This document shows positions 1 through 64,000 of a stretch of 64,000 nt of DNA, piece by piece; positions within the stretch are counted from its first letter, which is position 1; every line of letters begins with the position of its first letter. This DNA is from Escherichia phage vB_EcoS_HZ_ZJUN2. Below the pieces are notes generated by a model that was not told the origin of the DNA, did no database searches, and saw nothing but the letters and a program-made list of their open reading frames with translations. The translations under genes were made by a program, and so were the position numbers. The DNA lies in sequence record PP216084; one strand, given 5' to 3'.

Positions 1-190
1 ATTATTCTCATTTAAGAAGTGGAATGATTCTCATTTAAGAAGTGGAATGCGAATGATAATTATTCTCATTTAAGAAGCGGAATGAGAACTATTCAAGAAG
101 TGGAATGAGAACTATTCAAGAAGCGAAATGATTCTCATCCTAGAAAGGGAATGCAAATGATAATGATTCTCATTTAAGAATGGAAGTGAG
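1..190. repeat. Degenerate tandem direct repeats, about 7 copies of a 23-30 bp unit (consensus ttctcatttaagaagtggaatga)
   Basis: Unit reiterated back to back across 1-190; contiguous, no unique spacers. Confidence 0.8.
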
Positions 191-315
191 AAACACTGTT
201 ATTTAAGTTATCCACAGACTTATTAACAGCACGATTTGACTTGACAGAATCCTAGCCATTTTGAGGCGTTATCCACCGACTTATCCACAGCTTATTCTAC
301 TGTATAAATATACAG
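184..315. repeat. Left arm of ~130 bp inverted repeat with three DnaA-box-like 9-mers and a 16 bp palindrome
   Basis: TTATCCACA at 208-216 and 281-289, TTATCCACC at 269-277; palindrome ctgtataaatatacag at 300-315; reverse complement aligns with 3648-3780. Confidence 0.75.
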
Positions 316-514
316 TATTCCTATGCAGTGAATAATTCTAATATAGGCTTAAAACGTCCTGAATCGCATTCTAGCGCGTTTTATTTTGGTGGGGATACTA
401 AAACAAGGGCAAAACTGGAGGAGGCTTAGAAATTAGTTAGCTCGCTAACGATCACACAAGGCGACACGTAACACCCTAATCATTAGCAGGCTAACCATCG
501 CGGGCGCGGTCAAA

Positions 515-538
515 TGAGAATCATTCTCATTTGAGAAT
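515..538. repeat. Interlocked short palindromes (tgagaat-c-attctca and attctca-ttt-gagaat)
   Basis: Direct reading; sequence related to the 1-190 repeat unit. Confidence 0.6.
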
Positions 539-682
539 TGGGGGCGCTCCCTGATAGTTGCGCCCGTGATTATTATAGTAGTGGGCAACCGTTACGCTTT
601 GCCCACTCCCGCCACTCATCTTGCTGTCTAGACTTGCGACGGCGTACTAAAAACCGCTTATACCAGTGATTAAACCATCGTT

Positions 683-886
683 TCATAGATCCCCCTCGGG
701 TAGTCGATGCGTGATCTTCTCCTCTTCCCCGTAGGAATCGACTAAATGCTGATAATAACCATCATGATCATAAATCACCTTATCATACTCACCACGCTCA
801 ACCGCTTGCCGGTTTTCCGGCGTATCGGGCACATAAAAAACGTCAACCATTGTACTGATTTTGGTTACAACAATTTTATTGCTCAT
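683..886 (-). CDS. Hypothetical protein, 67 aa
   Basis: ORF in track; acidic, no recognisable motif; last gene of minus-strand block. Confidence 0.5.
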   Translation of the reverse strand: MSNKIVVTKISTMVDVFYVPDTPENRQAVERGEYDKVIYDHDGYYQHLVDSYGEEEKITHRLPEGDL

Positions 887-996
887 AATAACGCCCTAGT
901 AAATATATTTTTGCCAATAGCGGCGAACGTTATCGCCACCAGCGGAATCATTAGCTGCCTTACTATTACCAACGAAAATATATAATCTCATTAGTA

Positions 997-1158
997 TTAT
1001 TTTCCCCGCATTAATTTATACATAACTAACATCCCACAAAACTGACCTAAAATAGTGCAGACAACAAGTGATAACACAATATTGCCTATGGTGTTATAAG
1101 TAACTACACCAACAATAAGGGATAATGCATACCCTAGCAGGGCAATATAAACAGCCAT
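997..1158 (-). CDS. Small hydrophobic membrane protein, 53 aa (below ORF-track cutoff)
   Basis: Hand translation MAVYIALLGYALSLIVGVVTYNTIGNIVLSLVVCTILGQFCGMLVMYKLMRGK; ATG 10 nt downstream of the stop of 1168-1509; AGGT upstream. Confidence 0.4.
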   Translation of the reverse strand: MAVYIALLGYALSLIVGVVTYNTIGNIVLSLVVCTILGQFCGMLVMYKLMRGK

Positions 1159-1167
1159 ATTATTTAC

Positions 1168-1509
1168 CTATTTTCGAAACGCTGTTTCAATACTATCAGC
1201 CGTGGATTGAATATACGCGCCTTTCATGATCAGGCGCTCGGTGCATATCTTGCGAAAAATATTAATAAAATCATCCTCATTTTCTGCAATTAATGCCTCA
1301 CCCATAACCTGAACGTCGCAAGATGCAAAGGTCAAAAATTGAAATGCTAGTTCACGGGCAACAACCGCATTAATCTTATAATGCGCCTTTCCCTCGTAAA
1401 TATTAACAACGCCCTTATAATCAGGCGAAAGCTGATTTAAGTAGTTTGCTAATAATCCCGGGCGGCAATTAGTAACAAAGCGATTGCCCTCGTAAATGAT
1501 CATTTGCAT
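1168..1509 (-). CDS. Hypothetical protein, 113 aa
   Basis: ORF in track; start ATG overlaps stop of upstream small ORF (ATGCAAATGA). Confidence 0.6.
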   Translation of the reverse strand: MQMIIYEGNRFVTNCRPGLLANYLNQLSPDYKGVVNIYEGKAHYKINAVVARELAFQFLTFASCDVQVMGEALIAENEDDFINIFRKICTERLIMKGAYIQSTADSIETAFRK

Positions 1510-1631
1510 AACCTCCCGATCAGATAGCCTGATAATAACATAAAGATCCCCAACGAAATGGGGTCATTCTTAAATAAGGTGGCGATAAAACCGCCAGCCA
1601 TTGCAAGGAGAACAACAAAAACGCTTTTCAT
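1500..1631 (-). CDS. Small two-helix membrane peptide, 43 aa (below ORF-track cutoff)
   Basis: Hand translation MKSVFVVLLAMAGGFIATLFKNDPISLGIFMLLSGYLIGRLCK; start ATG overlaps TGA stop of 1628-1840 (ATGA coupling). Confidence 0.4.
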   Translation of the reverse strand: MKSVFVVLLAMAGGFIATLFKNDPISLGIFMLLSGYLIGRLCK

Positions 1632-1840
1632 AGTACCCCACGAAACGCAGCGTAAAAGGTGGCAAAATGTTTAACTGTTTCAGCTATCACGTTGCCGCGC
1701 TTATCAAATTTTTTCTCAGTAACACGAAAGGCATTTTTATTACGTGCTACATATTCGATTTTACAGTCTGGACGCTCGAACGTGTTAACGTCCACCAGCT
1801 TAAAGCCTTTGGAACGAGCAAGGGAAACATTACGAATCAT
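1628..1840 (-). CDS. Hypothetical basic protein, 70 aa
   Basis: ORF in track; AAAGGAGAATAA RBS immediately upstream. Confidence 0.55.
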   Translation of the reverse strand: MIRNVSLARSKGFKLVDVNTFERPDCKIEYVARNKNAFRVTEKKFDKRGNVIAETVKHFATFYAAFRGVL

Positions 1841-1842
1841 TT

Positions 1843-1992
1843 TTATTCTCCTTTACTAGTCATGCAGCCCAGCAGATAAGAAAATGCAGCGATACCCGCG
1901 CCGATAATAACCGCGTGAACATCGAAAGCTATTGCAAACAAAGATAAAATAGCGCCCAAGATACCCGCCAGAATAGCTCGAAAAATAACCAT
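1843..1992 (-). CDS. Small membrane protein, 49 aa (below ORF-track cutoff)
   Basis: Hand translation MVIFRAILAGILGAILSLFAIAFDVHAVIIGAGIAAFSYLLGCMTSKGE; AGGAGA RBS upstream; its 3' end holds the RBS of the next gene. Confidence 0.4.
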   Translation of the reverse strand: MVIFRAILAGILGAILSLFAIAFDVHAVIIGAGIAAFSYLLGCMTSKGE

Positions 1993-2039
1993 TTTTATTC
2001 TCCTAGTTAGTGGGGGCGAAAGTAACGCCCCGTTATTAA

Positions 2040-2270
2040 TTACATTAAAACGATTTTGGCGGCTTGTTTTTTGGTGCAGTGTTCCGCTTTCAGGGTATCC
2101 AGCAAAAAGCCCGCCGTTTGCTGATCGATTTGATCATTATCATAAAGCGCCTGAATGGTGGTGTAAGTTTTAGCAATGCCGTATTCTTGCACCATTTCTT
2201 GAATGATCCAGCGATTTGATACCCAGCCTTTTCCAGTGAAAAGAGCGTCAGAAGAAGAAAAAGCAACCAT
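2040..2270 (-). CDS. Hypothetical protein, 76 aa
   Basis: ORF in track; followed on the minus strand by GC hairpin 2013-2031. Confidence 0.55.
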   Translation of the reverse strand: MVAFSSSDALFTGKGWVSNRWIIQEMVQEYGIAKTYTTIQALYDNDQIDQQTAGFLLDTLKAEHCTKKQAAKIVLM

Positions 2271-2331
2271 TATAAGCCTCCAAAATTTTTTGGGAAATTT
2301 TCAACCGTCCTCGAACGGTGTAAAGGCATTA

Positions 2332-2362
2332 TAACAAAAAGGCCGCCATAATCGGCGACCTT
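2332..2362 (-). terminator. Hairpin plus U-run, candidate intrinsic terminator after the 331 aa gene
   Basis: aaggccgcc-ataatc-ggcgacctt stem-loop at 2339-2362 with A-run 2334-2340 on the plus strand (U-run on minus). Confidence 0.45.
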
Positions 2363-2385
2363 TACAAAACTTTACATTAGACTAA

Positions 2386-3381
2386 TTATTGCTCGTTTTC
2401 GGTGTTAGTGGTAAAAGTAGAAATATCAATGCCCTTCACCATTTCATCGATCATTTCAGCAATGTTAAAACTTTGTACCATTTCTAGCATTGCCGCTTCC
2501 ATAGCTGCACCCGCTACCGCTTTCGCCTTCTGGTTACTCGGGGCGTACTGGTCAACCGCTACGCTCAGCAGGTTGGCAATGACTACTCGACCAATCGGCG
2601 TATCAATATAACCTTTAATCATGAACGGTGCTTTTTTAGCCGCTACTTTCGTGATTTGAGTCAATGCAATTTTACCCGCTTCCAGTTTTGCAGCATTTAC
2701 AACGGCGGACTTATTAGCGGCAACGATATTAGCGATCTTGGTCATAGTATTTTTTCCTTTGTTTTCAGTGATTTGAGTGTTAACGCTTTGAGTGTTAGAA
2801 TTTACAGTATGTTTTTCTATATTGTCAATAGGCTGATCCTCATCTTTCCAGAAAGAAAAGCCCGCTCTTTCGATATCCCCATCATATACGTATGGGTATA
2901 CTTCCGACGGTAACAAAAAATTGCCATCATCATCAAAGGCCATTACAGCCGCCAGACGATACCCGTCACCGATTGACCGATTCCAGCCAACGGATAAATA
3001 ACGCCAAAATGAATCAAGAAAATTTTCTACATCATAAAGATCCTTATCATAAGGCTCATAATTTTCTATTGAAAAAACTTCTAAGCCCGCCCCCGCATCA
3101 TAGGCTTTTACTGTGCTACCTTTTACAATTATAAAATCAGTATCCGGCCCCCTACTAGTAAGCAAGTGATTATCTCGATTATATAAGATAATCGTTGCCC
3201 CTTGCTTATATAAGGGTAGAAAGCTACGCATATCATAGGCGTCGAAATCATCAAAAAAATTCTGGTGAATATCTTCGACTTTGTTAACAAAGTGCTTAAT
3301 GCTGGTTGTTCTGCTACCGTCCAGCAGGTTGCGCAGCGCACCTTTTAAGACGGTTGCGTTATCTGGTTTATATAGCCTCAT
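2386..3381 (-). CDS. Hypothetical two-domain protein, 331 aa, pre-early-like region
   Basis: Long ORF with even codon usage; N-terminal acidic domain and C-terminal Ala/Lys-rich helical domain; no motif recognised. Confidence 0.7.
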   Translation of the reverse strand: MRLYKPDNATVLKGALRNLLDGSRTTSIKHFVNKVEDIHQNFFDDFDAYDMRSFLPLYKQGATIILYNRDNHLLTSRGPDTDFIIVKGSTVKAYDAGAGLEVFSIENYEPYDKDLYDVENFLDSFWRYLSVGWNRSIGDGYRLAAVMAFDDDGNFLLPSEVYPYVYDGDIERAGFSFWKDEDQPIDNIEKHTVNSNTQSVNTQITENKGKNTMTKIANIVAANKSAVVNAAKLEAGKIALTQITKVAAKKAPFMIKGYIDTPIGRVVIANLLSVAVDQYAPSNQKAKAVAGAAMEAAMLEMVQSFNIAEMIDEMVKGIDISTFTTNTENEQ

Positions 3382-3647
3382 TTGTTGGCCTCCCTCGTTA
3401 ATCGGTAGAAGAATGATAAAGGTAATTTTCTAGCATAGGCAAATATTATTTTACCTTTTTATTTTCCTTGCCTAACACCTAGTTTTATGCTAACCGCGCA
3501 GCGGTATAGTAAAGAGCAAAACACGGCGGAGCCACCAGGTCGACGCGTTGAGGCTTTACTTTAATATTACCTCACTGCGTTTAGCTCGTTAGAAAGCGTT
3601 TTAGGCGGCCTAAAATTGATTGCAGTCGTTAACACTGTCTTTCTACC

Positions 3648-3780
3648 CTGTATATTTATACAGTAGGATAACCTGTGGATAAGTCTGTGTAAAAGCCCTC
3701 ATATCGCCGCCTATCGTGTCAAATTATTTTGTGCTGTGGATAACGTTGTGGATAACTTAAATGATAGTGGTTCTCACTTA
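3648..3780. repeat. Right arm of the inverted repeat with three DnaA-box 9-mers (reverse orientation) and palindrome
   Basis: TGTGGATAA at 3674-3682, 3735-3743, 3747-3755; palindrome ctgtatatttatacag at 3648-3663; matches reverse complement of 184-315 with a central indel. Confidence 0.75.
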
Positions 3781-3950
3781 GGCCGATAGTTTCTTATAGT
3801 TATTATTTTTATAGTGATGATTTCTTATAGTTATTATTATAACGGTGATGATTTCTTATAGTTATTATTATATTGGTGATTATTTTTATAGTTATTATTT
3901 TTATAGTTATTATTTCTCATTAATTTATAATTATATTATATATCATGAAA
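3781..3950. repeat. AT-rich tandem repeat array (unit about 24 bp, gatgatttcttatagttattatt)
   Basis: At least 5 head-to-tail copies visible; the plus-strand ORF 3845-4048 is a translation artefact of this array. Confidence 0.75.
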
Positions 3951-4290
3951 TAGTTAGTTGGCTAATAAGATTTTCCGGGATTAATAGTCTGCTAATAATT
4001 CAGACCGTTACAATCCACCAGCATGATTATCATCCTAGCAATTATTAGTCTGCTATCTTTCTAATACACAACAACAAATAAAAGTCAAATATTTTATTTA
4101 ATAAATTAACGCAACGCCCCTCGATTTTTAAAAGTCAAGACCTTTTCCAACTATTTTTCAATTTTGCGTTTGTTAACGATTTGTTAAGTCGAAAATAGGC
4201 GGCCTAAAACGCGCCAGAACGCAATAAAGTTTTTAGCTATCCCATCATAAGGGATCACGCCGTTTATCGCTGCCACGAGCTTTTTAGATT

Positions 4291-4318
4291 TTGTCAAGTA
4301 GGGCAAGGCAAATATAAA
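4291..4318 (+). promoter_or_regulatory. Sigma70-like promoter candidate TTGTCA-16-TATAAA
   Basis: Hexamers at 4291-4296 and 4313-4318 in an AT-rich divergent control region. Confidence 0.35.
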
Positions 4319-4584
4319 TGAAAAATTTACTTGCCTATCTGCTATGTTTTGTGGTATTCGCGCGCCCGTTTCCTTTAAACTCGGGCAATCGCCGGACGTG
4401 TTGCCTTCTTTACATTTCTTTACAAAAATAAGGTTGCTCCTTTTTCGTTGTTTGTTATTATTTATCTCGTAGGGCGGCAATGACGAACTACACGGCGGGA
4501 AGTTTACCGCCGCGCTCTTTAAAAATTGGGTATATCTTAAAGCCTATCGGCGGTAAACTTATTACATTATAAGGAATCGACGAT

Positions 4585-4788
4585 ATGAAACAAACTTTAT
4601 TGATCACTGGTAAACCTATTAAGGCACTGGACAGCAGAACAAAAAATTTGTTGACAGTAGCGCAAAGATCGGTAAAATATCGATTTAAGCAGTACAAGAA
4701 AGGCCGCCAGCAAGGTTTGGAAATGATCTGGCGAAATATTATGATCGACCTGAAGGAAAATCATAAAAAACTGCAAAAAACAGCTTGA
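4585..4788 (+). CDS. Hypothetical small basic protein, 67 aa
   Basis: AAGGAA 8 nt upstream of ATG; Lys/Arg-rich; overlapped by antisense ORFs judged spurious. Confidence 0.35.
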   Translation: MKQTLLITGKPIKALDSRTKNLLTVAQRSVKYRFKQYKKGRQQGLEMIWRNIMIDLKENHKKLQKTA

Positions 4789-5017
4789 CACCATAGCCGA
4801 TAGGCTTTAAGATGTACCCAGTTCGATAAGAGCGATAACTTGATAAAATCTGACGGCCGGTACTTGCCATAATGTGCCCCGCCCCCTAACTGGGATATAG
4901 CGGCCCGCGTGGAGTTCCTTAAATTGATTTTATAATGGCGAGTGGATTTTTTCTTATTATCTGCTAGAAAGTAGCAGATAATGCGGAACAATCCACAAAT
5001 AACTTGGAGTTTATACC

Positions 5018-5269
5018 ATGAAAAACGTTATTAATGCGCCGAAAGTTGGTCAATCCGTTTTTATTCCTTTCGTTACTAAAACGGACGAATTAACCGGAAA
5101 AGCCGAACGTATTAAAGGCGCGGCGCTCATGCCGTTCGATACAATCGATGCGGTATACGCTGAAAATGAGCGCAGTAACAACGGAAAAACCGTTTTTAGC
5201 GTTCGCGTTAAATCTGGCGACGTTGTAAAGGTTGTTCAACGCAACGAAAAATGGGAAGCTGTATTATAA
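5018..5269 (+). CDS. Hypothetical pre-early protein, 83 aa
   Basis: Conserved initiation context cttGGAGtttatacc-ATG; followed by hairpin 5285-5310. Confidence 0.5.
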   Translation: MKNVINAPKVGQSVFIPFVTKTDELTGKAERIKGAALMPFDTIDAVYAENERSNNGKTVFSVRVKSGDVVKVVQRNEKWEAVL

Positions 5270-5284
5270 ATTAGTGTTAACTTT

Positions 5285-5310
5285 ATATGCCCCGAACTAC
5301 TGGGGCATAT
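5285..5310 (+). terminator. GC-rich palindromic hairpin after a pre-early cassette
   Basis: atatgcccc-gaactac-tggggcatat. Confidence 0.4.
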
Positions 5311-5370
5311 AACGATTAACATTATGTTAATCATTTAATCCCTTAAATTAAATTAATTGGAGTTTATATC

Positions 5371-5787
5371 ATGACTAACGTTAAAACCGAAAAAGCCGCA
5401 AAATTTTCTTGGAATGAAGAAAACACTCAGCAGGCTGTTACCATGTATCAGCAGTTAATCAACGAAAACGGGCTAGAATTCGCAAATAGCGACGGCTTGA
5501 AAGAGATCGCAAAGGCAGTAGGCGCGGCTTCTCCCGTATCCGTTCGGTCAAAATTGACCAGCGCGAAAGCCTATCAGAAAAGCGACAAGCCGCGCAAAGT
5601 TGGCGGCGGTAGTTCAATCCGCAAGGCTCATTATGTGCGAGTGATTGCAAAACATGCCATCGATTCCGGCATTATCAAGGACGCCGATGATCTGGCAAGC
5701 CTTGAAAGCGCGAAATTAGAAACGTTGGACGTCGTGGCGCAACTATTGGGCGTTGCCGATGAAGTAAAACAAGCCGCAGGCGAATAA
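5371..5787 (+). CDS. Putative DNA-binding protein, 138 aa (possible A2-like candidate)
   Basis: Conserved RBS context; carries the motif EIAKAVGAASPVSVRSKLTSAKAY also seen in 52881-53648 and 57438-57848; size fits a ~15 kDa pre-early protein. Confidence 0.5.
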   Translation: MTNVKTEKAAKFSWNEENTQQAVTMYQQLINENGLEFANSDGLKEIAKAVGAASPVSVRSKLTSAKAYQKSDKPRKVGGGSSIRKAHYVRVIAKHAIDSGIIKDADDLASLESAKLETLDVVAQLLGVADEVKQAAGE

Positions 5788-5794
5788 ATTTAAT

Positions 5795-5816
5795 TAGCGG
5801 GGAATACTCCCCGCTA
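5795..5816 (+). terminator. GC-rich palindromic hairpin after a pre-early cassette
   Basis: tagcgggg-aatact-ccccgcta. Confidence 0.4.
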
Positions 5817-5844
5817 TAATTTCCCTTTAATTGGAGTTATTAAA

Positions 5845-6042
5845 ATGATTTTCTTTCCTACTGAATCGCTCATTCTAGGCTTATTTATTATGGCGGCCTC
5901 GCTATTGTTCGCATATTTTCAAAATGACTTAGATTCATATTATTTTAAACGCAAATCTAAGTTAGCAAAGCGGTTAGGTCTGATTTGTTTTATTGCCGCC
6001 GTTGTTTGTGGTGTTAGTTCTAGCCTGATGCCTATTAGTTGA
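5845..6042 (+). CDS. Small membrane protein, 65 aa, two predicted TM helices
   Basis: Conserved RBS context ccctttaattGGAGtt; hydrophobic segments LILGLFIMAASLLFAY and LGLICFIAAVVCGV. Confidence 0.45.
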   Translation: MIFFPTESLILGLFIMAASLLFAYFQNDLDSYYFKRKSKLAKRLGLICFIAAVVCGVSSSLMPIS

Positions 6043-6054
6043 ATGTTGCAAATT

Positions 6055-6122
6055 ATAACGCCTATTATTCAAGGCGTTATATCTGGCAATATTTGCCAAT
6101 AACAAACGTTTTTTTTTTTTTT
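6055..6122 (+). terminator. Two hairpins followed by a T14 run
   Basis: ataacgcc...ggcgttat (6055-6080), tggcaatatttgccaa (6084-6099), T-run 6107-6122. Confidence 0.5.
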
Positions 6123-6147
6123 AATCCCTTTAATGGAGTTTATTATT

Positions 6148-7818
6148 ATGATTATTTCCGCAGAAAAACAAACCGTTATCCTGAAGCTGGCCGCTGACTT
6201 TAATTTTTATGGTAAACGTCTGCGCGCCACCCGGCTGGAAGTCTGCGACGATATATCAAAAGCGGTTTACGATACTGCAAAACACTCTACCGCGATTTGT
6301 GATTGGTTAGAAGCAAATAAACCAGCGAAACCGAAAACAGCGAAAGCGGTGAAAGCCATTAAAAACGACGAGCGCCCCGAAGCGGCTGGAATTATTTCTA
6401 GCACGGTGGAACAGTGGGAAGTAAAACAAGGTAAACGTTTTATTATTACATCGATTCAGAATAATACTTTCCCGCATAAAAACTTTTTAGCCTCGCTTGA
6501 GCAATATGCCCAATTTATTGGCGCTGATTTGCTTGTTTCTAAGTATATTTATAATAAAAACGGCTTTCAAAATGGTGAAGGCGCGGACGGTGTAAAATAT
6601 GATTCCGCGTTTGATAAATATATTTGCAGTAAAAACGTGTTTTTAAATAACCGCCGTTTTGCTTTCATGGCTGAAATTAATGTTTTGCCCACCGCAGATT
6701 ATCCGCTATCTGGATTCGCAGAAACTGCAACGGCGCTTAATCTGGAAGGTCTGGCAATTGGTCACGCTAAAATCACCGCCGAAAGCGTTCCAGCTTTAAA
6801 AGGTGAAGTGGTGCGCCGCATGTATTCCACCGGAACGGCAACGCTCAAAAACTACATTCAGCAGAAAGCAGGACAGAAAGCGGAGGCGCTGCATAATTTC
6901 GGGGCGCTGATTGTCGAGTTCGACGAAGACGGTGAGTTTTTTGTGCGCCAGCTTGAAACGATGGACGAAAGCGGCATGTTTTATGATCTGAATATCTGCG
7001 CCACTCCCGCCGGATGTTTTGAAACGTCGGGGCATGTTTTAGGTTTACAGTATGGCGACGTGCACGCTGAAAAATTAGATGAGGAGTGCGCCGCAGCGTC
7101 ATGGGGTCATGGTGATACTTATGGGCTAGTGGATATTCTTAAACCAAAATATCAATTCGTCCATGACGTTCACGATTTTACATCACGCAACCATCACAAC
7201 CGCGCTTCCGGTGTATTCCTAGCAAAACAATACGCCGCCGGACGTGATAAGGTTATGGATGATCTTATCGATACGGGGCGCGTACTGGAAGCAATGGAGC
7301 GCGATTTCTCGCAAACAATCATTGTTGAATCGAATCACGATCTGGCGTTATCTCGTTGGCTTGATGATCGAAATGCTAACATCAAAGACGACCCAGCAAA
7401 CGCCGAATTATATCACCGCCTGAATGCGGCTATCTATGCAGCTATCGCAAATCATGACGACACTTTCAACGTGCTAGATTATGCGCTGCGTAATGTTGCA
7501 GGCTGCGAGTTTAACGCCATTTTTTTAACGACTGATCAATCTTTTAAGATTGCAGGCATTGAGTGCGGTGTACACGGTCACAACGGCATTAACGGCAGCC
7601 GTGGAAACCCAAAACAATTTAAGAAATTGGGCAAATTAAACACCGGACACACCCACACCGCCAGCATTTACGGCGGCGTATACACGGCGGGCGTCGCTGG
7701 TTCCCTCGATATGGGCTACAACGTTGGCGCGTCAAGCTGGACGCAAACGCATTTAATTACATACGCAAACGGGCAACGCACTTTAATTGACTTTAAGAAC
7801 GGCAAATTTTTCGCATAA
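6148..7818 (+). CDS. A1: A1-like pre-early protein, 556 aa, calcineurin-like metallophosphatase (candidate DNase)
   Basis: Start moved to ATG at 6148 (the ATGGAG at 6133 is the RBS); motifs GDVHA, GHGD, ESNHD, GVHGHNG, TGHTHT; length equals recalled T5 A1. Confidence 0.6.
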   Translation: MIISAEKQTVILKLAADFNFYGKRLRATRLEVCDDISKAVYDTAKHSTAICDWLEANKPAKPKTAKAVKAIKNDERPEAAGIISSTVEQWEVKQGKRFIITSIQNNTFPHKNFLASLEQYAQFIGADLLVSKYIYNKNGFQNGEGADGVKYDSAFDKYICSKNVFLNNRRFAFMAEINVLPTADYPLSGFAETATALNLEGLAIGHAKITAESVPALKGEVVRRMYSTGTATLKNYIQQKAGQKAEALHNFGALIVEFDEDGEFFVRQLETMDESGMFYDLNICATPAGCFETSGHVLGLQYGDVHAEKLDEECAAASWGHGDTYGLVDILKPKYQFVHDVHDFTSRNHHNRASGVFLAKQYAAGRDKVMDDLIDTGRVLEAMERDFSQTIIVESNHDLALSRWLDDRNANIKDDPANAELYHRLNAAIYAAIANHDDTFNVLDYALRNVAGCEFNAIFLTTDQSFKIAGIECGVHGHNGINGSRGNPKQFKKLGKLNTGHTHTASIYGGVYTAGVAGSLDMGYNVGASSWTQTHLITYANGQRTLIDFKNGKFFA

Positions 7819-7828
7819 TTAAATTTAT

Positions 7829-7850
7829 AAGCGGGGTATATACCCCGCTT
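7829..7850 (+). terminator. Perfect 22 bp palindromic hairpin after A1-like gene
   Basis: aagcggggtata-taccccgctt. Confidence 0.45.
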
Positions 7851-7883
7851 ATGCCCCTTATTAAATTAATTGGAGTTATAAAC

Positions 7884-8276
7884 ATGAAAAAGCAAAATAT
7901 TCCATTCGATCGCGCTCAATCTTCCATTGTTCTGGTTTATTCAAATGGTGAGCGTTACCACGTCGAGGCCGGTCACGTTGTTGATGATTTAATCGAGTTT
8001 AATGAGGCGCTACAGATCACGACTTTCGCCTATACGCAAGGCCGCGCTAGTAGTCACATAAAGGCCGCAGGCGTTTATGTTGATACGGTGAAGCAGGAAA
8101 CGATTATCATCGACGCCGTAAAAGCTGGCCTAGCGTTTGCAGTTGTCGCACCTTGTCCCGCTTGCCTTGATGATCAGCTATCGAGTGCAAAGGTCTACAT
8201 TTGCGCGGGTATTCGTTCCCATGTATCCGGCGAAGATATTAGTTTTATCGCTGATGCGCTGGCTTATGGTCTTTGA
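7884..8276 (+). CDS. Hypothetical pre-early protein, 130 aa
   Basis: Start set to ATG at 7884 downstream of conserved ttaattGGAGtt; followed by hairpin 8290-8316. Confidence 0.5.
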   Translation: MKKQNIPFDRAQSSIVLVYSNGERYHVEAGHVVDDLIEFNEALQITTFAYTQGRASSHIKAAGVYVDTVKQETIIIDAVKAGLAFAVVAPCPACLDDQLSSAKVYICAGIRSHVSGEDISFIADALAYGL

Positions 8277-8289
8277 TAGTTGATTTATT

Positions 8290-8316
8290 ATTGCCCGCTG
8301 ATAAATAGCGGGCAAT
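8290..8316 (+). terminator. GC-rich hairpin after pre-early cassette
   Basis: attgcccgct-gataaat-agcgggcaat. Confidence 0.4.
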
Positions 8317-8356
8317 GCTGGATAAACTAAATCCCTTTAATGGAGAACGTAACAAA

Positions 8357-9091
8357 ATGAATCAAGTTAAAACGAATATTACCCGTAATTTTCCGCATGT
8401 TTCCCGCGTCATGATTTGGGATCTTGATGGCACTATCGTTAATTCATTCCATCGCGTAGCGCCTTGCTTTGATAGTGAGGGTAATCTAGATTTAAATAAG
8501 TATAAAAATGAGGCGTGCAAACATGATTTAATAATGCAAGATACACTCCTACCGCTTGTTACCTATATGCGCCAATGTATGAATGATGTTAATACGTTAA
8601 ACATTATTTGCACCGCTCGATTAATGAGCAAGTCGGACTATTATTATTTGCGCAAACAAGGATTGCGCGGGCGTGGGGATAGTAATATCCGTGTATTTTC
8701 CCGCGATACACTGCACAAATATTTTGAAGCTGATAAGGTTAGCGAAATATACCACAGCAAGGACGCAGTTTATAAAAGCTACTACTTTGAGTTATTTAAG
8801 CAGTTATATCCGAACGCTGATTTCACGATGATCGACGACCATAAAGGAGTATTGGCGGCGGCGGCATCATATGGATTTAAAACTCTGGACGCGCAAGCCG
8901 TTAATGATATTCTATCGATTGGGGTCACATTGATAGGTGAAACCTTTATCGACGAATCTCTTGAGGATGATAATGATTATCAGTTCCTAGCAGATCGCTT
9001 GCAATTATGTTGGGAAAGTATGACAGAAGAAGAACGCGCAGAATATAGTTGCAGCCCGCAACAATATATTGAGAAATTAAAAGTTGCGTAA
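8357..9091 (+). CDS. dmp: HAD-superfamily phosphatase, 244 aa, probable 5'-deoxyribonucleotidase (Dmp-like)
   Basis: Start set to ATG at 8357 after GGAGAACG RBS; HAD motif I DLDGT, motif II CTAR, C-terminal acidic DD; pre-early location. Confidence 0.5.
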   Translation: MNQVKTNITRNFPHVSRVMIWDLDGTIVNSFHRVAPCFDSEGNLDLNKYKNEACKHDLIMQDTLLPLVTYMRQCMNDVNTLNIICTARLMSKSDYYYLRKQGLRGRGDSNIRVFSRDTLHKYFEADKVSEIYHSKDAVYKSYYFELFKQLYPNADFTMIDDHKGVLAAAASYGFKTLDAQAVNDILSIGVTLIGETFIDESLEDDNDYQFLADRLQLCWESMTEEERAEYSCSPQQYIEKLKVA

Positions 9092-9108
9092 TAATTAAAG
9101 TTGAAATT

Positions 9109-9145
9109 GTTTCACCTTGCAATTAAAATGGTTGCAGGGTGAAAC
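9109..9145. terminator. 14 bp-arm inverted repeat hairpin between convergent transcription units
   Basis: gtttcaccttgcaa-ttaaaatgg-ttgcagggtgaaac (one mismatch). Confidence 0.45.
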
Positions 9146-9256
9146 AGTTAGCATGGTAATAGTAACGGGGGTGGCGGTTAGCAGACTAAGTATTCTCCCC
9201 CAACCCACTGCACCCACCCACGCGTACGTAATCCAAAGAATTTGGCAAAAGTCAAA

Positions 9257-9502
9257 TTAGTGCATAGAATGGTCATCAAACCTGTGTTCTGGTCTAAACT
9301 CACGGAATCTCTTCCGCGACGCCCGAGAACCATCATTCCACTCCAGCTCAAACTCCGCACGTTTCTCATCGAACTTCCGCTCCCTTTCCGCAATCTCCCG
9401 CGATACTTCCGCAATATATTTACGATGCCTGTCGATAGCCGCAGTCATTCCGAAAACTCCCGCGAGTATCCCGGTAATAAAAGCAATTACAATACTAAAC
9501 AT
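9257..9502 (-). CDS. Hypothetical membrane-anchored protein, 81 aa
   Basis: N-terminal TM helix then charged coiled segment; same strand as llp; overlapped by plus-strand ORF judged less likely. Confidence 0.4.
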   Translation of the reverse strand: MFSIVIAFITGILAGVFGMTAAIDRHRKYIAEVSREIAERERKFDEKRAEFELEWNDGSRASRKRFREFRPEHRFDDHSMH

Positions 9503-9605
9503 TATTTATATTCCCGCAACTTACGTTCAATACGAGCTAAGTGGTTATCCAAGACACATTGCCCTAGAATTACCACAACTAATAAAACAATAATTATTAC
9601 TCCCA

Positions 9606-9791
9606 TTAAATCCACCCCGCCATAGCTGCTAACCAAAAGCCTACGAAGACTAGGAATAATACAAAACCAAATCCATAAATATTAATCCACGCTTCATACA
9701 CTTCCCCGCGTCTGTTCTTTCTTTTGTTGCCGTTTGACATGTTTTTCATACTCCCGTAAATGTGGTATCTGGGATATTCTAGAAATTGCAC
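9606..9791 (-). CDS. Hypothetical small protein, 61 aa, C-terminal TM helix (uncertain)
   Basis: GTG start; overlaps alternative ORF 9694-9879 in another frame; cannot be resolved by eye. Confidence 0.25.
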   Translation of the reverse strand: MQFLEYPRYHIYGSMKNMSNGNKRKNRRGEVYEAWINIYGFGFVLFLVFVGFWLAAMAGWI

Positions 9792-9981
9792 GAACCATTA
9801 TAACTGTTCCTATGAGATCCATCATTTCATCAAACCCAGATTCTTCTAGAAGAAATGATGTTCCCATTACATCTTCCATAGTGTCTTGTATGACGTCCTG
9901 AATGATTTCATTAATCGCACTGTGAACTGCTTTGCCCTAGGAGTCATCTCAAGTGGCATTGGTTCCTGGAAGGGCTTCTCC

Positions 9982-10215
9982 TCAGAAAACTCCTTCACAT
10001 GTATTCCCCTCGGTAAAGTAGCTTACTGGAGCCCAGAAAGATCCATAGGCCATGATTGGTGCCACCAGGAACATATCCCCTTTTCTATCAAAAACATTAG
10101 CCTTATATTTCACATGATCTTGTACATAGTAGGCCTCACATTTAATATCTTTAGGCCCAAAAGTAGAGCAAGCCGAAAGAAGTACCACTGCCATAGCTAA
10201 AAATAATTTTTTCAT
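9982..10215 (-). CDS. llp: Lytic-conversion lipoprotein Llp-like, 77 aa precursor
   Basis: Signal peptide with lipobox LLSAC (Cys17), mature 61 aa; divergent from the receptor-binding gene as recalled for T5. Confidence 0.7.
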   Translation of the reverse strand: MKKLFLAMAVVLLSACSTFGPKDIKCEAYYVQDHVKYKANVFDRKGDMFLVAPIMAYGSFWAPVSYFTEGNTCEGVF

Positions 10216-10294
10216 TTACATTCTCCTCTGTTTAATTTATAATACTATTATACAGAATTATATCAATATAGGCAATTAAATTTTTGGAGAACTT

Positions 10295-12217
10295 ATGAGT
10301 TTTTTCGCTGGCAAGCTAAATAACAAATCTATACTCTCTCTACGTAGGGGTAGTGGCGGAGATACTAATCAACATATTAATCCTGACTCTCAGACCATAT
10401 TCCATTCAGATATGCCCCATGTAATTATAACGGAAACTCATTCCACGGGGTTAAGACTAGATCAAGGGGCTGGAGACTACTATTGGTCTGATATGCCTAG
10501 CAGAATCACCCAGTTACATAATAATGATCCTAATAGGGTTGTGCTGACGGAGATTGAGTTCTCAGATGGCTCTAGACATATGCTATCTGGCATGTCTATG
10601 GGGGTAGGGGCTAAAGCGTATGGAATTATAAATCCGCAGGTCATGTCTCAAGGTGGTTTAAAAACACAAATAACAGCTAGTGCTGATCTATCTCTTGATG
10701 TAGGCTATTTTAATAGTGGAACTAGTGGAACTATTCCCCAGAAGCTTAGAGACGGTACTGGATGTCAGCATATGTTTGGCGCCTTTAGTGGACGTAGAGG
10801 GTTTGCATCTAGTGCAATGTATTTAGGGGGTGCCGCTCTCTATAAATCTGCCTGGGACGGTTCAGGATATATTGTGCCTGCTGCAGGATCCATAACTATC
10901 CCTAGCGACTACGTTAGGCATCCCGGAGCTAGAAACTTTGGATTTAACGCCATATATGTTCGTGGTAGATCTTGTAATAGAGTTCTTTATGGTATGGAAG
11001 GGCCCAACTACACCACTGCTGGAGCTGTACATGGGGCGTCGAGTTCAGGGGCTCTTAACTTTATGTCTAATCCTAGCAATCCCTCGGCCCCTAAGTACTC
11101 TGTAGGTTTCGCACGTGCTGATCCCACTAACTATGCGTATTGGGAAAGTATGGGTGATCCGAATGATGCTGCTAATGGGCCCATAGGTATATATAGTGAG
11201 CACCTCGGTATTTATCCATCTAAAATTACCTGGTATGTTACTAACTTAGTGTATAATGGTTCAGGATATAGTATTGATAGTGGGCTATTTACTGGCAATG
11301 ATATTAAACTTAGTCCAAGAGAATTTATTATTAAAGGTATTAACGTTAATAATACATCGTGGAAGTTTATTAACTTTGTTGAGAAAAACTTTAATGTAGG
11401 GGGCAGAGCTGATTTTCGTGATGTTGGGTGTAACTTGAGTATGGGTTCCCCCTCTACTGGAGTTTCTGGAATAGCCACTTTTGGATTACCAACTGCGGAG
11501 AGTAATAACACTCCTAGTATTAAGGGGGGTAACGTTGGTGGTTTAAATACTAATGTAGTTAGTATTTATAACTTTTTACCTTCAGCATCTTGGTATGTTT
11601 CTAGTGATCCCCCAAAAATAGGCAGCAATTATGGGGATGTTTGGAGTGAGAATCTTTTACCTTTAAGGTTACTAGGAGGTAGCGGAAGTACTGTACTATC
11701 TGGTAACATAGTATTTCAGGGTAATGGTTACGTGCATGTTGGTACCGTGGGACTGGATCTTAATAGTAGTAGAAATGGTGCAATTGTATGTACTATGGAG
11801 TTCCTAGATGACACATGGTTGTCTGCCGGTGGTATTGGCTGCTTTAATCCTACGGAGATGCTATCTAAAGGTGCAGAATACGGAGATAGTAGGTTCAGAA
11901 TGGGTGGCAATACTATTGATAAAAAGCTACACCAAATATTATCTTTGCCTGCGGGGGAATACGTACCATTTTTTACTATTAAAGGTACTGTAGTAAACGC
12001 TTGTAAATTACAGGCTGCTGCGTACAACCCAACTCCGTACTGGGTATCTGGGTTGCCCGGATCCGTAGGTCAAACAGGTTACTATACTCTAACATATTAT
12101 ATGAGAAATGATGGAAATAATAATATCTCTATTTGGTTAGAATCCTCTATGAGCAATATAATTGGCATGAAAGCATGCTTACCAAATATTAAACTTATAA
12201 TTCAACGCCTTACCTAA
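10295..12217 (+). CDS. oad: Receptor-binding tail protein pb5-like, 640 aa
   Basis: Length equals recalled T5 pb5; Gly/Ser/Asn-rich beta-type composition; adjacent to llp. Confidence 0.65.
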
Positions 12218-12227
12218 AGGAGGAAAT

Positions 12228-12710
12228 ATGGCAAATGATGTATTAGTACCAGATCTTATGTCCCCTGAAGGGATGGATGTGATTGAAGCTTATTTACAGT
12301 GTGGCAGCGATGTGCCTTCTGCCGCACGTAGTCTTGGGATGTCCGAAATTGCTTTCCGAGATATTATGAATCGTAGTGAAGTTAAGAACTACTTAAATGA
12401 TATTTTTATGGAGAGTGGTTTCCGTAATAGGGATCGTTTATTTGGTGTTCTGGATGAAGTTATTAAGCGTAAGCTGGAGGAACTGGAAGAAACTGGCATG
12501 GGTTCTGACCAAGATATTATGGATATTCTCTGGAAAGCACATAAAATGAAAATGGAGGAAATGAAGATGATGGTAGAATTGGAGAAAGTGAAGGCAGCAG
12601 CCCGTACTCCAGCTAACCAGACCAACATTCAGAATAATATTATTGCTGGAGCCGGGGATCAAAACTACATGGACTTAATTACTTCTCTAGCTACTGGAGG
12701 TAAGAAGTAA
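12228..12710 (+). CDS. Putative terminase small subunit, 160 aa
   Basis: AAGGAGGAAAT RBS; HTH-like [17 protein letters not shown]; directly upstream of terminase large subunit. Confidence 0.5.
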
Positions 12711-14026
12711 TGGAAGTATCAAGACCCTACGTTAATACGGTAGATGTTATTGATTTCGGAATAGATAAACGTTTCTTTCGTCTACCCGTTTCAGGAATAC
12801 TAGCACAAGAAGGTATTACACCTAATGGTCCTCAAATAGCAATTATTAATGCTCTAGAAGACCCTAGACATCGTTTTGTAACGGCGTGTGTATCACGCCG
12901 TGTAGGTAAATCCTTCATCGCGTATACCCTTGGGTTCCTAAAATTGCTGGAACCTAACGTGAAGGTGTTGGTAGTTGCTCCTAACTACTCACTGGCCAAC
13001 ATCGGATGGTCTCAGATTCGTGGTCTTATTAAAAAGTACGGCCTACAAACCGAACGTGAGAACGCTAAAGATAAAGAAATTGAGTTAGCTAATGGTTCTC
13101 TGTTTAAACTAGCTTCCGCGGCGCAGGCTGACTCCGCCGTTGGACGTTCATATGATTTTATCATCTTTGACGAAGCGGCAATTTCCGATGTGGGTGGTGA
13201 TGCCTTCAGGGTTCAGTTGCGTCCTACCCTAGATAAACCTAATTCTAAGGCTCTATTTATCTCTACTCCTCGTGGTGGTAACTGGTTTAAAGAGTTTTAT
13301 GCCTATGGGTTTGATAATACGTTGCCTAACTGGGTATCTATTCATGGTACATATCGTGATAACCCACGTGCTGATCTAAATGACATCGAAGAAGCACGTC
13401 GTACAGTTAGTAAAAACTACTTCCGCCAAGAATACGAAGCTGACTTCTCTGTATTCGAAGGTCAGATATTTGATACCTTTAATGCTATTGATCATGTTAA
13501 AGACCTTAAAGGTATGCGTCACTTCTTTAAAGATGATGAAGCATTCGAAACATTGCTTGGCATTGACGTTGGTTATCGTGATCCTACAGCAGTTCTTACT
13601 ATTAAATATCATTATGATACGGATACTTACTATGTATTAGAAGAATACCAGCAGGCAGAGAAAACCACAGCTCAGCATGCTGCATATATTCAGCACTGTA
13701 TAGATCGTTATAACGTAGATCGTATCTTCGTTGACTCCGCGGCTGCCCAGTTCCGCCAGGACTTAGCTTATGAACATGAAATTGCATCAGCTCCAGCTAA
13801 AAAATCTGTCCTAGACGGTCTAGCATGCTTGCAAGCGTTATTCCAGCAGGGTAAGATTATTGTAGACGCTTCATGTTCCTCATTAATCCATGCATTGCAG
13901 AACTATAAATGGGATTTCCAAGAAGGTGAAGAAAAATTATCACGTGAAAAACCACGTCATGATGCTAACTCTCACCTTTGTGATGCTCTGCGCTATGGAA
14001 TTTACTCTATTTCCCGTGGTAAATAA
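12710..14026 (+). CDS. Terminase large subunit, 438 aa
   Basis: Walker A-like VSRRVGKS, Walker B DFIIFDEAA, C-terminal nuclease domain; precedes portal. Confidence 0.85.
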   Translation: MEVSRPYVNTVDVIDFGIDKRFFRLPVSGILAQEGITPNGPQIAIINALEDPRHRFVTACVSRRVGKSFIAYTLGFLKLLEPNVKVLVVAPNYSLANIGWSQIRGLIKKYGLQTERENAKDKEIELANGSLFKLASAAQADSAVGRSYDFIIFDEAAISDVGGDAFRVQLRPTLDKPNSKALFISTPRGGNWFKEFYAYGFDNTLPNWVSIHGTYRDNPRADLNDIEEARRTVSKNYFRQEYEADFSVFEGQIFDTFNAIDHVKDLKGMRHFFKDDEAFETLLGIDVGYRDPTAVLTIKYHYDTDTYYVLEEYQQAEKTTAQHAAYIQHCIDRYNVDRIFVDSAAAQFRQDLAYEHEIASAPAKKSVLDGLACLQALFQQGKIIVDASCSSLIHALQNYKWDFQEGEEKLSREKPRHDANSHLCDALRYGIYSISRGK

Positions 14027-14053
14027 ATAAGTATAGGATGGGATACTACTCAG

Positions 14054-14578
14054 TTGGTATCCCATTCCTACATTTTAAAATCCCCTTTACAAATTCGATA
14101 CGATTATGTATACTATATTCATACAGTTGAGGAGAACACTATGGCAAGCAATGTAAAATATAAACGCGATGCTATATCCCTTATGAGAGACGGAATAAAA
14201 AGTCAATATAAAAAAGACTCTCAATGTGCTATCTGCGGTTGTGCTGAAGAATTAGAGCTTCATCATTACCATACGGTGTCTCTACTAGTTAAAAAATTTG
14301 CTAAAGAACTCCAATTGGATTTCACTGACGAAGAAATAGTCCTTTCAAATAGGACGGCATTCTATGATCGATATAGGCATGAGCTAGTAGAAGACACTGT
14401 TACCCTTTGTGTACACCATCACCAATTATTACATAAGGTTTACACAAAAGAACCTCCTTTATTTTCTGCTAATAAGCAAAAAGTGTGGGTTCAAAAGCAG
14501 AAAGACAAATTACAGAATCCTCAAGAAAAGACACAAGTCAAGACTGAAACAAAATCAGGATTCGCAAGGTTCTTATAA
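14054..14578 (+). CDS. HNH homing endonuclease, 174 aa
   Basis: CAICGC...HHYH...CVHHH zinc/HNH motifs; free-standing between terminase and portal. Confidence 0.7.
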   Translation: MVSHSYILKSPLQIRYDYVYYIHTVEENTMASNVKYKRDAISLMRDGIKSQYKKDSQCAICGCAEELELHHYHTVSLLVKKFAKELQLDFTDEEIVLSNRTAFYDRYRHELVEDTVTLCVHHHQLLHKVYTKEPPLFSANKQKVWVQKQKDKLQNPQEKTQVKTETKSGFARFL

Positions 14579-15795
14579 TGGGTTTTAAAAGCTGGATTAC
14601 TGAAAAGCTAAATCCGGGTCAACGTATTATAAGAGACATGGAACCAGTTAGTCATCGCACTAACCGTAAGCCTTTTACCACTGGACAAGCCTACAGTAAA
14701 ATTGAGATTCTCAATAGAACTGCTAATATGGTTATAGATAGTGCGGCGGAGTGTTCTTATACTGTCGGAGATAAATATAATATTGTCACGTATGCCAATG
14801 GCATCAAGACAAAGACTCTAGACACTCTCTTAAATGTACGACCTAATCCATTCATGGATATAAGCACATTCCGTAGACTTGTAGTCACTGACCTACTTTT
14901 TGAAGGTTGTGCATACATCTATTGGGATGGCACAGCACTTTACCATGTCCCTGCTGCACTAATGCAAGTAGAGGCAGATGCCAATAAGTTTATCAAAAAA
15001 TTTATATTTAATAATCAGATAGACTATCGCGTAGATGAGATTATCTTTATAAAGGATAATAGTTACGTGTGTGGCACAAATTCTCAAATTTCTGGACAAT
15101 CTCGTGTTGCTACTGTTATTGATTCTCTTGAGAAACGTTCTAAGATGCTTAACTTTAAAGAGAAGTTTCTCGATAACGGAACCGTGATTGGTCTTATTCT
15201 TGAGACGGATGAAATCCTGAACAAGAAATTGCGTGAGCGTAAACAAGAAGAATTACAACTAGATTATAATCCTAGTACTGGTCAGTCCTCTGTCCTGATT
15301 CTAGATGGTGGTATGAAAGCTAAACCGTACTCCCAAATATCCTCTTTTAAAGATCTAGACTTTAAGGAAGACATTGAAGGATTTAATAAATCTATCTGTC
15401 TAGCCTTTGGTGTTCCGCAAGTGCTACTTGATGGTGGTAATAATGCGAACATTCGACCAAACATCGAACTGTTCTATTATATGACTATCATTCCTATGCT
15501 GAACAAGCTGACTAGTTCTCTTACTTTCTTTTTTGGTTATAAGATTACTCCTAATACTAAGGAAGTAGCTGCATTAACACCAGATAAAGAAGCTGAGGCT
15601 AAACATTTAACCTCATTGGTTAATAATGGTATTATGACTGGTAACGAAGCTCGTATAGAGCTGAACCTTGAACCTTTAGATGATGAGCAGATGAATAAGA
15701 TTCGCATTCCTGCTAACGTTGCTGGTTCTGCAACAGGTGTATCTGGTCAAGAAGGTGGCAGACCTCAAGGTTCCACCGAGGGAGATAAAGAATGA
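14578..15795 (+). CDS. Portal protein, 405 aa
   Basis: Position between terminase and head genes; size close to recalled T5 pb7. Confidence 0.8.
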   Translation: MGFKSWITEKLNPGQRIIRDMEPVSHRTNRKPFTTGQAYSKIEILNRTANMVIDSAAECSYTVGDKYNIVTYANGIKTKTLDTLLNVRPNPFMDISTFRRLVVTDLLFEGCAYIYWDGTALYHVPAALMQVEADANKFIKKFIFNNQIDYRVDEIIFIKDNSYVCGTNSQISGQSRVATVIDSLEKRSKMLNFKEKFLDNGTVIGLILETDEILNKKLRERKQEELQLDYNPSTGQSSVLILDGGMKAKPYSQISSFKDLDFKEDIEGFNKSICLAFGVPQVLLDGGNNANIRPNIELFYYMTIIPMLNKLTSSLTFFFGYKITPNTKEVAALTPDKEAEAKHLTSLVNNGIMTGNEARIELNLEPLDDEQMNKIRIPANVAGSATGVSGQEGGRPQGSTEGDKE

Positions 15796-16286
15796 TTGAT
15801 TATAATGGTCTAAAGACCATTTTTGGTGAAAAACTACCAGAATCTCATATCTTCTTTGCTACGGTTGCCGCGCATAAGTATGTTCCTAGCTATGCTTTTC
15901 TGCGTAGAGAACTAGGACTTTCATCTGCGCATACTAACCGTAAAGTATGGAAGAAATTTGTAGAGGCATATGGTAAAGCAGTTCCTCCTGCTCCGCCTGC
16001 TCCGCCCTTAACTCTTTCTAAAGATTTAGCTGCTAGCATGTCCGTTGAAGAGGGAGCAGCATTAACACTTTCTGTTACTGCAACCGGCGGCACTGGTCCT
16101 TATACTTACGCATGGACTAAAGATGGTTCTCCTATTCCTGGTGCTTCAGGAGCTACCTATACTAAGCCTGCAGCAGCTACAGAGGATTCTGGAGCCTATA
16201 AAGTAACTGTAACAGATAGTAAGCAAGTAAGCAAGGACTCTGCTACATGTGCTGTGACAGTTAATCCTACTGTTCCTGGAGGCTAA
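15792..16286 (+). CDS. Capsid decoration protein pb10-like, 164 aa, C-terminal Ig-like domain
   Basis: PAPPAPP linker then Ig-like region (TLSVTATGGTGPYTYAWTKDGSPI). Confidence 0.6.
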   Translation: MIDYNGLKTIFGEKLPESHIFFATVAAHKYVPSYAFLRRELGLSSAHTNRKVWKKFVEAYGKAVPPAPPAPPLTLSKDLAASMSVEEGAALTLSVTATGGTGPYTYAWTKDGSPIPGASGATYTKPAAATEDSGAYKVTVTDSKQVSKDSATCAVTVNPTVPGG

Positions 16287-16289
16287 TAA

Positions 16290-16922
16290 ATGACACAAGC
16301 TGCTATTGACTATAACAAGTTAAAATCAGCACCGGTTCATTTAGATGCTTATATTAAATCTATTGATAGCGAATCCAAAGAGGGTGTTGTAAAAATCCGT
16401 GGATTCGCTAATACAATTAGTAAAGATCGCGCTGGTGATGTAATCCCTGCTTCGGCATGGAAAACATCTAATGCACTTGCTAACTACATGAAAAACCCGA
16501 TTATTCTTTTCGGACATGACCATCGTCGTCCAATCGGCAAGTGTATTGATCTTAACCCTACTGAAATGGGTCTCGAAATCGAATGCGAGATCTATGAAAG
16601 TTCTGATCCGGCTATCTTTTCACTAATTAAAAACGGTGTACTGAAAACTTTTAGTATCGGATTCCGCTGCCTAGATGCAGAGTGGGATGAAGCTACTGAT
16701 ATATTTATTATTAAAGATTTAGAACTATACGAAGTTTCGGTAGTTTCTGTACCTTGTAATCAGGACTCAACATTCAACCTCGCTAAGAGTATGAATGGTC
16801 ATGATTATACTGAATGGCGTAAATCTTTTACTGCAATAAGTTCTAAAGCTGTCCCAGCTCAAGAACGTAATCTTTCTGAACTAGAAAAACTTGCGATAGC
16901 TTTAGGCTACGTTAAAGAATAA
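16290..16922 (+). CDS. Prohead protease, 210 aa
   Basis: Position between portal and major capsid; His-rich FGHDHRRPIGK segment; size fits recalled T5 pb11. Confidence 0.6.
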   Translation: MTQAAIDYNKLKSAPVHLDAYIKSIDSESKEGVVKIRGFANTISKDRAGDVIPASAWKTSNALANYMKNPIILFGHDHRRPIGKCIDLNPTEMGLEIECEIYESSDPAIFSLIKNGVLKTFSIGFRCLDAEWDEATDIFIIKDLELYEVSVVSVPCNQDSTFNLAKSMNGHDYTEWRKSFTAISSKAVPAQERNLSELEKLAIALGYVKE

Positions 16923-16939
16923 CGGAGAATTATTTAAAA

Positions 16940-18316
16940 ATGACTATTGATATTAATAAGCTGAAAGAAGAACTTGGTCTGGGTGATCTGGCTAAATCTC
17001 TGGAAGGTCTGACCGCTGCTCAGAAAGCTGCTGAAGCTGAACGTATGCGTAAAGAGCAGGAAGAAAAAGAACTGGCTCGTATGAATGATCTGGTTTCTAA
17101 AGCAGTTGGCGAAGATCGTCAGAAGCTAGAAGAAGCTCTGGAACTGGTTAAATCCCTGGATGAAAAATCTAAAAAGAGCGCAGAACTGTTTGCACAGACT
17201 GTAGAAAAACAGCAGGAAACTATTGTTGGTCTTCAGGATGAAATTAAATCTCTACTAGCAGCTCGTGAAGGTCGTTCCTTTGTCGGTGATAGCGTAGCTA
17301 AAGCACTGTATGGTACTCAAGAAAACTTTGAAGACGAAGTGGAGAAACTGGTTCTTCTGTCCTATGTGATGGAAAAAGGTGTATTTGATACCGAACATGG
17401 CCAGAGACACCTGAAAGCTGTAAACCAGTCCTCTTCAGTAGAAGTTTCTAGTGAAAGCTATGAAACTATTTTCTCCCAGCGTATTATTCGTGACCTGCAG
17501 AAAGAACTAGTAGTTGGTGCTCTGTTTGAAGAACTGCCAATGTCCAGCAAAATTCTTACTATGCTGGTTGAACCAGATGCTGGTAAAGCTACTTGGGTAG
17601 ATGCTAATACATATGGTACTGATGCTACTACTGGTAACGAAGTTAAAGGTGCTCTGACTGAAATTCAGTTCAAAACCTATAAACTGGCTGCTAAGTCCTT
17701 CATTACTGATGAAACTGAAGAAGATGCAATCTTCTCCCTGCTACCATTGCTGCGTAAGCGTCTGATTGAAGCACACGCTGTTTCTATCGAAGAAGCGTTT
17801 ATGACTGGTGACGGTACTGGTAAGCCTAAGGGTCTGCTGAAACTGGCTGAAGGCGATAGTGCTAAAGTTATTACTGAAGCTAAAGCTGATGGTTCTGTTC
17901 TAGTAACTGCTAAAACTATCTCTAAACTGCGTCGTAAACTGGGCCGTCATGGTCTGAAACTGAGCAAACTGGTACTTATCGTATCTATGGATGCTTACTA
18001 CGATCTGCTGGAAGATGAAGAATGGCAGGATGTTGCCCAGGTTGGTAATGATGCTGTTAAACTGCAAGGTCAGGTTGGTCGTATTTACGGTCTGCCGGTT
18101 GTAGTTTCTGAGTTCTTCCCGGCTAAAGCTACCTCCGCAGAGTTCGCAGTTATTGTTTATAAAGATAACTTCGTAATGCCGCGTCAGCGTGCTGTTACTG
18201 TTGAACGTGAGCGCCAAGCTGGTAAACAGCGTGATGCGTACTACGTTACTCAGCGTGTTAACCTGCAACGTTACTTTAATAATGGCGTTGTATCTGGTGC
18301 TTACGCTGCATCTTAA
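16940..18316 (+). CDS. Major capsid protein precursor, 458 aa, with N-terminal coiled-coil scaffold domain
   Basis: N-terminal ~160 aa charged coiled-coil then HK97-like body; high-expression codon usage; strong terminator downstream. Confidence 0.8.
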   Translation: MTIDINKLKEELGLGDLAKSLEGLTAAQKAAEAERMRKEQEEKELARMNDLVSKAVGEDRQKLEEALELVKSLDEKSKKSAELFAQTVEKQQETIVGLQDEIKSLLAAREGRSFVGDSVAKALYGTQENFEDEVEKLVLLSYVMEKGVFDTEHGQRHLKAVNQSSSVEVSSESYETIFSQRIIRDLQKELVVGALFEELPMSSKILTMLVEPDAGKATWVDANTYGTDATTGNEVKGALTEIQFKTYKLAAKSFITDETEEDAIFSLLPLLRKRLIEAHAVSIEEAFMTGDGTGKPKGLLKLAEGDSAKVITEAKADGSVLVTAKTISKLRRKLGRHGLKLSKLVLIVSMDAYYDLLEDEEWQDVAQVGNDAVKLQGQVGRIYGLPVVVSEFFPAKATSAEFAVIVYKDNFVMPRQRAVTVERERQAGKQRDAYYVTQRVNLQRYFNNGVVSGAYAAS

Positions 18317-18335
18317 TACAGGCTTTTCAGCCGAT

Positions 18336-18362
18336 AAGGAGAGCTTCGGCTCTCCTTTTTAT
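18336..18362 (+). terminator. Intrinsic terminator with UUCG tetraloop after major capsid gene
   Basis: aaggagagc-ttcg-gctctcctt followed by TTTTTATT. Confidence 0.7.
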
Positions 18363-18374
18363 TGGGAAAAATAA

Positions 18375-18887
18375 ATGCAAATCATCACAGCCGAAGATTA
18401 TAGATTATACGGTAGTTTAAAACGACCTGAATTAGAGTCTGGTGTAGAAATGATGATTACTGCTGCCAATGCGCTGATTACGAGCCTTCTAGGCATGGAT
18501 GATGCTGATGCGGTAGACCAGTTAATCAATACAAAACCTACACGTAGGAAATATTTTCTGAGCTCACCCTCTGCTACCTCCGTAACTAAAGTGACGATTA
18601 ACGATAATGAGATTGACCCAGAGCAGTATAAGCTATACTCTGACGGTATTATCCTTCTCAAATTTAACCCTCCAGAAGGTTATATGGATGTAGCATATAC
18701 ACAAGGTGGATTTAACCCAGTGCCTGAAGATCTCAAACTTGCAGCGTGTATGCTAGTAGATCATTGGCATAAACAAGATTATCGCCAAGCTAAAACAATT
18801 GGTGGTGAAACAGTAACCTTCAATAGCACTAAGTCTGGTATTCCAGAGCATATTCGTACTATTATTGAAGTATATAGGAGAGTATAA
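18375..18887 (+). CDS. Head completion / connector protein (p144-like), 170 aa
   Basis: First gene after capsid terminator; synteny with recalled T5 order. Confidence 0.45.
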   Translation: MQIITAEDYRLYGSLKRPELESGVEMMITAANALITSLLGMDDADAVDQLINTKPTRRKYFLSSPSATSVTKVTINDNEIDPEQYKLYSDGIILLKFNPPEGYMDVAYTQGGFNPVPEDLKLAACMLVDHWHKQDYRQAKTIGGETVTFNSTKSGIPEHIRTIIEVYRRV

Positions 18888-19654
18888 TGTCTCTTTCCGA
18901 TCTAGCTAAACAAATTATTAAAGAGCAGCTAGATACTGCAGGACGATCTGAAAATAATAAGAATACTGTTGTGTACTCTGTTGAGACAGGGTTAAAAGAT
19001 CCTACCAGAGATGGTACTATTGCTCAAGTATCCTTTAAGTTTTCAAAACCCGTATCACAAGATCTTCTTGATGTTAGAACAGCCTCTATACTAAAAGCTG
19101 TATCCTCTAGTTTAGATCTTTCGGGAGATTTAGGTGCTCTAGAAAATCTTATACAGGCAACCGCAGGTAAAAAATCTGCTGTAGGTAAAAAACGTTCTAC
19201 AGGCAGAGTAGAGGTAAACTTTGGGGATCCTAGAGACATAGAGGATGGATACTCAGGTGCAATAACAGGTGCTTCCGGACGTTTCGTGTCTAATAGCAAT
19301 ATGAAGGTTATACTAGAGATAGTTGCTAAAGAGTACTTAATAAAGGATATGAAAAAGACAGGAGCACCACTAAAATTTAGAACAGGTCGCTTTGCAAACT
19401 CTTTAAAAATTAAAGATGTTATGCTCCGTGATTCTGAGGCTAGTAAAGGCTCCCCTGAATTGAACGTAACATATAATTATATGACTCGTCCATATTCTGT
19501 GTTCAACCCTGCAGTATCTACCTACAGGAGACTATCTCTACGACCTTATCCTGGTGCTAGAAACCCCCAAAAACTTATTGGTGAGGCTATAGCAAAAGCT
19601 GCAAGAGACCTGATTCACTCTAGATATAAAATCAAGGTTAATCAAGGAACATAA
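18887..19654 (+). CDS. Neck / tail-terminator-like protein (p143-like), 255 aa
   Basis: Synteny only. Confidence 0.4.
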   Translation: MSLSDLAKQIIKEQLDTAGRSENNKNTVVYSVETGLKDPTRDGTIAQVSFKFSKPVSQDLLDVRTASILKAVSSSLDLSGDLGALENLIQATAGKKSAVGKKRSTGRVEVNFGDPRDIEDGYSGAITGASGRFVSNSNMKVILEIVAKEYLIKDMKKTGAPLKFRTGRFANSLKIKDVMLRDSEASKGSPELNVTYNYMTRPYSVFNPAVSTYRRLSLRPYPGARNPQKLIGEAIAKAARDLIHSRYKIKVNQGT

Positions 19655-19657
19655 TAA

Positions 19658-20143
19658 ATGGATCATAGAACAAGTATTGCACAAGCTCTGGTTGACCGTA
19701 TATCTAAACAGTTGGATGGCTCTCAACCTGACGAATATTTTAATAACCTATATGGAAACGTTTCTCGTCAAACTTATAAATTTGAGGAAATACGAGAGTT
19801 TCCCTATGTGGCAGTTCATATTGGAACTGAAACTGGGCAGTATCTTCCTTCGGGCCAACAGTGGATGTTTTTAGAACTTCCAATCCTGGTGTACGATAAA
19901 GAGAAAACAGACATTCAAGAGCAACTTGAAAAACTCGTAGCGGATATAAAAACCGTTATTGACACAGGTGGAAATTTAGAATATACTGTTAGTAAACCTA
20001 ATGGATCGACCTTCCCATGTGAGGCAACTGATATGATCATTACATCAGTTAGTACAGATGAGGGTCTACTGGCCCCGTATGGTTTAGCAGAAATAAATGT
20101 AACAGTGAGGTATCAGCCTCCACGTAGGTCACTTCGCAGATAA
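19658..20143 (+). CDS. Tail completion protein (p142-like), 161 aa
   Basis: Synteny; immediately upstream of tail tube gene. Confidence 0.45.
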   Translation: MDHRTSIAQALVDRISKQLDGSQPDEYFNNLYGNVSRQTYKFEEIREFPYVAVHIGTETGQYLPSGQQWMFLELPILVYDKEKTDIQEQLEKLVADIKTVIDTGGNLEYTVSKPNGSTFPCEATDMIITSVSTDEGLLAPYGLAEINVTVRYQPPRRSLRR

Positions 20144-20169
20144 GTTACAGATTAGGAGAAAATAATTAA

Positions 20170-21567
20170 ATGTCTTTACAACTATTACGTAATACTCGAA
20201 TCTTCGTGTCTACGGTTAAGACCGGTCACAATAAGACCAACACGCAAGAGATTCTAGTTCAGGATGATATTTCTTGGGGTCAGGACAGTAACTCAACAGA
20301 TATTACTGTTAATGAAGCTGGTCCGCGTCCAACTCGTGGTTCTAAACGTTTTAACGACTCTTTAAACGCAGCTGAGTGGAGTTTCTCTACTTATATCCTG
20401 CCATATAAAGATAAAACTACTAATAAACAGATTGTTCCTGACTATATGTTATGGCACGCTCTTTCTAGTGGTAAAGCTCTTAACCTAGAAGGTGATACAG
20501 GGGCACATAATAACGAAACCAATTTTATGGTTAACTTTAAAGATAATGCGTACCACGAGCTGGCAATGCTGCATATCTACATCCTGACTGACAAAGCATG
20601 GAGTTATATCGATTCCTGTCAGATTAATCAGGCAGAAGTTAACGTTGATATTGAGGATATTGGTCGTGTAACTTGGTCTGGTAATGGTAATCAGCTTATT
20701 CCTCTGGATGCGCAACCATTTGATCCAGATGAGGTAGGTATTGATGATGAAACTTATATGACTATTCAGAGTTCTTATATCAAGAACAAATTGACTATCC
20801 TGAAAATTAAGGATATGGATTCTGGCAAAGCATACGATATTCCTATTACTGGTGGTACTTTCACTATTAATAACAACATCACGTACCTAACCCCGAATAT
20901 TATGTCTCGTGTTAATATTCCAATTGGTTCCTTTACTGGTGCTTTTGAATTAACTGGTTCATTAACTGCTTATCTGAATGATAAATCTCTTGGTTCTATG
21001 GAGCTGTACAAAGACCTTATCAAAACTCTGAAGGTAGTTAACCGCTTCGAAATTGCTCTAGTACTTGGTGGTGAATACGATGAAGAACGTCCTGCGGCTA
21101 TTCTGGTAGCTAAACAAGCACACGTTAACATTCCTACTATTGAAACTGATGATGTACTTGGTACTTCAGTAGAGTTTAAAGCTATTCCATCTGATCTGGA
21201 TGCTGGTGATGAAGGTTACTTGGGCTTTTCTAGTAAATATACCAAAACAACTATTAATAACTTGATTGTTAATGGTGATGGTGCTACTGATGCTGTAACT
21301 GCAATTACTGTTAAATCTGCTGGTCAGGCTACTTCTGTTCGGACTGGACAAACTCTTCTGATGAGCGTTGAAGTTACTCCTTCTTCCGCAAAGAATAAGG
21401 AAGTTACTTGGGCTATCACTGCCGGTGATGCAGCTACAATTGATCCAGAATCTGGCCTATTAACTGCGGACACCACTAAAACTGGTGAAGTAACTGTAGA
21501 AGCTACTGCTAAAGATGGTTCTGGAGTTAAAGGTACTAAACAGATTACTGTAACAGCAGGTGGCTAA
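20170..21567 (+). CDS. Major tail tube protein pb6-like, 465 aa, C-terminal Ig-like (Big_2-type) domain
   Basis: C-terminal segment VTAITVKSAGQATSVRTGQTLLMSVEVTPSSAKNKEVTWAI typical of Big_2; size fits T5 pb6. Confidence 0.7.
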   Translation: MSLQLLRNTRIFVSTVKTGHNKTNTQEILVQDDISWGQDSNSTDITVNEAGPRPTRGSKRFNDSLNAAEWSFSTYILPYKDKTTNKQIVPDYMLWHALSSGKALNLEGDTGAHNNETNFMVNFKDNAYHELAMLHIYILTDKAWSYIDSCQINQAEVNVDIEDIGRVTWSGNGNQLIPLDAQPFDPDEVGIDDETYMTIQSSYIKNKLTILKIKDMDSGKAYDIPITGGTFTINNNITYLTPNIMSRVNIPIGSFTGAFELTGSLTAYLNDKSLGSMELYKDLIKTLKVVNRFEIALVLGGEYDEERPAAILVAKQAHVNIPTIETDDVLGTSVEFKAIPSDLDAGDEGYLGFSSKYTKTTINNLIVNGDGATDAVTAITVKSAGQATSVRTGQTLLMSVEVTPSSAKNKEVTWAITAGDAATIDPESGLLTADTTKTGEVTVEATAKDGSGVKGTKQITVTAGG

Positions 21568-21571
21568 TTAA

Positions 21572-22471
21572 ATGTACTACTCTCTAATGAGAGAGTCAAA
21601 AGTTATAGTTGAGTATGATGGTAGGGCATTTCATTTTGATGCCCTATCAAACTATGATATACAGACTTCCTACGAGGAATTCAAGACTCTTCGTAGGACT
21701 GTTCATCGTAGAACTAACTATGCAGACTCTATTATAAATGCTCAAACTCCCTCTTCTATCTCTCTAGCAGTAAATTTTAGTAATACTCTTACTGAAGCTA
21801 ACTTCTTTGAATGGTTAGGTTTTGATAGAAAAGGTAATACTTTCTTACTCCCACTATATAGTAGTAATATTGAACCTATTATGTTCAATATCTATATAGT
21901 AAATAAAGATAATAACTGTGTATATTTTGAAAACTGTTATGTATCTACGGTAGATTTTTCTTTAGATAAGAACATACCAATTCTTAATGTTGGTATTGAA
22001 TCAGGAAAATTTTCCGAAGTATCTACATATAGAGAAGCAGCTTCTATTATACAGGGTGAAGTAATGTCTTACAGCCCAGTAATAGCTTCTACTAATGGCA
22101 GCATCTTACCCGGTCTTATTTCTGCCTCTTTATCCTTCCAACAGCAGTGCTCCTGGAGAGAGGATAAGAGTGTTTTTGATATAAATAAAATTTATAATAA
22201 TAAAAGAGCCTATGTAACTGAAATGAATGCTTCGGCAACCATTTCTCTATACTACTTAAAACGTTTTGCAGGAGATATGGTTTATAATGTAGAACCGGAG
22301 ATAGATGTACCTTTAACGATAAGAAATAATAATATTTCTATAGATTTTCCTTCAGCACGTATTACAAAACGCCTAGAGTTCTCAGATGTGTATAGAGTTG
22401 AGTGGGATATTATACCTACTGCTTCTTCAGACCCAGTGAGAATAGATTTCTTTGGAGAAATTAAAAAATGA
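21572..22471 (+). CDS. Hypothetical tail-associated protein (p140-like), 299 aa
   Basis: Synteny between tail tube and chaperone genes. Confidence 0.4.
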   Translation: MYYSLMRESKVIVEYDGRAFHFDALSNYDIQTSYEEFKTLRRTVHRRTNYADSIINAQTPSSISLAVNFSNTLTEANFFEWLGFDRKGNTFLLPLYSSNIEPIMFNIYIVNKDNNCVYFENCYVSTVDFSLDKNIPILNVGIESGKFSEVSTYREAASIIQGEVMSYSPVIASTNGSILPGLISASLSFQQQCSWREDKSVFDINKIYNNKRAYVTEMNASATISLYYLKRFAGDMVYNVEPEIDVPLTIRNNNISIDFPSARITKRLEFSDVYRVEWDIIPTASSDPVRIDFFGEIKK

Positions 22472-22872
22472 TTAATTTAAAAGATATTACTCTTGATACT
22501 CGTACTATTACTCTTTCCTACCCAGGTATGCCGAACTTTAAACTAGAACTTAACTATATGTCTCGTGCTACCTCTAAACGTGTTATTTCCTCTGCTAAAC
22601 GCGATGAATGGGTTAACGGTACTTTGGTTCAGGTACAGGATGATGATAAGTTTATTGAAGCTTTCGTCGATGCTGCGATTAAAGGTTGGACTGGTTTGAC
22701 TGTAGGTGACGTTGAAAAACTGATGCTGATTGAAGCAGATGCTGATCCTGAGACTGAAGTTCCTTTTAGCCGCGATAATGCTGTAATGCTCATGCAGAAC
22801 TCTGCTGCGTTTGATTCTTGGATCAACCAGACAGTGTTCCACTTAGACACTTTTCGTAGCCCAAAAGCGTAA
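22468..22872 (+). CDS. Tail assembly chaperone (G-like), 134 aa
   Basis: Acidic small protein immediately upstream of tape measure region; ends in A-rich stretch CCCAAAAGCGTAA. Confidence 0.5.
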   Translation: MINLKDITLDTRTITLSYPGMPNFKLELNYMSRATSKRVISSAKRDEWVNGTLVQVQDDDKFIEAFVDAAIKGWTGLTVGDVEKLMLIEADADPETEVPFSRDNAVMLMQNSAAFDSWINQTVFHLDTFRSPKA

Positions 22873-22933
22873 AGAACTCCTAGATGCTGTTGCTGATTTT
22901 GCAGATAAATGTATTAAAAGCTCAGCATCTAAA

Positions 22934-23302
22934 ATGACCAAACAACAATATTTAATACTTTGTGAGTCAATGGGTATAGAACCTGATCCTAAGGCTATGC
23001 CTGTTGAACTCGAAGATTTTCCACCTATTGTATCTATTAGTATGAATATTTATAACAGTCTAATTGATTGTTTCATACCAGGTGACTTTCCTATTTTTAT
23101 AGGTAAAGATAAAGCTGCTCTAGGTGTTTTATTTGATATTTATGGGATTACTGATCCTATAGAAAAAGAATTTGTTCTACACATTATCAATATATTTGAT
23201 GCTAAAGCTGTAGATGCTGCACGTAAACGTGCTGAGAAGCATAAACCGCAAAACGGGAGAATTCCTAACGTTAAGCCACATGCTAAATCTCGAGCACGGT
23301 AA
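22934..23302 (+). CDS. Tail assembly chaperone extension (T-like), 122 aa; may be expressed as a +1 frameshift fusion
   Basis: ORF is in the +1 frame relative to 22468-22872 and is open from 22847, overlapping the upstream gene by 23 nt. Confidence 0.4.
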   Translation: MTKQQYLILCESMGIEPDPKAMPVELEDFPPIVSISMNIYNSLIDCFIPGDFPIFIGKDKAALGVLFDIYGITDPIEKEFVLHIINIFDAKAVDAARKRAEKHKPQNGRIPNVKPHAKSRAR

Positions 23303-23337
23303 AAGTTTCCTCCAATGGGCGTTCCACGATGAGGCTT

Positions 23338-23369
23338 GGCTCTGGGTGATTTGCCCAGAGCCTTTTTTA
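23338..23369 (+). terminator. Intrinsic terminator before tape measure gene
   Basis: ggctctggg-tgatttg-cccagagcc then TTTTTT; followed by the conserved TTTATTGGGAAAATAAA element. Confidence 0.65.
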
Positions 23370-23384
23370 TTGGGAAAATAAAAC

Positions 23385-26300
23385 ATGACTGATAAGCTAA
23401 TACGAGAATTACTAATAGACGTTAAACAGAAGGGGGCAACTCGTACTGCAAAGTCTATTGAAAACGTATCTGATGCGTTGGAAAACGCTGCTGCTGCTTC
23501 CGAACTGACAAATGAGCAGTTAGGTAAAATGCCCAAAACCCTTTACTCCATTGAGAGGGCAGCGGATAGAGCAGCGAAAAGTCTTACTAAAATGCAGGCA
23601 AGCAGAGGTATGCTTAGTGTTACTAAATCTATAAATGATATAGGAGCTAAGTTAGATGATCTCGCTATTACAATGATTGAAGTAGCAGATAAGTTAGAAG
23701 TCGGATTTGATGGGGTTTCTAGATCTGTTAAAACAATGGGTAATGATGTTGCAGCTGCAACAGAAAAAGTCCAGGATAGATTATATGATACTAATAGAGC
23801 GTTAGGTGGCACAGCTAGAGGTTTTAACGACACTGCTGGTGCCGCAACTAGGGCTTCTAGAGCTATAGGTAATACTTCTGGTTCAGCTCGTGGCGCTACT
23901 CGTGATTTTGCAGCAATGGCTAAAGTAGGTGGTAGTTTACCTATACTATACGCAGCTTTTGCTTCCAACATCTTCGTTTTGCAATCTGCATTCGAACAAC
24001 TTAAACTAGGTGATCAGCTAAATCGTCTAGAAAAATTTGGTGTTATAGTAGGTACTCAGACAGGTACTCCTGTTCAGTCCCTTGCTAGATCACTACAAGA
24101 GGCAGCTGGCTATGCAATCTCTTTTGAAGAAGCTATGAGGCAAGCATCCTCAGCGTCCGCTTATGGATTTGATGCTGAACAACTTAATAAATTTGGTTTA
24201 GTAGCTCGTCGTGCTGCTGCTGTTCTTGGCGTTGATATGACTGATGCACTTAATCGTGTAATTAAGGGTGTATCTAAACAAGAAATCGAACTTCTGGATG
24301 AGCTTGGTGTTACTATTCGTCTTAACGATGCTTATGCTGATTACGTTAAACAGCTAAATGCTGCAAACACAGGTATAACGTATAATATTAATAGCCTTAC
24401 TACCTTCCAGAAACAGCAAGCGTATGCTAATGCTGTTATAGCAGAATCTACTAAACGTTTTGGTTACTTAGATGAAGTTTTACGTGCTACTCCGTGGGAA
24501 CAGTTTGCTGCTAACGCAGATGCTGCACTAAGAACAATACAACAAGCTGCTGCTAAGTACTTAGGTCCAGTAATTGATGCTATCAACACAGTATTTTATA
24601 CTTCTCAAGCTTCTGTATCTGCTGAAGCAGCTAGAGCTCAAGAAAAAACTAATAGACAGATAGATCCTACCAATGTTGGTGCTGTTGCTCTAAGTTTGGC
24701 CGCTTCTGAAGAAGGTTATAATAAAGCTCTAGATATGTATAAGGAATCTCTTGATAAGCGTAATAAGCTAAAATCTGAGTTTGATAAACGAATGGAACAA
24801 GCAGATTTCTATACAAAATTAGCTATACGTCAAGTTGGTGAAGGTATTCCTGTTGGTCTTGCAGCAGCAGGTGCTTCGGAAGCTAATAAACAATTTGTAG
24901 CAGAAACTGCAGCTATGGGTCTACAAGTAGCTAGACTTGGTAAGGAAGTAGAGGATTCTACAGAGAACCTCAATGCTTGGAAATCAGCGTATCAAGCTGC
25001 TGGGGCTGCTGCTGCAAAGGCTAGTCCAGAGTTTCAGAAGCAAATTAATCTACAGAGAGATACTACTGATCCTGGTGCTGTATACGATTTTAATTCTACT
25101 GTATTAAAAGGTCTAACTGAGCAACAGAAAGCGTACAATCAGACCAAGAAAACTGCTAGTGACTTAGCTAATGATATACAGAACGTTGCTCAGAATACAG
25201 ATACCGCTGCTAAAACTAGTGCTGCTTTAGCAGATGCTATAAAAAACATAGAATCTCTATCTCTAGGTACTGGTAAGAGTGCTGATGAGTACGTTAAAAA
25301 TCTCAATCTAGGCTACAATACTCTGTCTGAAATGAAAACTGCGTCTCAGGCCTTATCTGAATATGTTAAACTAACTGGTAATGAAACTAAAAATCAGCTA
25401 GCAGTTCAACAGAAGATAGCTGATGTATACAACCAAACTAAGGATAAAGAAAAGGCACAGGAAGCAGGTAGACGTTTAGAGCTCCAACAGTTAGAAGAGC
25501 AAGAAGCTGCTTTACGCCGTGTTCTTCAAACAAACCAGGGGAATAAGGCTGTTGAGAAAGAAATTGAAAAAATCCAGCTGGAGAAACTTAAACTTACCAA
25601 TCAGGGTATGGAAGCCCAGAAGAAGGTCAAGGATTACACAGATAAAATTCTTGGTGTAGACCGTGAGATAGCTCTTCTGAATGACCGTACTATGACTAGC
25701 ACTCAGTATAGATTAGCACAGTTAAGGTTAGAACTAACCATAGAGGAAGAAAAATACGAGTGGTACTTAAAACAAGCGGATAAACAAAAAGAGGCAGAAC
25801 AGTCTAGACGTGCTCAAGCACAGATAAGTAGAGAGTTATGGGAAGCAGAGAAACAAGCTACTGCTACTCATGTATCCGCCCTTATGGATGCCTTAGAGGT
25901 TAGCCAAACGCAGAGAAATGTCACTGGTCAGTCACAGATTCTCACTGAAAGGTTATCTATTCTGCAGCAGCAGCTGGAACTGTCTAAAGGTAATACTGAA
26001 GAAGAAATTAAATATCGTAATGAGATTTATAAAACTTCAGCAGCCTTAGAGCAGCTTAGAAAACAGAGAGATAGCCAGATGCAGCAACAGGTAGGGTCTT
26101 CTGTAGGTGCTGTATATACTCCTACAACTGGACTATCTGGAGAAGATAAAGATTTTGCTGATATGGGAAATAGAATGGCTTCTTATGATCAGGCAATTTC
26201 TAAACTATCTGAGCTAAACTCTGAAGCAACCGCTGTAGCTCAAAGCATGGGTAACCTAACCAATGCTATGATTCAATTCTCTCAGGGATCTTTAGATACT

Positions 26301-27065
26301 ACATCTATGATTGCTTCCGGTATGCAGACTGTGGCCTCTATGATTCAATATAGTACTAGTCAACAGGTTAGTGCAATTGATCAGGCTATTGCAGCAGAGC
26401 AGAAACGAGATGGTAAATCTGAAGCATCTAAAGCTAAACTGAAAAAGTTAGAAGCTGAAAAGCTGAAGATTCAACAAGACGCAGCTAAGAAGCAGATTAT
26501 CATCCAAACTGCAGTAGCTGTAATGCAGGCGGCAACAGCTGTTCCATACCCGTTCTCTATTCCTCTGATGGTAGCGGCAGGTTTAGCAGGTGCTCTGGCC
26601 CTCGCCCAAGCATCCTCTGCATCGAGTATGTCGAGTATTGCTGATTCGGGAGCTGATACAACTAGTTACTTAACCTTAGGAGAGCGTCAAAAGAATATAG
26701 ATGTGTCCATGTCTGCTAATGCAGGTGAACTATCTTATATTCGTGGCGATCAAGGTATAGGTAGTGCCAACTCTTTCGTTCCTCGTGCTGAGGGTGGTAA
26801 TATGTACCCAGGGGTTAGTTACCAAATGGGTGAACATGGTACAGAAGTAGTTACCCCTATGGTTCCTATGAAAGCTACACCTAATGATGAGCTAAAAACC
26901 TCATCTAACTCAACTTCAGGAAGACCTATCATCCTGAATATTAGTGCTATGGATGCTGCAAGTTTTAGAGAGTTTGCTTCTAGTAATAGTGGTGCTCTAA
27001 GAGACGCAGTAGAATTAGCTCTGAATGAGAACGGTGCTAGTCTGAAAACATTAGGAAATTATTAA
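23385..27065 (+). CDS. Tape measure protein pb2-like, 1226 aa
   Basis: Very long Ala/Gln/Lys-rich coiled-coil ORF with hydrophobic C-terminal segment; position between chaperones and distal tail protein. Confidence 0.85.
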   Translation: MTDKLIRELLIDVKQKGATRTAKSIENVSDALENAAAASELTNEQLGKMPKTLYSIERAADRAAKSLTKMQASRGMLSVTKSINDIGAKLDDLAITMIEVADKLEVGFDGVSRSVKTMGNDVAAATEKVQDRLYDTNRALGGTARGFNDTAGAATRASRAIGNTSGSARGATRDFAAMAKVGGSLPILYAAFASNIFVLQSAFEQLKLGDQLNRLEKFGVIVGTQTGTPVQSLARSLQEAAGYAISFEEAMRQASSASAYGFDAEQLNKFGLVARRAAAVLGVDMTDALNRVIKGVSKQEIELLDELGVTIRLNDAYADYVKQLNAANTGITYNINSLTTFQKQQAYANAVIAESTKRFGYLDEVLRATPWEQFAANADAALRTIQQAAAKYLGPVIDAINTVFYTSQASVSAEAARAQEKTNRQIDPTNVGAVALSLAASEEGYNKALDMYKESLDKRNKLKSEFDKRMEQADFYTKLAIRQVGEGIPVGLAAAGASEANKQFVAETAAMGLQVARLGKEVEDSTENLNAWKSAYQAAGAAAAKASPEFQKQINLQRDTTDPGAVYDFNSTVLKGLTEQQKAYNQTKKTASDLANDIQNVAQNTDTAAKTSAALADAIKNIESLSLGTGKSADEYVKNLNLGYNTLSEMKTASQALSEYVKLTGNETKNQLAVQQKIADVYNQTKDKEKAQEAGRRLELQQLEEQEAALRRVLQTNQGNKAVEKEIEKIQLEKLKLTNQGMEAQKKVKDYTDKILGVDREIALLNDRTMTSTQYRLAQLRLELTIEEEKYEWYLKQADKQKEAEQSRRAQAQISRELWEAEKQATATHVSALMDALEVSQTQRNVTGQSQILTERLSILQQQLELSKGNTEEEIKYRNEIYKTSAALEQLRKQRDSQMQQQVGSSVGAVYTPTTGLSGEDKDFADMGNRMASYDQAISKLSELNSEATAVAQSMGNLTNAMIQFSQGSLDTTSMIASGMQTVASMIQYSTSQQVSAIDQAIAAEQKRDGKSEASKAKLKKLEAEKLKIQQDAAKKQIIIQTAVAVMQAATAVPYPFSIPLMVAAGLAGALALAQASSASSMSSIADSGADTTSYLTLGERQKNIDVSMSANAGELSYIRGDQGIGSANSFVPRAEGGNMYPGVSYQMGEHGTEVVTPMVPMKATPNDELKTSSNSTSGRPIILNISAMDAASFREFASSNSGALRDAVELALNENGASLKTLGNY

Positions 27066-27070
27066 AACTG

Positions 27071-27099
27071 GAGGAGGACTTTGAGTCCTCCTTTTCTTT
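27071..27099 (+). terminator. Intrinsic terminator after tape measure gene
   Basis: ggaggac-tttga-gtcctcc then TTTTCTTT. Confidence 0.6.
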
Positions 27100-27118
27100 A
27101 TGGAAAAATAAAAATTTC

Positions 27119-27147
27119 TTGATAAAATTTTCTAATACTATTATAAT
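27119..27147 (+). promoter_or_regulatory. Sigma70-like promoter candidate TTGATA-17-TATAAT
   Basis: Hexamers at 27119-27124 and 27142-27147; upstream of pb9-like gene with AGAGGAGAAAT RBS. Confidence 0.4.
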
Positions 27148-27174
27148 ATTGTTATTAAAGAGGAGAAATTAACT

Positions 27175-27789
27175 ATGAGATTACCAGACCCATACACGAA
27201 TCCAGAACTTTCAGGATTAGGATTCGAAAGTGTTAACCTGATTGATAATGACCCAGTAATTCGTGATGAGTTACCAAATGGTAAAGTTAACGAAGTTAAG
27301 GTATCCGCTCAATACTGGGGTATAAATATTTCTTATCCAGAATTATTTCCAGATGAATATAGTGTTCTAGATGCTTTTATTCTAGAATACAAAAGGACTG
27401 GTGGTTATATAGATGTTATATTACCTCAATACGAAGCTTTTAGAGTTAGAGGTAATACTAGCCTAGTAAATATACCTGCTGGACAGAAGGGTTCTAATAT
27501 AACTATGGATACAAAAGGACTTCTCACAGGTATTCCAAAACCGGGGGATCTATTTAAGCTATCTAACCATCCAAAAGTATATAAAATAACATCATTCAAT
27601 AAATCAGGCAATACGTGGTCTATAAACTTATACCCTGATTTATTTATAACTACTACTGGGGCTGAGAAACCAGTGTTTAACGGAATACTATTTAGAACAA
27701 AACTCATGAATGGTGATGCTTTCGGATCTACATTAAATAATAACGGAACATATTCCGGCATCTCATTAAATTTACGGGAAAGTTTATGA
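27175..27789 (+). CDS. Distal tail protein pb9-like, 204 aa
   Basis: Position directly after tape measure; length equals recalled T5 pb9. Confidence 0.6.
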   Translation: MRLPDPYTNPELSGLGFESVNLIDNDPVIRDELPNGKVNEVKVSAQYWGINISYPELFPDEYSVLDAFILEYKRTGGYIDVILPQYEAFRVRGNTSLVNIPAGQKGSNITMDTKGLLTGIPKPGDLFKLSNHPKVYKITSFNKSGNTWSINLYPDLFITTTGAEKPVFNGILFRTKLMNGDAFGSTLNNNGTYSGISLNLRESL

Positions 27790-30635
27790 AGAAAATACTA
27801 GATAGTGCTAGAAACTACTTAAAAAATAATAGCAGAATAAAAACTGCTAGTCTAATTTCCCTAGAATTACCTGGCTCTACTGGTACTAGTACTGCTTTTA
27901 TTTATTTAACTGATTATTTTAGAGATGTACTATATAATGGTATTTTGTACCAGGCTGGTAAGGTTAAGTCCATTAGCACACATAAACAAAATAGAGATTT
28001 ATCTATTGGCAGTCTATCTTTTACTATTACAGGTACAGCGCAGGATGAAGTACTGAAACTAGTGCAGAATGGTGTGTCCTTTTTAGATAGACTAGTATCA
28101 ATCCACCAAGCAATTATTACAGAGGATGGTTCTATTTTACCTGTAGACCCAGACACAAATGGCCCATTATTATATTTTAGAGGGAGAATTACCGGCGGGG
28201 GTATTAAGGACAACATTAGTACTTCTGGGGTTGGAACCTCTACAATTACTTGGAATTGTTCTAACCAATTCTATGATTTTGATAGGGTTAATGGTAGATT
28301 TACTGATGATGCTTCTCATAGGGGGCTTGAGGTTGTAGCAGGACAATTAGTTCCATCTAACGGGGCTAAAAGACTTGAGTACCAAGAAGATTATGGGTTC
28401 TTTCATGCCAATAAAAGCATCTCTATTCTAGCAAAGTATCAGGTACAGGAAGAAAGATACAAGCTAAAGTCTAAGAAAAAACTATTTGGTTTATCTAGAA
28501 GCTATAGTCTTAAAAAGTATTATGAGACTGTTACTAAAGAAATAGATATAGATTTTAACCTTGCTGCTAAGTATATACCAGTAGTTTATGGTGTACAGAA
28601 AATACCGGGAATACCTATTTTTGCGGATACGGAACTACACAATCCTAATATAGTTTACGTAGTATATGCTTTTGCTGAAGGAGAGATAGACGGTTTTCTT
28701 GACTTTTCCTTCGGGGATAACCCTATGATTTGTATGGACTCTAATGATAGCTCTGCTAGAACCTGTTTCGGTGTTAAAAAAGTAGCAGGAGACACCATGC
28801 AAAGAATAGCATCAGGAGTATCTTCTAGTAGTCCTTCTGTGCATGGTCAGGAATATAAGTATAATGATGGTAATGGTGATATAAGGATTTGGACTTACCA
28901 TGGAAAAGCTGATCAAACTGCTTCTGAAGTATTAGTAGACATAGCGAAAGAACGTGGGTTCTACCTTCAAAATATGAACGGTAATGGGCCCGAGTACTGG
29001 GATACTAGGTATAAGCTACTAGATACTGCATACGCGGTAGTACGCTTTACTATTAATGAAAATAGAACTGAGATCCCAGAAGTTAGTGCTGAGATTCAGG
29101 GTAAGAAGATAAAAATCTATCATTCTGATGGTAGAGTAACTGCTAATAGCACTAGTTTAAATGGTATTTGGCAAACACTTGATTACTTAACTTCAGATAG
29201 ATACGGTGCTAACATTACTATTGATCAGTTTCCTCTTCAACAATTGATACAGGAAGCTGCTATCCTAGATATTATAGATGAATCTTACCAAGTATCCTGG
29301 CAGCCATACTGGAGATACGTTGGGTGGACTGATCCATTAGCAGAAAATAGACAAATAGTACAAATGAATACTATTCTAGATACATCTGAATCAGTATTTA
29401 AAAACGTGCAAGGTTTACTAGAATCCTACGGTGGGGCTATTAACAACTTATCTGGCCAGTATAGGATTACTGTAGAAAAATACTCTAATACTCCATTAGA
29501 GATTAATTTTCTGGATACTTATGGTGATTTAGAGCTATCAGATACTACTGGTAGAAATAAATTCAACTCAGTTCAAGCATCTATCGTAGATCCTGCTCTT
29601 AGCTGGAAAACTAACTCTATTACCTTTTACAACTCTAAATATAAAGAGCAAGATAAAAATTTAGACAAAAAATTACAATTATCTTTTGCAAATATAACTA
29701 ACTACTATACTGCTAGAAGTTTTGCAGACAGAGAGCTTAAAAAATCTAGATATTCTAGAACCCTCTCATTTTCTTTACCATACCAATTCATTGGTATTGA
29801 GCCTAATGATGCTATTGCATTTACATACGACCGTTATGGATGGGATAAGAAATACTTTTTAGTAGATGAAGTAGAAAACTCTAGAGAAGGAAAGATAAAC
29901 GTCACCCTACAGGAATATGGAGAAGATGTATTTATCAACTCTGATCAAGTAGATAATAGCGGTAATGATATACCAGATATTAGTAACAACGTTCTTCCTC
30001 CTAGAGATTTTAAATATACTCCTACACCCGGTGGTTTAGTTGGTTCTATAGGAAAAAATGGTGAGTTATCTTGGCTTCCAAGCTTAACTAATAACGTAGT
30101 TTATTACTCTATCGTGCATTCCGGTCATGCTGAGCCTTATATTGTGCAGCAACTAGAAACAAATCCCAATGAACGCATGATCCAAGAGATAATTGGAGAA
30201 CCTGCAGGTTTAGCAATATTTGAAATAAGGGCTGTGGATATAAACGGTAGAAGAAGTTCTCCAGTAACATTATCTATAGAACTTAACTCTGCTAAAAACC
30301 TAAGCGTAGTGTCTAATTTTAGAGTAACTAATACGGCCTCTGGGGATGTAACTGAGTTTGTCGGCCCAGATGTAAAACTAGCTTGGGATAGGATACCGGA
30401 AGAAGATATAATAGAAAGTATATTCTATACTCTGGAGATCTATGATTCTCAGAATAGAATGCTAAGAAGTGTACGCATTGAAAATCAGTATACTTATGAC
30501 TATTTATTAATGTATAATAAGGCAGATTTTGCTCTTCATAACAGTGGTGCTCTAGGGATCAATAGAAAACTATATTTTCGTATTAGAGCAGAAGGAGATG
30601 ATGGAGAACAGTCTGTGGAGTGGGCATCCATTTAA
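27786..30635 (+). CDS. Baseplate hub / tail tip protein pb3-like, 949 aa
   Basis: Position after distal tail protein; length equals recalled T5 pb3. Confidence 0.65.
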   Translation: MKKILDSARNYLKNNSRIKTASLISLELPGSTGTSTAFIYLTDYFRDVLYNGILYQAGKVKSISTHKQNRDLSIGSLSFTITGTAQDEVLKLVQNGVSFLDRLVSIHQAIITEDGSILPVDPDTNGPLLYFRGRITGGGIKDNISTSGVGTSTITWNCSNQFYDFDRVNGRFTDDASHRGLEVVAGQLVPSNGAKRLEYQEDYGFFHANKSISILAKYQVQEERYKLKSKKKLFGLSRSYSLKKYYETVTKEIDIDFNLAAKYIPVVYGVQKIPGIPIFADTELHNPNIVYVVYAFAEGEIDGFLDFSFGDNPMICMDSNDSSARTCFGVKKVAGDTMQRIASGVSSSSPSVHGQEYKYNDGNGDIRIWTYHGKADQTASEVLVDIAKERGFYLQNMNGNGPEYWDTRYKLLDTAYAVVRFTINENRTEIPEVSAEIQGKKIKIYHSDGRVTANSTSLNGIWQTLDYLTSDRYGANITIDQFPLQQLIQEAAILDIIDESYQVSWQPYWRYVGWTDPLAENRQIVQMNTILDTSESVFKNVQGLLESYGGAINNLSGQYRITVEKYSNTPLEINFLDTYGDLELSDTTGRNKFNSVQASIVDPALSWKTNSITFYNSKYKEQDKNLDKKLQLSFANITNYYTARSFADRELKKSRYSRTLSFSLPYQFIGIEPNDAIAFTYDRYGWDKKYFLVDEVENSREGKINVTLQEYGEDVFINSDQVDNSGNDIPDISNNVLPPRDFKYTPTPGGLVGSIGKNGELSWLPSLTNNVVYYSIVHSGHAEPYIVQQLETNPNERMIQEIIGEPAGLAIFEIRAVDINGRRSSPVTLSIELNSAKNLSVVSNFRVTNTASGDVTEFVGPDVKLAWDRIPEEDIIESIFYTLEIYDSQNRMLRSVRIENQYTYDYLLMYNKADFALHNSGALGINRKLYFRIRAEGDDGEQSVEWASI

Positions 30636-32692
30636 TGATTTCGAATAATGCACCAGCCAAAATGGTCTTAAATAGTATAATGACTGGATATACAATGGCG
30701 TATGTCCAGCACTCTATATATACTGACTATGACGTTATTGGTAGATCTTTTTGGTTAAAGACTGGAGAAAGTATAGATAGACGTGATTATACTGGTATAG
30801 ATACTTTCTTCGTAATGATTAATAATCTAACCCCTTCAACCTATTATGAGATTCAAGGGGCTTTTTATGATTCTATTATAGATTCTGAGCTACTAGAGGC
30901 TAAAATTGGTATCATTCTATCTAATGATACCAATTTTAAGACAAAAGAGAAGCCAACAATTGTTGCAGCAAGATCTGAGTCAGAACCTGTGGATGTTGGG
31001 GTAGGCGCACCGATAGTTGTTGTTGAAACAACTGGTGAAGCAAGCTACTGTACTATTGAGTTAAAAAGTACAGCTTCTGAAGACAGTCCTTGGACTAAGT
31101 ATTACATTGGGGCTTTAGGTTCTACTATTAAATTTGGCGGAGTTCCTATCGGAGATTATAAGATCAGAATATCTGGTCAAGTAACTATGCCTGATGGTGT
31201 TACAGTTGATTCTTCTGGGTATTATGAATTCCCTAATATTTTAACAGTAGCTTATAATTTTGTTCCTCCTACCGCACCGATTAATATTATTTTTAAAGCT
31301 GCACGAATTGCTGATGGTAAAGAACGCTATGATGTTAGAATTGAGTGGGATTGGGAACGCGGTGGTGGTGCTAATGTTCGTGAGTTCTTGGTTACATATA
31401 TAAATTCTGAAGAATACGCTAAGACTGGCTGGGCTAAAGCTCAAAAGATAAACGTTGGTGCTGCCAGAGCTGCAACAATTATATCATTCCCATGGAAAGT
31501 TGAGCATACTTTTAAGGTATCATCAATTGCCTGGGGACCAAATAAGCAGGATATAACAGAATCAGCTCCGGTAACATTTATATTGAATGAAGATACTCCT
31601 CTAGACAACAGCTTTGTCAATGAGACTGGTATTGATGTTAACTACGCCTTTATTAAGGGTAGCATGAAAGATGGAGAAATCTGGAGACAGACATTCTTAA
31701 TCGATGCAGCTACTGGTGCTATTAACATTGGTCTGCTAGATGAAGAGGGAAAAGCACCTATTTCTTTTGATCCTATAAACCGTGTTGTTAACGTTGATGG
31801 TAAAGTAATTACTAGAGATATTAATGCTGCGAACTTTATCATGACTAACTTATCTGGTAAGGATAATCCAGCAATTTACACTCAAGGTAAATCTTGGGGA
31901 GATAATAACTCCGGTATTTGGATGGGTATGGATAATACCTCTGCCAAAGCTAAGTTAGACATTGGTAATGCCACACAGTGGATTCGTTATGATGGTGATG
32001 TGCTACGTATTTCTAGTGGAGTAGTTATTGGAACTCCTAATGGCGACGTAGATATTGGTACTGGGATGCAGGGTAAACAAACAGTATTTGTTTATAAGTT
32101 AGCAACATCTCTACCCGCTAAACCACTAGAACAAGATTACCCACCTCCTGGTTGGTCTAAAACCCCACCTAACCGCACAGATATGACTCAAAATATTTAT
32201 GCGACTACAGGTACACTTGACCCAGTAACTAATAAGCTACTTACGGGTACTAGCTGGTCTGACGTAGTTCAATGGAGTGGTACTGAAGGTACTATAGGTG
32301 CAGATGGGCAAAGAGGTCCTGGCATGTATTCTTTAGGTATTCCAGGTCTTGGAGGCTGGGATGATGGACAAGCTAACGCCTTCTTCCAGAATAACTTTGG
32401 TAGTCCACCAGTTAGATATGATGTATTGACTGAGTTTAATAGTAATGCTCCGCAATCTGCATTTACTCGTCAATGGAATGGTTCCAGTTGGATTAACCCT
32501 GCAATGGTTCTTCATGGCAACATGATTGTTAATGGAACTGTGACTGCTGATAAGATTGTGGCAGGAAATGCCTTCTTATCACAAATCGGTGTTAATATAA
32601 TCTATGATAGAAATGCCGCGTTATCAGGGAACCCTGAAGCATACTACAAGATGAAGATAGACCTAAATAGTGGGTATATCCATATAAGGTAA
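30620..32692 (+). CDS. Central straight fibre protein pb4-like, 690 aa
   Basis: Synteny; repeated beta-rich segments consistent with fibronectin-like tandem domains. Confidence 0.55.
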
Positions 32693-32697
32693 TTATA

Positions 32698-33120
32698 ATG
32701 AGTACAGAAAACCGAGTTATTGATATTATTATTGATGAAAAAGTACCTTATGGTCTTATCATGCAATTTATGGATGTTGATGATAGTGTATATCCCCCAA
32801 CAGAAGTTCCTGTTAACTTAACCGGATATTCACTCCGAGGAACTATTAAGTCTAGCTTAGACGAGAACGCCGAAGTTCTAGCTAACTTTAAAACTCGTGT
32901 TATTGATGCTGCTCAAGGTGCTGCTGCAATTAGTCTTTCCGTTGCAGACGTTACTAATATTGGTGAAAAAGCATCTAAAGAACGTGATAAGTATAACCCA
33001 AGACAACGTTTTGCTGGTTATTATGATATCCTAATGACTCGTGATGTAATTGGCTCTGAAGTCAGTTCTTTCCGTATTATGGAAGGTAAAGTATACATCA
33101 GCGATGGAGTAACTCAATAA
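32698..33120 (+). CDS. Collar protein p132-like, 140 aa
   Basis: Synteny (immediately upstream of fibre genes); stop overlaps fibre start. Confidence 0.5.
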
Positions 33121-36100
33121 TGGCACTTAAAACTAAAATTATTGTACAGCAGATCCTGAACATAGATGACACTACAACTACTGCTAGTAAGTATCCTAAA
33201 TATACAGTAGTTTTAGGTAATTCTACTAGTTCTATTACTGCTGGTGAATTAACTGCTGCTGTAGAGGCCGCTGCAGGATCCGCTGCTGCTGCTAAAAATT
33301 CTGAAATAGCAGCTAAAGACTCTGAAAATAAAGCTAAAGATTCAGAAATTCAGGCAGGTATTCATGCTGATGCTTCTGAGGCTTCAGCAACCCAGTCTGC
33401 TGCTTCTGCTGCTGAATCTGAAAAACAAGCTAACTTATCTCAAAGTAGTGCTGAAAACTCTGCTGCTTCTGCCTTAGAATCTAAAAATTTTAGAGACGCT
33501 GCCGCACTTGCTGCTCAAAATGCAGAGCAGAGTAAGATTTTAGCAGATCAAGCTCAAAGAGCGGCAGAAGCTGCCCAGACAGCGGCTGAAACAGCTAGGA
33601 CTGGCGCTGAAACAGCAAAAGCTGGAGCAGATGCTGCTGCTACAACTGCTGGAGAACACGCTGCTGCTGCGAAACAATCAGAATTAAATGCTAAAACTTC
33701 TGAGACTAATGCTGCTAGCTCTGCTACAGAAGCGGGTGACAAAGCTATTGATGCTACTACTGAAGCAGATCGTGCTAAAGCTGAAGCAGATCGTGCAACT
33801 CAGATTGTTGATAGTAAACTTGATAAGGTAGATATTTCTGGCTTCATCAAAGTTTATAAGACTAAAGCAGAAGCCGATGCTGATGTTGGAAGTCGTGTAC
33901 TAGGGGAGAAGATCCTAGTATGGAACCAAACTGATTCAAAGTACGGATGGTATAAAGTAGCTGGAACTGCTGAAGCTCCTGTTTTAGAGCTAGTAGAGAC
34001 AGAGCAAAAGCTAGTTTCTATTAACAACGTTCGTGCAGATGACGCAGGTAACGTACAGATTACTCTTCCTGGTGGTAACCCCTCTCTATGGCTGGGTGAA
34101 GTTACTTGGTTCCCTTATGATAAGGATTCAGGTGTTGGCTACCCTGGTGTTCTTCCTGCTGATGGTCGTGAAGTTCTTCGAGTAGACTATCCAGATACTT
34201 GGGAAGCTATTGAGGCTGGCTTAATCCCTTCTGTTACCGAAGAACAATGGCAAGCAGGTGCAACTCTCTACTTCTCCACTGGTAATGGTACTACTACTTT
34301 CCGTCTACCTGATATGATGCAGGGGCAGGCTTTCCGTGCACCTACTAAGGGGGAAGAAGATGGTGGTGCTATCAAGGAACAAATCCCTTATATCACTACT
34401 GTGAATGGAATTAGTCCTGCTGACGATACTGGAGCTATTAAGCTCCCTTACGTGGCGATGGTTAATGGAACTATTATACCAGATGAGAATGGAAACCTAG
34501 CACTAGGTAACGTTGTTACTAAGAATGTTTGGAATGGCACTAATGGAGAAGTTCTGCTTCGCGGTGCTTTTGGTTTAGGTGGTGTTGGTATTACATTAAA
34601 TGAACCAGATCTAGTATCCTTCTTTAAAGCTATGAGGGCCTTTGGTTCTGGGTATTATCGCAACGATACTGGAGTTGAAGGCTTGCCCGCGTATTCTGCA
34701 GGTTTCTACTCTAGAACAGCAGATACTAACTCATTTATCTGTTCTGGGTATGGTAGTGCCGTAGTATTTGCAGCTGCAATCAATGATGCTATTTTAGATA
34801 GTGAAAACCCTATTGTTCATACTAATATTCTTTATGGTACTGTTAATAAGCCGGATCTAAATGGTGATACTAATGGAGTTCTTAGTGTTGGTAAAGGTGG
34901 TACTGGAGCTACCACAGTTAGTGCTGCTAAGAAAGCTTTAGAAGTTGGTGGAGTTTTCTGTAATGATAGCCCAGCTGATGCTGCTTTCAACTCTCTCCAG
35001 AGCCCTGCTGGTATTCATGAGTTTAGACTAACTAATGAGGGGTTATGGGGTGTATGGAAGAAGGAGGAAGAAACGGTAGCTGCGTTGCCTATAGGCTCTG
35101 GAGGTACGGGAGCTACTGATAAAGTTGCTGCACGTGATAACTTTGGATTGGGGTATCATAATACTCCTAGATTTACTGGGGTAGATCTATCTAACCCCGA
35201 AAGTATACCCTATAGTGGTATCCTTAACCTAAACAGGCTAAAGGAATCTGATCAAAATGTTATTACTCAGGGTAGAATCTATCATGAGATGCAATCAGGC
35301 TTGGCTAAAATTACCCTTCATATTAACAATACTTTAAATAGTGCAAACCGTTATATACAGTTTGTAGAAAATGGTGATTTAACTGGGCTACAGAATGTAC
35401 ATGCAGTTAACTACCTTGCAAGTGGTTATGTTACAGCCCAGGGATGGATCAAAGGCGGGGAAAAAATCTATATACAGCAAACAGGTGGTGGCAACAGGGA
35501 AATTAGTATGGCTGTACCTACTCCTAATAATGACCCTGGTGCTGGTTCTTGGGTTAACTTACTACAGGGTAACTGGTATAACGGTTACTGGCAAGTAGGT
35601 GGTATCCGTGGTAGTGGACAAGATTTAACCTGTCTTCGCATTGGTGTTAATAACGCTGGTACTGATTGGAAGGAATTCAATTTCTACAACACCTATGGTG
35701 GCCATATAACTGCTCCAAAAGGTTTTCGTGGTCAGTGTACTCAAGGATATTGGGGCTTAGAGTGGGATTACATGGGCGCTCCATTTCATGCAGAGTCTGT
35801 AACAAATAATGATGGTGGTTGGTCTCCTATAGTATCGGGAGGTTCTTTATCCGCTGGTGGATATCATTTAAGAATAGGCCTTGGCTGTATCTCTAATGGT
35901 AACACTGCATGGCCTGACGCTGCTCTTAAGTTAAATGGGGATGGCCAGTTCCACCGTTCATTCAACTTTAGAACAAACGGTAGCGTGTATACTTGGGGTA
36001 ATGATCCTTGGGGAGGTAACTATGACTTTGCTATGAACCCTTCTTCAGATAGAGATATCAAAAGAGATATTAATTATGATGATGGGTTAGCCTCCTATGA

Positions 36101-36470
36101 GAATATAAAGCAATTTAAACCTACCACATTTATCTATAAACTAGATAAGTATAATCGTGTACGCCGTGGTGTTATTGCTCAAGATCTTTATAAAATTGAC
36201 CCTGAGTACGTAAAACTGGTTCCTGGTTCCCCTATCATAGAAACTCCAGAACATCATTGCTGTGACGAAAAAACTGAGAACGTAGAAAGTAAGATCATTG
36301 ACTATGAGGATGATACTTTAGCTCTGGATATTAACCCAATTGCTATTGATACAGCTTTAGCAGTTCGTTACTTATCTCTAAAGTTCGAAGAGTCCCAGGA
36401 AGAACTGAAGTCCGTTAAGGCAGAACTGGCAGAGTTAAAAGCTCTAGTAGCCACTCTGGTAAATAAGTAA
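33120..36470 (+). CDS. L-shaped tail fibre protein (LtfA-like), 1116 aa, with C-terminal intramolecular chaperone domain
   Basis: N-terminal Ala/Ser/Glu coiled-coil; repeated GGTGAT motifs; C-terminal SDRDIKRDI...RRGVIAQDL segment typical of self-cleaving chaperone. Confidence 0.75.
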   Translation: MALKTKIIVQQILNIDDTTTTASKYPKYTVVLGNSTSSITAGELTAAVEAAAGSAAAAKNSEIAAKDSENKAKDSEIQAGIHADASEASATQSAASAAESEKQANLSQSSAENSAASALESKNFRDAAALAAQNAEQSKILADQAQRAAEAAQTAAETARTGAETAKAGADAAATTAGEHAAAAKQSELNAKTSETNAASSATEAGDKAIDATTEADRAKAEADRATQIVDSKLDKVDISGFIKVYKTKAEADADVGSRVLGEKILVWNQTDSKYGWYKVAGTAEAPVLELVETEQKLVSINNVRADDAGNVQITLPGGNPSLWLGEVTWFPYDKDSGVGYPGVLPADGREVLRVDYPDTWEAIEAGLIPSVTEEQWQAGATLYFSTGNGTTTFRLPDMMQGQAFRAPTKGEEDGGAIKEQIPYITTVNGISPADDTGAIKLPYVAMVNGTIIPDENGNLALGNVVTKNVWNGTNGEVLLRGAFGLGGVGITLNEPDLVSFFKAMRAFGSGYYRNDTGVEGLPAYSAGFYSRTADTNSFICSGYGSAVVFAAAINDAILDSENPIVHTNILYGTVNKPDLNGDTNGVLSVGKGGTGATTVSAAKKALEVGGVFCNDSPADAAFNSLQSPAGIHEFRLTNEGLWGVWKKEEETVAALPIGSGGTGATDKVAARDNFGLGYHNTPRFTGVDLSNPESIPYSGILNLNRLKESDQNVITQGRIYHEMQSGLAKITLHINNTLNSANRYIQFVENGDLTGLQNVHAVNYLASGYVTAQGWIKGGEKIYIQQTGGGNREISMAVPTPNNDPGAGSWVNLLQGNWYNGYWQVGGIRGSGQDLTCLRIGVNNAGTDWKEFNFYNTYGGHITAPKGFRGQCTQGYWGLEWDYMGAPFHAESVTNNDGGWSPIVSGGSLSAGGYHLRIGLGCISNGNTAWPDAALKLNGDGQFHRSFNFRTNGSVYTWGNDPWGGNYDFAMNPSSDRDIKRDINYDDGLASYENIKQFKPTTFIYKLDKYNRVRRGVIAQDLYKIDPEYVKLVPGSPIIETPEHHCCDEKTENVESKIIDYEDDTLALDINPIAIDTALAVRYLSLKFEESQEELKSVKAELAELKALVATLVNK

Positions 36471-36513
36471 GAGTATAGGGGAGTAATTCTCCCCTATTTA
36501 CTAAGGAAATACT

Positions 36514-38757
36514 ATGTCACGTAATTTAATGCCTAAATCTGGCGCAATGGCGCCTTACGTAGTAGTTAACAGAGACGCTGCAGTTGCAGGAGTATTCTCT
36601 GTTGATGGAGAGGCTGGTGCTGTTGTACTAACCTCCAAGTATCTTCAAATATCTAACTATACTATAGATAAAGAAGAATTAAATACTCGTTTAACTGGTA
36701 TTGATAGTTCCATTCAGAACAATGTAGAGGCTATTGGCAATATTAATACTGCAATTGGTAGTATTAATAGTACTCTCAATACTAAAGCTGCTAAAGGTGC
36801 TAATAATGATATTACAGAATTAAATGCGCTTACTAAGGCTATTACTATAGCTCAGGGTGGGACAGGTGCTAGCACTGCGGAAAATGCTAGAGTTAACTTA
36901 GAGCTTAATAGGTTTAAGCAGTTCCCCGGTGAAACTCTAGTATATAGTCCTTCTGCGACAAACTATCTTACTGTTGGTGAAGGTACTACATGGGGAGTTT
37001 ATAGCACAGCTTCTGGTACATTTATACCTTTACCTATTCAATCTGGTGGGACAGGTGCTAGTACTCCTGCGGAGGCCTTAACTAAGCTGCTAGATGGTAA
37101 ACCTCTAGCATTAGCCGCCGATGGTCAAGCACCTTATGATGCTGTTACTGTTCGTCAGCTAGCTAATATCTCAGGAGGAGGTGGTGCTAGCATGAGTGGA
37201 GTTATGAATAATCGTATCGGTGCTGTTGAATGGTTCAATGGTAACCGTACTAAACTGCCAGCCGGCTATATACCAGCAGATGGTCAGTTAGTTAGCCGTA
37301 CTGATGCTAAAACAGCAGATCTATGGTCTGCGGTATCTAGTGGTCTATTTTACTCTGTTTCCGACGCTTTATGGATTAATAGTGGGGATCCTGTTAGACC
37401 CTGCGCTTGGAGAGCTTCCTACTCTACTGGTGATGGTTCTACTACTTTCCGAGTTCCAGATCTTAACGGTACTCAGTTAAATAGTATTAAGCATTTATTT
37501 TTATCTGGTAGTTCAGGTGCTACTAATGAACCTTCGGCTAATCAGGTGTGGAATCAGGTTGCCCCTAATATTACTGGTAATTTCTACACTCATGGTAGTA
37601 ACGCAGATGCTGCAGATGCCATGGGGGCTTTTTATTTAAATGCTCAAGATACAGGTAGTTCATTTAATATAGGAGGTACAGATAAGGGAGACCACTTAGG
37701 ATTTTCGGCCTCTAGAAGTAGCAAGACATACGGTCGTGGTGTGGCTTACCAACCAGACCCTGGTGGTACCAGCCCTATTGGTGATCTATACCCTAACCAT
37801 GCAGCCGGTATTTGGATTATCCGTGCTAACGGTTCTTTTAACGCTGCTAGTACAGACTTTTCTTCTATTAATGCTGATGCCTCGGCTCCTGCAGTTAGTA
37901 CAACTGTATTAGGTGGTAAACTAACCTCTCAATACAGAGTGGGTGCAACAGATGCGTATAGGATGCGTATGTATGCTCAAGGTGCCTATGCGCGAAACTT
38001 AGTGGGTGTTATAGCTGTAGAAAACCAATTAGCAAGTGAGATAGATGTGGCCCACTTTAATTTCGGGTTAGATGGTGCAATTAGGTTGGGAAAAGCTATA
38101 GGAGGTTCTTCAACTTCTTTAGCTTATGGGTACACTCCTTTTAGAGCACAAGATTGGTGGAATACTTCCCCCTATGGAGCTTTTGTCCCTATTGTTGGTG
38201 GAGGTACAGGAGGGCCTGGAGGCGCTTGGAGAAGCTATACGGCTCTAGGTACACTTACTATGGGTAGTGATATTAACACTCACCCAAATGCAATGCTTAC
38301 ACAATGCTGGGATTACAATCTTAGTACTGGGGAATCCCCTAGTGGTAACACTGTTAGAAATACTATCTTTAATGGTACTAGTTATGATATTACTTTTGGT
38401 GATAATGCAGGTACTGTTAACTATATATTTAGTAAGTCTCCAATTTCAGATCGTAATAAGAAAAAGGATATTGAATCCTTAAGCACTTCCATTGCTCTGG
38501 AGAATATTAAGCAGATGGAGTATATCTCATTTAAGTACATATATGATAAAGGGAATCAGGTACGTAGAGGTTTTATCGCGCAACAACTAGAGGAGATTGA
38601 TAGTCAATATGTAAGAAAATACGAATCTTCCGACGGTTCTACTTCTCTGGCCCTAGATGAGAATGTGCTTCTATTAGATGCTTTGGCGGCAATTCAAAAT
38701 CTAAGTAATCAGATAGAGGAGCTAAAACTTCAGATAGCTGAGTTAAAGGCTAAGTAA
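36514..38757 (+). CDS. Second tail fibre protein (LtfB-like), 747 aa, with C-terminal intramolecular chaperone domain
   Basis: GGTGAST motifs at two sites; C-terminal SDRNKKKDI...RRGFIAQQL segment paralogous to the preceding fibre. Confidence 0.7.
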   Translation: MSRNLMPKSGAMAPYVVVNRDAAVAGVFSVDGEAGAVVLTSKYLQISNYTIDKEELNTRLTGIDSSIQNNVEAIGNINTAIGSINSTLNTKAAKGANNDITELNALTKAITIAQGGTGASTAENARVNLELNRFKQFPGETLVYSPSATNYLTVGEGTTWGVYSTASGTFIPLPIQSGGTGASTPAEALTKLLDGKPLALAADGQAPYDAVTVRQLANISGGGGASMSGVMNNRIGAVEWFNGNRTKLPAGYIPADGQLVSRTDAKTADLWSAVSSGLFYSVSDALWINSGDPVRPCAWRASYSTGDGSTTFRVPDLNGTQLNSIKHLFLSGSSGATNEPSANQVWNQVAPNITGNFYTHGSNADAADAMGAFYLNAQDTGSSFNIGGTDKGDHLGFSASRSSKTYGRGVAYQPDPGGTSPIGDLYPNHAAGIWIIRANGSFNAASTDFSSINADASAPAVSTTVLGGKLTSQYRVGATDAYRMRMYAQGAYARNLVGVIAVENQLASEIDVAHFNFGLDGAIRLGKAIGGSSTSLAYGYTPFRAQDWWNTSPYGAFVPIVGGGTGGPGGAWRSYTALGTLTMGSDINTHPNAMLTQCWDYNLSTGESPSGNTVRNTIFNGTSYDITFGDNAGTVNYIFSKSPISDRNKKKDIESLSTSIALENIKQMEYISFKYIYDKGNQVRRGFIAQQLEEIDSQYVRKYESSDGSTSLALDENVLLLDALAAIQNLSNQIEELKLQIAELKAK

Positions 38758-38764
38758 AAGAAAA

Positions 38765-38793
38765 CCCCAGTGGATTGTCCACTGGGGTTTTTT
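38765..38793. terminator. Bidirectional intrinsic terminator between convergent late and early units
   Basis: ccccagtgg-attgt-ccactgggg flanked by AAAA upstream and TTTTTT downstream. Confidence 0.7.
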
Positions 38794-38794
38794 A

Positions 38795-39067
38795 TTAATC
38801 TTTACTTCCTTTGATAATACCTAAGTTATACACGGCTAACATGGCTTTGAGAGTTGGATCTTGAGACTCATTACATAGGTTCAAGAATCCTTCTTCATCC
38901 CAATGTTCCACATTACCAAACATATCGACTTTAAGTACAATTTTGTTAAGATCAGGCTGAGCAACAGCCACATGATAGAAATTAGTAGGTTCAACTAAGT
39001 CTAAGCCTACCCCATTAGGGTCAACAAAATTATTTACTTCCTGAACTTCCAAATCCACCTTCTCCAC
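38795..39067 (-). CDS. Hypothetical acidic protein, 90 aa
   Basis: ORF in track; overlaps dUTPase start by 38 nt. Confidence 0.45.
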   Translation of the reverse strand: MEKVDLEVQEVNNFVDPNGVGLDLVEPTNFYHVAVAQPDLNKIVLKVDMFGNVEHWDEEGFLNLCNESQDPTLKAMLAVYNLGIIKGSKD

Positions 39068-39476
39068 GATCAGTCTCCTCTAGTTCGTCAACGATTTCAA
39101 AATTATGAGTTGAGTAGTGTGGCACTACTACTAGCTGACAAAGTCTTTCAAAATTCTCCAGAGTTTGAATTTCAGAACCATAGTTATAAAGGTTCATCTT
39201 AATAGTTCCACGATAGTCTGAGTCGATCACTCCTGCGGTATTTGCAATCATCAAATGACGTTTACCTAAAGAACTACGAGGAACTACCAAACCGAACCAA
39301 CCTCGCGGAATTTCCACCGCGACACCGGTGTCAATCATCAAGGATTTGCCTGGTGCAATAGCACGTAAATCTGCAGCAGGATTAGTACCAAAGAATGCTC
39401 GCAGGTCCATACCTGCGGCATCTTTGGAACCAATCTTAGGCATACAATCTGGATGAGTTAATTTAATTTTAATCAT
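39030..39476 (-). CDS. dut: dUTPase, 148 aa
   Basis: Motifs AAGMDLRA, PRSSLG, GVIDSDYRG typical of trimeric dUTPases. Confidence 0.8.
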   Translation of the reverse strand: MIKIKLTHPDCMPKIGSKDAAGMDLRAFFGTNPAADLRAIAPGKSLMIDTGVAVEIPRGWFGLVVPRSSLGKRHLMIANTAGVIDSDYRGTIKMNLYNYGSEIQTLENFERLCQLVVVPHYSTHNFEIVDELEETDRGEGGFGSSGSK

Positions 39477-40348
39477 TGTTCTGCAATCTCCAAAATATCT
39501 TTTGTAAACTTATCTAATACATCTTGACCTACAGCAGCAATAGCATCCACACAGTAGGTAGGTAAATCAACCAGAATTAGGTTTCGATAAAGCAATTCTT
39601 CCGAAGCATTTAAATTCTGTATATATTTCTGTTTTCCAGGCAATGGAAGCTGATCAATAATATCCAGAACGTTACCAAATTCACGAATAATATTATACCC
39701 GCGTTTTGCCCCAATACCTTCAACACCTCGGATATTATCCCCTAAATCACCCATAATTGCTTTCAAAGAGATAAACTGCTCTACATCGTCAACACTATGA
39801 TGCTCATACATATCACGAAGATGATATTCACGGCGTGTTGTGAAAGAGAAGCGAGAAACTTTATCTGTTAATAAAGTATCCCAGTCACCGTCTGTAGAAA
39901 TCAACCAAATGTGGTCATATAGATGCCCGATTAGCTTAACAATATAGGCTGCCATGTCATCTGCCTCTACACCACGAATAGTGAATGTTGGGAATGTAGT
40001 TTCACATAGTTCGAAAGCATCTTTCAAATACTCGAAGAACTGCTCATCTAACGCTTTCTCCTCTTCCGTACGCTGAGAGTATTTCTCATCTCGATTCCCT
40101 TTATACTCGGGGAGATGCTCCAGGCGGAATGCAGACTTCCCTTTATCTCCTAAAACTATTGTAGTTCTAGCAGAATAAGATTTTGCAAGAGACTGAATAG
40201 TGGAAACATAACTTGAGGCAAATGGTTTTTTACTATTGTTATGCTTGAAGCGAAAGCCTAAGTTAGTTCCATCGACAATCATTAGATTACGACGGGAAGC
40301 CATTTCAGCTTCCTCTTCTTCAATAAATTTTCCCCAGGATTTACTCAT
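39473..40348 (-). CDS. D15: Flap endonuclease / 5'-3' exonuclease (D15-like), 291 aa
   Basis: N-terminal MIVDGTNLGFRF PIN-like nuclease motif, helix-hairpin-helix region; length equals recalled T5 D15. Confidence 0.8.
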   Translation of the reverse strand: MSKSWGKFIEEEEAEMASRRNLMIVDGTNLGFRFKHNNSKKPFASSYVSTIQSLAKSYSARTTIVLGDKGKSAFRLEHLPEYKGNRDEKYSQRTEEEKALDEQFFEYLKDAFELCETTFPTFTIRGVEADDMAAYIVKLIGHLYDHIWLISTDGDWDTLLTDKVSRFSFTTRREYHLRDMYEHHSVDDVEQFISLKAIMGDLGDNIRGVEGIGAKRGYNIIREFGNVLDIIDQLPLPGKQKYIQNLNASEELLYRNLILVDLPTYCVDAIAAVGQDVLDKFTKDILEIAEQ

Positions 40349-40830
40349 TATTTAATTAAGTCCTCAACAGATGCATGATGTAGCCACGGCTCAAATAAAC
40401 CAATTACGATTTCCATGTCTTTCTTATTTAACACCATATGGGTACGACTCATTAAGTTGTCAACCATCGGGTCTGAGCTATCCAAAGCTATTAACCACTG
40501 TCCTCTGTCTTTTTTGAATATTAATGCAGGTTTGGAGTTCATCTGCTCACCTTCACGTGAGCACTGCTGCCACCATTTCTCTAGGGTGGATTCGCCAACA
40601 TTAAATAAATTACTTGATATATTATCATCTTTATACCACTTAACTTCGAAGCAGTATTTACTAATGTGTCCGCTTTGTGGTGGAAGGTAGATGTCACCTT
40701 TCAGTCCGTGGCTCTGGCCAAAAGCACCAGAGCCAGGAACACGTTCCCACTCAAGACCTGTACGTTCACGTAAAATATCTCTTACCTGATATTCACCACG
40801 TTTACCCTTCTCTCTACTATCTACAGCCAT
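40348..40830 (-). CDS. D14-like protein, 160 aa, possible resolvase-like nuclease
   Basis: KGKRGEYQVRDILRE...VPGSGAFG resembles Hjc-type resolvase N-terminus; weak. Confidence 0.4.
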   Translation of the reverse strand: MAVDSREKGKRGEYQVRDILRERTGLEWERVPGSGAFGQSHGLKGDIYLPPQSGHISKYCFEVKWYKDDNISSNLFNVGESTLEKWWQQCSREGEQMNSKPALIFKKDRGQWLIALDSSDPMVDNLMSRTHMVLNKKDMEIVIGLFEPWLHHASVEDLIK

Positions 40831-41339
40831 TATTCCTCTGGGAAATTTAATACTGCGAAATCACCGAAGTATTCTTTTGCTTTAATATCATATGCTTTGG
40901 CGGCCTCCTCTAGAGTATTAAAAGATCCTAAGTTCTCTCTAATACCAGTATTAGGGTTCTTAATTCTAGCCCTGGGTTTACCATCTCTACCGTTGGGGAA
41001 ATCTAAACCTTTATACTTAGTAGTCTTAGATCTAGAAGCTCTATTTTGGGCTTGCTGGGACTTAGAAGCATTACGTAAGTTATCTGGAGTATCATTTTGT
41101 CTATTTCTATCTTTATGATCCACTGAGTCTGCCCAGGTACCGTTTGTCATAAAGTAAATTAAATCGTATACTCTATATTCCGTCCCCTTAATACTTGTTC
41201 TATAATATCCATCTTTCGATAGGGATCCAACTCGAGACCCTCTTTTAGCTGATCCTACCGATTTTCTATAGAATAGAGTACCATCCCTAATTTCATACCT
41301 ATCCTGTAGGAACTCTATAGTTATATCTTGCTTTTTCAT
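40830..41339 (-). CDS. HNH homing endonuclease with AP2 DNA-binding domain, 169 aa
   Basis: HNH_3-like DHKDRNRQNDTPDNL and AP2-like YKGLDF...NTLEEAAKAYDIKAKEYFG. Confidence 0.65.
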   Translation of the reverse strand: MKKQDITIEFLQDRYEIRDGTLFYRKSVGSAKRGSRVGSLSKDGYYRTSIKGTEYRVYDLIYFMTNGTWADSVDHKDRNRQNDTPDNLRNASKSQQAQNRASRSKTTKYKGLDFPNGRDGKPRARIKNPNTGIRENLGSFNTLEEAAKAYDIKAKEYFGDFAVLNFPEE

Positions 41340-43174
41340 TCTAAGTAGGAGAATCCTTCTGCATCTTTTTTGACAGTAATCTTATGAGCCAGTGGGTGAG
41401 AATGCCCATGAGAAACAATGATAGAATTTAGACTTTCTTCCTCATTTAATAGTTCAACAAGGGTGTCAAGTCCTTTAGTATCAATAAAGCTAATTACTTC
41501 ATCGAGGAATAGAAGATTAATATTAACTTTACTAATAGATGTTAGTAGCATTCGAATAGCTAACAGTGTTGCTAGGTTGATTCTACTTTGCTGACCAGTA
41601 GAGCAGTTCTCCATACTGGTACGATTTCCATCATTGAAGATTACTACTTGTAATTTTGTTTCATCAAGTTCAAATCCAAGTGCGAACTTACCCCCAGTCA
41701 TAATGGAAAGGTATTTATTAATTAGTTCTTCAAATACTTTCACACTATGCTCTAGCTTATATCCTACCAGATTTTTCAATGCGGCGATTAGAATATCGAG
41801 ATCAGCAACAGCCTCTGATACCTCATCCAGTTTGGAAGTAATCTCAGACATTTCTGCCTCAGCTTTCTCAATCTGTTCTAGTTTCGCCCTATATTTTGCA
41901 TTGGCTAACTCGACATTTGCATTATGCTCTTTGGCAATTGCAACCTTAGAACGGCCATCAGCGATTTCCTGTTCTAATTGTCGGATTTGCACCTGTAGGT
42001 TTTGCACATTGAGTTCTTCAAAAGAAGCATCACTCATTGAATTTTTGAACTCGTCTCTAGCTACCACTGCTTTATCCAAAGCATCCTTTGCTCTAGTATA
42101 CGCAACGTACTCAAGTTGTTCTTTCTTCAACTGTTCTAACTTAGCTTCAAGAGATTGCTTCTCTTTGAACAGAGGATCATATTCTGTTCTAGCCATATTC
42201 ATTGCTTTTTGAGCAGCAGTTGTATCCAGATGAGTACCACAAGTAGGACATTCAGTATTTGCAGCCTCTTGCTTGAACTTCTGATAACGTTTCTTAACTT
42301 CGCTCGCACGTGAGGTCACAATCGTTAGGTCACGCGTAACACTCGAGATCTCTTCATTTTGGTCGGTGGGCGCAGGCAAATTTTTGAAAGGCTCGAAAGA
42401 TTGTTCGGCAACTTGTACAGCTTTGTCCAAATTACGCAATTTAGTAATATTAGCCTCTTGAGACTTGGCTAATGCCGCCTTAATTTTCGATTCAGTAAGT
42501 TCTTGTGCTAATGGCTCTTCATCAAACTCCGGTACTTCTACAGGTTCCTGCAAAGTTCCCAGATTATTCTTTCCATTAAGGATTTTCGTAATTACAGCCA
42601 TTTGGCCCTGCAAATTATTTAAGGTATTTGCTATTTCTTTACGGTCAGCCTTAATAGTTTCTGACATTTCTTTATACTGTTCTTGATTGAACAAGTTAAC
42701 AAGAAAAGCCTTACGTGTTGCATCTGTTGCTTTTAGAAAGTCTAGATTGGAACCCACTGATTGATAAATCAGTTTGGTGAATGTTTGGAAGTCACCACCC
42801 ATAATCTCTTCAATCATCTTGTATGTTTGAGTTGCCGTGTGGCCACTAATATCTTCTCCATTCTTAATAAGAGTTACTTTAGCAGTTGATTTAACTACTT
42901 TATGCAATTCATACTCATCTTCATCTTTTGAGAAGTAAGCGTGCATATCATACTCTTTTTTCGGAGAAGACCAGGAGAACAGAGCGTCCTTCTTAATACC
43001 GCGTGAGTTCTTATTATAAAATAGTTCTTCAATAACAGTGGCGATGGTGGATTTTCCTAATCCATTGCCACCAATTAGCTGAGTAACTGGATTCTTATCG
43101 AAATGAATTACGATGTCCTTACCGTAAGACATAACGTTACTAAATTTTAGTGTCTTAATTGTAATCTTTGACAT
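41336..43174 (-). CDS. D13: SbcC/Rad50-like recombination ATPase (D13-like); ORF track extends to 43255 but ATG at 43174 is the likely start
   Basis: N-terminus MSKITIKTLKFSNVMSY, Walker A GGNGLGKST, long coiled-coil with CPTC zinc hook, D-loop LLFLDEV. Confidence 0.75.
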   Translation of the reverse strand: MSKITIKTLKFSNVMSYGKDIVIHFDKNPVTQLIGGNGLGKSTIATVIEELFYNKNSRGIKKDALFSWSSPKKEYDMHAYFSKDEDEYELHKVVKSTAKVTLIKNGEDISGHTATQTYKMIEEIMGGDFQTFTKLIYQSVGSNLDFLKATDATRKAFLVNLFNQEQYKEMSETIKADRKEIANTLNNLQGQMAVITKILNGKNNLGTLQEPVEVPEFDEEPLAQELTESKIKAALAKSQEANITKLRNLDKAVQVAEQSFEPFKNLPAPTDQNEEISSVTRDLTIVTSRASEVKKRYQKFKQEAANTECPTCGTHLDTTAAQKAMNMARTEYDPLFKEKQSLEAKLEQLKKEQLEYVAYTRAKDALDKAVVARDEFKNSMSDASFEELNVQNLQVQIRQLEQEIADGRSKVAIAKEHNANVELANAKYRAKLEQIEKAEAEMSEITSKLDEVSEAVADLDILIAALKNLVGYKLEHSVKVFEELINKYLSIMTGGKFALGFELDETKLQVVIFNDGNRTSMENCSTGQQSRINLATLLAIRMLLTSISKVNINLLFLDEVISFIDTKGLDTLVELLNEEESLNSIIVSHGHSHPLAHKITVKKDAEGFSYLE

Positions 43175-44132
43175 ATTTCGCAGCTCTAGCCAAGATTCTA
43201 TCAATGTCGCCTTGAGATAGCTTCTCGACTTCACGGAAGTAAAGTTCAAGTTCACCTAACATATCAAGATCAACAAGATTTAACTTAGCGTCTTTAGTAA
43301 CTCGATGGTTAATCTTCTTATCTAATAAATCAGAGTCTTTGATAGACTTTAGTTGAACAACGTCGCCAGTAACTTCATAGACTACACGATCATAATCACT
43401 AGGTTCCATCTCTTCACCAGCTCCGATTGTTTTACGAATCAGTTGTGGTAAATCCCCTAGTTCAATCCATTCTACTTTTAATGTGTCGGTATCAACGATA
43501 AAGCAACCATTTGTACCTTTTGTGCGTTCTCTATGGAACGTTGTAGTTAATGGAGAACCTGGGTAGAGAAGTCTAGTAGATCCGATAGTCTGGCTATTAG
43601 TATAAGAATGTAAATCGCCAGCAATTACAGTATCATAACAGTTGTACTTAGTTAGATCAATTTCTGGTTTTACATGTGGAGGGATTTCACCACGAACATG
43701 CGTGAAACATAGTTTTGATTCAGCAGGTTTCCATTTGGATTTATGGATCTCATCATACGGAACAATATCAAATTCAGGGGAACGATATGGTTTGGTAATT
43801 ACTTCCCACTTACCACTCGTTACCTTATTAATAACCCCCGCGTAATGATACAGACACGAAATGGTTTTAGTTATTAATTCATGATTACCTGTAAATACCA
43901 TTCCTATATGATCTAGTCTAGACATAAATTTTTCTAGAAGTTCTACTTCTTCCGACGACGGGTCGGAATGATCAAATAAATCACCGCCAATAATATGCAA
44001 ATCACAGTTATGATTATGGAATATATCATTTAACCGTTCTCCTAGCATCAGGAAGCGACGCTTCTGCCATTCTTTGGGTATCTTATCTTGGCCCAGCTTA
44101 ATATGATGATCAGCACTAAATAATATTCTCAT
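43155..44132 (-). CDS. D12: SbcD/Mre11-like nuclease (D12-like), 325 aa
   Basis: Phosphoesterase motifs SADHH, GGDLFDH, GNHE. Confidence 0.8.
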   Translation of the reverse strand: MRILFSADHHIKLGQDKIPKEWQKRRFLMLGERLNDIFHNHNCDLHIIGGDLFDHSDPSSEEVELLEKFMSRLDHIGMVFTGNHELITKTISCLYHYAGVINKVTSGKWEVITKPYRSPEFDIVPYDEIHKSKWKPAESKLCFTHVRGEIPPHVKPEIDLTKYNCYDTVIAGDLHSYTNSQTIGSTRLLYPGSPLTTTFHRERTKGTNGCFIVDTDTLKVEWIELGDLPQLIRKTIGAGEEMEPSDYDRVVYEVTGDVVQLKSIKDSDLLDKKINHRVTKDAKLNLVDLDMLGELELYFREVEKLSQGDIDRILARAAKYVKDYN

Positions 44133-44135
44133 AAG

Positions 44136-44162
44136 TTAAAAAGAAAGGGGCCGAAGCCCCTC
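44136..44162 (-). terminator. Hairpin with UUCG loop plus U-run (attenuator/terminator candidate)
   Basis: aggggc-cgaa-gcccct at 44145-44160 with A-run 44138-44144 on plus strand. Confidence 0.45.
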
Positions 44163-44168
44163 TATTCA

Positions 44169-44942
44169 TTAGTCATCCAGATCGCTTGCAGCTTCTTGGT
44201 CAATACCTTTCTGGGAACCAGCATTGCTGTTACCAGATTTGGCATCATCATCTTTATTCTCACGACCTTCCATGAAGGCTTGAATTGCTTCTTTCTGCTC
44301 TTCATAGGTAGGAACCGGATAGGTTTGTTCCAGAGAAGGAACTTTCTCGAACTTAATGATGTCGCCATCTTCGTCACACATAGCTTCACCAATCAGATCT
44401 ACATCCGCAGCATATTGCTTAGATTCTGCACTGTTAGGATCTTGCAGCTTAATCTGGAACTGCATAGCAGCAATCTGCTGTACATCATACTCAGTATCGA
44501 AACCTTTGCCTTTTTTCTCGATAGAAATATCAATATCAAACGGAGTTGCCAGGTTCAACTGCTTCATGATAGACTGGATGCCTTTCAGAATAGTAGCCTT
44601 GACTTCCATTACTTTCAGTTTGTTATCAGAACGGTCAATAACAAAGGCGATATAGTTTTTCTTCGGTTTCAGCGGAACACGATTACCATCTTTATCCAGC
44701 TCTTTCTCGAAGAAGCCCATCTCATGAACCGGATCAGCTTTACCACGAACAAAGCTCTCTTTGTCACGGTTAAAACGGAGACATTCGAAAGGAGCTACGT
44801 TACCCTCTTTATTAGTCAGCCAATAGACATAACGTGGAAGAACACCAGAAACGATACGAACACGAGTGATGCCGTTGTTGAACTTCAGGAATTCGATTTT
44901 ATCGTTAGAACCGCCAGTAGTTTCGCCCCAAGACTTAGCCAT
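44169..44942 (-). CDS. D11-like protein, 257 aa, with acidic C-terminal tail
   Basis: C-terminus DDDAKSGNSNAGSQKGIDQEAASDLDD; function not recognised. Confidence 0.5.
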   Translation of the reverse strand: MAKSWGETTGGSNDKIEFLKFNNGITRVRIVSGVLPRYVYWLTNKEGNVAPFECLRFNRDKESFVRGKADPVHEMGFFEKELDKDGNRVPLKPKKNYIAFVIDRSDNKLKVMEVKATILKGIQSIMKQLNLATPFDIDISIEKKGKGFDTEYDVQQIAAMQFQIKLQDPNSAESKQYAADVDLIGEAMCDEDGDIIKFEKVPSLEQTYPVPTYEEQKEAIQAFMEGRENKDDDAKSGNSNAGSQKGIDQEAASDLDD

Positions 44943-45219
44943 ATTTTATTTCCTCTTTAAAGATTAATTTCGATTTGTTAATTGCGATTAGTGGGTTAGT
45001 GTCGATTACTAAACGTGGTATCCATACTGGAACATATTGCATGTCCAAGCTAGGATCGTTTGTAAACTTGTATTCGGCATAATTTCGTAGACTTAAAATT
45101 CCTAGATATTCTGCCAGTTGTCTATTAGACAATTTATTTGGATTATCAACTATTGTTGATTCATTCAAAATGAATGAGGAACCGACCAATAATTGGTGAG
45201 CATCAGGCTCTGTAAGCAT
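44935..45219 (-). CDS. Hypothetical protein, 94 aa
   Basis: ORF in track; downstream of tandem early promoters. Confidence 0.4.
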   Translation of the reverse strand: MLTEPDAHQLLVGSSFILNESTIVDNPNKLSNRQLAEYLGILSLRNYAEYKFTNDPSLDMQYVPVWIPRLVIDTNPLIAINKSKLIFKEEIKYG

Positions 45220-45326
45220 TCTTTTGAATAGCTTAATAATTAGGTCGGAATTTCCTCTAGCTAGTAAGTATAGCTTTTCATAATCGAAGAATTTAATTTT
45301 TGTTTTCTCCTCGAATTTATGTATAT

Positions 45327-45356
45327 ATTATACTAGATTTCGAGAGAATTTAGCAA
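45327..45356 (-). promoter_or_regulatory. T5-type early promoter (TTGCTA-18-TATAAT on minus strand)
   Basis: Reverse complement gives TTGCTA...TATAAT then conserved leader ATAAATTCGAGGAG. Confidence 0.5.
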
Positions 45357-45427
45357 CTAAAATTTTTATTTTTCTGCTTCGGACTTTCTTATCAATCCGA
45401 AACTTTCTCTCTCAAATTTATGTATAT

Positions 45428-45457
45428 ATTATACATCATTTATGAGCTGTTGCCAAA
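45428..45457 (-). promoter_or_regulatory. T5-type early promoter (TTGGCA-17-TATAAT), overlaps 3' end of helicase gene
   Basis: Reverse complement; followed by leader ATAAATTTGAGAGAG. Confidence 0.45.
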
Positions 45458-46792
45458 TGCAATTTTAGCTAATTGAACTGCTTTCTCCGGAGTCATAGTA
45501 ATAGTTTTCCACCCGTTGTTACGATATACTGCCATACGTCCAGAAGCCTGTCTTAGTCCAGTGCCACCTTTCATAATTAGATCTACAACAATAGGGTCTA
45601 GTTTACCCTCGACAATACGTTGAACACGTCCTGCAAGCTGTTCAATGAGAGATTCATTATTAATGAGACTTCCCATTATTAAACAAGATAACTCATTAAG
45701 AGAAATACCTTCAGAGAAGATACTTTGAGCTGCTGCAAGTACACAAGGTCCACCTTTTGCTATATCTTCCTGAATTTTTAATCGGTCATCTAAGTGGGTT
45801 GCCCCTATAATTTCATATGTTGTAACACCACGCTGTGCAAGAGCTTCTAGTACTGTTTGGATTAACTCTGTTCTGTCACTTACAATGAGTACTTTATGCC
45901 CCATATTCACATATAAATGTGCTAGATTTATAATAGTCTCTCGATATTCAGGATGGTTGTACACATCATTAGCACGTAATGCCCAGGGTACGTTTTGGTT
46001 TCCTGATAACTCAACAGGTACGGAGTACCTATGGATTGTAGGTGCAACAGTATTATTAACCGGTGGGCTAAAGATCTTATATCCAAAGAAATCTTTGAAC
46101 ATAACTTGTAGACCATCTTTACGTTTTAATGTTCCAGATAGTCCAATCTTATAGCGAGCACATGATATTTCTAGGAAGTTAGTGAAAGTTGTGGCCACAC
46201 AATGGTGAACTTCATCAACTATAACAGTACCGAATACTTTAGACAGATTATTCGCATGTTTATTCACTGTTTGAATATTACTGACCACAATTGGTGGATC
46301 AATATTGTATTTCCCAGAACCTATGATACCCGGTTCAAACCCAAACCATTTACGAACTTCTGCCGCCCACATTTCACGAATAGATGTGTTGGTACAAATT
46401 ACCAAAGTTTTCTGGCCAAATTTATACGCAAGTGCAAGGGCTAGGATAGTTTTACCAAATCCAGGCTTACCATTAATAATACAGGTATCATCGCATTCTT
46501 CGTATATTGGAAGCTGATCTTCTTCACGCAGCTTGAACTTAGGTTTTGGTATATCTACCGGAGCTAATGTGCGTTTATCAACTAATTCATATTTTACTCC
46601 TTTAACATCTAGTAAATCCAGACGCGTGATAGGAATCCACTTAATCTCTTTAGCAACAACACCACTATTCTTATACATAATAGGGTATTTACTAGTCATT
46701 GTCTCTATGTGATAAGTGGTTTGCTTACTACAATAATCCCAAAGTTCATCATCGGGCTTGAAATATGCTTTATTAGATATAACAACCTTCAT
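45440..46792 (-). CDS. D10: SF2 DNA helicase (D10-like), 450 aa
   Basis: Walker A GKPGFGKT, DExH box VIVDEVHH, helicase C-terminal motifs. Confidence 0.8.
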   Translation of the reverse strand: MKVVISNKAYFKPDDELWDYCSKQTTYHIETMTSKYPIMYKNSGVVAKEIKWIPITRLDLLDVKGVKYELVDKRTLAPVDIPKPKFKLREEDQLPIYEECDDTCIINGKPGFGKTILALALAYKFGQKTLVICTNTSIREMWAAEVRKWFGFEPGIIGSGKYNIDPPIVVSNIQTVNKHANNLSKVFGTVIVDEVHHCVATTFTNFLEISCARYKIGLSGTLKRKDGLQVMFKDFFGYKIFSPPVNNTVAPTIHRYSVPVELSGNQNVPWALRANDVYNHPEYRETIINLAHLYVNMGHKVLIVSDRTELIQTVLEALAQRGVTTYEIIGATHLDDRLKIQEDIAKGGPCVLAAAQSIFSEGISLNELSCLIMGSLINNESLIEQLAGRVQRIVEGKLDPIVVDLIMKGGTGLRQASGRMAVYRNNGWKTITMTPEKAVQLAKIAFGNSS

Positions 46793-47286
46793 AATTTTAT
46801 TCTAAGTCTAGGAATTTCAGGCTCCTCTTGATGGACTTGATAAATAACAGGGCTATTATTTACCAGAATATAGCTTATATAAGCTGGAACATAGGATAAT
46901 ACAAATGGATATGGAACTTTAGCTACATAGCATTGGTATTTTCCGTTATAAATTCTAGCTGAATGCAAAACTTTAGAGGTGACAACATCATAGAACGTAG
47001 TTTTCTTCCAGTTAATAAGATTTCCATCAGAATCTATAAATTGGCTACGCTTTGACCCAACTAATTGAGACAACATTGATATTCTACCCCTAATAGGATA
47101 GAGCTTGTATGGTAATTCTTTCCGTTTCTCAAATAGAATAAGTCTACGTTGAGAAAAAGTGCCAGGCAACTTCCTGTTATCTAGCACATATTTATTATAC
47201 CTTGTTGTAATTACGGAATAATCACCTTCTTGCTCAATTGATACAAACGCCCGTAAAGCATATACGGGCAATTTGAAATCAAGCAC
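46789..47286 (-). CDS. Hypothetical protein, 165 aa
   Basis: ORF overlapping both neighbours by 4-8 nt; function not recognised. Confidence 0.45.
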   Translation of the reverse strand: MLDFKLPVYALRAFVSIEQEGDYSVITTRYNKYVLDNRKLPGTFSQRRLILFEKRKELPYKLYPIRGRISMLSQLVGSKRSQFIDSDGNLINWKKTTFYDVVTSKVLHSARIYNGKYQCYVAKVPYPFVLSYVPAYISYILVNNSPVIYQVHQEEPEIPRLRIKL

Positions 47287-49846
47287 CGAGAATCCTTCTC
47301 ACGTTATCCAAATCTTTACATACAGCAATAAACTTATCATCCTTGTATTTGCTATGATCTGGATGCTCTTTATCCATTGCAGCTAGTTTCTTATACTCGA
47401 ACTCTGCATCAAGTAATACACCCTTGACATAACGAGTATATTCATCATCATCAATACAAGCGATTGATGGATGCTGCTTCTTCATCTTACCACAAGAGTA
47501 GTCACGAGAACCTCCAGCTTCAGAATCAGAATCAATACCAATCGGACAACCAGGAATACTGATACCACGATCTTTCTGAATATTACGAATCAGGATTTCA
47601 TTGTATTGATCGATCAAATCCTCACGAACAATAGCAACTACGGAGTCATGAACCAGCATAACAATCTTCATCTCTTGTTCTAGACCAAGAGAAATGATCT
47701 CATTATCTGCATCTACAGCACCTAAAAGGAGACTATCAGAAGAAGCAGACTGAATGATTGCGTTAAATCCAGAACGGATTTCTTCACCCTGAACACCACG
47801 GTCTTCGGAGTGGATATTATGCAGACGACGTTTACGACCAAAGTGACTATAGATAAATCCATGATTCTTGATCTGATCGTGGCACTTATCAATCCAACGC
47901 TTAAGCTGTGGGAACTGACCGAAGTAAGTTTCAATGTACTCTTTAGCATCTGCAACAGTACATTCTACAAACGGTTCGCCTGTCTTAGCAGCTTGTTCCA
48001 AAAGAGCCTCATTAACAGAATGAGCTACTTTAGCCGGGCCAGAACCATACAAAATACCAAAGGTGATTGCTTTAGCTGCTTGACGCAGGGCTGGGAATAA
48101 CTTTTTAACATCACGAGGTTCGCATTGGAGCTTAAATACCATGTGTGCGATGTTAGAGTGGAAGTCAGGGTATTTATCTGGTTCATTTCTCATGTTGATA
48201 AATACTTGTTGCATATTTCTATCACCAGATAGAACAGCAGCATAATAAACTTCCGCAGTTGTTAAGTCCCATGCAATTACACGATACCCAGGAGGAGCTA
48301 CTACACAACCCTTGATAATAGATTCATCACGAGGTAACTGTTGCAGGTTCAGTTTACCAGAAGAACTCAGGCGACCAGAAGTAGTCATATGCTCATGGAA
48401 GCCAGTACGAATGCAACCATCAGCATCAATGCTCAGAAGAATCTTCTCAACGTAAGTAGAGATCAGCTTAGTCAGCTTACGAATCTCTAGTAGGGTCTTA
48501 GCAATTGGATGTTGCGTAGACAATTCGTTCAGAGCTTCTGCATCTGTAGAGTCTGCTCCAGTATCAGTCAATTTACCTGTTGGAGTTAAGCCAACATAAT
48601 CAAACAGAAGAACACGGAGTTGTTTAACAGAGTTTGGGTTAAACGCTTCGTTCTGATCTTTCTCTAGCTGAACGACTTCTGGATAAGTATACAGCTTTTC
48701 ACGAGCTTTATTCAGATTATGAGTTAACTGGTACTGTGCTTCTTTCAAGCGATCAATAGAAATTGGTACACCACGATCCTCAACACGCTGGAGAAATACA
48801 CAACCAGGCATTAGAACATCGTAATATAGACTGCAAAGTTTTTCATTCTTCTCAATTTTTGGTAAGAAGAAATTGTGCAAACGTAGGGTGGCATCAGTAT
48901 CTTTCGCAGCGTAAGGCCACATAATATCAAACGGAATTAAATCATAGGTGAAATCTTCTTTCTTGATTTTATGTGCTTTGCAGTAATCCTCCTTGAACTT
49001 ATCTAGTTCAAAGTCATAGTCACCCATATCGGTATACTTCATTGCTAGAGATTTCAAGCCATGAGTACCACGACGCTCATCTAGAGCATAATGCTGCAAC
49101 ATTGTATCATGGAGCCTGCGTTCTTTATGTGCTTTATCAAAAGCAAGTCCCAGATGGTACTTATAAAAGTGCATATCAAACTTCAAGTTGTGAAAAACAA
49201 TAGTGTGGTTTTCACTATCCAGAATTTTCTGGAGATAATATACTGCAACCTCTGTGAGACAATCAGAATCGATATACACACCCTGATACTCTTGGTGAGA
49301 CATAGAAACACCAAGCAGATAACCATCTCGACAGTATAGTGCTGAGGTTTCGGAGTCGAATGCGACAGGTCCGATAACCATATTATACACCATCTTGATA
49401 TATTCTTCCGCCTCGTCAGGGTCAGTAATAGGACGGTAATCACCAGCTTTTGCAATCTTCTCACGACCATTGATAATATCGTGGATATTTTCTACTGTTG
49501 CATCGAAAACTGGTTTCATTTCAGGCTTAAAGTGTAACTGGGCTGGGCTGATACTCGCAATCCAGTTAGCATATCCATTATACTCTACACGTTTACCAGT
49601 ATAGTCACCAATGCCTTTCTTACCTGCGAAATACAGGAAAGGTTCAGCACCTACTAGTATAACAAAATCGTAATCATTCGGATCAAATGGGTTTTCTGGT
49701 GTTCCAATAGTAATGTGCTTTTTAAGCAAACGACCGGATAACCTCTCGTTACACATATGGAATACATCAACTTCCTCGCCGTATAGCTGGAAATGTTTAT
49801 CGTAACGAGTGTTATTTAGAGCTTTATCAACTACTGCGATTTTCAA
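47279..49846 (-). CDS. DNA polymerase, family A, 855 aa, with 3'-5' exonuclease domain
   Basis: Pol A motif B RQAAKAITFGILYG, motif C LVHDSV; exo motif FHNLKFDMHF; apparent TTG start after AAGAGGAGA RBS. Confidence 0.9.
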   Translation of the reverse strand: MKIAVVDKALNNTRYDKHFQLYGEEVDVFHMCNERLSGRLLKKHITIGTPENPFDPNDYDFVILVGAEPFLYFAGKKGIGDYTGKRVEYNGYANWIASISPAQLHFKPEMKPVFDATVENIHDIINGREKIAKAGDYRPITDPDEAEEYIKMVYNMVIGPVAFDSETSALYCRDGYLLGVSMSHQEYQGVYIDSDCLTEVAVYYLQKILDSENHTIVFHNLKFDMHFYKYHLGLAFDKAHKERRLHDTMLQHYALDERRGTHGLKSLAMKYTDMGDYDFELDKFKEDYCKAHKIKKEDFTYDLIPFDIMWPYAAKDTDATLRLHNFFLPKIEKNEKLCSLYYDVLMPGCVFLQRVEDRGVPISIDRLKEAQYQLTHNLNKAREKLYTYPEVVQLEKDQNEAFNPNSVKQLRVLLFDYVGLTPTGKLTDTGADSTDAEALNELSTQHPIAKTLLEIRKLTKLISTYVEKILLSIDADGCIRTGFHEHMTTSGRLSSSGKLNLQQLPRDESIIKGCVVAPPGYRVIAWDLTTAEVYYAAVLSGDRNMQQVFINMRNEPDKYPDFHSNIAHMVFKLQCEPRDVKKLFPALRQAAKAITFGILYGSGPAKVAHSVNEALLEQAAKTGEPFVECTVADAKEYIETYFGQFPQLKRWIDKCHDQIKNHGFIYSHFGRKRRLHNIHSEDRGVQGEEIRSGFNAIIQSASSDSLLLGAVDADNEIISLGLEQEMKIVMLVHDSVVAIVREDLIDQYNEILIRNIQKDRGISIPGCPIGIDSDSEAGGSRDYSCGKMKKQHPSIACIDDDEYTRYVKGVLLDAEFEYKKLAAMDKEHPDHSKYKDDKFIAVCKDLDNVRRILGA

Positions 49847-49907
49847 ATTTAATCTCCTCTTGGTAAGTAAGTATAACTTCAGTGTTTCTTCTCTAACTTA
49901 CCAATAT

Positions 49908-49937
49908 ATTATACCAAATCTTTAAGCGATTCAGCAA
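49908..49937 (-). promoter_or_regulatory. T5-type early promoter (TTGCTG-18-TATAAT) overlapping primase stop codon
   Basis: Reverse complement; drives DNA polymerase gene. Confidence 0.5.
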
Positions 49938-50799
49938 CTAAAATTTCAATACGTTTTGCTAACATATCAATTTCATCTTTGTTTAAATCACCAGGATCTT
50001 TGCCTTCGGGCAGAAGAAAGTTAGCAACTACAGGTGTTAAACGCGTTTTTGTACGAATTAGCTTGGCCAACGCTTGTGCAGCTTTATTACCCGAAGCATC
50101 ATTATCTAGTAAGATAACAACAACTTTTACACCAGCAATAATATAAGGACTGAACTTATCTGCAATGTTATCTGAAGTGAACTGATGTGTACCAAAGCAG
50201 CAAGAAGCATAGTCTATACCGTTATCCTCTAGGTTCAGCATATCAAAGATACCTTCAACTAGAATAAGAACTGGAGTATTATATCGTACAGGGAAAATCG
50301 GTGGTGAAACTTGTTTTGGTTTTACTAAGTATTTAGGAGGGGCAGAACTGTTTATAGAACGACCCAAAAATAGGATATTGCGTCCAACAGCATCTGTGAT
50401 TGGGAATACAATTCTGCCTTCCCAGTCTGCTTGATGTTGGAAAGCAAAATATTTCTTCAAGGTCTTAGAACTTATACCTCGGAAATCACCTTCGAAAAGG
50501 TAAGCAGATTCAGGAATTGCAAGATTCGTTGATCCATTCCTAATCTCTGAAATCTTTTTACGTACCTGTGATAGTCTTGGAGACTGTCGGTACTGAGTCT
50601 CATTAAAATAATGGTAAATGCTCGGTATACCTTTACCGAAGCCACAACTCAAGCAGTGCATAATACCTGTTTCAGGATCAATACGCAAACTTGGGTGTTT
50701 ATCGTCATGATCTGGATTGAGACAACATATAAGAATATCACCACCTGTATCTTTATACTCAATGCCTTTCAGATCAAGTAGTTCTGTTATTCTACTCAT
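49909..50799 (-). CDS. DNA primase, 296 aa (zinc-binding N-terminus plus TOPRIM)
   Basis: CCLNPDHDDKH...HCLSCG zinc motif; TOPRIM EGIFD and LLDNDASG. Confidence 0.75.
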   Translation of the reverse strand: MSRITELLDLKGIEYKDTGGDILICCLNPDHDDKHPSLRIDPETGIMHCLSCGFGKGIPSIYHYFNETQYRQSPRLSQVRKKISEIRNGSTNLAIPESAYLFEGDFRGISSKTLKKYFAFQHQADWEGRIVFPITDAVGRNILFLGRSINSSAPPKYLVKPKQVSPPIFPVRYNTPVLILVEGIFDMLNLEDNGIDYASCCFGTHQFTSDNIADKFSPYIIAGVKVVVILLDNDASGNKAAQALAKLIRTKTRLTPVVANFLLPEGKDPGDLNKDEIDMLAKRIEILVAESLKDLV

Positions 50800-51329
50800 G
50801 AGTTTAGCTCCTCTAGTGCAGGATAATTAGATATATCAAAAATCTCTATAACAGCACGTTCTCCATGTAGATTAGTTCTCAGTATATTTGCTGAGTTTAC
50901 AGCTAATTCTAACTCTTCATACTTAAATCTGCCACCATTTTTAAGGTTGCCATTAGAGTCTCTTACCTGTACCCTCCATTTTTGTTTTTCAATATCCCAA
51001 GCAACTCCTAAGTACCCAGATTTACTACATGCTGTTTTATTTCTACTATTTTCCTGGGCTGTAGCATCTCTTAGATTACACCACCTATTATCAAAGGGTA
51101 TTCTGTTTACATGGTCTACTTTTTCAGGCAGTGTATTCTCCATAAATAGAAAAGCCATACGATGAGCTTTGTAATCCTTTCCATCTATGCCAATAATTAT
51201 ATAGTCATTAGAGTCTTTTCTAGTTACTATACTCCCAGCTTTCTGATTGCCTCTAGATACTTTTCTAGTAAACTCCCCAGTTTCTGGGGAGTAATCAAAT
51301 AACTCTTTTAGCCTTTCCTGTGTTATCAT
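50796..51329 (-). CDS. HNH homing endonuclease with AP2 domain, 177 aa
   Basis: HNH_3-like DHVNRIPFDNRWCNL and AP2-like YLGVAWDIEKQKWRVQV; inserted between helicase and primase. Confidence 0.65.
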   Translation of the reverse strand: MITQERLKELFDYSPETGEFTRKVSRGNQKAGSIVTRKDSNDYIIIGIDGKDYKAHRMAFLFMENTLPEKVDHVNRIPFDNRWCNLRDATAQENSRNKTACSKSGYLGVAWDIEKQKWRVQVRDSNGNLKNGGRFKYEELELAVNSANILRTNLHGERAVIEIFDISNYPALEELNS

Positions 51330-52849
51330 ATATCGCTGGCCTGTTCACCTGTTGAATTTTCAGCTTTGTCTTTCTTAGCACGTTTAGGTTGAGCCGGCTT
51401 ATCCTTCTCAATAGGGATAACGAACTCAGCTTCCATTTGAGATATATCTTCCATTGCTAGGTTGGTAGTGTTATCCATTCGCAGAGTTTCCCAGTTCATT
51501 TTAGGCATAAACTTCACGCTATCAGAAGAACGAGTCTTAACGAAGTCAAACATAATAGCACCTTGACCATTATCAGCTTTTGCAGCATTAAGATTAGCAG
51601 CCATGTCTGCGGAATCAAGAATCCCCTTTGACATACGTGTTCTACCATCTTGATCGATCTGGTAAGGAGCTACACCAGCCACGTTATGTTTCTGGCAGAT
51701 AGATTTGAAAGACGAGCTAACAACCATCTGTTCTTTCCAGTCATACATATCAATGGTTTTAGAGTCTGGAAGTCGGGTTTGGTTAATATAGTCCAGTAAG
51801 GCTACTGTAACTTTATCTCCATATCTAGCAACTAATTTATTTAGTTCTACGTCAACTGTTGTAATAGACAGCTCAGGGTCATAAACAATAATCATAGGAG
51901 TATGTAGTTCATACCCTTCTATTAGCTTACTCTCCATATCGTAGAAATCACTCATCTTAGCCATTGTGTATTGTTTAACGAAGTTATCAAAAAGCTCTTC
52001 ACCACCATTAAACATTCTAGCTCTAGTTCTGGCTAATCTCAACAGAGCTGCACCTTCTAGAGTATTATTACGCATTGCTAGTGCTGATACACCTGCTAAC
52101 ATGGCTAGATTACGTCTAAATACTTCATGTTCTTTCATCTCAATTGAGAAGTATGGAGCAATATCTCCATTCAAATATTGCTGAACCTGTATGTTTGAAC
52201 AGATAATGGATTTACCAGTACCACGCCAACCACCAAGCAGTAACGTTTCTGTGCGAGCTAAACCAATTTGAGCGTCGAACTCATTACAAATACCAAGAGC
52301 GATTAAGTTCAGTTTGGTATCTTCTTCTCTCTGGAAAATACGCATGTTATCTGCGTTGAATACTTTTCCAGTATTCGTTACTTTCTCTTCTAATTTTAAG
52401 TGAAGGGAGGCAACTCGGTTGAGAATTTCTCCCTGATCCAGCATTGTTAAATCTTGAAGCACGTCTGTTTCTAGAAGCTTCAGGAATAGATCCTGCGTAT
52501 ATTCGGCTTCTAGGACTTCAAGTGCCTGTTCCATGCTCACTTCTGGAATTTGAGTGTTAGCTAAGACGACTAGAGCTTGAGAAAGGCGGGCGTTCCTATT
52601 AGCTTCAAGCATAAGTGCGTCAATGGACGGCATTGTGTTATATTTTTTATAATAATTCTGGACGGCTTGGTAAATTGAGGAGAAAGCGTCATTAAAATGA
52701 TCTTTATGCAGTTTTGAGAATGTTTCCAATGCTATTTGCTTCTGTTCTGAAGCAAGAAGCATCTTCAACACTACAGCTTGCACGTTAAACAAGGTCATTC
52801 TCCTTTGCACGCTTTCGTGCCTTCTAAATGCAAAAAGGGGAAGGAGCAT
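51326..52849 (-). CDS. Replicative DNA helicase, DnaB-like, 507 aa
   Basis: RecA-like core with Walker A GGWRGTGKS; true start possibly at internal Met18. Confidence 0.75.
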   Translation of the reverse strand: MLLPLFAFRRHESVQRRMTLFNVQAVVLKMLLASEQKQIALETFSKLHKDHFNDAFSSIYQAVQNYYKKYNTMPSIDALMLEANRNARLSQALVVLANTQIPEVSMEQALEVLEAEYTQDLFLKLLETDVLQDLTMLDQGEILNRVASLHLKLEEKVTNTGKVFNADNMRIFQREEDTKLNLIALGICNEFDAQIGLARTETLLLGGWRGTGKSIICSNIQVQQYLNGDIAPYFSIEMKEHEVFRRNLAMLAGVSALAMRNNTLEGAALLRLARTRARMFNGGEELFDNFVKQYTMAKMSDFYDMESKLIEGYELHTPMIIVYDPELSITTVDVELNKLVARYGDKVTVALLDYINQTRLPDSKTIDMYDWKEQMVVSSSFKSICQKHNVAGVAPYQIDQDGRTRMSKGILDSADMAANLNAAKADNGQGAIMFDFVKTRSSDSVKFMPKMNWETLRMDNTTNLAMEDISQMEAEFVIPIEKDKPAQPKRAKKDKAENSTGEQASDI

Positions 52850-52861
52850 AGCCCCCTCCCC
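52832..52861 (-). terminator. Imperfect GC hairpin plus U5 run, terminator candidate
   Basis: gggga-agg...cc-tcccc stem at 52837-52861 with A5 at 52832-52836 on plus strand. Confidence 0.4.
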
Positions 52862-52880
52862 TTAGGTTTAATTTACCAGA

Positions 52881-53648
52881 TTATTCAGCAGCCGCAGCTT
52901 TTGCATCCAGTTTAGCACGCTTAGCGGCACCATCATAGTCCTTAGCAACCAGACCACGACGAGACAGCATAGATTTAACACCACGCTCAGACTTACCAGT
53001 TTTCTCAGCGATCTCAGCAACAGTCATGTTAACCAGATCCAGACCTTCTAACAGATCTTCACGAGTTTTAGCACTTGAAGTTTCCTGTACCGGCATAGCA
53101 GCGATACGACCTTCACGAAGCAGGCTCAGAGCTTTACCACGGATCTGCTTAATATTGCGACCGAAGTGAGCAGCGATAGCTTCAATAGTAGCACCAGCAA
53201 CAACCTGATTAACAAAATCAGTTTCTTCATCCGGAGTGAAGGAACGAACAGCGGCAGCTTTTTCGGTTGGTTTAACAGAAGCGGTCATTTCCAGACTCAG
53301 GATCTTACCCTGTACCTGTTTAGCACCGAACTGACCACCAGCTACAGCAGCAGCGATTTCAGCATAGGTATACTGACCAGCATGAGCGTTCAGGAAATCA
53401 ACCAGCTCAGCTTCCTGCTCAGGAGTCCACGGGGATTTCTGTACTTCGTTAGCTTTCTGTACTTCAAAACCTTCTTTACGCAGTTTAGAGCCAACAGAGC
53501 GAGCAGTAACATCTTTGCCAGTTTCAGCAGCTAGTTCAGCAGCAATAGCAGCTACTTGTTCTTGAGAGATTACAGCAACACCCAGAGCAGTGGCTTTTGC
53601 TTTCAGAGACTCGGTTACACCTTCTACGTTCCAGTTCAGTTTAGACAT
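52881..53648 (-). CDS. Repeated-motif DNA-binding protein, 255 aa (possible D5-like)
   Basis: Four tandem copies of a ~30 aa unit of form EIAxxxGxxxxxxRxKL; size fits a ~29 kDa dsDNA-binding protein. Confidence 0.45.
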   Translation of the reverse strand: MSKLNWNVEGVTESLKAKATALGVAVISQEQVAAIAAELAAETGKDVTARSVGSKLRKEGFEVQKANEVQKSPWTPEQEAELVDFLNAHAGQYTYAEIAAAVAGGQFGAKQVQGKILSLEMTASVKPTEKAAAVRSFTPDEETDFVNQVVAGATIEAIAAHFGRNIKQIRGKALSLLREGRIAAMPVQETSSAKTREDLLEGLDLVNMTVAEIAEKTGKSERGVKSMLSRRGLVAKDYDGAAKRAKLDAKAAAAE

Positions 53649-54423
53649 TATTATTTTTCTCCAATAGTTCTTTAATCGACAGGATTTCTATCCCATTCGT
53701 TTCGGCTTTCTTATAAGATGAGGAAGAACGTTTTGATTCATCCTCACAGATTAGGTATTTGACGTCTTTGGTAACGGATTTCTTAACCGTATACCCTAGA
53801 CCTTCTAAATAGTTTGTTGCATCCGTTCTATTTGCAAAATCTTGCAAAGATCCGGTAATACATACCGCGATTCCATTTGGCTTGGCAACTAATTCATCCG
53901 TAGTGATAATATTAGCTTTAGTGCCCTTAATACCAGTTGAGAATTTCCACGGTAGTTCGATAACATCCTTGCCTTGTGGGGAATTTAGCCAGGCTTTGTA
54001 ATTTTCTCCAGCCTTGCCGTCAGCCTTCACATCATGGAAGCTAGTGCAATTTTGGGATAATTTCTTTGCTGCAACCTCTCCAATTAGAGGGATTCCTAAA
54101 GAACCGAGAACTGAACCAAAGTCAATGTCTCCGCGAACTTTAGTATTTAATTCGCTAATTAACTTAGCGGCAACCTTGCTACCCACGGCTCTAACCAAAT
54201 CTTCTTCGGTTAGGTAAAATAGTTCTGAAATCTTCGTCAGCTCCAGCTTCTCAATAGTTTTTGGGCCAAAGCCCTTTAACTTCATTTTTGAACAGAAGTT
54301 CTCAATTAACTTGCTTGATTGCGCTGGACAGTTGGACTTATTACGACAGAATAATTGTCCGTTGACAAGATCTAGCTTAGAACCACAAGAGGGACATTGT
54401 GTTGGAATTTCGATTTTCATCAA
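53641..54423 (-). CDS. ligB: NAD-dependent DNA ligase, C-terminal half (Zn finger, HhH, BRCT), 260 aa
   Basis: CPSCGS...CRNKSNC zinc finger, HhH GFGPKTIEKL, BRCT-like CITGSL...YLICED. Confidence 0.75.
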   Translation of the reverse strand: MMKIEIPTQCPSCGSKLDLVNGQLFCRNKSNCPAQSSKLIENFCSKMKLKGFGPKTIEKLELTKISELFYLTEEDLVRAVGSKVAAKLISELNTKVRGDIDFGSVLGSLGIPLIGEVAAKKLSQNCTSFHDVKADGKAGENYKAWLNSPQGKDVIELPWKFSTGIKGTKANIITTDELVAKPNGIAVCITGSLQDFANRTDATNYLEGLGYTVKKSVTKDVKYLICEDESKRSSSSYKKAETNGIEILSIKELLEKNNNV

Positions 54424-54450
54424 ATTTCTTCCTTATCAATTTATATAAAT

Positions 54451-54479
54451 ATTATAGCAAGTATTTAAGCATTTAGCAA
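54451..54479 (-). promoter_or_regulatory. T5-type early promoter (TTGCTA-17-TATAAT) in the ligase spacer
   Basis: Reverse complement; followed by leader ATTTATATAAATTGATAAGGAAG. Confidence 0.5.
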
Positions 54480-54622
54480 CTACAATTTTAATTAACTTTG
54501 CTTACCCTCGCCATAACTTTCTATCCCTCAACTGAATGATAATAGTATATACCTAAGCGGCGAAAATGTCAATAACCACTTTATAATTCCGATATGGTAG
54601 ATGGGTAGCAAAGGGTTATGTA

Positions 54623-55597
54623 TTAATCGTATACTCGCTCTACTATGCACGGGATTACACCACCAGCACGAATCACTCGAATCTGGCAACCGATCTCTAG
54701 ATCGAGAGAGTTAATATAATCAACGTTATTAAGAGTTGCTTTAACAATTGTAGCATCATCAATAATTACCGGTTCGAAATAACCAACTGGAGTTACTTTA
54801 CCAGAAGCCCCTACCTGCCATTCAACTTTAGTAAGAGTTGTAATCTCGCCTTCTTCATCCTCTTTAATGGCGAAGGCTCCACGAGGGAATTTATTAGTCC
54901 AGCCTTCACGGAAGAATTTGTTGTTGTCATTAATACGAACAACTTTACCGTCCGTCGGAATCCATTTAAAGAAGGAACGCACATTAACAACTGTTAAGAA
55001 GTTCTCATTCTCTAGCCAAAGCATATCTTTTAAGTATGCTTCTGTAATACCTACAGATTCAGCAGAACATTGGATACCATAAGCAACAAAGATTAAACCG
55101 CCTTCTCCAATGCGTTGTACGAAAGCATCACTATCTTTGAGGTTAATAGCACCAGAGGCAAAGTTACGTTTATTTTCTACTTCTTTTGTAATTAGAACTT
55201 CACCAGTGATTTGAGTAGGTACTTTTTGGGAAATCTTTTTAGGAATATTCAGCAATCTTACGTTGCTTGTGACATCATTCCCCAGAATACCATTACCACG
55301 AGTTAATGCTTGAACAAATTCACCGTTAATATATAATAGAGAAATTGCACAACCATCTAACTTATCAGTTTCTACCTGACCTAAAGGATTAAATGGTGGT
55401 TTATCCCCACGATTATAATAAACTTTCTGTAAAGAATACATACGGTACAGATGTGGAATATCTCCCTTAGGCCCGATCTCTTCTTCTAGTGGGAAGCGTT
55501 TTACCAGGCAATCATACTCCTCATCAGAGATTAAAGACATGCCTTGATAATATGCTTCTTGACAACGCTTAATAAAGCCTCTTACATTATTCATCAT
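54623..55597 (-). CDS. ligA: NAD-dependent DNA ligase, N-terminal adenylation and OB half, 324 aa
   Basis: Adenylation motif KLDG (TDKLDGCAIS), NAD-ligase domain order; separate ORF from the C-terminal half. Confidence 0.8.
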   Translation of the reverse strand: MMNNVRGFIKRCQEAYYQGMSLISDEEYDCLVKRFPLEEEIGPKGDIPHLYRMYSLQKVYYNRGDKPPFNPLGQVETDKLDGCAISLLYINGEFVQALTRGNGILGNDVTSNVRLLNIPKKISQKVPTQITGEVLITKEVENKRNFASGAINLKDSDAFVQRIGEGGLIFVAYGIQCSAESVGITEAYLKDMLWLENENFLTVVNVRSFFKWIPTDGKVVRINDNNKFFREGWTNKFPRGAFAIKEDEEGEITTLTKVEWQVGASGKVTPVGYFEPVIIDDATIVKATLNNVDYINSLDLEIGCQIRVIRAGGVIPCIVERVYD

Positions 55598-55787
55598 CGG
55601 CGATTTCCATCTTGAGTTCTTTATTATATTGTGTAACCATGTCCATCAAATCAGCAGATTCTTTCAGAAACGCATCTTTGTACACCTTTTGATTTACTGT
55701 GCCTATGCTATCTTGATAATTAATACGTGCTGTGGAAAGTAGATTAAGTTTTGCTTGAATCTTGGGAAGTGTTACTGTCATTGCCAT
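55587..55787 (-). CDS. Hypothetical protein, 66 aa
   Basis: ORF in track, start overlapping ligase gene. Confidence 0.4.
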   Translation of the reverse strand: MAMTVTLPKIQAKLNLLSTARINYQDSIGTVNQKVYKDAFLKESADLMDMVTQYNKELKMEIADDE

Positions 55788-56060
55788 TCACCGTACCTCA
55801 TATGCTTTAGGCTGTCTAGTGGATCCGTGCCATGTATAATTTTTGCAAAGATGCAAATATGTAGTTTTTACTAGCCTATCCGATAATGGAGAGTATATTT
55901 CAGCTATTAATACTTCTTTTTCGTAATAAAGTGAAATCAGTTTATACCCAGTTCTAGTTTTAGTATACTTTTCCCCATTAATCTTTTCCTCCCACATGAG
56001 TATGAGAGGCTGTCCGATATATGGAAAAGGTTTAAGTGTACTTATATTTATCTTTTTCAC
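55788..56060 (-). CDS. Hypothetical protein, 90 aa
   Basis: GTG start; downstream of promoter 56091-56119. Confidence 0.45.
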   Translation of the reverse strand: MKKINISTLKPFPYIGQPLILMWEEKINGEKYTKTRTGYKLISLYYEKEVLIAEIYSPLSDRLVKTTYLHLCKNYTWHGSTRQPKAYEVR

Positions 56061-56090
56061 TTTGCAACCCTCTCATTAATTTATATAAAT

Positions 56091-56119
56091 ATTATATAAC
56101 AAAACTGAGTTGAAAGCAA
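56091..56119 (-). promoter_or_regulatory. T5-type early promoter (TTGCTT-17-TATAAT)
   Basis: Reverse complement; conserved leader ATTTATATAAATTAATGAGAGGG. Confidence 0.5.
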
Positions 56120-56125
56120 ATACAT

Positions 56126-56437
56126 TTATTCTTTTTCCGCCAGGCGTTTAGCTTCTTTTTCTACTTCTAATAAAACCTCACTATTAGATAATATTTTAGT
56201 AAATGCCTTAAATAAATGAGATGTTGTTTCTAGAGTGTATGGCATACTGAATCCACTTTTTGTTGGAAACCATTCACCTTCTATATCTTGGAGCCAGTAC
56301 CTAATTCCTAAGTATAGATTCCCCCTAAACTCAGATACAGTTAGCCTAACCTGTTGGCCATCTTCTCTCTCCCAGATAACTATGGACTGATCATCTACAT
56401 GTCCAACATAATCCTGATTTACATTATCTCCTGACAT
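56126..56437 (-). CDS. PC4/Sub1-like ssDNA-binding protein, 103 aa
   Basis: VSEFRGNLYLGIRYW...GEWFPTKSGFSM resembles the PC4 core VxxFRGKxYxDIREYW...PGKKGISL. Confidence 0.55.
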   Translation of the reverse strand: MSGDNVNQDYVGHVDDQSIVIWEREDGQQVRLTVSEFRGNLYLGIRYWLQDIEGEWFPTKSGFSMPYTLETTSHLFKAFTKILSNSEVLLEVEKEAKRLAEKE

Positions 56438-57084
56438 TTTATTGCTCCCTGACTTAGGAGATATTCCTCTGCCTCCTCTGGTTGAATACTGAAAAACTCA
56501 GTAGAACCGTCAAATATTGACTCTGTAAATATCTGCATACTAGAAAAGAATTGATGGGCTTTATTTTCTAGGGTATATGCAGAGCCTTCATAAGAGTATA
56601 CCCCATATATACTCAGATCCACCAAATTAGAATCTTTTTTAATCTCTTGAAGTCTTCTATCTGGGTTTTTAGATGTTCCTATTTTTGTTCCTAGCTGCGG
56701 GCTATAAAATAGATACAAATAGCTTGTAGCCGCACAGATAGGGCAAGATCTTCTAGCATTTTTAATCTTATCCACGCTGCTAACCCATCTATGTCCTTCT
56801 ACACACTCGAACTCTGCTTGACTACGGGAATTAATATAGGGAGATATAAGTTTTATACCCCTACTGGCTAGCTGTTGGTTTATTTGCTCTACAGTAAGCT
56901 TAGCTTTATTACTACAATGTGGGCAACCACTACCCTTTCTTATATTATTTAGGTAAGCTTTCCATTGGTGGCCCTTTAAGCATTTAAACATGGCTGGTGT
57001 TCTTATGTTAACCCATTCACTTACTATACTAAAGCCTCGTGACTCTAATTCTTTATTTATTTGTTTTGCTGTTAACTTTTTCAC
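56419..57084 (-). CDS. Zinc-ribbon repeat protein with C-terminal GIY-YIG-like (T5orf172-type) domain, 221 aa
   Basis: Two repeats of CxxGHxW...CPxC; C-terminal SYLYLFYSPQLGTKIGTSKNPDRRLQE resembles GIY-YIG core. Confidence 0.45.
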   Translation of the reverse strand: MKKLTAKQINKELESRGFSIVSEWVNIRTPAMFKCLKGHQWKAYLNNIRKGSGCPHCSNKAKLTVEQINQQLASRGIKLISPYINSRSQAEFECVEGHRWVSSVDKIKNARRSCPICAATSYLYLFYSPQLGTKIGTSKNPDRRLQEIKKDSNLVDLSIYGVYSYEGSAYTLENKAHQFFSSMQIFTESIFDGSTEFFSIQPEEAEEYLLSQGAIKCQEIM

Positions 57085-57131
57085 TATACTTTATATACAA
57101 CAAAGGAGAGCCGAAGCTCTCCTTTTCTTTA

Positions 57132-57422
57132 CTATTTTTTACCTACTGGCGTAGCTCTATCAAGTTCACTAGACAATGAAGTGATACGTTTTACCTTATT
57201 TACCGGGATGAATCGGAAGCTATCATTAGTACGGCTAAATACTAGAATCTCGTCGTCTTTTGGTTGGCGAATACGCTCCTGGGCGAATCGTTTACTGAGA
57301 TACTTATCAGAAAAGTCCATAGTACCTTGAAGATACGTAGTACCTTTTTGACGTAATTTCTCATAATGAAGGTAGAACTCGTTATGAGCTTCACATGCGG
57401 AGATGATTTCTTGTTTATTCAT
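57132..57422 (-). CDS. Hypothetical protein, 96 aa
   Basis: ORF in track; hairpin 57103-57126 downstream. Confidence 0.45.
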   Translation of the reverse strand: MNKQEIISACEAHNEFYLHYEKLRQKGTTYLQGTMDFSDKYLSKRFAQERIRQPKDDEILVFSRTNDSFRFIPVNKVKRITSLSSELDRATPVGKK

Positions 57423-57437
57423 GCAAAAATCCCCTTA

Positions 57438-57848
57438 TTACTTAGTGATAGCTCGGATTGCTTCTGCCAGATGAGCAGCCGCTTTACCGGTCAGTTTGTC
57501 GATAATTGCATCATCCAGAAAATCTGGTGCTAGGCCAGCATCAGAGAATGCTGAACGCAGGTCGGCATGAGCTTGGGCTTTGGAAGTACGAGAACCGCCA
57601 GAAGCTTTTTCTCCAGTAGATGCGCTAGATTTAGAAGCAGAGCCAGCAGCTTTCTTGATATACAAACCTGCTTTAGTCAGCTTCATACGAAAACCGTTCG
57701 GAGTTACACCATTTTCCTGGGCAATTTCGCTAACAATTTCCATGCTAACACCCGGACGTTCATCCTCTGGGAATTGCTCCATACGAGCAACGTATTCGGA
57801 AGACATTTTTTCGAACAGTTCATCAGTCCACTGAGTTGGAGTAGTCAT
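57438..57848 (-). CDS. Repeated-motif DNA-binding-like protein, 136 aa
   Basis: Contains EIVSEIAQENGVTPNGFRMKLTKAGL unit shared with 52881-53648 and 5371-5787; AAGGAAAT RBS. Confidence 0.5.
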   Translation of the reverse strand: MTTPTQWTDELFEKMSSEYVARMEQFPEDERPGVSMEIVSEIAQENGVTPNGFRMKLTKAGLYIKKAAGSASKSSASTGEKASGGSRTSKAQAHADLRSAFSDAGLAPDFLDDAIIDKLTGKAAAHLAEAIRAITK

Positions 57849-57904
57849 ATTTTATATTTCCTTAATTAAGAATTAAACAGAATAGTTCTTTCAAACTATG
57901 AGAA

Positions 57905-57933
57905 TATTATATCAAGAATTATAGGATTAAGCA
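57905..57933 (-). promoter_or_regulatory. T5-type early promoter (TTGCTT-17-TATAAT)
   Basis: Reverse complement; drives 57438-57848. Confidence 0.5.
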
Positions 57934-57951
57934 ACTGAAATTTTTCTGTAG

Positions 57952-58227
57952 TTACTCCACCAGGCCAACAGCGAGCATATCATCAATGCTGGCAATCTCC
58001 CAATCGTCGGCAATAGCTTCGCATACTGTTAACGTAACAACCTCACTATAGGGATAATTACCAGCTACCCAGGTATGCTGGGTAACTACATCCAAATCAG
58101 TATCCAAAGTTAATAATACTAAACCGTTATTATCGTTATTCCAACTTTTACGATATAAGGTTTTTGTTTCACCATCTTTCAGTAAATCTGTTAGTTTACT
58201 CACGGCGTTTTCCTTTTTCTTTATCAA
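57952..58227 (-). CDS. Hypothetical protein, 91 aa
   Basis: ORF in track; overlaps upstream gene end. Confidence 0.45.
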   Translation of the reverse strand: MIKKKENAVSKLTDLLKDGETKTLYRKSWNNDNNGLVLLTLDTDLDVVTQHTWVAGNYPYSEVVTLTVCEAIADDWEIASIDDMLAVGLVE

Positions 58228-58900
58228 GTTTCAGGGCAGCCTTAACAGCTTCGTTAATCAACGTAATAATTTCTTCACGAGTCCATTTATATCCCAGAGA
58301 CTTTACGTCAACCCCTAACTTTTCCAGATGTTTAACAGAAGCCAGCTCGTAATTCATATAATGGACGTTCTGTTGTTTGCCCTCTGATAGAAGCCATACA
58401 CGGTAGCAACCAACAGGATTATCCATTGCTTTTTTGATTTCACCGATACACTGGTATCCAGGAACCCAAACAAGCTCACCAACTGCAAATTCTTCTGCTA
58501 CAGCATCATCAGGAATAATTGGAGGATTCAATGGATCTACAATATCGTTCAAACGAAGTAGAGCACCGTATCGTTCCAGAACAGATTTAACCATTGCTAC
58601 AGAGCGATAATTACGATCGGCAATTTCTTCAAAAGAATCACCAGACAAATACTGCTCAATAACGTTAGCTAACTCAATGCCTTCAATGAGAGTGCCGCGT
58701 TTCTTTTTCTTCATTTCGGCAACTTGAATCTGGCGGTCTTGCCATTCTTCAATCATCCTTTCCATAGTTGGGTTGGACGATACGCCGAGCATTTCACATG
58801 CTGCTTTCTTAGTACCACCGTTCTCCAGATGCTCTATAACCTTTTTAAAGACTTCATCTGGGATTTCATGGATATGTTTCTTTCTACGAGAAACAGCCAT
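58196..58900 (-). CDS. Putative HTH DNA-binding regulator, 234 aa
   Basis: N-terminal HTH-like GTKKAACEMLGVSSNPTMERMIEE; first gene behind the PN25-like promoter. Confidence 0.5.
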   Translation of the reverse strand: MAVSRRKKHIHEIPDEVFKKVIEHLENGGTKKAACEMLGVSSNPTMERMIEEWQDRQIQVAEMKKKKRGTLIEGIELANVIEQYLSGDSFEEIADRNYRSVAMVKSVLERYGALLRLNDIVDPLNPPIIPDDAVAEEFAVGELVWVPGYQCIGEIKKAMDNPVGCYRVWLLSEGKQQNVHYMNYELASVKHLEKLGVDVKSLGYKWTREEIITLINEAVKAALKLDKEKGKRRE

Positions 58901-58931
58901 ATTTAAACTCCTCTCTCAAATTTATGAATCT

Positions 58932-58960
58932 ATTATACAGAAATTTTTTGCACTATGCAA
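58932..58960 (-). promoter_or_regulatory. Strong T5 early promoter, near-identical to PN25 core and leader
   Basis: Reverse complement reads AAATTTATTTGCAT...TTTCTGTATAATAGATTCATAAATTTGAGAGAGGAGTTT, matching my recollection of PN25. Confidence 0.7.
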
Positions 58961-58968
58961 ATAAATTT

Positions 58969-59211
58969 TTACGATTCCTTGAGCAAAGAAGCAAGTTCAG
59001 CATAGACTTTATCTAACTCAAAGCCGATGCGAAGAGACACGTTTGTTTTCCGTTGTTTAAGTAACCACTCGGATATGTTAGGGATGCCAGCTAGTCTAGC
59101 AGGAACCACCCTACATAGCTTTTCCGAAGTATCATAAACAGGAACTTTACGTTCTTTTACTGGAAACTTCCTTGTTTCCCATTTTTTATTATTCACTGTC
59201 ATTTCTAGCAC
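58969..59211 (-). CDS. Hypothetical basic protein, 80 aa
   Basis: ORF in track; overlaps the end of the 928 aa gene. Confidence 0.4.
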   Translation of the reverse strand: MLEMTVNNKKWETRKFPVKERKVPVYDTSEKLCRVVPARLAGIPNISEWLLKQRKTNVSLRIGFELDKVYAELASLLKES

Positions 59212-61975
59212 CTAGCTCTGACATTGCTTCTTCTGCCATAGCCTTCTCTTCCTCTGTCATGAATTTGAAAGGAATTGGCATACACTCGATTTTACAATAG
59301 GTTCTGTACCAGTCTACGATATTCTCCGTGTTCATATCTTTACCAATACCCATCATACCAAGATACATTCTAGCATATTTTGGGTTAGCACTCTGGCCTG
59401 TTTTAAGGAAGAAATCCTTTTTCTTACCTTTTAGAGCTTCTATGAATGGTTTAATGGTTACATTTGAACACTTCTTAATGTCTTCCCAGAACATCTCGTG
59501 CATCTTATGAAAGAATGCAGCTCGATCATTTGGTTTATCTTTGATATATTGTTCAACATGCTCAACTGTTACATCTTTAATAGACTCAAGATGATAATAG
59601 CGAACAATAAGTAGTTTAGCTTCATACGCATCAGCATGACGTGGAGCACAATAATCCGGAGTTGAATGTAGAATAGCTTTGATTCGCTCTTCCGTATACT
59701 CTTTTCCTGCACCTTCGATAGTTCCCCAGCTTTCACTGAAAATATCAATAGTTGCACCCTGATCAAGCAAGTAATAGCGTAGAGTACTAGTATAGTTTCT
59801 AGATTCCAGCTCCCTGCGACGTGCATATAGTTGCTGTGCTAACTCCAGCCAACCCTCATCAATGTTATATTGCTCAGAACCTGCGGAGAATCCACTCGTA
59901 GATTTATCAATAAAATAATAAATGTTCTGAGCGCCACGGTCGCGCCTGATTGCTTGGAAACGCATGTTTGGCGCTTGGTTTGAGGTTCTAGTGATAACGA
60001 ATACGTTATCAAAATAGTTGAAGTCAACACCACTAGTTACGGATGGACTACATAATAAGCAATCAATTTGTTGGTCAATTAGCTCATTAGTTGTGTAATC
60101 CAGGATACGTCGAATATCTACATCAGACGTAGAGTTTGAATGGATTTCCTTAACTAACGCACCCGTATTACGACGCAATGCCATGCCCTTCTCATTCAGT
60201 TCATCAGGGCCACAATCAGATACCAGAATAGATTTCTCCCCCATCTCTAGAGAAGTCTGAAGTGCAACCCAAATACTGGATTCGTCAGGGAATTCATAAG
60301 CATGAGCTTTTGATAGCATCTTACGGTGATGATTATAAAATGCTACTGGTTTATCAAAATCAATTAGAGAACCATATGCTTCAATAGTTTCGGCACTAAT
60401 ATCACCATCTGATAGAATCACAGTTTTAGCTGTCATGAGGATGTCACGTAGAACTTGAATACATTCGCGACGTTGTTTAACAACTGGGGCGAATAATAGA
60501 TCATTCATTACAGCGTCACATTCATCAATAAAGATGGTGTCTATTTGACCAATAAAACTTTTGAACTTATGCAAAGAGTGAATAGTTGTGGACATACGAT
60601 CAATAGCCCCACGTTTAAAGTTGAGCATATCTACAGACTTATCATATTGTCCTGCGCTAAATTTCTTAGCGTTTGAAGATACCAGCGCTCTAGTATTTGT
60701 AACTGCTAAAAAGTTGCCAGGAAGAACACCTGCGTCCAGCCATTTAGTTACTGCCGTAGTTTTACCAGTACCAAGACTTGCCTTAACAAAGGTTATGTGG
60801 CCTTTTGGAGGCACAATGTTAATCTTCAGGTATGGAACTTCTGGTGGAGAATCCACTTCTAATTTCTTGAGTGGAACACCCTTCAGATTTAATGGAATCT
60901 CACGTTTAGAATTATTAACAAACGCTTTGAGAGCCTGCTTACGACCGTTATTAAAGTAATCTTGAATATTACGACTGTTATCTTTAGTTGCAATATATTC
61001 AGATAAAGCGGGTTTAATCTCACGTTCTAGCCATGCGAAATCAACACCATCCTCTAATGCTCTATGGTATAGTTTAGGGATAATACGCAAGTACACCCCA
61101 TCCTCAGCTTCTTCCAATTCGCTGATAGTTTCTTCTACTTTATCAGACGCGATCTTTTTGCCTTTAATTTGGTCAAGTAAGGAATAGAATTCCTCTTTGA
61201 ACTCCCCTCTAGTTGTTTCATAGTCAACCAGATTATTAGGCAAATTTACCTTCGAACCTTTAACATACACCAGACGTGGCTTACTCTCCGCTTTAAACGG
61301 ATCAACAATACCATCACTAAATAAAGGATCGGCAAAATAATGGAGCTGGACAGATGAATAATAAGCTAAGTCGGCAATGTCAAAACCGAATTTTTGCTTA
61401 CTACTATCATTGATAGACGTAAATAAGAACTTTAACTGACCTTGAGTTACCTTGACGTTAGATTCTAGCATTAAGTGCATTCGGATACCTGGTTTTAGGC
61501 CAGCCGAAGACGATGCATGAGCAATAAATCCTGCATCAAGAGGAAACATGTCCTCACTAATACTATTCAACATCTTAATAATGTGGCGGGCCATACCTAC
61601 AAGATTAAACTTGTCGTATCCACCGGTATCTAGGATACCATCCACGTCCATAGCAATAATATTGCTATGGTTGGATACATTAAAGTTACCTTTCTTACGC
61701 CGCACGTTATTTTTAGGTGCAAGACATCGACCTCGTACCGCAACGATATGAGGGTCTGACGTTAAACGTCTCATAAGAGGTAACATTTCGGCAAGGCTTT
61801 GCGGGTCATGCTCTTCTATTACATCAAATTTGAATGGCATAGAGGCTGGTTTACCTTCTGGATGCTCTTTCGAGAATCGCTTGGCAAAGGTATAATCTTC
61901 CGCTTTGATTTCTCGCCAAATACCTGTTGCTAAATCGCGAGAAAATCCGGCGTGACCTTGAAGAATAGAAAACAC
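59189..61975 (-). CDS. Large replication protein, 928 aa; origin-binding-protein-like helicase with distinct N-terminal domain
   Basis: Walker A SLGTGKTT, Walker B IFIDECDA, helicase-C-like segment; N-terminal ~350 aa unassigned. Confidence 0.6.
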   Translation of the reverse strand: MFSILQGHAGFSRDLATGIWREIKAEDYTFAKRFSKEHPEGKPASMPFKFDVIEEHDPQSLAEMLPLMRRLTSDPHIVAVRGRCLAPKNNVRRKKGNFNVSNHSNIIAMDVDGILDTGGYDKFNLVGMARHIIKMLNSISEDMFPLDAGFIAHASSSAGLKPGIRMHLMLESNVKVTQGQLKFLFTSINDSSKQKFGFDIADLAYYSSVQLHYFADPLFSDGIVDPFKAESKPRLVYVKGSKVNLPNNLVDYETTRGEFKEEFYSLLDQIKGKKIASDKVEETISELEEAEDGVYLRIIPKLYHRALEDGVDFAWLEREIKPALSEYIATKDNSRNIQDYFNNGRKQALKAFVNNSKREIPLNLKGVPLKKLEVDSPPEVPYLKINIVPPKGHITFVKASLGTGKTTAVTKWLDAGVLPGNFLAVTNTRALVSSNAKKFSAGQYDKSVDMLNFKRGAIDRMSTTIHSLHKFKSFIGQIDTIFIDECDAVMNDLLFAPVVKQRRECIQVLRDILMTAKTVILSDGDISAETIEAYGSLIDFDKPVAFYNHHRKMLSKAHAYEFPDESSIWVALQTSLEMGEKSILVSDCGPDELNEKGMALRRNTGALVKEIHSNSTSDVDIRRILDYTTNELIDQQIDCLLCSPSVTSGVDFNYFDNVFVITRTSNQAPNMRFQAIRRDRGAQNIYYFIDKSTSGFSAGSEQYNIDEGWLELAQQLYARRRELESRNYTSTLRYYLLDQGATIDIFSESWGTIEGAGKEYTEERIKAILHSTPDYCAPRHADAYEAKLLIVRYYHLESIKDVTVEHVEQYIKDKPNDRAAFFHKMHEMFWEDIKKCSNVTIKPFIEALKGKKKDFFLKTGQSANPKYARMYLGMMGIGKDMNTENIVDWYRTYCKIECMPIPFKFMTEEEKAMAEEAMSELGARNDSE

Positions 61976-62483
61976 AACAATACTCCTGTGTTGGTTAATC
62001 GAAAATCTTTTCTTTAGGACTATTCAGAAAGAATAGAACAACTATTACTACTATTTACGTAAACATCAATTATCATCAAGCAATATGAATAAGTTATCAT
62101 ATCTCAGTGCTGTGCTCTCTTCGCTCATATACAGAATAGAACCTAGGTCATTGGCCGCTAAGCCGATTCTATTTGTCCTCACTATCCTATTGGTAGGTGA
62201 CTACTGTACGTGCCGCCATTCGCTGCTCTTTTCGTTCGCACCCCCATATAAAGCTCTGCCTATATAACGAGCTAAATATGCACGGTTTGGATTTACCTTT
62301 CCGAATTCAGGGTACACAGATCACTTAATTGAAGATTAACTAATGCAATATAAACACTAGTAATAGTTAAAACAACCCTTAATGGGGCAGCCTAACTGTT
62401 CCGTATCGCGGATTGTAAACAAGAAAAATTAGCAAAATCAATTTTTACTAATGTCTCTCAATTCAATATAAATATTATATCAA

Positions 62484-62512
62484 GATTTTGGGCATCATGC
62501 AAGTAAATTTTT
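62484..62512 (-). promoter_or_regulatory. T5-type early promoter (TTGCAT-17-TATAAT) with AT-rich UP region
   Basis: Reverse complement; fires into a ~500 nt region without a long ORF before the 928 aa gene. Confidence 0.55.
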
Positions 62513-62593
62513 CCCAAAGGTGCTATCAGTGTCTTTGAGCATAGAGAAAACCGAGCCAAAATGACTCGGTAATCAGAGTTCAGCTAATAAAAA

Positions 62594-62986
62594 TCATTTG
62601 TCATTTAGGCCTGGAACATAGATCCCAACACGGTTTAATTGTTCTTTAGCTTCTTTGAGAATATCTGGAGTGTATTCCCAAATATCATCTTCCACCTGTA
62701 AAAGATGGGGCGAACAACCGTCATCCGGCACACGACATATGGCCAAACCACGTGGATGGAATATAGAGAAGTTTAGGGCAACAATCAAGCCCATAGCAGA
62801 CAATTCATTCCAATCCAATTCCCATTCCCCGGCGTATCCAGACAGGAAAACACCAACACAGGGATCATCTGTTTGCTGCTCAGGAAAAGTGAAGGAGGCT
62901 TGTCTTACCCCCAACCAACGTTGTAGCAGCTTTTCCGCACGCTTCACCAAACTAGGGTCAATCTGACGCCAAAATACTTGTTCCAT
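62594..62986 (-). CDS. Hypothetical protein, 130 aa, paralog of 62996-63424
   Basis: Shared motifs PC[VI]G, W[EK]ELD, MGL[IV], ALN, PGL[NT]. Confidence 0.55.
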   Translation of the reverse strand: MEQVFWRQIDPSLVKRAEKLLQRWLGVRQASFTFPEQQTDDPCVGVFLSGYAGEWELDWNELSAMGLIVALNFSIFHPRGLAICRVPDDGCSPHLLQVEDDIWEYTPDILKEAKEQLNRVGIYVPGLNDK

Positions 62987-62995
62987 TCTGCCTCC

Positions 62996-63424
62996 TTAAG
63001 CAGTTAAACCTGGGATCATATACCCGAAACGTCGAAGTTTCTGAATCCCCTCATTTACTTCTTCCGGTGAGTAAGACCAACCATAACGTTCATTAACTTG
63101 AAAACCAGGAGATTCACTAGTTTTATAGTTAACAACGAGGCGATGCTTAGCAGGCATAAACAGCTTATAGTTTAACGCAAAAACTAAGCCCATTTCATCT
63201 AACTCTTTCCAGCCGACAATCTCTTCAAGACCATCCTCTACCTGAACAATTAAACCAATACAGGGAGCCTCATCAATATCATCTTTAAAGGCAAAGGAGA
63301 TTTCGTTATTCTCACACCATATTTTCAAAGAGTTAATAGCCTCATTATACAGGCTAGCCGGGAGAGTACGCCAAAAGTTAACCAAAATTGGGTTAGCTTC
63401 TTTAGAGAATACATTATTGAACAT
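62996..63424 (-). CDS. Hypothetical protein, 142 aa, paralog of 62594-62986
   Basis: Same motif set and spacing as the neighbour; tandem arrangement with 9 nt gap. Confidence 0.55.
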   Translation of the reverse strand: MFNNVFSKEANPILVNFWRTLPASLYNEAINSLKIWCENNEISFAFKDDIDEAPCIGLIVQVEDGLEEIVGWKELDEMGLVFALNYKLFMPAKHRLVVNYKTSESPGFQVNERYGWSYSPEEVNEGIQKLRRFGYMIPGLTA

Positions 63425-63426
63425 AT

Positions 63427-63933
63427 TTACACCTTAAATTGCTGTAAGGATTTACACATTTCAAGATCTGGGCTAAATTCTAGCATATAGCTAACAGCTT
63501 TTAAATCTTGAAGATTTATCCCAGTCCTACCGTTGACTATAACCGTTGGATACTGATACATCATAGCACCCGCATCATCAAGCACACACCAATGTTTGAG
63601 CTTATGCTTTTCAACGAAGCGAAGAACAGAATTACCCCTAGATAATCCACCCCCAGTAAAATCCGTTGTACCAAGAAAACGATCGATAAGACCTAATCCG
63701 GTCATAATCCGAACGTTCTCCATCTCATTTCTAACAGAGAACCAAGATGATACTCCAACAATCATTATCGGAGAAAGACGAATAAAGTCCTGAAAAGCCT
63801 TGAGAAGCGGTTTGAAAACCCAGTCACTTCCAAAGAAAATCTTTTCATCATCAGGTGCATGATGGTGGGAGATGCTCGAATTGAGCACTCCATCAATGTC
63901 CAGAAAAATAATTGGAGTATTACTTATTTCCAT
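63427..63933 (-). CDS. HAD-like hydrolase (putative phosphatase), 168 aa
   Basis: N-terminal IIFLDIDGVLNS (HAD motif I) and later VLDDAG. Confidence 0.5.
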   Translation of the reverse strand: MEISNTPIIFLDIDGVLNSSISHHHAPDDEKIFFGSDWVFKPLLKAFQDFIRLSPIMIVGVSSWFSVRNEMENVRIMTGLGLIDRFLGTTDFTGGGLSRGNSVLRFVEKHKLKHWCVLDDAGAMMYQYPTVIVNGRTGINLQDLKAVSYMLEFSPDLEMCKSLQQFKV

Positions 63934-64000
63934 TTTTGTTCCTTTCTAAGAACGTATCATACTCAACCGTATCAACATATATAACACCATAGTCATCGGA

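Follow-up and report, generated by a model that had tools for sequence, protein, structure and literature searches.

The pair of divergent genes at positions 9,982 to 12,217 of the 64,000-nucleotide stretch analysed here (the window; Escherichia phage vB_EcoS_HZ_ZJUN2, sequence record PP216084) almost certainly represents the host-recognition and receptor-blocking module of bacteriophage T5, of the FhuA type. Based on homology, we predict that the terminal receptor of this phage is FhuA and that the lipoprotein Llp should exclude FhuA-dependent phages. Both the receptor and the exclusion phenotype are predicted because the two gene products are close homologues of the T5 pair and have low identity to the pair that acts on BtuB. 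As judged from its sequence, the gene pair is already known: it is an orthologue of the T5 system, which has been characterised both structurally and genetically.

Organization of the locus

The llp gene (9982..10215, minus strand) encodes the 77 aa precursor of a lytic-conversion, or superinfection-exclusion, lipoprotein. The pb5 gene, also named oad (10295..12217, plus strand), encodes a 640 aa protein that corresponds to the monomeric receptor-binding protein (RBP) that tips the central straight fibre and is assigned to the FhuA-binding type. Both assignments are based on the open reading frames, on homology to the T5 proteins and on profile matches. A preliminary description of this DNA had placed a 77 aa lipoprotein reading frame back to back with a 640 aa one at exactly these coordinates, and both are indeed there, in divergent orientation and with 79 bp between them.

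The 640 aa product matches the PHROG profile phrog_4815 ("receptor binding tail protein") over its full length with E = 9.2e-256. The 77 aa product matches phrog_1119 ("Cor superinfection exclusion protein", the Llp/Cor family), again over its full length, with E = 1.4e-18. Neither of them matched a family in Pfam. Since the matches to PHROGs and to sequences from PDB are strong, the empty Pfam result reflects missing models and not missing homology, and the family assignment is therefore taken from PHROGs, PDB sequences and GenBank annotation. Codon comparison with T5 gave dN/dS = 0.034/1.16 for pb5 (a ratio of about 0.03) and 0.014/0.36 for llp (about 0.04). Such ratios indicate strong purifying selection on both genes. 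Because of these ratios, together with the PHROG and PDB matches, we consider llp and pb5 to be real genes and not chance reading frames.

The surroundings of the pair are those of a T5-like phage. Directly after pb5 follow the gene for the terminase small subunit, terS (12228..12710, plus strand; identified by its reading frame and by gene order, in the position of T5 sciB), and the reading frame of terL (12710-14026). The order pb5, sciB/terS, terL is common to T5, vB_EcoD-Elw (Elw) and DT57C, and according to the BASEL paper (PMC8594841) the RBP gene invariably lies upstream of the terminase genes. Over a longer distance, the window shares with T5, Elw and DT57C a pre-early region with A1 and dmp, followed by small membrane-protein genes, llp, pb5, terS, terL, a nicking endonuclease gene and the portal gene. 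A megablast search with positions 9500-12800 matched 439 phage records, all of them T5-like (Tequintavirus and relatives), and the annotations beneath the matches are receptor-binding tail protein, lytic conversion lipoprotein and the small and large terminase subunits. We assign the source of the window to a T5-like phage (Tequintavirus, Demerecviridae) on this evidence.

The 79 bp between the two genes (10216..10294) form a putative divergent control region, which, according to consensus matches, holds a ribosome-binding site for each gene and two sigma-70-like promoters placed back to back. On the plus strand the consensus scan found TTTACA-17-TATAAT at 10215-10243, with 11 of 12 positions matching; on the minus strand it found TTGCCT-17-TATAAT at 10275-10247, with 10 of 12. 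The llp/pb5 spacer of T5 has the same length (79 bp), and the spacer of the window corresponds to the region annotated in AY587007 as a putative late promoter, T5P42, for pb5 and a putative early promoter, T5P41, for llp. Expression of Llp early and of pb5 late would fit these promoters, whose assignment combines consensus matches with annotation transferred from T5. On the minus strand, a scan with the terminator consensus found nothing beyond the end of llp.

The receptor-binding protein

The proposal that the 640 aa reading frame matches the T5 receptor-binding protein, originally made from its size and position, is fully borne out by alignment: 600 of the 640 residues are identical to T5 pb5 (93.8%), end to end and without gaps. 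A search against PDB sequences returned T5 pb5 (8b14_B and 8a8c_B) with E = 0. Several phages carry still closer relatives of the protein, namely SUT_E1520 and SUT_E520 (98.0% identity), SP15 (97.7%), Elw (97.5%), FFH1 (97.3%) and S130 and S131 (97.2%), with oldekolle at 94.7%. An identical pb5 is absent from the phage collection, where the best match is at 98.0%.

What is known about T5 pb5 makes it possible to ask where the 40 substitutions fall. The tips of two of its loops, Gln115 in L1 and Phe170 in L2, touch the plug of FhuA, and loop L4 comprises residues 570-590 (PMC9586334). Gly166 is the site of the classical oad mutation G166W, and the loop 571-580 is also named in this context (bioRxiv 10.1101/2022.09.22.509047). 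Gln115, Gly166, Phe170 and the whole loop 570-590 are the same in the window protein as in T5, and the substitution nearest to these contacts is I116V, beside the L1 tip residue Gln115. Conservation of contacts is judged here on the few residues named in the main texts, whereas PISA assigns 63 residues to the FhuA-pb5 interface; Degroux et al. describe this interface as large and tolerant of changes (bioRxiv 10.1101/2022.09.22.509047). The pb4-binding subdomain, to which 93 positions are assigned, contains five of the 40 substitutions, and there are clusters at 188-200 and 242-265.

These clusters bear on a reading which we regard as unlikely, though not remote: the pair would descend from that of T5, with the 40 substitutions having retuned pb5 to a variant FhuA (for instance that of Salmonella, or of particular E. 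coli lineages), so that the phage would remain FhuA-dependent and have a host range measurably unlike that of T5. The closest pb5 alleles, 96-98% identical, do belong to phages whose isolation hosts were E. coli O157:H7 and Salmonella (SUT_E520, SP15, Elw, FFH1, S130/S131 and the Kenya-K phages), and the half of pb5 that varies among homologues is the distal, FhuA-binding half (bioRxiv 10.1101/2022.09.22.509047). However, the named contact residues are all kept, an interface that large and that tolerant speaks against retuning by such changes, and over the whole pb5 gene a dN/dS of 0.03 offers no hint of diversifying selection. Host range in T5-like phages depends, moreover, mainly on the lateral fibres and the O-antigen (PMC4728585, PMC8594841). 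A caution for the main reading comes from Degroux et al., who report several strains which have nearly identical FhuA and are nevertheless resistant to T5 (bioRxiv 10.1101/2022.09.22.509047); the receptor allele alone is no predictor of host range. In our opinion, an essentially unaltered T5-type pb5 is the better description of this gene product.

The lipoprotein

Llp begins with MKKLFLAMAVVLLSAC... and, according to a rule-based pattern check, has the features of a lipoprotein precursor: a positively charged N-terminus, then a hydrophobic core and a lipobox L-S-A-C with Cys16, followed by Ser at +2. The signal peptide would be MKKLFLAMAVVLLSA (residues 1-15), and the mature protein would begin directly after it with CSTFG, that is, MKKLFLAMAVVLLSA is followed by CSTFG. 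By the same check, Ser at +2 is compatible with sorting to the outer membrane. Hence the signal peptide and lipobox proposed in the preliminary description stand, while its length of 61 aa for the mature lipoprotein needs a correction: the predicted mature protein, Cys16-Phe77, has 62 aa, and the smaller number omits the lipidated cysteine.

Against T5 Llp, 75 of the 77 residues are identical (97.4%), the two changes being M31V and S52A; the PDB sequence of T5 Llp, 8a60_B, is matched with E = 6e-50, and 7qjf_A is matched as well. The Llp of Elw is identical, both as protein (77/77) and as DNA (234/234). In T5 Llp, an intramolecular disulfide joins Cys11 and Cys58 and the segment Ile39-Trp46 occupies the position otherwise held by the switch helix of FhuA (PMC9586334). 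The cysteines of the mature window protein are at positions 1, 11 and 58, as in T5, and its Ile39-Trp46 segment, IMAYGSFW, is the same. M31V and S52A are both conservative and both lie outside the disulfide and this segment.

It may be imagined that llp is present without contributing to exclusion, either as a conserved remnant or in some other role. We consider this very improbable, given that the reading frame is intact, that it has exactly the DNA sequence of the Elw gene, that nothing beyond two conservative changes outside the disulfide and Ile39-Trp46 separates it from T5 Llp, that its dN/dS is 0.04 and that the promoter and ribosome-binding region are conserved.

The name of the matched PHROG raises a further point. 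T1, phi80 and FhuA-dependent siphophages related to them encode Cor proteins (PHROG 1119), which are likewise small lipoproteins of the outer membrane, contain an intramolecular disulfide and inactivate FhuA. Identity between T5 Llp and the Cor proteins is only about 20%, and the relationship of Llp and Cor has been discussed (PMC9586334). By its near-identity to T5 Llp, the window protein is assigned as a T5 Llp orthologue and not as a Cor of the T1/phi80 type.

Receptor type

The RBPs of T5-like phages fall into three clusters, with BtuB, FepA or FhuA as the receptor, and the cluster predicts the terminal receptor (BASEL paper, PMC8594841). It is this rule, together with the placement of the window protein in its cluster, that leads us to the FhuA type for pb5. 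The placement is not a matter of degree, since identity values to the window pb5 are discontinuous across the phage collection. There are 29 records at 86% or more, which include T5 and S131; the next group consists of three records at about 64% (among them slur09 and HK6); Klebsiella phages follow at about 39%, and a large remainder lies at about 28-37%. Complexes of both T5 Llp and T5 pb5 with FhuA have been solved (PMC9586334).

DT57C, which is experimentally BtuB-dependent (PMC4728585), served as the representative of the BtuB type in direct alignment: its Llp (88 aa) is 28% identical and its pb5 (586 aa) 37% identical to the window proteins. For the FepA type we used S124, whose RBP is probably FepA-binding (PMC8594841) and whose pb5 has about 30% identity to that of the window. 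On these values we rejected both a BtuB and a FepA type for Llp and pb5. The alignment to T5 on the one side and to the BtuB types on the other, which had been proposed as a check, thus points clearly to the FhuA type, with 97.4% (Llp) and 93.8% (pb5) against 28% and 37%. Low identity to characterised Llp/pb5 pairs had been named beforehand as what would speak against the proposal, and what we find is clearly the opposite.

That the pair nevertheless belongs to another receptor class, either BtuB (as in BF23, DT57C and EPS7) or FepA (as in H8), with Llp blocking another TonB-dependent transporter, could be argued from the use of BtuB by most T5-like phages (PMC8594841) and from the fibre genes of the window, which are closest to those of HdH2, ECOP18 and NBEco001, phages whose pb5 is not among the T5-type matches; but we give this reading hardly any credence, in view of the low identities and differing lengths (88 and 586 aa) of the DT57C proteins, the value of about 30% for S124 pb5 as opposed to 97% (Llp) and 94% (pb5) for the FhuA-binding T5 proteins, and the independent recombination of fibre and RBP modules, which makes fibre relatives uninformative on the receptor.

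Lateral fibre genes and pb4

The virion partner that would carry pb5, the central straight-fibre protein pb4, is encoded at 30620..32692 (plus strand) and is recognised by the Pfam family PB4_spike (E = 1e-198) and by three PB4 Fn3 domains. It is followed on the same strand by the gene for p132/LtfC (32698..33120), a 140 aa collar protein through which the L-shaped fibres are attached; this protein aligns over its whole length with T5 ORF125/p132 and whose equivalent in the same position is annotated in DT57C (ltfC), NBEco001 and HdH2.

After pb4 and p132/ltfC there are two large fibre genes instead of the single T5 pb1 (ltf). The first (33120..36470, plus strand) encodes an LtfA-like L-shaped tail-fibre protein of 1116 aa, and the second (36514..38757, plus strand) an LtfB-like second tail-fibre protein of 747 aa, both assigned by homology. 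An intramolecular chaperone domain of the Peptidase_S74 family lies at the C-terminal end of both, at residues 976-1032 and 645-700, respectively. The LtfA-like protein is 71% identical to the L-shaped fibre protein of oldekolle, 51% to DT57C LtfA and 31% to T5 pb1, and its gene is about 91% identical in DNA to those of ECOP18 and NBEco001. For the LtfB-like protein, identity is 94.8% with the second fibre protein of vB_EcoS_HdH2, 83.9% with its Sw2 counterpart and 44% with DT57C LtfB.

The preliminary description had stressed the combination of the llp/pb5 pair with a two-fibre module unlike the single pb1 of T5. The two genes are real; their combination with this pair is not unusual. Fibres built from a pair of proteins (LtfA plus LtfB) were described in DT57C and DT571/2 (Golomidova et al. 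2016, PMC4728585), and fibres of one or of two polypeptides are known alternatives in T5-like phages (PMC4728585, PMC8594841). In the DT57C type the fibre is branched, LtfB being joined to LtfA, and has two O-antigen specificities (PMC4728585). A T5-type pb5 occurs together with two fibre genes in oldekolle (1095 and 695 aa) and FFH1 (816 and 580 aa), and SP15 has a T5-type pb5 with several fibre ORFs. We therefore rejected the idea that the pairing of two fibre genes with a T5-type RBP module is new. Elw and SUT_E1520, which are among the closest phages by pb5, have a single 922 aa fibre gene. In our opinion, the two lateral fibre genes are a separate, exchangeable module, which most likely serves O-antigen binding, and they leave the reading of pb5 and Llp unchanged.

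Comparison with known systems

The closest parallel is the Llp/pb5 module of T5 itself, for which the structures 8A8C, 8B14, 8A60 and 7QJF are available (van den Berg et al. 2022, PMC9586334; Degroux et al., bioRxiv 10.1101/2022.09.22.509047). The lengths (77 and 640 aa), the divergent arrangement, the 79 bp spacer and the location directly upstream of terS/terL are all shared, and every residue named in the structural work is kept in the window proteins. The differences from T5 consist of the two substitutions in Llp and the 40 in pb5, of a synonymous divergence that is very high for pb5 (dS about 1.2) compared with llp (0.36), and of the lateral fibres, for which T5 has one gene (pb1, 1396 aa) and the window phage two.

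The pair formed by Hrs (pb5) and Llp in BF23 and DT57C, which acts on BtuB, is related in design: it has the same position and divergent arrangement and the same logic of an RBP accompanied by a lipoprotein that blocks the cognate receptor (PMC4728585). DT57C also shares with the window an LtfA/LtfB/LtfC fibre locus. It differs in its receptor, BtuB, as well as in the identities and lengths of Llp and pb5 given above.

The T5-type relatives of the window phage (Elw, SUT_E1520/E520, SP15, FFH1, S130/S131, the EC100 group, the Kenya-K phages and oldekolle) have pb5 proteins 94.7-98.0% identical to its own, whereas its fibre genes are closest to those of phages outside this group, namely HdH2 for LtfB and ECOP18 and NBEco001 for LtfA. 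None of these three is found among the best 36 pb5 matches (at least 39% identity). Such modular exchange of RBP and fibres is expected in the T5-like group. Taken at its sequence, the genome is at most a new mosaic of known modules, with an RBP/Llp module of the Elw/SP15/SUT lineage and fibres closest to HdH2, ECOP18 and NBEco001.

It is possible, though in our opinion somewhat doubtful, that the combination of this particular pb5 allele (with matches of 98.0% at most and its clusters of substitutions at 188-200 and 242-265) with an HdH2-like LtfB and an ECOP18/NBEco001-like LtfA gives a host range which is new for T5-like phages. If this were true, the phage might, for example, carry out FhuA-dependent infection of an O-serotype which has so far been reached only by phages with another pb5 type. 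No new mechanism would be involved.

Proposed mechanism

Given the T5-type assignment, the working of the locus can be described by transfer from T5. The pb5 protein would be made late and would be carried, as a monomer, by the pb4 spike at the end of the central fibre. Its loops would enter the extracellular lumen of the barrel of FhuA, the outer-membrane ferrichrome transporter, and reach the plug. This binding, at a ratio of 1:1, would be essentially irreversible and would commit the virion to DNA ejection, or trigger it.

Llp would be transcribed in the opposite direction from the early promoter. The precursor is predicted to be exported, lipidated on Cys16 and cut by signal peptidase II, and Ser at +2 would direct it to the outer membrane, in whose inner leaflet it would face the periplasm. 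There it would bind FhuA on its periplasmic side, with the plug in a non-native conformation, and as a consequence the extracellular loops EL7 and EL8 would fold inward over the pb5 site. This "reverse allostery" has been described for T5 Llp, which in this way blocks superinfection and prevents the loss of progeny on cell debris (PMC9586334). Infected cells and their debris would, by analogy, no longer adsorb the window phage or other FhuA-dependent agents, such as T5, T1, phi80, colicin M and albomycin.

Implications

The locus opens no new question, as the mechanism has been structurally solved for T5 and reading the receptor off the RBP cluster is already routine. Its value is one of annotation, and consists in a high-confidence prediction of FhuA as the terminal receptor of this phage. 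It follows from the prediction that cells which are infected, or which express llp, should be immune to the window phage and to other FhuA-dependent agents. The locus also helps to anticipate resistance through loss of fhuA, and in phage cocktails cross-resistance would be kept down if this phage were paired with phages that depend on BtuB or FepA.

Separate histories of llp and pb5

The two genes of the receptor module, llp (9982-10215, minus strand) and pb5 (10295-12217, plus strand), do not diverge equally from their relatives. We compared window positions 9982-12217 codon by codon with positions 36874-39109 of phage vB_EcoD-Elw (Elw). The llp genes are 100% identical in DNA, with none of 78 codons different, while the pb5 genes differ in 96 of 641 codons (dS 0.23). 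The same comparison with phage T5 gives a dS of 1.16 for pb5 and 0.36 for llp. Given such unequal divergence from both Elw and T5, the module's two genes have separate histories, which suggests that a recombination boundary lies in the 79-bp spacer between them or close to it. Golomidova et al. made a like proposal for BF23 and DT57C (PMC4728585).

Surroundings of the module

The lowest conservation in the neighbourhood is found at 9500-9925, on the downstream side of the minus-strand llp. By blastn, 9526-9790 is 77-81% identical to T5 and Elw, and no match was returned for about 9791-9883 against Elw or about 9791-9922 against T5. Between its ORF149-like and ORF151-like genes, the window showed no homologue of T5 ORF150 (63 aa; Elw_00178 in Elw).

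Nearer the start of the window, positions 1-9200 (about 9.2 kb) are the counterpart of the T5 pre-early and terminal-repeat region, including an A1-like gene (6133-7818) and a dmp-like gene (8315-9091). The region aligns in reverse orientation to the Elw right terminal repeat, and it holds a minus-strand ORF of 331 aa (2386-3381) whose DNA shares about 83% identity with Elw_00189, a hypothetical gene. Given the content of this region and its reverse alignment, a physical genome end probably lies close to the window start.

On the other side of the module, blastn coordinates jump between window 14026-14140 and T5 10513-11251. Here T5 carries, between terL and the nicking endonuclease gene, a segment of about 740 bp with a hypothetical 'YomD' gene that lacks a counterpart in the window; Elw and DT57C likewise have no annotated gene in that interval. 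Presence or absence of putative homing endonucleases in T5-like genomes has been noted (PMC8594841).

Fibre locus

The fibre locus (33120-38757) holds an LtfA-like gene (33120-36470, plus strand) and an LtfB-like gene (36514-38757, plus strand); the latter's product also bears a likeness to fibres of phiEco32-like podophages. The nearest relatives of the two genes are not the same. LtfA is about 91% identical in DNA to ECOP18 and NBEco001, and its protein is 71% identical to that of oldekolle. For LtfB, identity is highest with HdH2 (94.8%), followed by Salmonella phage Sw2 (83.9%), and reaches only 67% with ECOP18. Judging from these identities, there seems to be mosaicism within the fibre locus itself.

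What the first reader, a model, noticed from the sequence alone, without database searches (positions are those of the whole stretch)
18336..27115. Recurrent terminator plus TTTATTGGGAAAATAAA element inside the late operon
The hairpins after the major capsid gene (18336-18362), before the tape measure gene (23338-23369) and after it (27071-27099) are each followed by a near-identical TTTATTGG(G)AAAA(A)TAAA(A) segment that runs straight into the next start codon, with no classical SD. The pattern suggests a combined terminator / late-promoter or translation-enhancer unit setting structural protein stoichiometry.
Basis: seen in the sequence. Interest (0 to 1): 0.4.

Follow-up and report, generated by a model that had tools for sequence, protein, structure and literature searches.

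The report
Leaky terminators abutting weak ribosome sites
In this T5-like phage, the repeated "element" is the T-run of an ordinary intrinsic terminator joined directly to a short, weak, A-rich ribosome-binding site; the terminators are already annotated in phage T5, so the finding is real but ordinary.

Summary
The window is a T5-like phage (Tequintavirus; 97.5% identical to Salmonella phage L6jm). All three hairpins are real. They are the best terminator-like sites on the coding strand of the late operon.

They sit at exactly the positions where the T5 reference record annotates "putative rho-independent transcription terminators": after the major head gene, before the tape measure gene and after it.

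At sites 1 and 2 the shared TTTATTGGGAAAA(A)TAAA is the terminator U-tract (TTTATT), then a 4-nt weak Shine-Dalgarno (GGGA, -4.2 kcal/mol), then an A-rich spacer that runs into the ATG. In more distant relatives the same layout is kept, but the GGG position holds canonical SDs (GGAG, GAGG, AAGGAG, GGAGG).

At site 3 the similar segment does not reach a start codon. It is the AT-rich stretch just upstream of the known T5 sigma-70 promoter P-G25. A strong SD follows, and the ATG lies about 60 nt further on.

Neither site 1 nor site 2 contains a promoter. The best reading is a set of leaky internal terminators, each followed by a weak RBS. These would step down expression from abundant proteins (capsid, tail tube, chaperones) to rare ones (head completion protein, tape measure protein).

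Novelty is low. A conserved CCUCC-containing block upstream of the site 2 hairpin remains unexplained.

The parts
18321..18332 (+). Small conserved hairpin GGCT-TTTC-AGCC between the major head gene stop (TAA 18314-18316) and the S1 terminator
   Evidence: It is kept as GGC(N)..GCC in L029, L057 and L058, and downstream of the 714-nt insert in L006/L022.
18336..18357 (+). S1 terminator hairpin AAGGAGAGC-UUCG-GCUCUCCUU, a C(UUCG)G tetraloop
   Evidence: dG -14.5. The orthologous T5 site is annotated as a terminator. Distant relatives carry different stems at the same place. L006/L022 show a compensatory G-C to A-U change.
18358..18363 (+). S1 U-tract TTTATT (5 T in total after CTCC here, 6 in most relatives, 13 in L011)
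18364..18377 (+). S1 RBS: weak SD GGGA, spacer AAAATAA with an in-frame TAA at -3..-1, then the ATG of the head completion protein gene
   Evidence: One search gives -4.2 kcal/mol for the SD. Pfam PF24163 covers residues 2-170 of the product, which fixes the start codon. The same position holds canonical SDs in L057-L074.
19959..19987 (+). Sigma-70 promoter TTGACA-17-TATACT, orthologous to T5 P-J5. It restarts transcription for the tail tube gene downstream of S1.
23306..23337 (+). Conserved non-coding block TTTCCTCCAATGGGCGTTCCACGATGAGGCTT upstream of the S2 hairpin. It contains the anti-SD-like CCUCC. Function unknown; it may sequester the SD.
23338..23362 (+). S2 terminator hairpin GGCUCUGGGU-GAUUU-GCCCAGAGCC
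   Evidence: dG -19.1. Six of its 10 pairs have compensatory changes, 93.8% of cells are paired, and 0/500 shuffles reach that. T5 annotates a terminator here.
23363..23371 (+). S2 U-tract TTTTTTATT
   Evidence: It is invariant in relatives.
23372..23387 (+). S2 RBS: weak SD GGGA, spacer AAATAAAAC with an in-frame TAA at -6..-4, then the ATG of the tape measure gene
   Evidence: One search gives -4.2 kcal/mol. Relatives carry GAGG, AGGTGA or GGAGG at this position. The N-terminus M-x-D-K-L is conserved.
27070..27094 (+). S3 terminator hairpin GGAGGAGGACU-UUG-AGUCCUCCUU after the tape measure stop (27063-27065)
   Evidence: Stems covary in relatives: GGGAGGAC in L029, GGGGC in L031, and others. 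T5 annotates a terminator here.
27095..27118 (+). S3 T-run plus A-rich segment TCTTTATGGAAAAATAAAAATTTC. It serves as the terminator tail and as the AT-rich upstream (UP-element position) flank of the next promoter.
   Evidence: It lies inside the 75-nt stretch that T5 annotates as promoter P-G25. AT-rich runs are kept here in all relatives.
27119..27147 (+). Sigma-70 promoter TTGATA-17-TATAAT, orthologous to T5 late promoter P-G25
   Evidence: (11 of 12 matches).
27157..27177 (+). Strong RBS AAAGAGGAGAAATTAACT-ATG of the distal tail protein (pb9) gene
   Evidence: -9.1 kcal/mol; Pfam pb9 domains; the same 21-mer is used as a vector RBS.

Best explanation
The three sites are leaky rho-independent terminators that divide the T5-type late operon into expression tiers.

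Sites S1 and S2. The 'recurrent element' is not a separate module. It is the terminator's U-tract (TTT(TTT)ATT) fused directly to a minimal ribosome-binding site: a 4-nt SD (GGGA), an 8-10 nt A-rich spacer and the AUG.
- Most polymerases stop after the abundant products. These are the major head protein before S1, and the tail tube and chaperones before S2.
- Only read-through transcripts carry the next gene. That gene is the head completion protein after S1 and the tape measure protein after S2.
- The next gene is then translated from a weak SD. Output is therefore cut at both the transcriptional and the translational level.

Site S3. The terminator closes the tape measure unit. The similar T-run/A-run is the AT-rich upstream flank of the sigma-70 promoter P-G25. 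That promoter restarts transcription for the distal tail genes, which have a strong SD.

Shown here: the anatomy, the conservation, the stem covariation, the SD energies and the orthology to T5 annotations.

Inferred: that termination is partial, and that the weak SD lowers translation rather than being offset by the U/A-rich context.
For: 1. Identity of the window. It is a Tequintavirus. T5 RefSeq annotates terminators at all three orthologous positions and promoter P-G25 directly after the third.

2. Terminator anatomy. Each site has a GC-rich stem followed by a T-run on the coding strand just after a stop codon.

3. RNA structure under selection.
- The S2 stem has 6 of 10 pairs with compensatory changes, and 0/500 shuffles reach that.
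- About 10 different stem sequences occupy the S1 position in relatives whose major head protein is 46-69% identical. All of them fold and all are followed by T5-7.
- The S3 stems also differ between relatives.

4. The GGG occupies the SD slot.
- In relatives, the same position after the same T-run carries AGAGG, GGAG, GAGG, AAGGAG or GGAGG at S1.
- At S2 it carries GAGG, AGGTGA, AAGGA or GGAGG.

5. SD strength. Both genes give -4.2 kcal/mol, at the weak end of the operon. The weak end also includes other low-copy proteins: portal at -4.1 and pb3 with GGGAAAG at -4.3. The distal tail protein gives -9.1 and other genes reach -11.6.

6. Start codons are fixed. An in-frame stop lies immediately upstream of each. 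Pfam coverage of the S1 gene product begins at residue 2.

7. No + strand promoter scoring >=10/12 lies between S1 and P-J5, or between S2 and the tape measure ATG. Those genes therefore need read-through.

8. Purifying selection. Against L029, intergenic identity is 0.84 (S1), 0.83 (S2) and 0.71 (S3). Four-fold degenerate sites in the flanking genes score 0.62 and 0.39.

9. The S1 and S2 tails are no more alike within a genome than between genomes (5.78 vs 6.36 edits, p=0.12). This fits a shared generic template rather than a special co-evolving element.
Against: - No transcript-end, read-through or translation data for any T5-like phage were found. Termination efficiency and RBS strength are therefore predictions.
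- The 21-23 nt identity between S1 and S2 in most T5-group genomes is more than a T-run plus a weak SD strictly needs. The near-invariance of the S1 hairpin down to 56-57% identity of the major head protein (L075, L066) is also more than expected.
- A U-rich tract upstream of a weak SD can enhance translation through ribosomal protein S1 (established knowledge). If so, 'weak RBS' may be wrong in vivo.
- The conserved block upstream of S2 is not explained by this model.
Confidence: 0.78

Rival explanations
1. Long-range clamp, or translational coupling. The shared AUUGGGA segment forms the 3' strand of a helix that encloses the terminator hairpin. Its partner at S1 would be the head gene stop region UCUUAAUA. 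At S2 the partner would be the conserved UUCC-A-CGAUGAGG or UUUCCUCC block. The SD of the low-copy gene would then be sequestered unless upstream translation, or a factor, opens the helix.
For: - MFE folds draw exactly such helices at S1 and S2.
- RNAalifold draws UUUCC:GGRAA around the S2 hairpin.
- An invariant CCUCC-containing block sits upstream of S2 in every relative that has the hairpin. CCUCC can pair with any SD variant.
Against: - Both strands are invariant within the T5 group, so no covariation is possible.
- The helices are G.U-rich and are not predicted in more distant relatives.
- Mean unpaired probability of the RBS is 0.35-0.5, so the RBS is not strongly closed.
- The S1 and S2 partners are unrelated sequences.
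- UAAU/AUUG pairing is nearly unavoidable next to a U-tract.
Confidence: 0.1
2. Sequence-specific operator. The near-identical 21-23 nt at S1 and S2 would be bound by one trans-acting factor, a phage translational repressor in the manner of T4 RegA, or a DNA-binding dimer recognising the TTTATT-N5-AATAAA dyad. This factor would co-regulate the head completion and tape measure genes.
For: - S1 and S2 are identical over 21-23 nt in most T5-group genomes. In L016-L020 they are identical right through the ATG.
- The motif occurs only at these two sites in the genome.
- Both intergenic regions are more conserved than synonymous sites in the flanking genes.
Against: - Distant relatives keep the layout but not the sequence.
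- There is no within-genome co-variation of the two sites (p=0.12).
- A dyad arises automatically when a T-run is followed by an A-run.
- No candidate regulator is known for T5.
Confidence: 0.07
3. One reading: the shared segment is itself a late promoter, or a combined terminator-promoter, at all three sites.
For: At S3 a strong promoter does follow the terminator within 25 nt. The segment lies where an UP element would be.
Against: - At S1 and S2 there is no -10/-35 pair, and there is no room for one: only 17-22 nt separate the stem from the ATG.
- T5 late promoters are sigma-70 type (PMC7472727).
- The T5 annotation has no promoter at either site.
- A transcript starting inside the segment would lack an RBS.
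Confidence: 0.03
4. The hairpins act mainly as mRNA stability or processing elements. They would serve as 3' protective stem-loops for the upstream messages after endonucleolytic cutting in the AU-rich segment, rather than as transcription terminators.
For: The C(UUCG)G hairpin at S1 is of the extra-stable class found in phage intercistronic regions (recalled from Tuerk et al. 1988). A single-stranded AU-rich stretch follows each hairpin.
Against: T-runs directly abutting the stems are conserved in every relative. Termination needs these, but 3' protection does not. The two roles are not mutually exclusive.
Confidence: 0.1

Closest known systems
Phage T5 late-region annotation: three 'putative rho-independent transcription terminators' (after pb8, after T5.142, after pb2) and promoters P-J5 and P-G25 (NC_005859)
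   Same: The positions are orthologous. The S1 and S3 sequences are near-identical (98% and 95% intergenic identity).
   Different: In T5 an endonuclease gene (T5.141) is inserted right after the TTTTTTATT of S2. The GGGAAAA...ATG junction with the tape measure gene is therefore lost there. The window keeps what is probably the ancestral, uninterrupted junction.
Phage T7 terminator T-phi after the major capsid gene 10 (from general knowledge)
   Same: It is an intrinsic-type terminator placed just after the most abundant structural gene. Partial read-through supplies the downstream, lower-copy tail genes.
   Different: It acts on T7 RNA polymerase, not on host sigma-70 RNAP. The next gene's RBS is not fused to the U-tract.
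E. coli rpsU-dnaG-rpoD operon: internal terminator T1 plus a poor dnaG RBS (from general knowledge)
   Same: An internal leaky terminator combined with a weak RBS steps expression down from an abundant to a rare protein within one operon.
   Different: It is a cellular operon. The spacing between terminator and RBS is larger and there is no sequence relationship.
C(UUCG)G extra-stable tetraloop hairpins of phage T4 intercistronic regions (Tuerk et al. 1988, recalled from memory)
   Same: S1 has GC-UUCG-GC. So does its exact second copy at 57103-57124 (- strand) and the hairpin at 44144-44163 (- strand).
   Different: Here each is followed by a T-run and sits at an annotated terminator position.
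U-rich/A-rich translational enhancers recognised by ribosomal protein S1, e.g. the atpE leader (from general knowledge)
   Same: A U-run lies immediately 5' of a weak SD, with an A-rich spacer.
   Different: Here the U-run is first of all the terminator tail. An enhancer effect is untested.

Membership tests
Rho-independent (intrinsic) terminator | GC-rich stem-loop of about 5-14 bp with a short loop | tested here: met
   S1 has 9 bp and a UUCG loop (-14.5). S2 has 10-11 bp (-19.1). S3 has 10-11 bp (-14.8).
Rho-independent (intrinsic) terminator | U-rich tract immediately 3' of the stem | tested here: met
   The tracts are TTTATT (S1), TTTTTTATT (S2) and TT(T)TCTTTAT (S3). The T-run is kept in all relatives.
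Rho-independent (intrinsic) terminator | Structure, not sequence, is conserved (compensatory changes) | tested here: met
   S2 has 6 of 10 pairs with double changes. S1 and S3 show many different stems at the same position in distant relatives. Within the T5 group the S1 stem is nearly invariant.
Rho-independent (intrinsic) terminator | RNA 3' ends at the U-tract in vivo or in vitro | not testable with these tools
   No transcript-end data for T5-like phages were found.
Sigma-70 promoter (T5 P-G25) at S3 | -35 and -10 hexamers with 17-bp spacing, orthologous to a characterised promoter | tested here: met
   TTGATA-17-TATAAT scores 11/12. It aligns with the T5 'promoter P-G 25' feature.
Promoter inside the shared segment at S1/S2 | -10 (and -35) elements upstream of a usable RBS | tested here: not met
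   There is no promoter-like hit in 18336-18375 or 23338-23385. T5 has no promoter annotation at either site.
Shine-Dalgarno-led RBS at S1/S2 | Purine-rich stretch complementary to the 16S 3' end, 5-10 nt before the AUG | tested here: met
   GGGA lies 7-9 nt before the ATG and gives -4.2 kcal/mol, which is weak. The position is orthologous to canonical SDs in relatives.
Known structured RNA family (Rfam) | Match at or above the gathering score | tested here: not met
   Only sub-threshold chance hits appear in 16000-28500.

The most novel reading that the evidence does not exclude
The invariant U-tract/GGGA/A-rich module could be part of a translational switch. At S2 this would also involve the invariant CCUCC-containing block on the other side of the terminator hairpin. 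In read-through RNA the terminator hairpin would bring an anti-SD mimic next to the SD of the tape measure gene. At S1 it would bring the head gene stop region next to the SD of the head completion gene. Synthesis of the rare protein would then be gated by upstream translation or by a chaperone or other factor, not merely lowered.
Probability: 0.1. Interest if true: 0.45.

Novelty: already known. Interest (0 to 1): 0.15.

Why it matters
This is mainly useful as annotation. It explains how a T5-type late operon can produce hundreds of capsid and tail-tube subunits but only a few head completion and tape measure molecules from one transcription direction.

It also shows that the 'motif' is a composite of two ordinary signals. 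For phage engineering, the practical point is that the tape measure and head completion genes have no promoter of their own. They depend on read-through of a terminator whose T-run length varies between isolates.

The only open biological point is the conserved CCUCC block before the tape measure terminator.

Tried and rejected
- More copies of the motif. I searched the window and the remaining 50 kb of the nearest genome and found none beyond S1 and S2. It is therefore not a dispersed regulatory motif.
- Rfam. A scan of 16-28.5 kb gave only sub-threshold noise.
- Concerted evolution or gene conversion between S1 and S2. Within-genome and cross-genome edit distances in 9 lineages do not differ significantly (p=0.12).
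- Promoter at S1/S2. No consensus hit was found.
- Coding explanation for the conserved block upstream of S2. All three frames were translated, and a 1-nt indel in L029 breaks any frame. Rejected.
- Antiterminator pairing of that block with the S2 stem. Rejected, because the stem covaries while the block is invariant.
- Small upstream ORF (GUG..UAA) through the S2 hairpin, read directly from the sequences. It is not conserved in L029. Rejected.
- RNAalifold on the S1 regions of distant relatives. I used per-sequence folds instead.
- Literature. I searched for T5 late transcript mapping and RNA-seq of T5-like phages and found nothing usable. The BF23 gene 24/25 paper is not held. The BF23 genome paper gave no nick consensus to test against the S2 block.
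- Terminator score. The d-score uses a formula recalled from d'Aubenton-Carafa et al. and is only indicative.
Full report
**What the window is.** The segment 16940-19654 is 97.5% identical to Salmonella phage L6jm, and 456 T5-like phage records match it. The gene order on the + strand is that of T5:
- decoration protein, protease, and major head protein (16940-18316, 458 aa);
- head completion protein (18375-18887; Pfam PF24163 covers residues 2-170);
- neck and tail terminator genes;
- tail tube (20170-21567);
- two tail assembly chaperone ORFs;
- tape measure protein (23385-27065, 1226 aa);
- distal tail protein pb9 (27175-27789), followed by pb3 and later genes.

**The observation.** They are among the four best terminator-like hits on the coding strand in 9-29 kb.
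- S1: AAGGAGAGC-TTCG-GCTCTCCTT, then TTTATT-GGGA-AAAATAA-ATG.
- S2: GGCTCTGGGT-GATTT-GCCCAGAGCC, then TTTTTTATT-GGGA-AAATAAAAC-ATG.
- S3: GGAGGAGGACT-TTG-AGTCCTCCTT, then TTCTTTATGGAAAAATAAAAATTTC.

The S3 segment does not reach a start codon. It is followed by TTGATA-17-TATAAT (27119-27147), then the strong SD GAGGAG, and the ATG only at 27175.

The S1/S2 17-mer at <=2 mismatches is expected 0.08 times in the window and occurs only at these two sites. It has no further copy in another 50 kb of the nearest genome. The observation therefore holds for S1 and S2. For S3 it holds only loosely: two indels are needed, and the segment is not adjacent to a start codon.

**What is already known.** The T5 reference record annotates a 'putative rho-independent transcription terminator' at each of the three orthologous positions. 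It also annotates 'promoter P-G 25' immediately after the third terminator and 'promoter P-J 5' inside the tail terminator gene. These promoters correspond to window 27119-27147 and 19959-19987. T5 late promoters are ordinary strong sigma-70 promoters (PMC7472727). The terminators and the S3 promoter are thus not new.

**What the shared segment is.** I collected 32 loci through the protein of 21572-22471 and 62 through an alignment of major head proteins.

Within the T5 group both junctions are almost invariant. In several genomes S1 and S2 are identical over 23 nt including the ATG.

In relatives whose major head protein is 46-69% identical, the layout is still kept: stop codon, GC-rich hairpin, T5-7 A T(T), purine block, 6-10 nt A-rich spacer, ATG. 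The hairpin sequence differs from lineage to lineage. The purine block becomes a canonical SD:
- at S1: AGAGG (L057), GGAG (L058, L065), GAGG (L059), AAGGAG (L069, L073), GGAGG (L074);
- at S2: GAGG (L058), AAGGA (L059), AGGTGA (L031), GGAGG (L076).

The GGG(A) of the window is therefore the SD slot, and the TTTATT before it is the terminator tail.

Duplex energies with the 16S 3' end are -4.2 kcal/mol for both genes. The operon ranges from -0.1 to -11.6. Other weak sites belong to the portal (-4.1) and pb3 (GGGAAAG, -4.3). The gene after S3 has -9.1. In-frame stop codons directly upstream fix both start codons.

**Evidence that the hairpins are selected as RNA structures.** For S2, 6 of 10 stem pairs show compensatory double changes across 8 sequences. 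93.8% of cells are paired, no shuffle out of 500 reaches this, and slid controls collapse. For S1 and S3 the stems differ between lineages, but every one folds and is followed by a T-run. L006/L022 show a G-C to A-U change at S1.

Intergenic identity to L029 is 0.84 (S1), 0.83 (S2) and 0.71 (S3). Four-fold degenerate sites in the flanking genes score 0.62 and 0.39.

**Mechanism.**
- No promoter-like site of >=10/12 lies between S1 and P-J5, or between S2 and the tape measure ATG. The head completion, neck and tape measure genes must therefore be transcribed by read-through.
- The sites sit where virion copy number falls: from hundreds of head subunits to a dodecameric connector component, and from the tail tube and chaperones to a few tape measure molecules (established T5 structural knowledge).
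- The simplest model is a two-level step-down, partial termination followed by a weak RBS.
- After the tape measure gene, S3 ends that unit, and P-G25 with a strong RBS restarts expression for the tail tip genes.
- Whether the U-run/A-run context raises translation through protein S1 cannot be decided here.

**Rivals.** MFE folds place each terminator hairpin inside a longer helix that uses AUUGGGA as one strand. That helix is G.U-rich and has no covariation. It is not predicted in distant relatives, and the RBS stays 35-50% unpaired.

A sequence-specific operator is suggested by the 21-23 nt identity. However, the two tails are no more alike within genomes than between them, and the sequence is not kept in distant relatives. 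A promoter within the segment at S1 or S2 is excluded by the anatomy.

**Unexplained.** A 32-nt non-coding block (23306-23337, TTTCCTCCAATGGGCGTTCCACGATGAGGCTT) lies just upstream of the S2 hairpin.
- Its UUUCCUC(C) core is present in every relative that has the hairpin, down to 47% identity of the major head protein.
- It is unique in the genome.
- It does not pair with the covarying terminator arms.
- CCUCC is the anti-SD core, so the block could sequester the tape measure SD across the hairpin, or pair locally with GAGG. This is a hypothesis only.

**Verdict.** The feature is real but ordinary, and the kind is already annotated in T5. The 'element' is a terminator tail fused to a weak RBS at S1 and S2. 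At S3 it is a terminator tail plus the AT-rich flank of promoter P-G25.

Noticed in passing
window 23306-23337: A conserved non-coding block (TTTCCTCCAATGGGCGTTCCACGATGAGGCTT) with an anti-SD-like CCUCC core lies upstream of the S2 terminator. It is kept across T5-like phages down to 47% identity of the major head protein, is unique in the genome and is not coding. It may sequester the tape measure SD.
   Followed up: partly
window 57103-57124 (- strand); also 44144-44163 (- strand); L034:49452: An exact second copy of the 22-nt S1 hairpin (AAGGAGAGCTTCGGCTCTCCTT) sits after a minus-strand gene, with the UUCG loop in the minus sense. Further C(UUCG)G hairpins of the same style occur elsewhere. 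The phage reuses one terminator design.
   Followed up: partly
L027/L033 (T5) at S2; L006, L014, L022 at S1: Mobile-gene insertions occur exactly at these junctions. The T5 endonuclease gene T5.141 sits right after the TTTTTTATT of S2. A roughly 714-nt insert lies between the head gene stop and the S1 hairpins in three relatives. In L006 it encodes a 190-aa ORF with CapR-homology and treble-clef zinc-finger domains.
   Followed up: partly
window 22852-23302: The second chaperone ORF (22934-23302) has essentially no SD (-0.1 kcal/mol). Its frame stays open back into the end of the first chaperone ORF (22468-22872) in the +1 frame. This suggests a G/GT-type frameshift fusion that is +1 or -2 rather than -1. 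The CCCAAAA heptamer there would give only a 7-residue -1 tail.
   Followed up: partly
window 27157-27177: AAAGAGGAGAAATTAACTATG, the RBS of the distal tail protein gene downstream of P-G25, is letter-for-letter the RBS string quoted in 14 papers on expression constructs. It looks like the pQE-type 'RBSII' (that attribution is from memory).
   Followed up: partly
window 36475-36516: A fourth hairpin abuts an RBS: ATAGGGGAG-TAATT-CTCCCCTAT, then TTACTAAGGAAATACT-ATG, between the long tail fibre gene and the next ORF. It has only a poor T-run on the + strand.
   Followed up: no
S1 T-run, window 18353-18360 and relatives: The length of the T-run after the S1 stem varies between isolates: 5 in the window, 6 in most relatives and 13 in L011. 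This may tune read-through.
   Followed up: no
window 14036-14067: A 13-bp hairpin (GGATGGGATACTACTCAGTTGGTATCCCATTC) lies just after the ORF ending at 14026. It has no proper T-run and is followed by a promoter-like TTTACA-17-TATACT at 14086-14114.
   Followed up: no
window 45304-45466, 49885-49946, 54443-54489, 56067-56129, 57898-57944, 58908-58970, 62466-62512; also 10223-10285: Families of 47-63 nt repeats have promoter-like cores (..TATAATATT.. / TTGC..) on the minus strand, presumably the repeated T5 early promoters. A similar copy lies upstream of the first late gene.
   Followed up: no
window 10-192 and 3791-3920: Tandem or interspersed repeats occur in the left part of the window: ATTTAAGAAGTGGAATGA-type units, and 15/31-nt TTCTTATAGTTATTATT units. 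Their function was not examined.
   Followed up: no

Follow-up and report, generated by a model that had tools for sequence, protein, structure and literature searches.

The window, a 64,000-nt stretch of sequence record PP216084, is T5-like (Tequintavirus), with 98.7% identity to Salmonella phage HMD-7, also a Tequintavirus. All features described here lie on the plus strand. Between the genes for the tail tube protein pb6 (20170–21567) and the tape measure protein pb2 (23385–27065) are found p140 (21572–22471) and two small genes, G and T, and this order is identical in T5 and six other genera. The p140 product, a baseplate tube protein of 299 aa (Pfam PF23779 Baseplate_Tube_p140, E = 5.8e-140; PHROG 3889), is mentioned as context. 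ORF1 (22468–22872), the equivalent of T5.143/T5p139, encodes a G-type tail assembly chaperone of 134 aa and 15.1 kDa according to PHROG 313 and the T5 annotation. The T segment (22856–23302, 148 codons plus stop) is delimited by its +1-frame translation, and its 3′ two thirds are the annotated T5.142/T5p138. Gene order together with PHROG 313 and PHROG 3914 bears out the earlier note in taking the two ORFs for a tail assembly chaperone pair 5′ of the tape measure gene. The pb2 protein itself (1226 aa; Pfam TMP_N PF24164 and TMP_C PF24165; T5 annotation) is presumed to be the client of the G/T chaperones. A terminator-like hairpin with a T-run (23338–23371) separates the chaperone genes from the tape measure gene, and the annotations of T5, Erwinia phage KEY and Klebsiella phage Spivey likewise show a terminator here. 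Every GenBank record inspected has G and T annotated as two separate genes. A search for tRNA genes found 0 in the window, and involvement of a phage tRNA was rejected for that reason.

ORF1 occupies the 1 mod 3 frame and runs from ATG 22468 to TAA 22870–22872. The downstream frame (2 mod 3; +1 or −2 relative to ORF1) reads open from 22847 to TAA 23300–23302, as had been described, and the overlap of 23 nt claimed for the two ORFs is confirmed (23 sense nt; 26 with the stop). A TAG in the +1 frame at 22844–22846 sets the 5′ limit for any productive shift. It lies two codons before the slip codon proposed below, and in 72 of 115 loci a +1-frame stop stands exactly two codons 5′ of the corresponding TTT. 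The first ATG, GTG or TTG of the downstream frame is ATG 22934, 87 nt into the open frame. Between TAG 22844 and ATG 22934 the +1 frame holds neither a start codon nor a Shine–Dalgarno sequence, so there is no entry to T except from ORF1. As the claimed joining of the two ORFs implies, T can be reached from ORF1 solely through a +1 (or −2) frame change, and comparison with relatives shows that translation in this frame includes the stretch before the annotated ATG. By itself, an 87-nt open stretch with no start codon is within chance for AT-rich DNA; the comparative signal exceeds chance.

Profile comparisons point to the two ORFs as parts of one protein. ORF1 matches PHROG 313 (E = 1.3e-33) over profile positions 12–139 of 258, and the T segment matches PHROG 3914 as well as positions 170–258 of PHROG 313. 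When joined, the putative 277-aa protein aligns to PHROG 313 as one continuous match (residues 1–262 to profile positions 12–258, 182.8 bits). The matches to PHROG 313 and 3914 are strong, and both labels, ‘tail assembly chaperone’, are annotation-level only. Any +1 fusion has 277 aa; the fusion had been put at about 275 aa, and its possibility stands while its length is corrected. The predicted fusion is collinear with the chaperone family profile, with the fused proteins of other genera and with those of a sister clade in which T occupies the −1 frame. Searches of Pfam gave no family above threshold for G or T, and the sister clade showed a sub-threshold match to PF08890 Phage_TAC_5 (E = 0.03). 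Searching the PDB by sequence revealed no solved-structure relative of G/T, and a word-indexed protein search with the fused protein returned 0 matches.

The substitution pattern among 31 distinct T5-like sequences was examined across the overlap and beyond it. The 61 nt between ORF1 and ATG 22934 (22873–22933), an ‘intergenic gap’ in current annotations, are coding in the +1 frame. In the +1 frame 16 of their 21 variable sites are synonymous and 5 are non-synonymous, while 0/21 are synonymous in each other frame (binomial P = 1.2e-6); the changes show three-base periodicity and include a double change of a Ser codon, AGC to TCC, at 22919–22920. Upstream of 22849 the changes are synonymous in frame 0, and ORF1 as a whole has 75 synonymous and 45 non-synonymous changes. 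The block 22849–22872 is nearly invariant (1 variable site of 21, P = 0.006). Its sole variable site, 22861 (C/T, 17 vs 14 sequences), leaves the amino acid unchanged in the +1 frame but gives Pro or Ser in frame 0. Coding selection in the +1 frame is thus seen upstream of any start codon, and the peptide encoded by the gap is conserved across genera.

These data bear on the view that no recoding takes place, in which G and T are separate proteins, T starts at ATG 22934 (22934–22936, the GenBank start of the second chaperone gene) or by re-initiation, and the open frame before the ATG is incidental. The two-gene annotation of every inspected record agrees with it, as do the invariance of ATG 22934 within the T5-like group and the common occurrence of Met at that column in both clades. 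A genome paper (PMC6256483) cites Zivanovic 2014 for T5 as a phage with no predicted frameshift signal, and in a library of 1.84 billion representative proteins all 147 matches to the extended T part are called as separate, nearly all short, proteins, with no natural in-frame G–T fusion among them. Nevertheless, gene finders yield short ORF calls for any frameshifted T part, and an incidental open frame would not account for the coding signature and conserved peptide of the gap. No Shine–Dalgarno-like sequence lies 5′ of ATG 22934, where a predicted hairpin covers the spot. In the alignment, Klebsiella, Serratia and Vibrio phages have Ile, Val or Phe at this ATG, and annotated T starts vary between genera. 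The frame offset, moreover, is kept in 116 +1 and 49 −1 loci, whose slippery motifs fall on one homologous codon. Separate expression of T is accordingly judged unlikely, and ATG 22934 is probably an internal Met codon of a fused product, GT.

Conservation of the frame arrangement was assessed across T5-type loci, a set including Klebsiella, Serratia, Erwinia, Vibrio and Aeromonas phages and a marine metagenomic clade, down to ~30% identity. T lies in the +1 frame in 116/116 unique loci, and an in-frame T occurs in none. The phage collection holds 909 matching records, and 59/59 of the sampled whole-locus records align in two pieces. In the sister clade (49 unique loci) a canonical X_XXY_YYZ heptamer is present in 47/49 (G_GGA_AAC, A_AAT_TTT/C), sitting on Asn–Phe codons homologous to Thr128–Phe129 of T5. 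The G sequences become unalignable directly after Phe–Arg, with tails of 0–18 further residues, and the +1 frame is collinear from there. The mixed-genus alignment contained no conserved stretch usable for widening the locus set. A G–T-type fusion through +1 frameshifting is strongly supported by these comparisons.

An in-frame TTT_CGN is the only element common to all of the overlaps, being found in 115/115 unique +1 loci, which are phylogenetically related and amount to ~14 clearly separate lineages, not 115 independent trials. In the window this is UUU_CGU at 22852–22857 (Phe129–Arg130 of G), the proposed +1 shift site. The motif reads TTTCGT in 101 loci, TTTCGA in 8 and TTTCGC in 6. Phe129 is TTT in every locus, whereas five other conserved Phe columns have ~30% TTC (15–40%). 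Similarly, Arg130 is always CGN and never AGR, whereas the control residue Arg33 is AGA or AGG in 33/110 (30%). The base following TTT is C throughout, giving a UUU-then-pyrimidine sequence at 22852–22855. Codon choice at the two residues demonstrates synonymous-site constraint on TTT_CGN, and a conserved shift-prone sequence is found in the overlaps of the +1 loci as in those of the −1 clade. In Vibrio phage 70E34-1b (L061) the overlap is just 14 nt (AAC AAC TTT CGT TAA), which confines the shift site to AAC AAC TTT CGT. Across loci the G stop follows 1–19 sense codons past TTT (median ~18; five in this window). Of the 781 Arg codons in the window 333 are CGU, more than any other, and a slow A-site codon, as in PA-X or Ty-type +1 shifting, is therefore not evident. 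The motif is also in frame at eight other places in window ORFs, so that it cannot give a high shift rate alone.

The earlier note had placed the slip at a different codon, with tRNA-Lys moving from AAA to AAG at 22864–22867; TTT_CGN lies 12 nt 5′ of that site. The A-rich stretch that it described before the TAA is present (CCCAAAAGCG, 22860–22869), but the division CCC-AAA-AGC-G matches neither of the two frames concerned. In frame 0 the codons are AGC CCA AAA GCG TAA and in the +1 frame GCC CAA AAG CGT AAA, with AAA 22864–22866 a Lys codon of ORF1 followed by G. A slip here, whether as the sole site or as a second, T5-like-specific site, would yield the same fusion with the junction ...DTFRSPK/RKELL... 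and an expected peptide DTFRSPKRKELL. AAA_G is in frame and within the overlap in 31/31 T5-like sequences, and Klebsiella phages have AAA_T or AAA_C. E. coli has a single tRNA-Lys, which decodes AAA as well as AAG and whose shiftiness is known (PMC5009743), and the invariance of 22849–22872 might be taken as a trace of the site; dual coding alone, however, predicts low variability there. The candidate is confined to T5-like and Klebsiella phages. It is missing from overlaps with the same +1 architecture in Serratia phage Kamaji (AAG_T), Vibrio phages Luma, 70E34-1b and PG07, Erwinia phage KEY and several metagenomic relatives (AAA_G-free overlaps include L058, L059, L061, L101, L146 and L147), and the overlap of L061 stops short of the homologous position. 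The C/T polymorphism at 22861 is silent in the +1 frame, and the +1 peptide VAQK aligns with V[AQT]Q of other genera, while the frame-0 tails are unalignable. The overlap and +1 offset are kept in relatives, but the AAA_G motif is not, and a shift at AAA_G appears quite improbable.

A −2 shift at the same place as the proposed +1 slip, of the type suggested for phage Mu, would lead to the same frame and cannot be distinguished from it by DNA. In this case tRNA-Phe would move from UUU to CUU (22850–22852) to give ...DTFFVAQK... and a protein of 278 aa; in the CTTTTC of T5-like phages two of the three positions would re-pair. Such re-pairing is nevertheless not conserved, as the two bases before TTT differ by lineage (CT, CA, AC, GG, GA, AT), whereas +1 re-pairing to TTC is perfect in 115/115 loci. 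The −2 event is considered very unlikely. A non-ribosomal change of frame, whether by slippage of the polymerase on the T-run during transcription or by an error of sequencing or assembly that splits a continuous gene, might be suggested by the four T’s of T5-like phages. Many lineages have only three T’s at the site, far too few for polymerase slippage, and the same offset in >900 independently sequenced genomes rules out error; this explanation is hardly credible.

Other routes and stimulatory elements were also considered. The only −1 heptamer nearby, C_CCA_AAA at 22860–22866, was rejected, as the frame it opens closes after five codons and its sequence is polymorphic. Readthrough of the G stop was likewise rejected because frame 0 stops again after seven sense codons (TGA 22894–22896). 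A stem-loop is predicted at 22880–22931 (MFE −23.8 kcal/mol for 22840–22960, z −2.8), its 3′ arm ending 2 nt before ATG 22934. It is also predicted in the relative L025 and is limited to T5-like and Epseptimavirus-type sequences, not other genera. The stem-loop lies 25 nt from the shift site, too great a distance for a classical stimulator, and was rejected as such. Comparison across genera revealed neither a conserved RNA structure downstream nor a conserved Shine–Dalgarno-like stimulator at a useful distance.

A +1 slip at UUU_CGU, producing a G/GT pair with a GT of 277 residues, is therefore the reading that we hold with good confidence on comparative grounds. Most ribosomes would read ORF1 to its stop and produce G. 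A minority would move one base forward with peptidyl-tRNA-Phe on UUU 22852–22854, the GAA anticodon re-pairing on UUC 22853–22855 and a G–U wobble being replaced by a G–C pair. Decoding would resume at GUA 22856 and continue in the +1 frame to 23299. The predicted GT comprises residues 1–129 of G followed by T (277 aa, 31.1 kDa) with the junction ...HLDTF/VAQKRKELL..., and the junction peptide expected from the UUU_C shift is DTFVAQKRKELL. We infer that the shift takes place on the ribosome, at this UUU, and as +1 rather than −2. On the model of lambda gpG/gpGT, the G part common to both products may cover the tape measure protein pb2, the T part of GT, the rare product, may recruit the tail tube protein pb6, and frameshifting would set the G:GT ratio. 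Shift efficiency and the division of labor between G and T are likewise presumed here.

In lambda the slippery heptamer is G_GGA_AAG, and the sister clade carries the lambda-type heptamer G_GGA_AAC. The T5-type locus resembles that of lambda in having two overlapping ORFs directly 5′ of the tape measure gene, with a predicted long product that shares the N-terminal part of the short one. The gpG/gpGT system and the conserved G–T frameshift of long-tailed phages are credited in PMC5009743 to Levin 1993 and to Xu, Hendrix and Duda 2004, 2013 and 2014. In contrast to lambda, the T5-type shift would be +1 instead of −1 and would use a single shifty codon, UUU_C, in place of a tandem heptamer. The T5-type proteins have no detectable similarity to lambda G or T and no match to a Pfam TAC family.

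The direction of the shift deserves comment, as a +1 event had been called unusual. Forward shifting is indeed the minority direction but it recurs: the PRFect positives, taken from SEA-PHAGES annotations, comprise 350 forward and 2368 backward cases (total 2718; PMC10885494), and a +1 G–T shift has been proposed for the archaeal virus HSTV-2 (PMC5009743). These cases and the −2 shift of Mu indicate that the direction of the G–T shift is not fixed, although the chaperone sequences are unrelated. Each forward motif in PRFect combines one base repeated three or four times with a rarer A-site codon (PMC10885494). The downstream frame at the T5-type locus is +1 and does not follow the canonical −1 direction. 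A −1 shift on a tandem heptamer is typical and not obligatory, as illustrated by Mu (−2) and by forward cases in the SEA-PHAGES-derived set of PRFect.

The +1 cassette of influenza A PA-X is UCC_UUU_CGU (Firth et al. 2012, as given in PMC5009743). Like it, the phage site has the dicodon UUU_CGU, allows P-site tRNA-Phe to re-pair on UUC and involves no stop codon; the relative L095 even has UCU_UUU_CGU. The PA-X shift is attributed to slow decoding of CGU, which is rare in vertebrate cells. By contrast, CGU is the most used Arg codon in the phage, the upstream codon varies (AAC, ACT, AAT and others) and translation is bacterial. The prfB site (RF2; CUU_UGA) is similar in that the P-site tRNA slips one base forward onto a codon that it can also read. 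It differs in its slow A-site stop codon and upstream Shine–Dalgarno sequence, whereas the T5-type site has a sense Arg codon and no conserved element of this kind. Phage +1 shifts at a stop codon occur at CCC_UAA/UGA in SPP1 and PSA.

The closest bacterial comparison is YopN–TyeA of Yersinia. [quoted passage not shown] Both systems are enterobacterial and would involve +1 shifting on UUU-pyrimidine with no adjacent stop (PMC5009743; PMC4914553), and in Yersinia two adjacent ORFs are fused into a functional low-level hybrid. The gene family and role are different, and the Yersinia shift is experimentally supported while the T5-type site is proposed by comparison only.

It appears rather probable, if with less assurance than for the locus itself, that the whole T5 family, comprising >900 sequenced genomes and a large marine metagenomic clade, makes GT by an unannotated +1 shift on a bare UUU_CGN, with no rare codon, stop or conserved stimulator. 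The homologous Phe codon would shift −1 in the sister lineage, the direction having switched and the position been kept. No report of a T5-family chaperone frameshift was found in the literature searched, and the searchable literature yielded no proteomic or genetic data on T5p138/T5p139. If the proposal is true, the view of T5 as a phage with no chaperone frameshift, cited above, would be overturned, and in >900 GenBank records the second chaperone gene would be truncated and the 61-nt intergenic gap false. Gene finders that now search only for −1 heptamers could be given a simple rule, namely to look at the 3′ end of the gene that precedes the tape measure gene for TTT_CGN in frame and an open +1 frame.

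T5 serves as a model siphophage, and active research is devoted to the structure and assembly of its tail. Should GT exist, the chaperone set in assembly models, as in annotation pipelines, is incomplete. An E. coli phage would also supply, in UUU_CGN, a naturally selected and minimal +1 site that is genetically tractable, and the sister clade, shifting −1 at the homologous codon, would provide a built-in evolutionary control for the direction and efficiency of the shift.

The phage is T5-like: over the 1.2 kb around the locus it shares 98.7% identity with Salmonella phage HMD-7 (Tequintavirus), and this region has matches of at least 80% identity in 444 phage records. The genes for the tail tube protein pb6 (20170-21567) and the baseplate tube protein p140 (21572-22471; Pfam PF23779) precede ORF1, the tail assembly chaperone ORF encoding G (22468-22872), and the gene for the tape measure protein pb2 follows at 23385-27065. 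An earlier note had described the ORF2 frame (T) as open at 22847-23302, in +1 relative to ORF1 and overlapping an A-rich stretch at its end; the open frame was confirmed, and coordinates, overlap and stretch all proved correct on reading the sequence. In frame 0 the 3' end of ORF1 reads ...CAC TTA GAC ACT TTT CGT AGC CCA AAA GCG TAA, while the +1 frame reads TAG ACA CTT TTC GTA GCC CAA AAG CGT AAA GAA... The first possible start in the +1 frame is ATG 22934, and no Shine-Dalgarno-like sequence was found upstream of it.

Downstream of the chaperone genes and ahead of the tape measure gene is a strong terminator-like hairpin (23338-23362; 11 bp, 7 GC), which together with a T-run covers 23338-23371; the placement is odd in that it separates a chaperone from its client gene. 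A terminator is annotated at the same position in T5, Erwinia phage KEY and Klebsiella phage Spivey. In T5 (NC_005859, L063) the second chaperone gene and pb2 are also separated by a gene for an HNH-type endonuclease (T5.141 / T5p137; L063 721-1473), where the window has only an 82-nt spacer (23303-23384); the endonuclease is thus a variable insertion.

ORF1 and ORF2 matched the 258-position 'tail assembly chaperone' profile PHROG 313 on positions 12-139 and 170-258, respectively, and the fused sequence gave one unbroken match (residues 1-262 to positions 12-258, 182.8 bits). Pfam and PDB searches for the chaperone proteins returned no match. Two separate genes are annotated in all GenBank records examined, including T5 (T5.143/T5.142, also T5p139/T5p138), with start points that vary between genera. 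The fused chaperone had zero matches in a word-indexed collection of 5.8 billion proteins despite more than 900 phage genomes encoding close relatives; the collection or its index seems to be without this family. Two large proteins, P0006 (1455 aa) and P0147 (554 aa), showed eight and four separate matches to T residues 90-130 or 36-77, which could mean that a T-like motif is repeated in unrelated proteins.

Synonymous and non-synonymous changes were counted per frame in a gap-free alignment of 31 distinct T5-like sequences. For frames 0, +1 and +2, the counts were 75/45, 9/111 and 4/116 in the ORF1 body, and 4/98, 63/39 and 3/99 in the annotated ORF2 body. In the 61 nt annotated as intergenic (22873-22933), every third base takes most of the changes and the counts were 0/21, 16/5 and 0/21 (binomial P 1.2e-6 for the +1 signal; Fisher's test against frame 0, 2.4e-7); one change is a double substitution in a Ser codon, AGC to TCC. 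These counts and P values show the 'gap' to be coding in +1, with a signal at least equal to that of the annotated genes. TAG 22844 closes this frame, which offers no start until 22934, so ribosomes can reach it only from ORF1. The constraint changes frame between 22848 and 22861: the five variable sites within 22830-22848 are all silent in frame 0, and the sole variable site of 22849-22872, at 22861 (C in 17 sequences, T in 14), is silent in +1 (GCC/GCT) and Pro/Ser in frame 0. A hairpin with a 9-bp stem is predicted inside the 'gap' at 22880-22931 (z -2.8), its 3' arm ending 2 nt upstream of ATG 22934; an Epseptimavirus-type relative retains it, other genera do not.

The earlier note had placed the slip at AAA_G 22864-22867, with tRNA-Lys moving from AAA to AAG. 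This position could not be upheld, the tetranucleotide being absent from the overlaps of several relatives with T in the +1 frame, which end in ATC AAG TCG TAA (Serratia phage Kamaji), TTT CGA AAC TGA (Vibrio phage Luma), TTT CGT TAA (Vibrio phage 70E34-1b), TTT CGA GGC TAA (Vibrio phage PG07) and TTT CGT AGC TAA (Erwinia phage KEY); other relatives lack it as well. With its 14-nt overlap, 70E34-1b confines the site to AAC AAC TTT CGT. The sole element common to every overlap is an in-frame TTT_CGN, found as TTTCGT in 101, TTTCGA in 8 and TTTCGC in 6 of 115 loci; these are the 116 +1 loci minus an error-ridden Aeromonas AhSzq-1 record, itself with TTT_CGA at the right place. Conservation among relatives thus holds for the overlap and TTT_CGN (115/115) but not for AAA_G.

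Conserved column Phe129 is TTT in 115/115 loci, against 15-40% TTC (30% overall) in the five other conserved Phe columns of G; Arg130 is CGN in 115/115, against AGA/AGG in 33/110 at conserved column Arg33. These controls place the constraint on TTT_CGN at the nucleotide level, beyond the amino acid. The codon preceding TTT is variable (AAC, ACT, AAT, TCA, GGG, TCT, CGA, ACC), as is the codon after CGN. The G proteins cease to align directly after Phe-Arg, beyond which they extend by 0-18 residues, and the +1 frame is alignable from exactly that point (FVAQK, FVTQN, FVQSS, FETER and others). TTT alone allows re-pairing in the +1 frame (to TTC) in all lineages; re-pairing at -2 is not conserved. 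In 72/115 loci a +1-frame stop stands exactly two codons upstream of TTT (TTA GAC, TTA AAC or TTA GAG read as TAG/TAA; 22844-22846 here), limiting productive shifting to a very short stretch. The ORF1 frame contains a heptamer of formally canonical -1 type, C_CCA_AAA, at 22860-22866. Its -1 frame runs into a stop after five codons and 14/31 relatives have T as the first base of CCA, so it is probably meaningless.

On comparative sequence evidence, the best model, and a rather probable one, has peptidyl-tRNA-Phe slipping by +1 on UUU_C at 22852-22855. The products would be G (134 aa, 15.1 kDa) and, as for any +1 fusion here, a GT of 277 aa (31.1 kDa), joined between DTF and VAQK. E. coli tRNA-Phe has the anticodon GAA and reads UUU through G-U wobble, so a slide to UUC would better the pairing. 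A passage of PMC5009743 describes UUU_Ynn as especially prone to +1 shifting in bacteria and as the likely YopN-TyeA fusion site in Yersinia, and, for influenza A PA-X, names UCC_UUU_CGU the minimal +1 cassette; the PA-X motif is the same as that of the chaperone site. The window's long ORFs contain TTT before C or T less often than expected (46 observed against 71 expected; 51 against 74) and TTC in these contexts more often (68 against 47; 73 against 49), which fits a general tendency to avoid the shift-prone UUU_Y context. Some observations speak against a strong signal: CGT leads among the Arg codons of the window, TTT_CGN occurs in frame at eight further places there, and no conserved stimulatory structure or Shine-Dalgarno-like element was found. 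A low shift efficiency at the T5-type site would fit the lambda paradigm, for which a passage of PMC5009743 gives a G:GT ratio of about 30:1.

Loci were drawn from IMG/VR and annotated phage records, and the deduplicated set with both parts numbered 165. T lies in the +1 frame in 116, which come from T5-like, Epseptimavirus-type, Klebsiella (Sugarlandvirus), Serratia, Erwinia, Vibrio (four genera) and Aeromonas phages and a large marine metagenomic clade, with identities down to about 30%. This arrangement and the coding 'gap' bear out the kind of event proposed earlier, a +1 G-T fusion; nevertheless, its slip site was misplaced. The other 49 loci, a sister clade at 34-40% identity, have T in the -1 frame, and the in-frame arrangement was found in 0/165. 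A canonical heptamer is present in the overlap of 47/49 -1 loci (G_GGA_AAC in 32, A_AAT_TTT or A_AAT_TTC in 15). The fused proteins of the two clades align collinearly through the junction, and the Asn-Phe heptamer codons align with T5 Thr128-Phe129. In a tblastn search the fused protein matched 909 phage records; all whole-locus records among the sampled matches (59/59) align in two pieces. This matches what has been described for the conserved G-T frameshift, in which the architecture persists as the sequence changes; here the direction changes as well.

The -1 sister clade (L032-L056, L096-L145) consists of uncultured IMG/VR metagenomic contigs; two of them, L106 and L139, lack the canonical heptamer and have GC TTT TAC and G AAT TTT. 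In the marine clade (L149-L228; IMG/VR marine metagenomes, the longest contigs reaching about 58 kb) the +1 TTT_CGT architecture recurs, but the G tails are long, with 17-19 codons following TTT. About 16 nt upstream of TTT this clade has a block, GAGGTAGTC, whose conservation extends to synonymous sites. In Aeromonas phage AhSzq-1 (L062; NC_047949, 'partial genome') the chaperone region is without annotation and several stops break the G frame, which suggests sequence of poor quality; at L062:1708 both the TTT_CGA motif and the T part in +1 can nonetheless be made out.

For Mu, a -2 shift was reportedly proposed by Xu and colleagues in 2004. Forward chaperone frameshifts as such are already known: among the positives of PRFect, a set built on SEA-PHAGES annotations, 350 are forward and 2368 backward (PMC10885494), and a passage of PMC5009743 has a +1 chaperone shift proposed for HSTV-2. 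The literature searched yielded no account of +1 frameshifting in the chaperone genes of T5 or the Demerecviridae; a passage of PMC6256483 cites Zivanovic et al. 2014 for T5 being without a predicted frameshift signal. The T5-type site is of some added interest in that it would belong to a model phage said to be without a frameshift signal, has a motif equal to that of PA-X, and has a sister clade that would shift the opposite way at the same codon.
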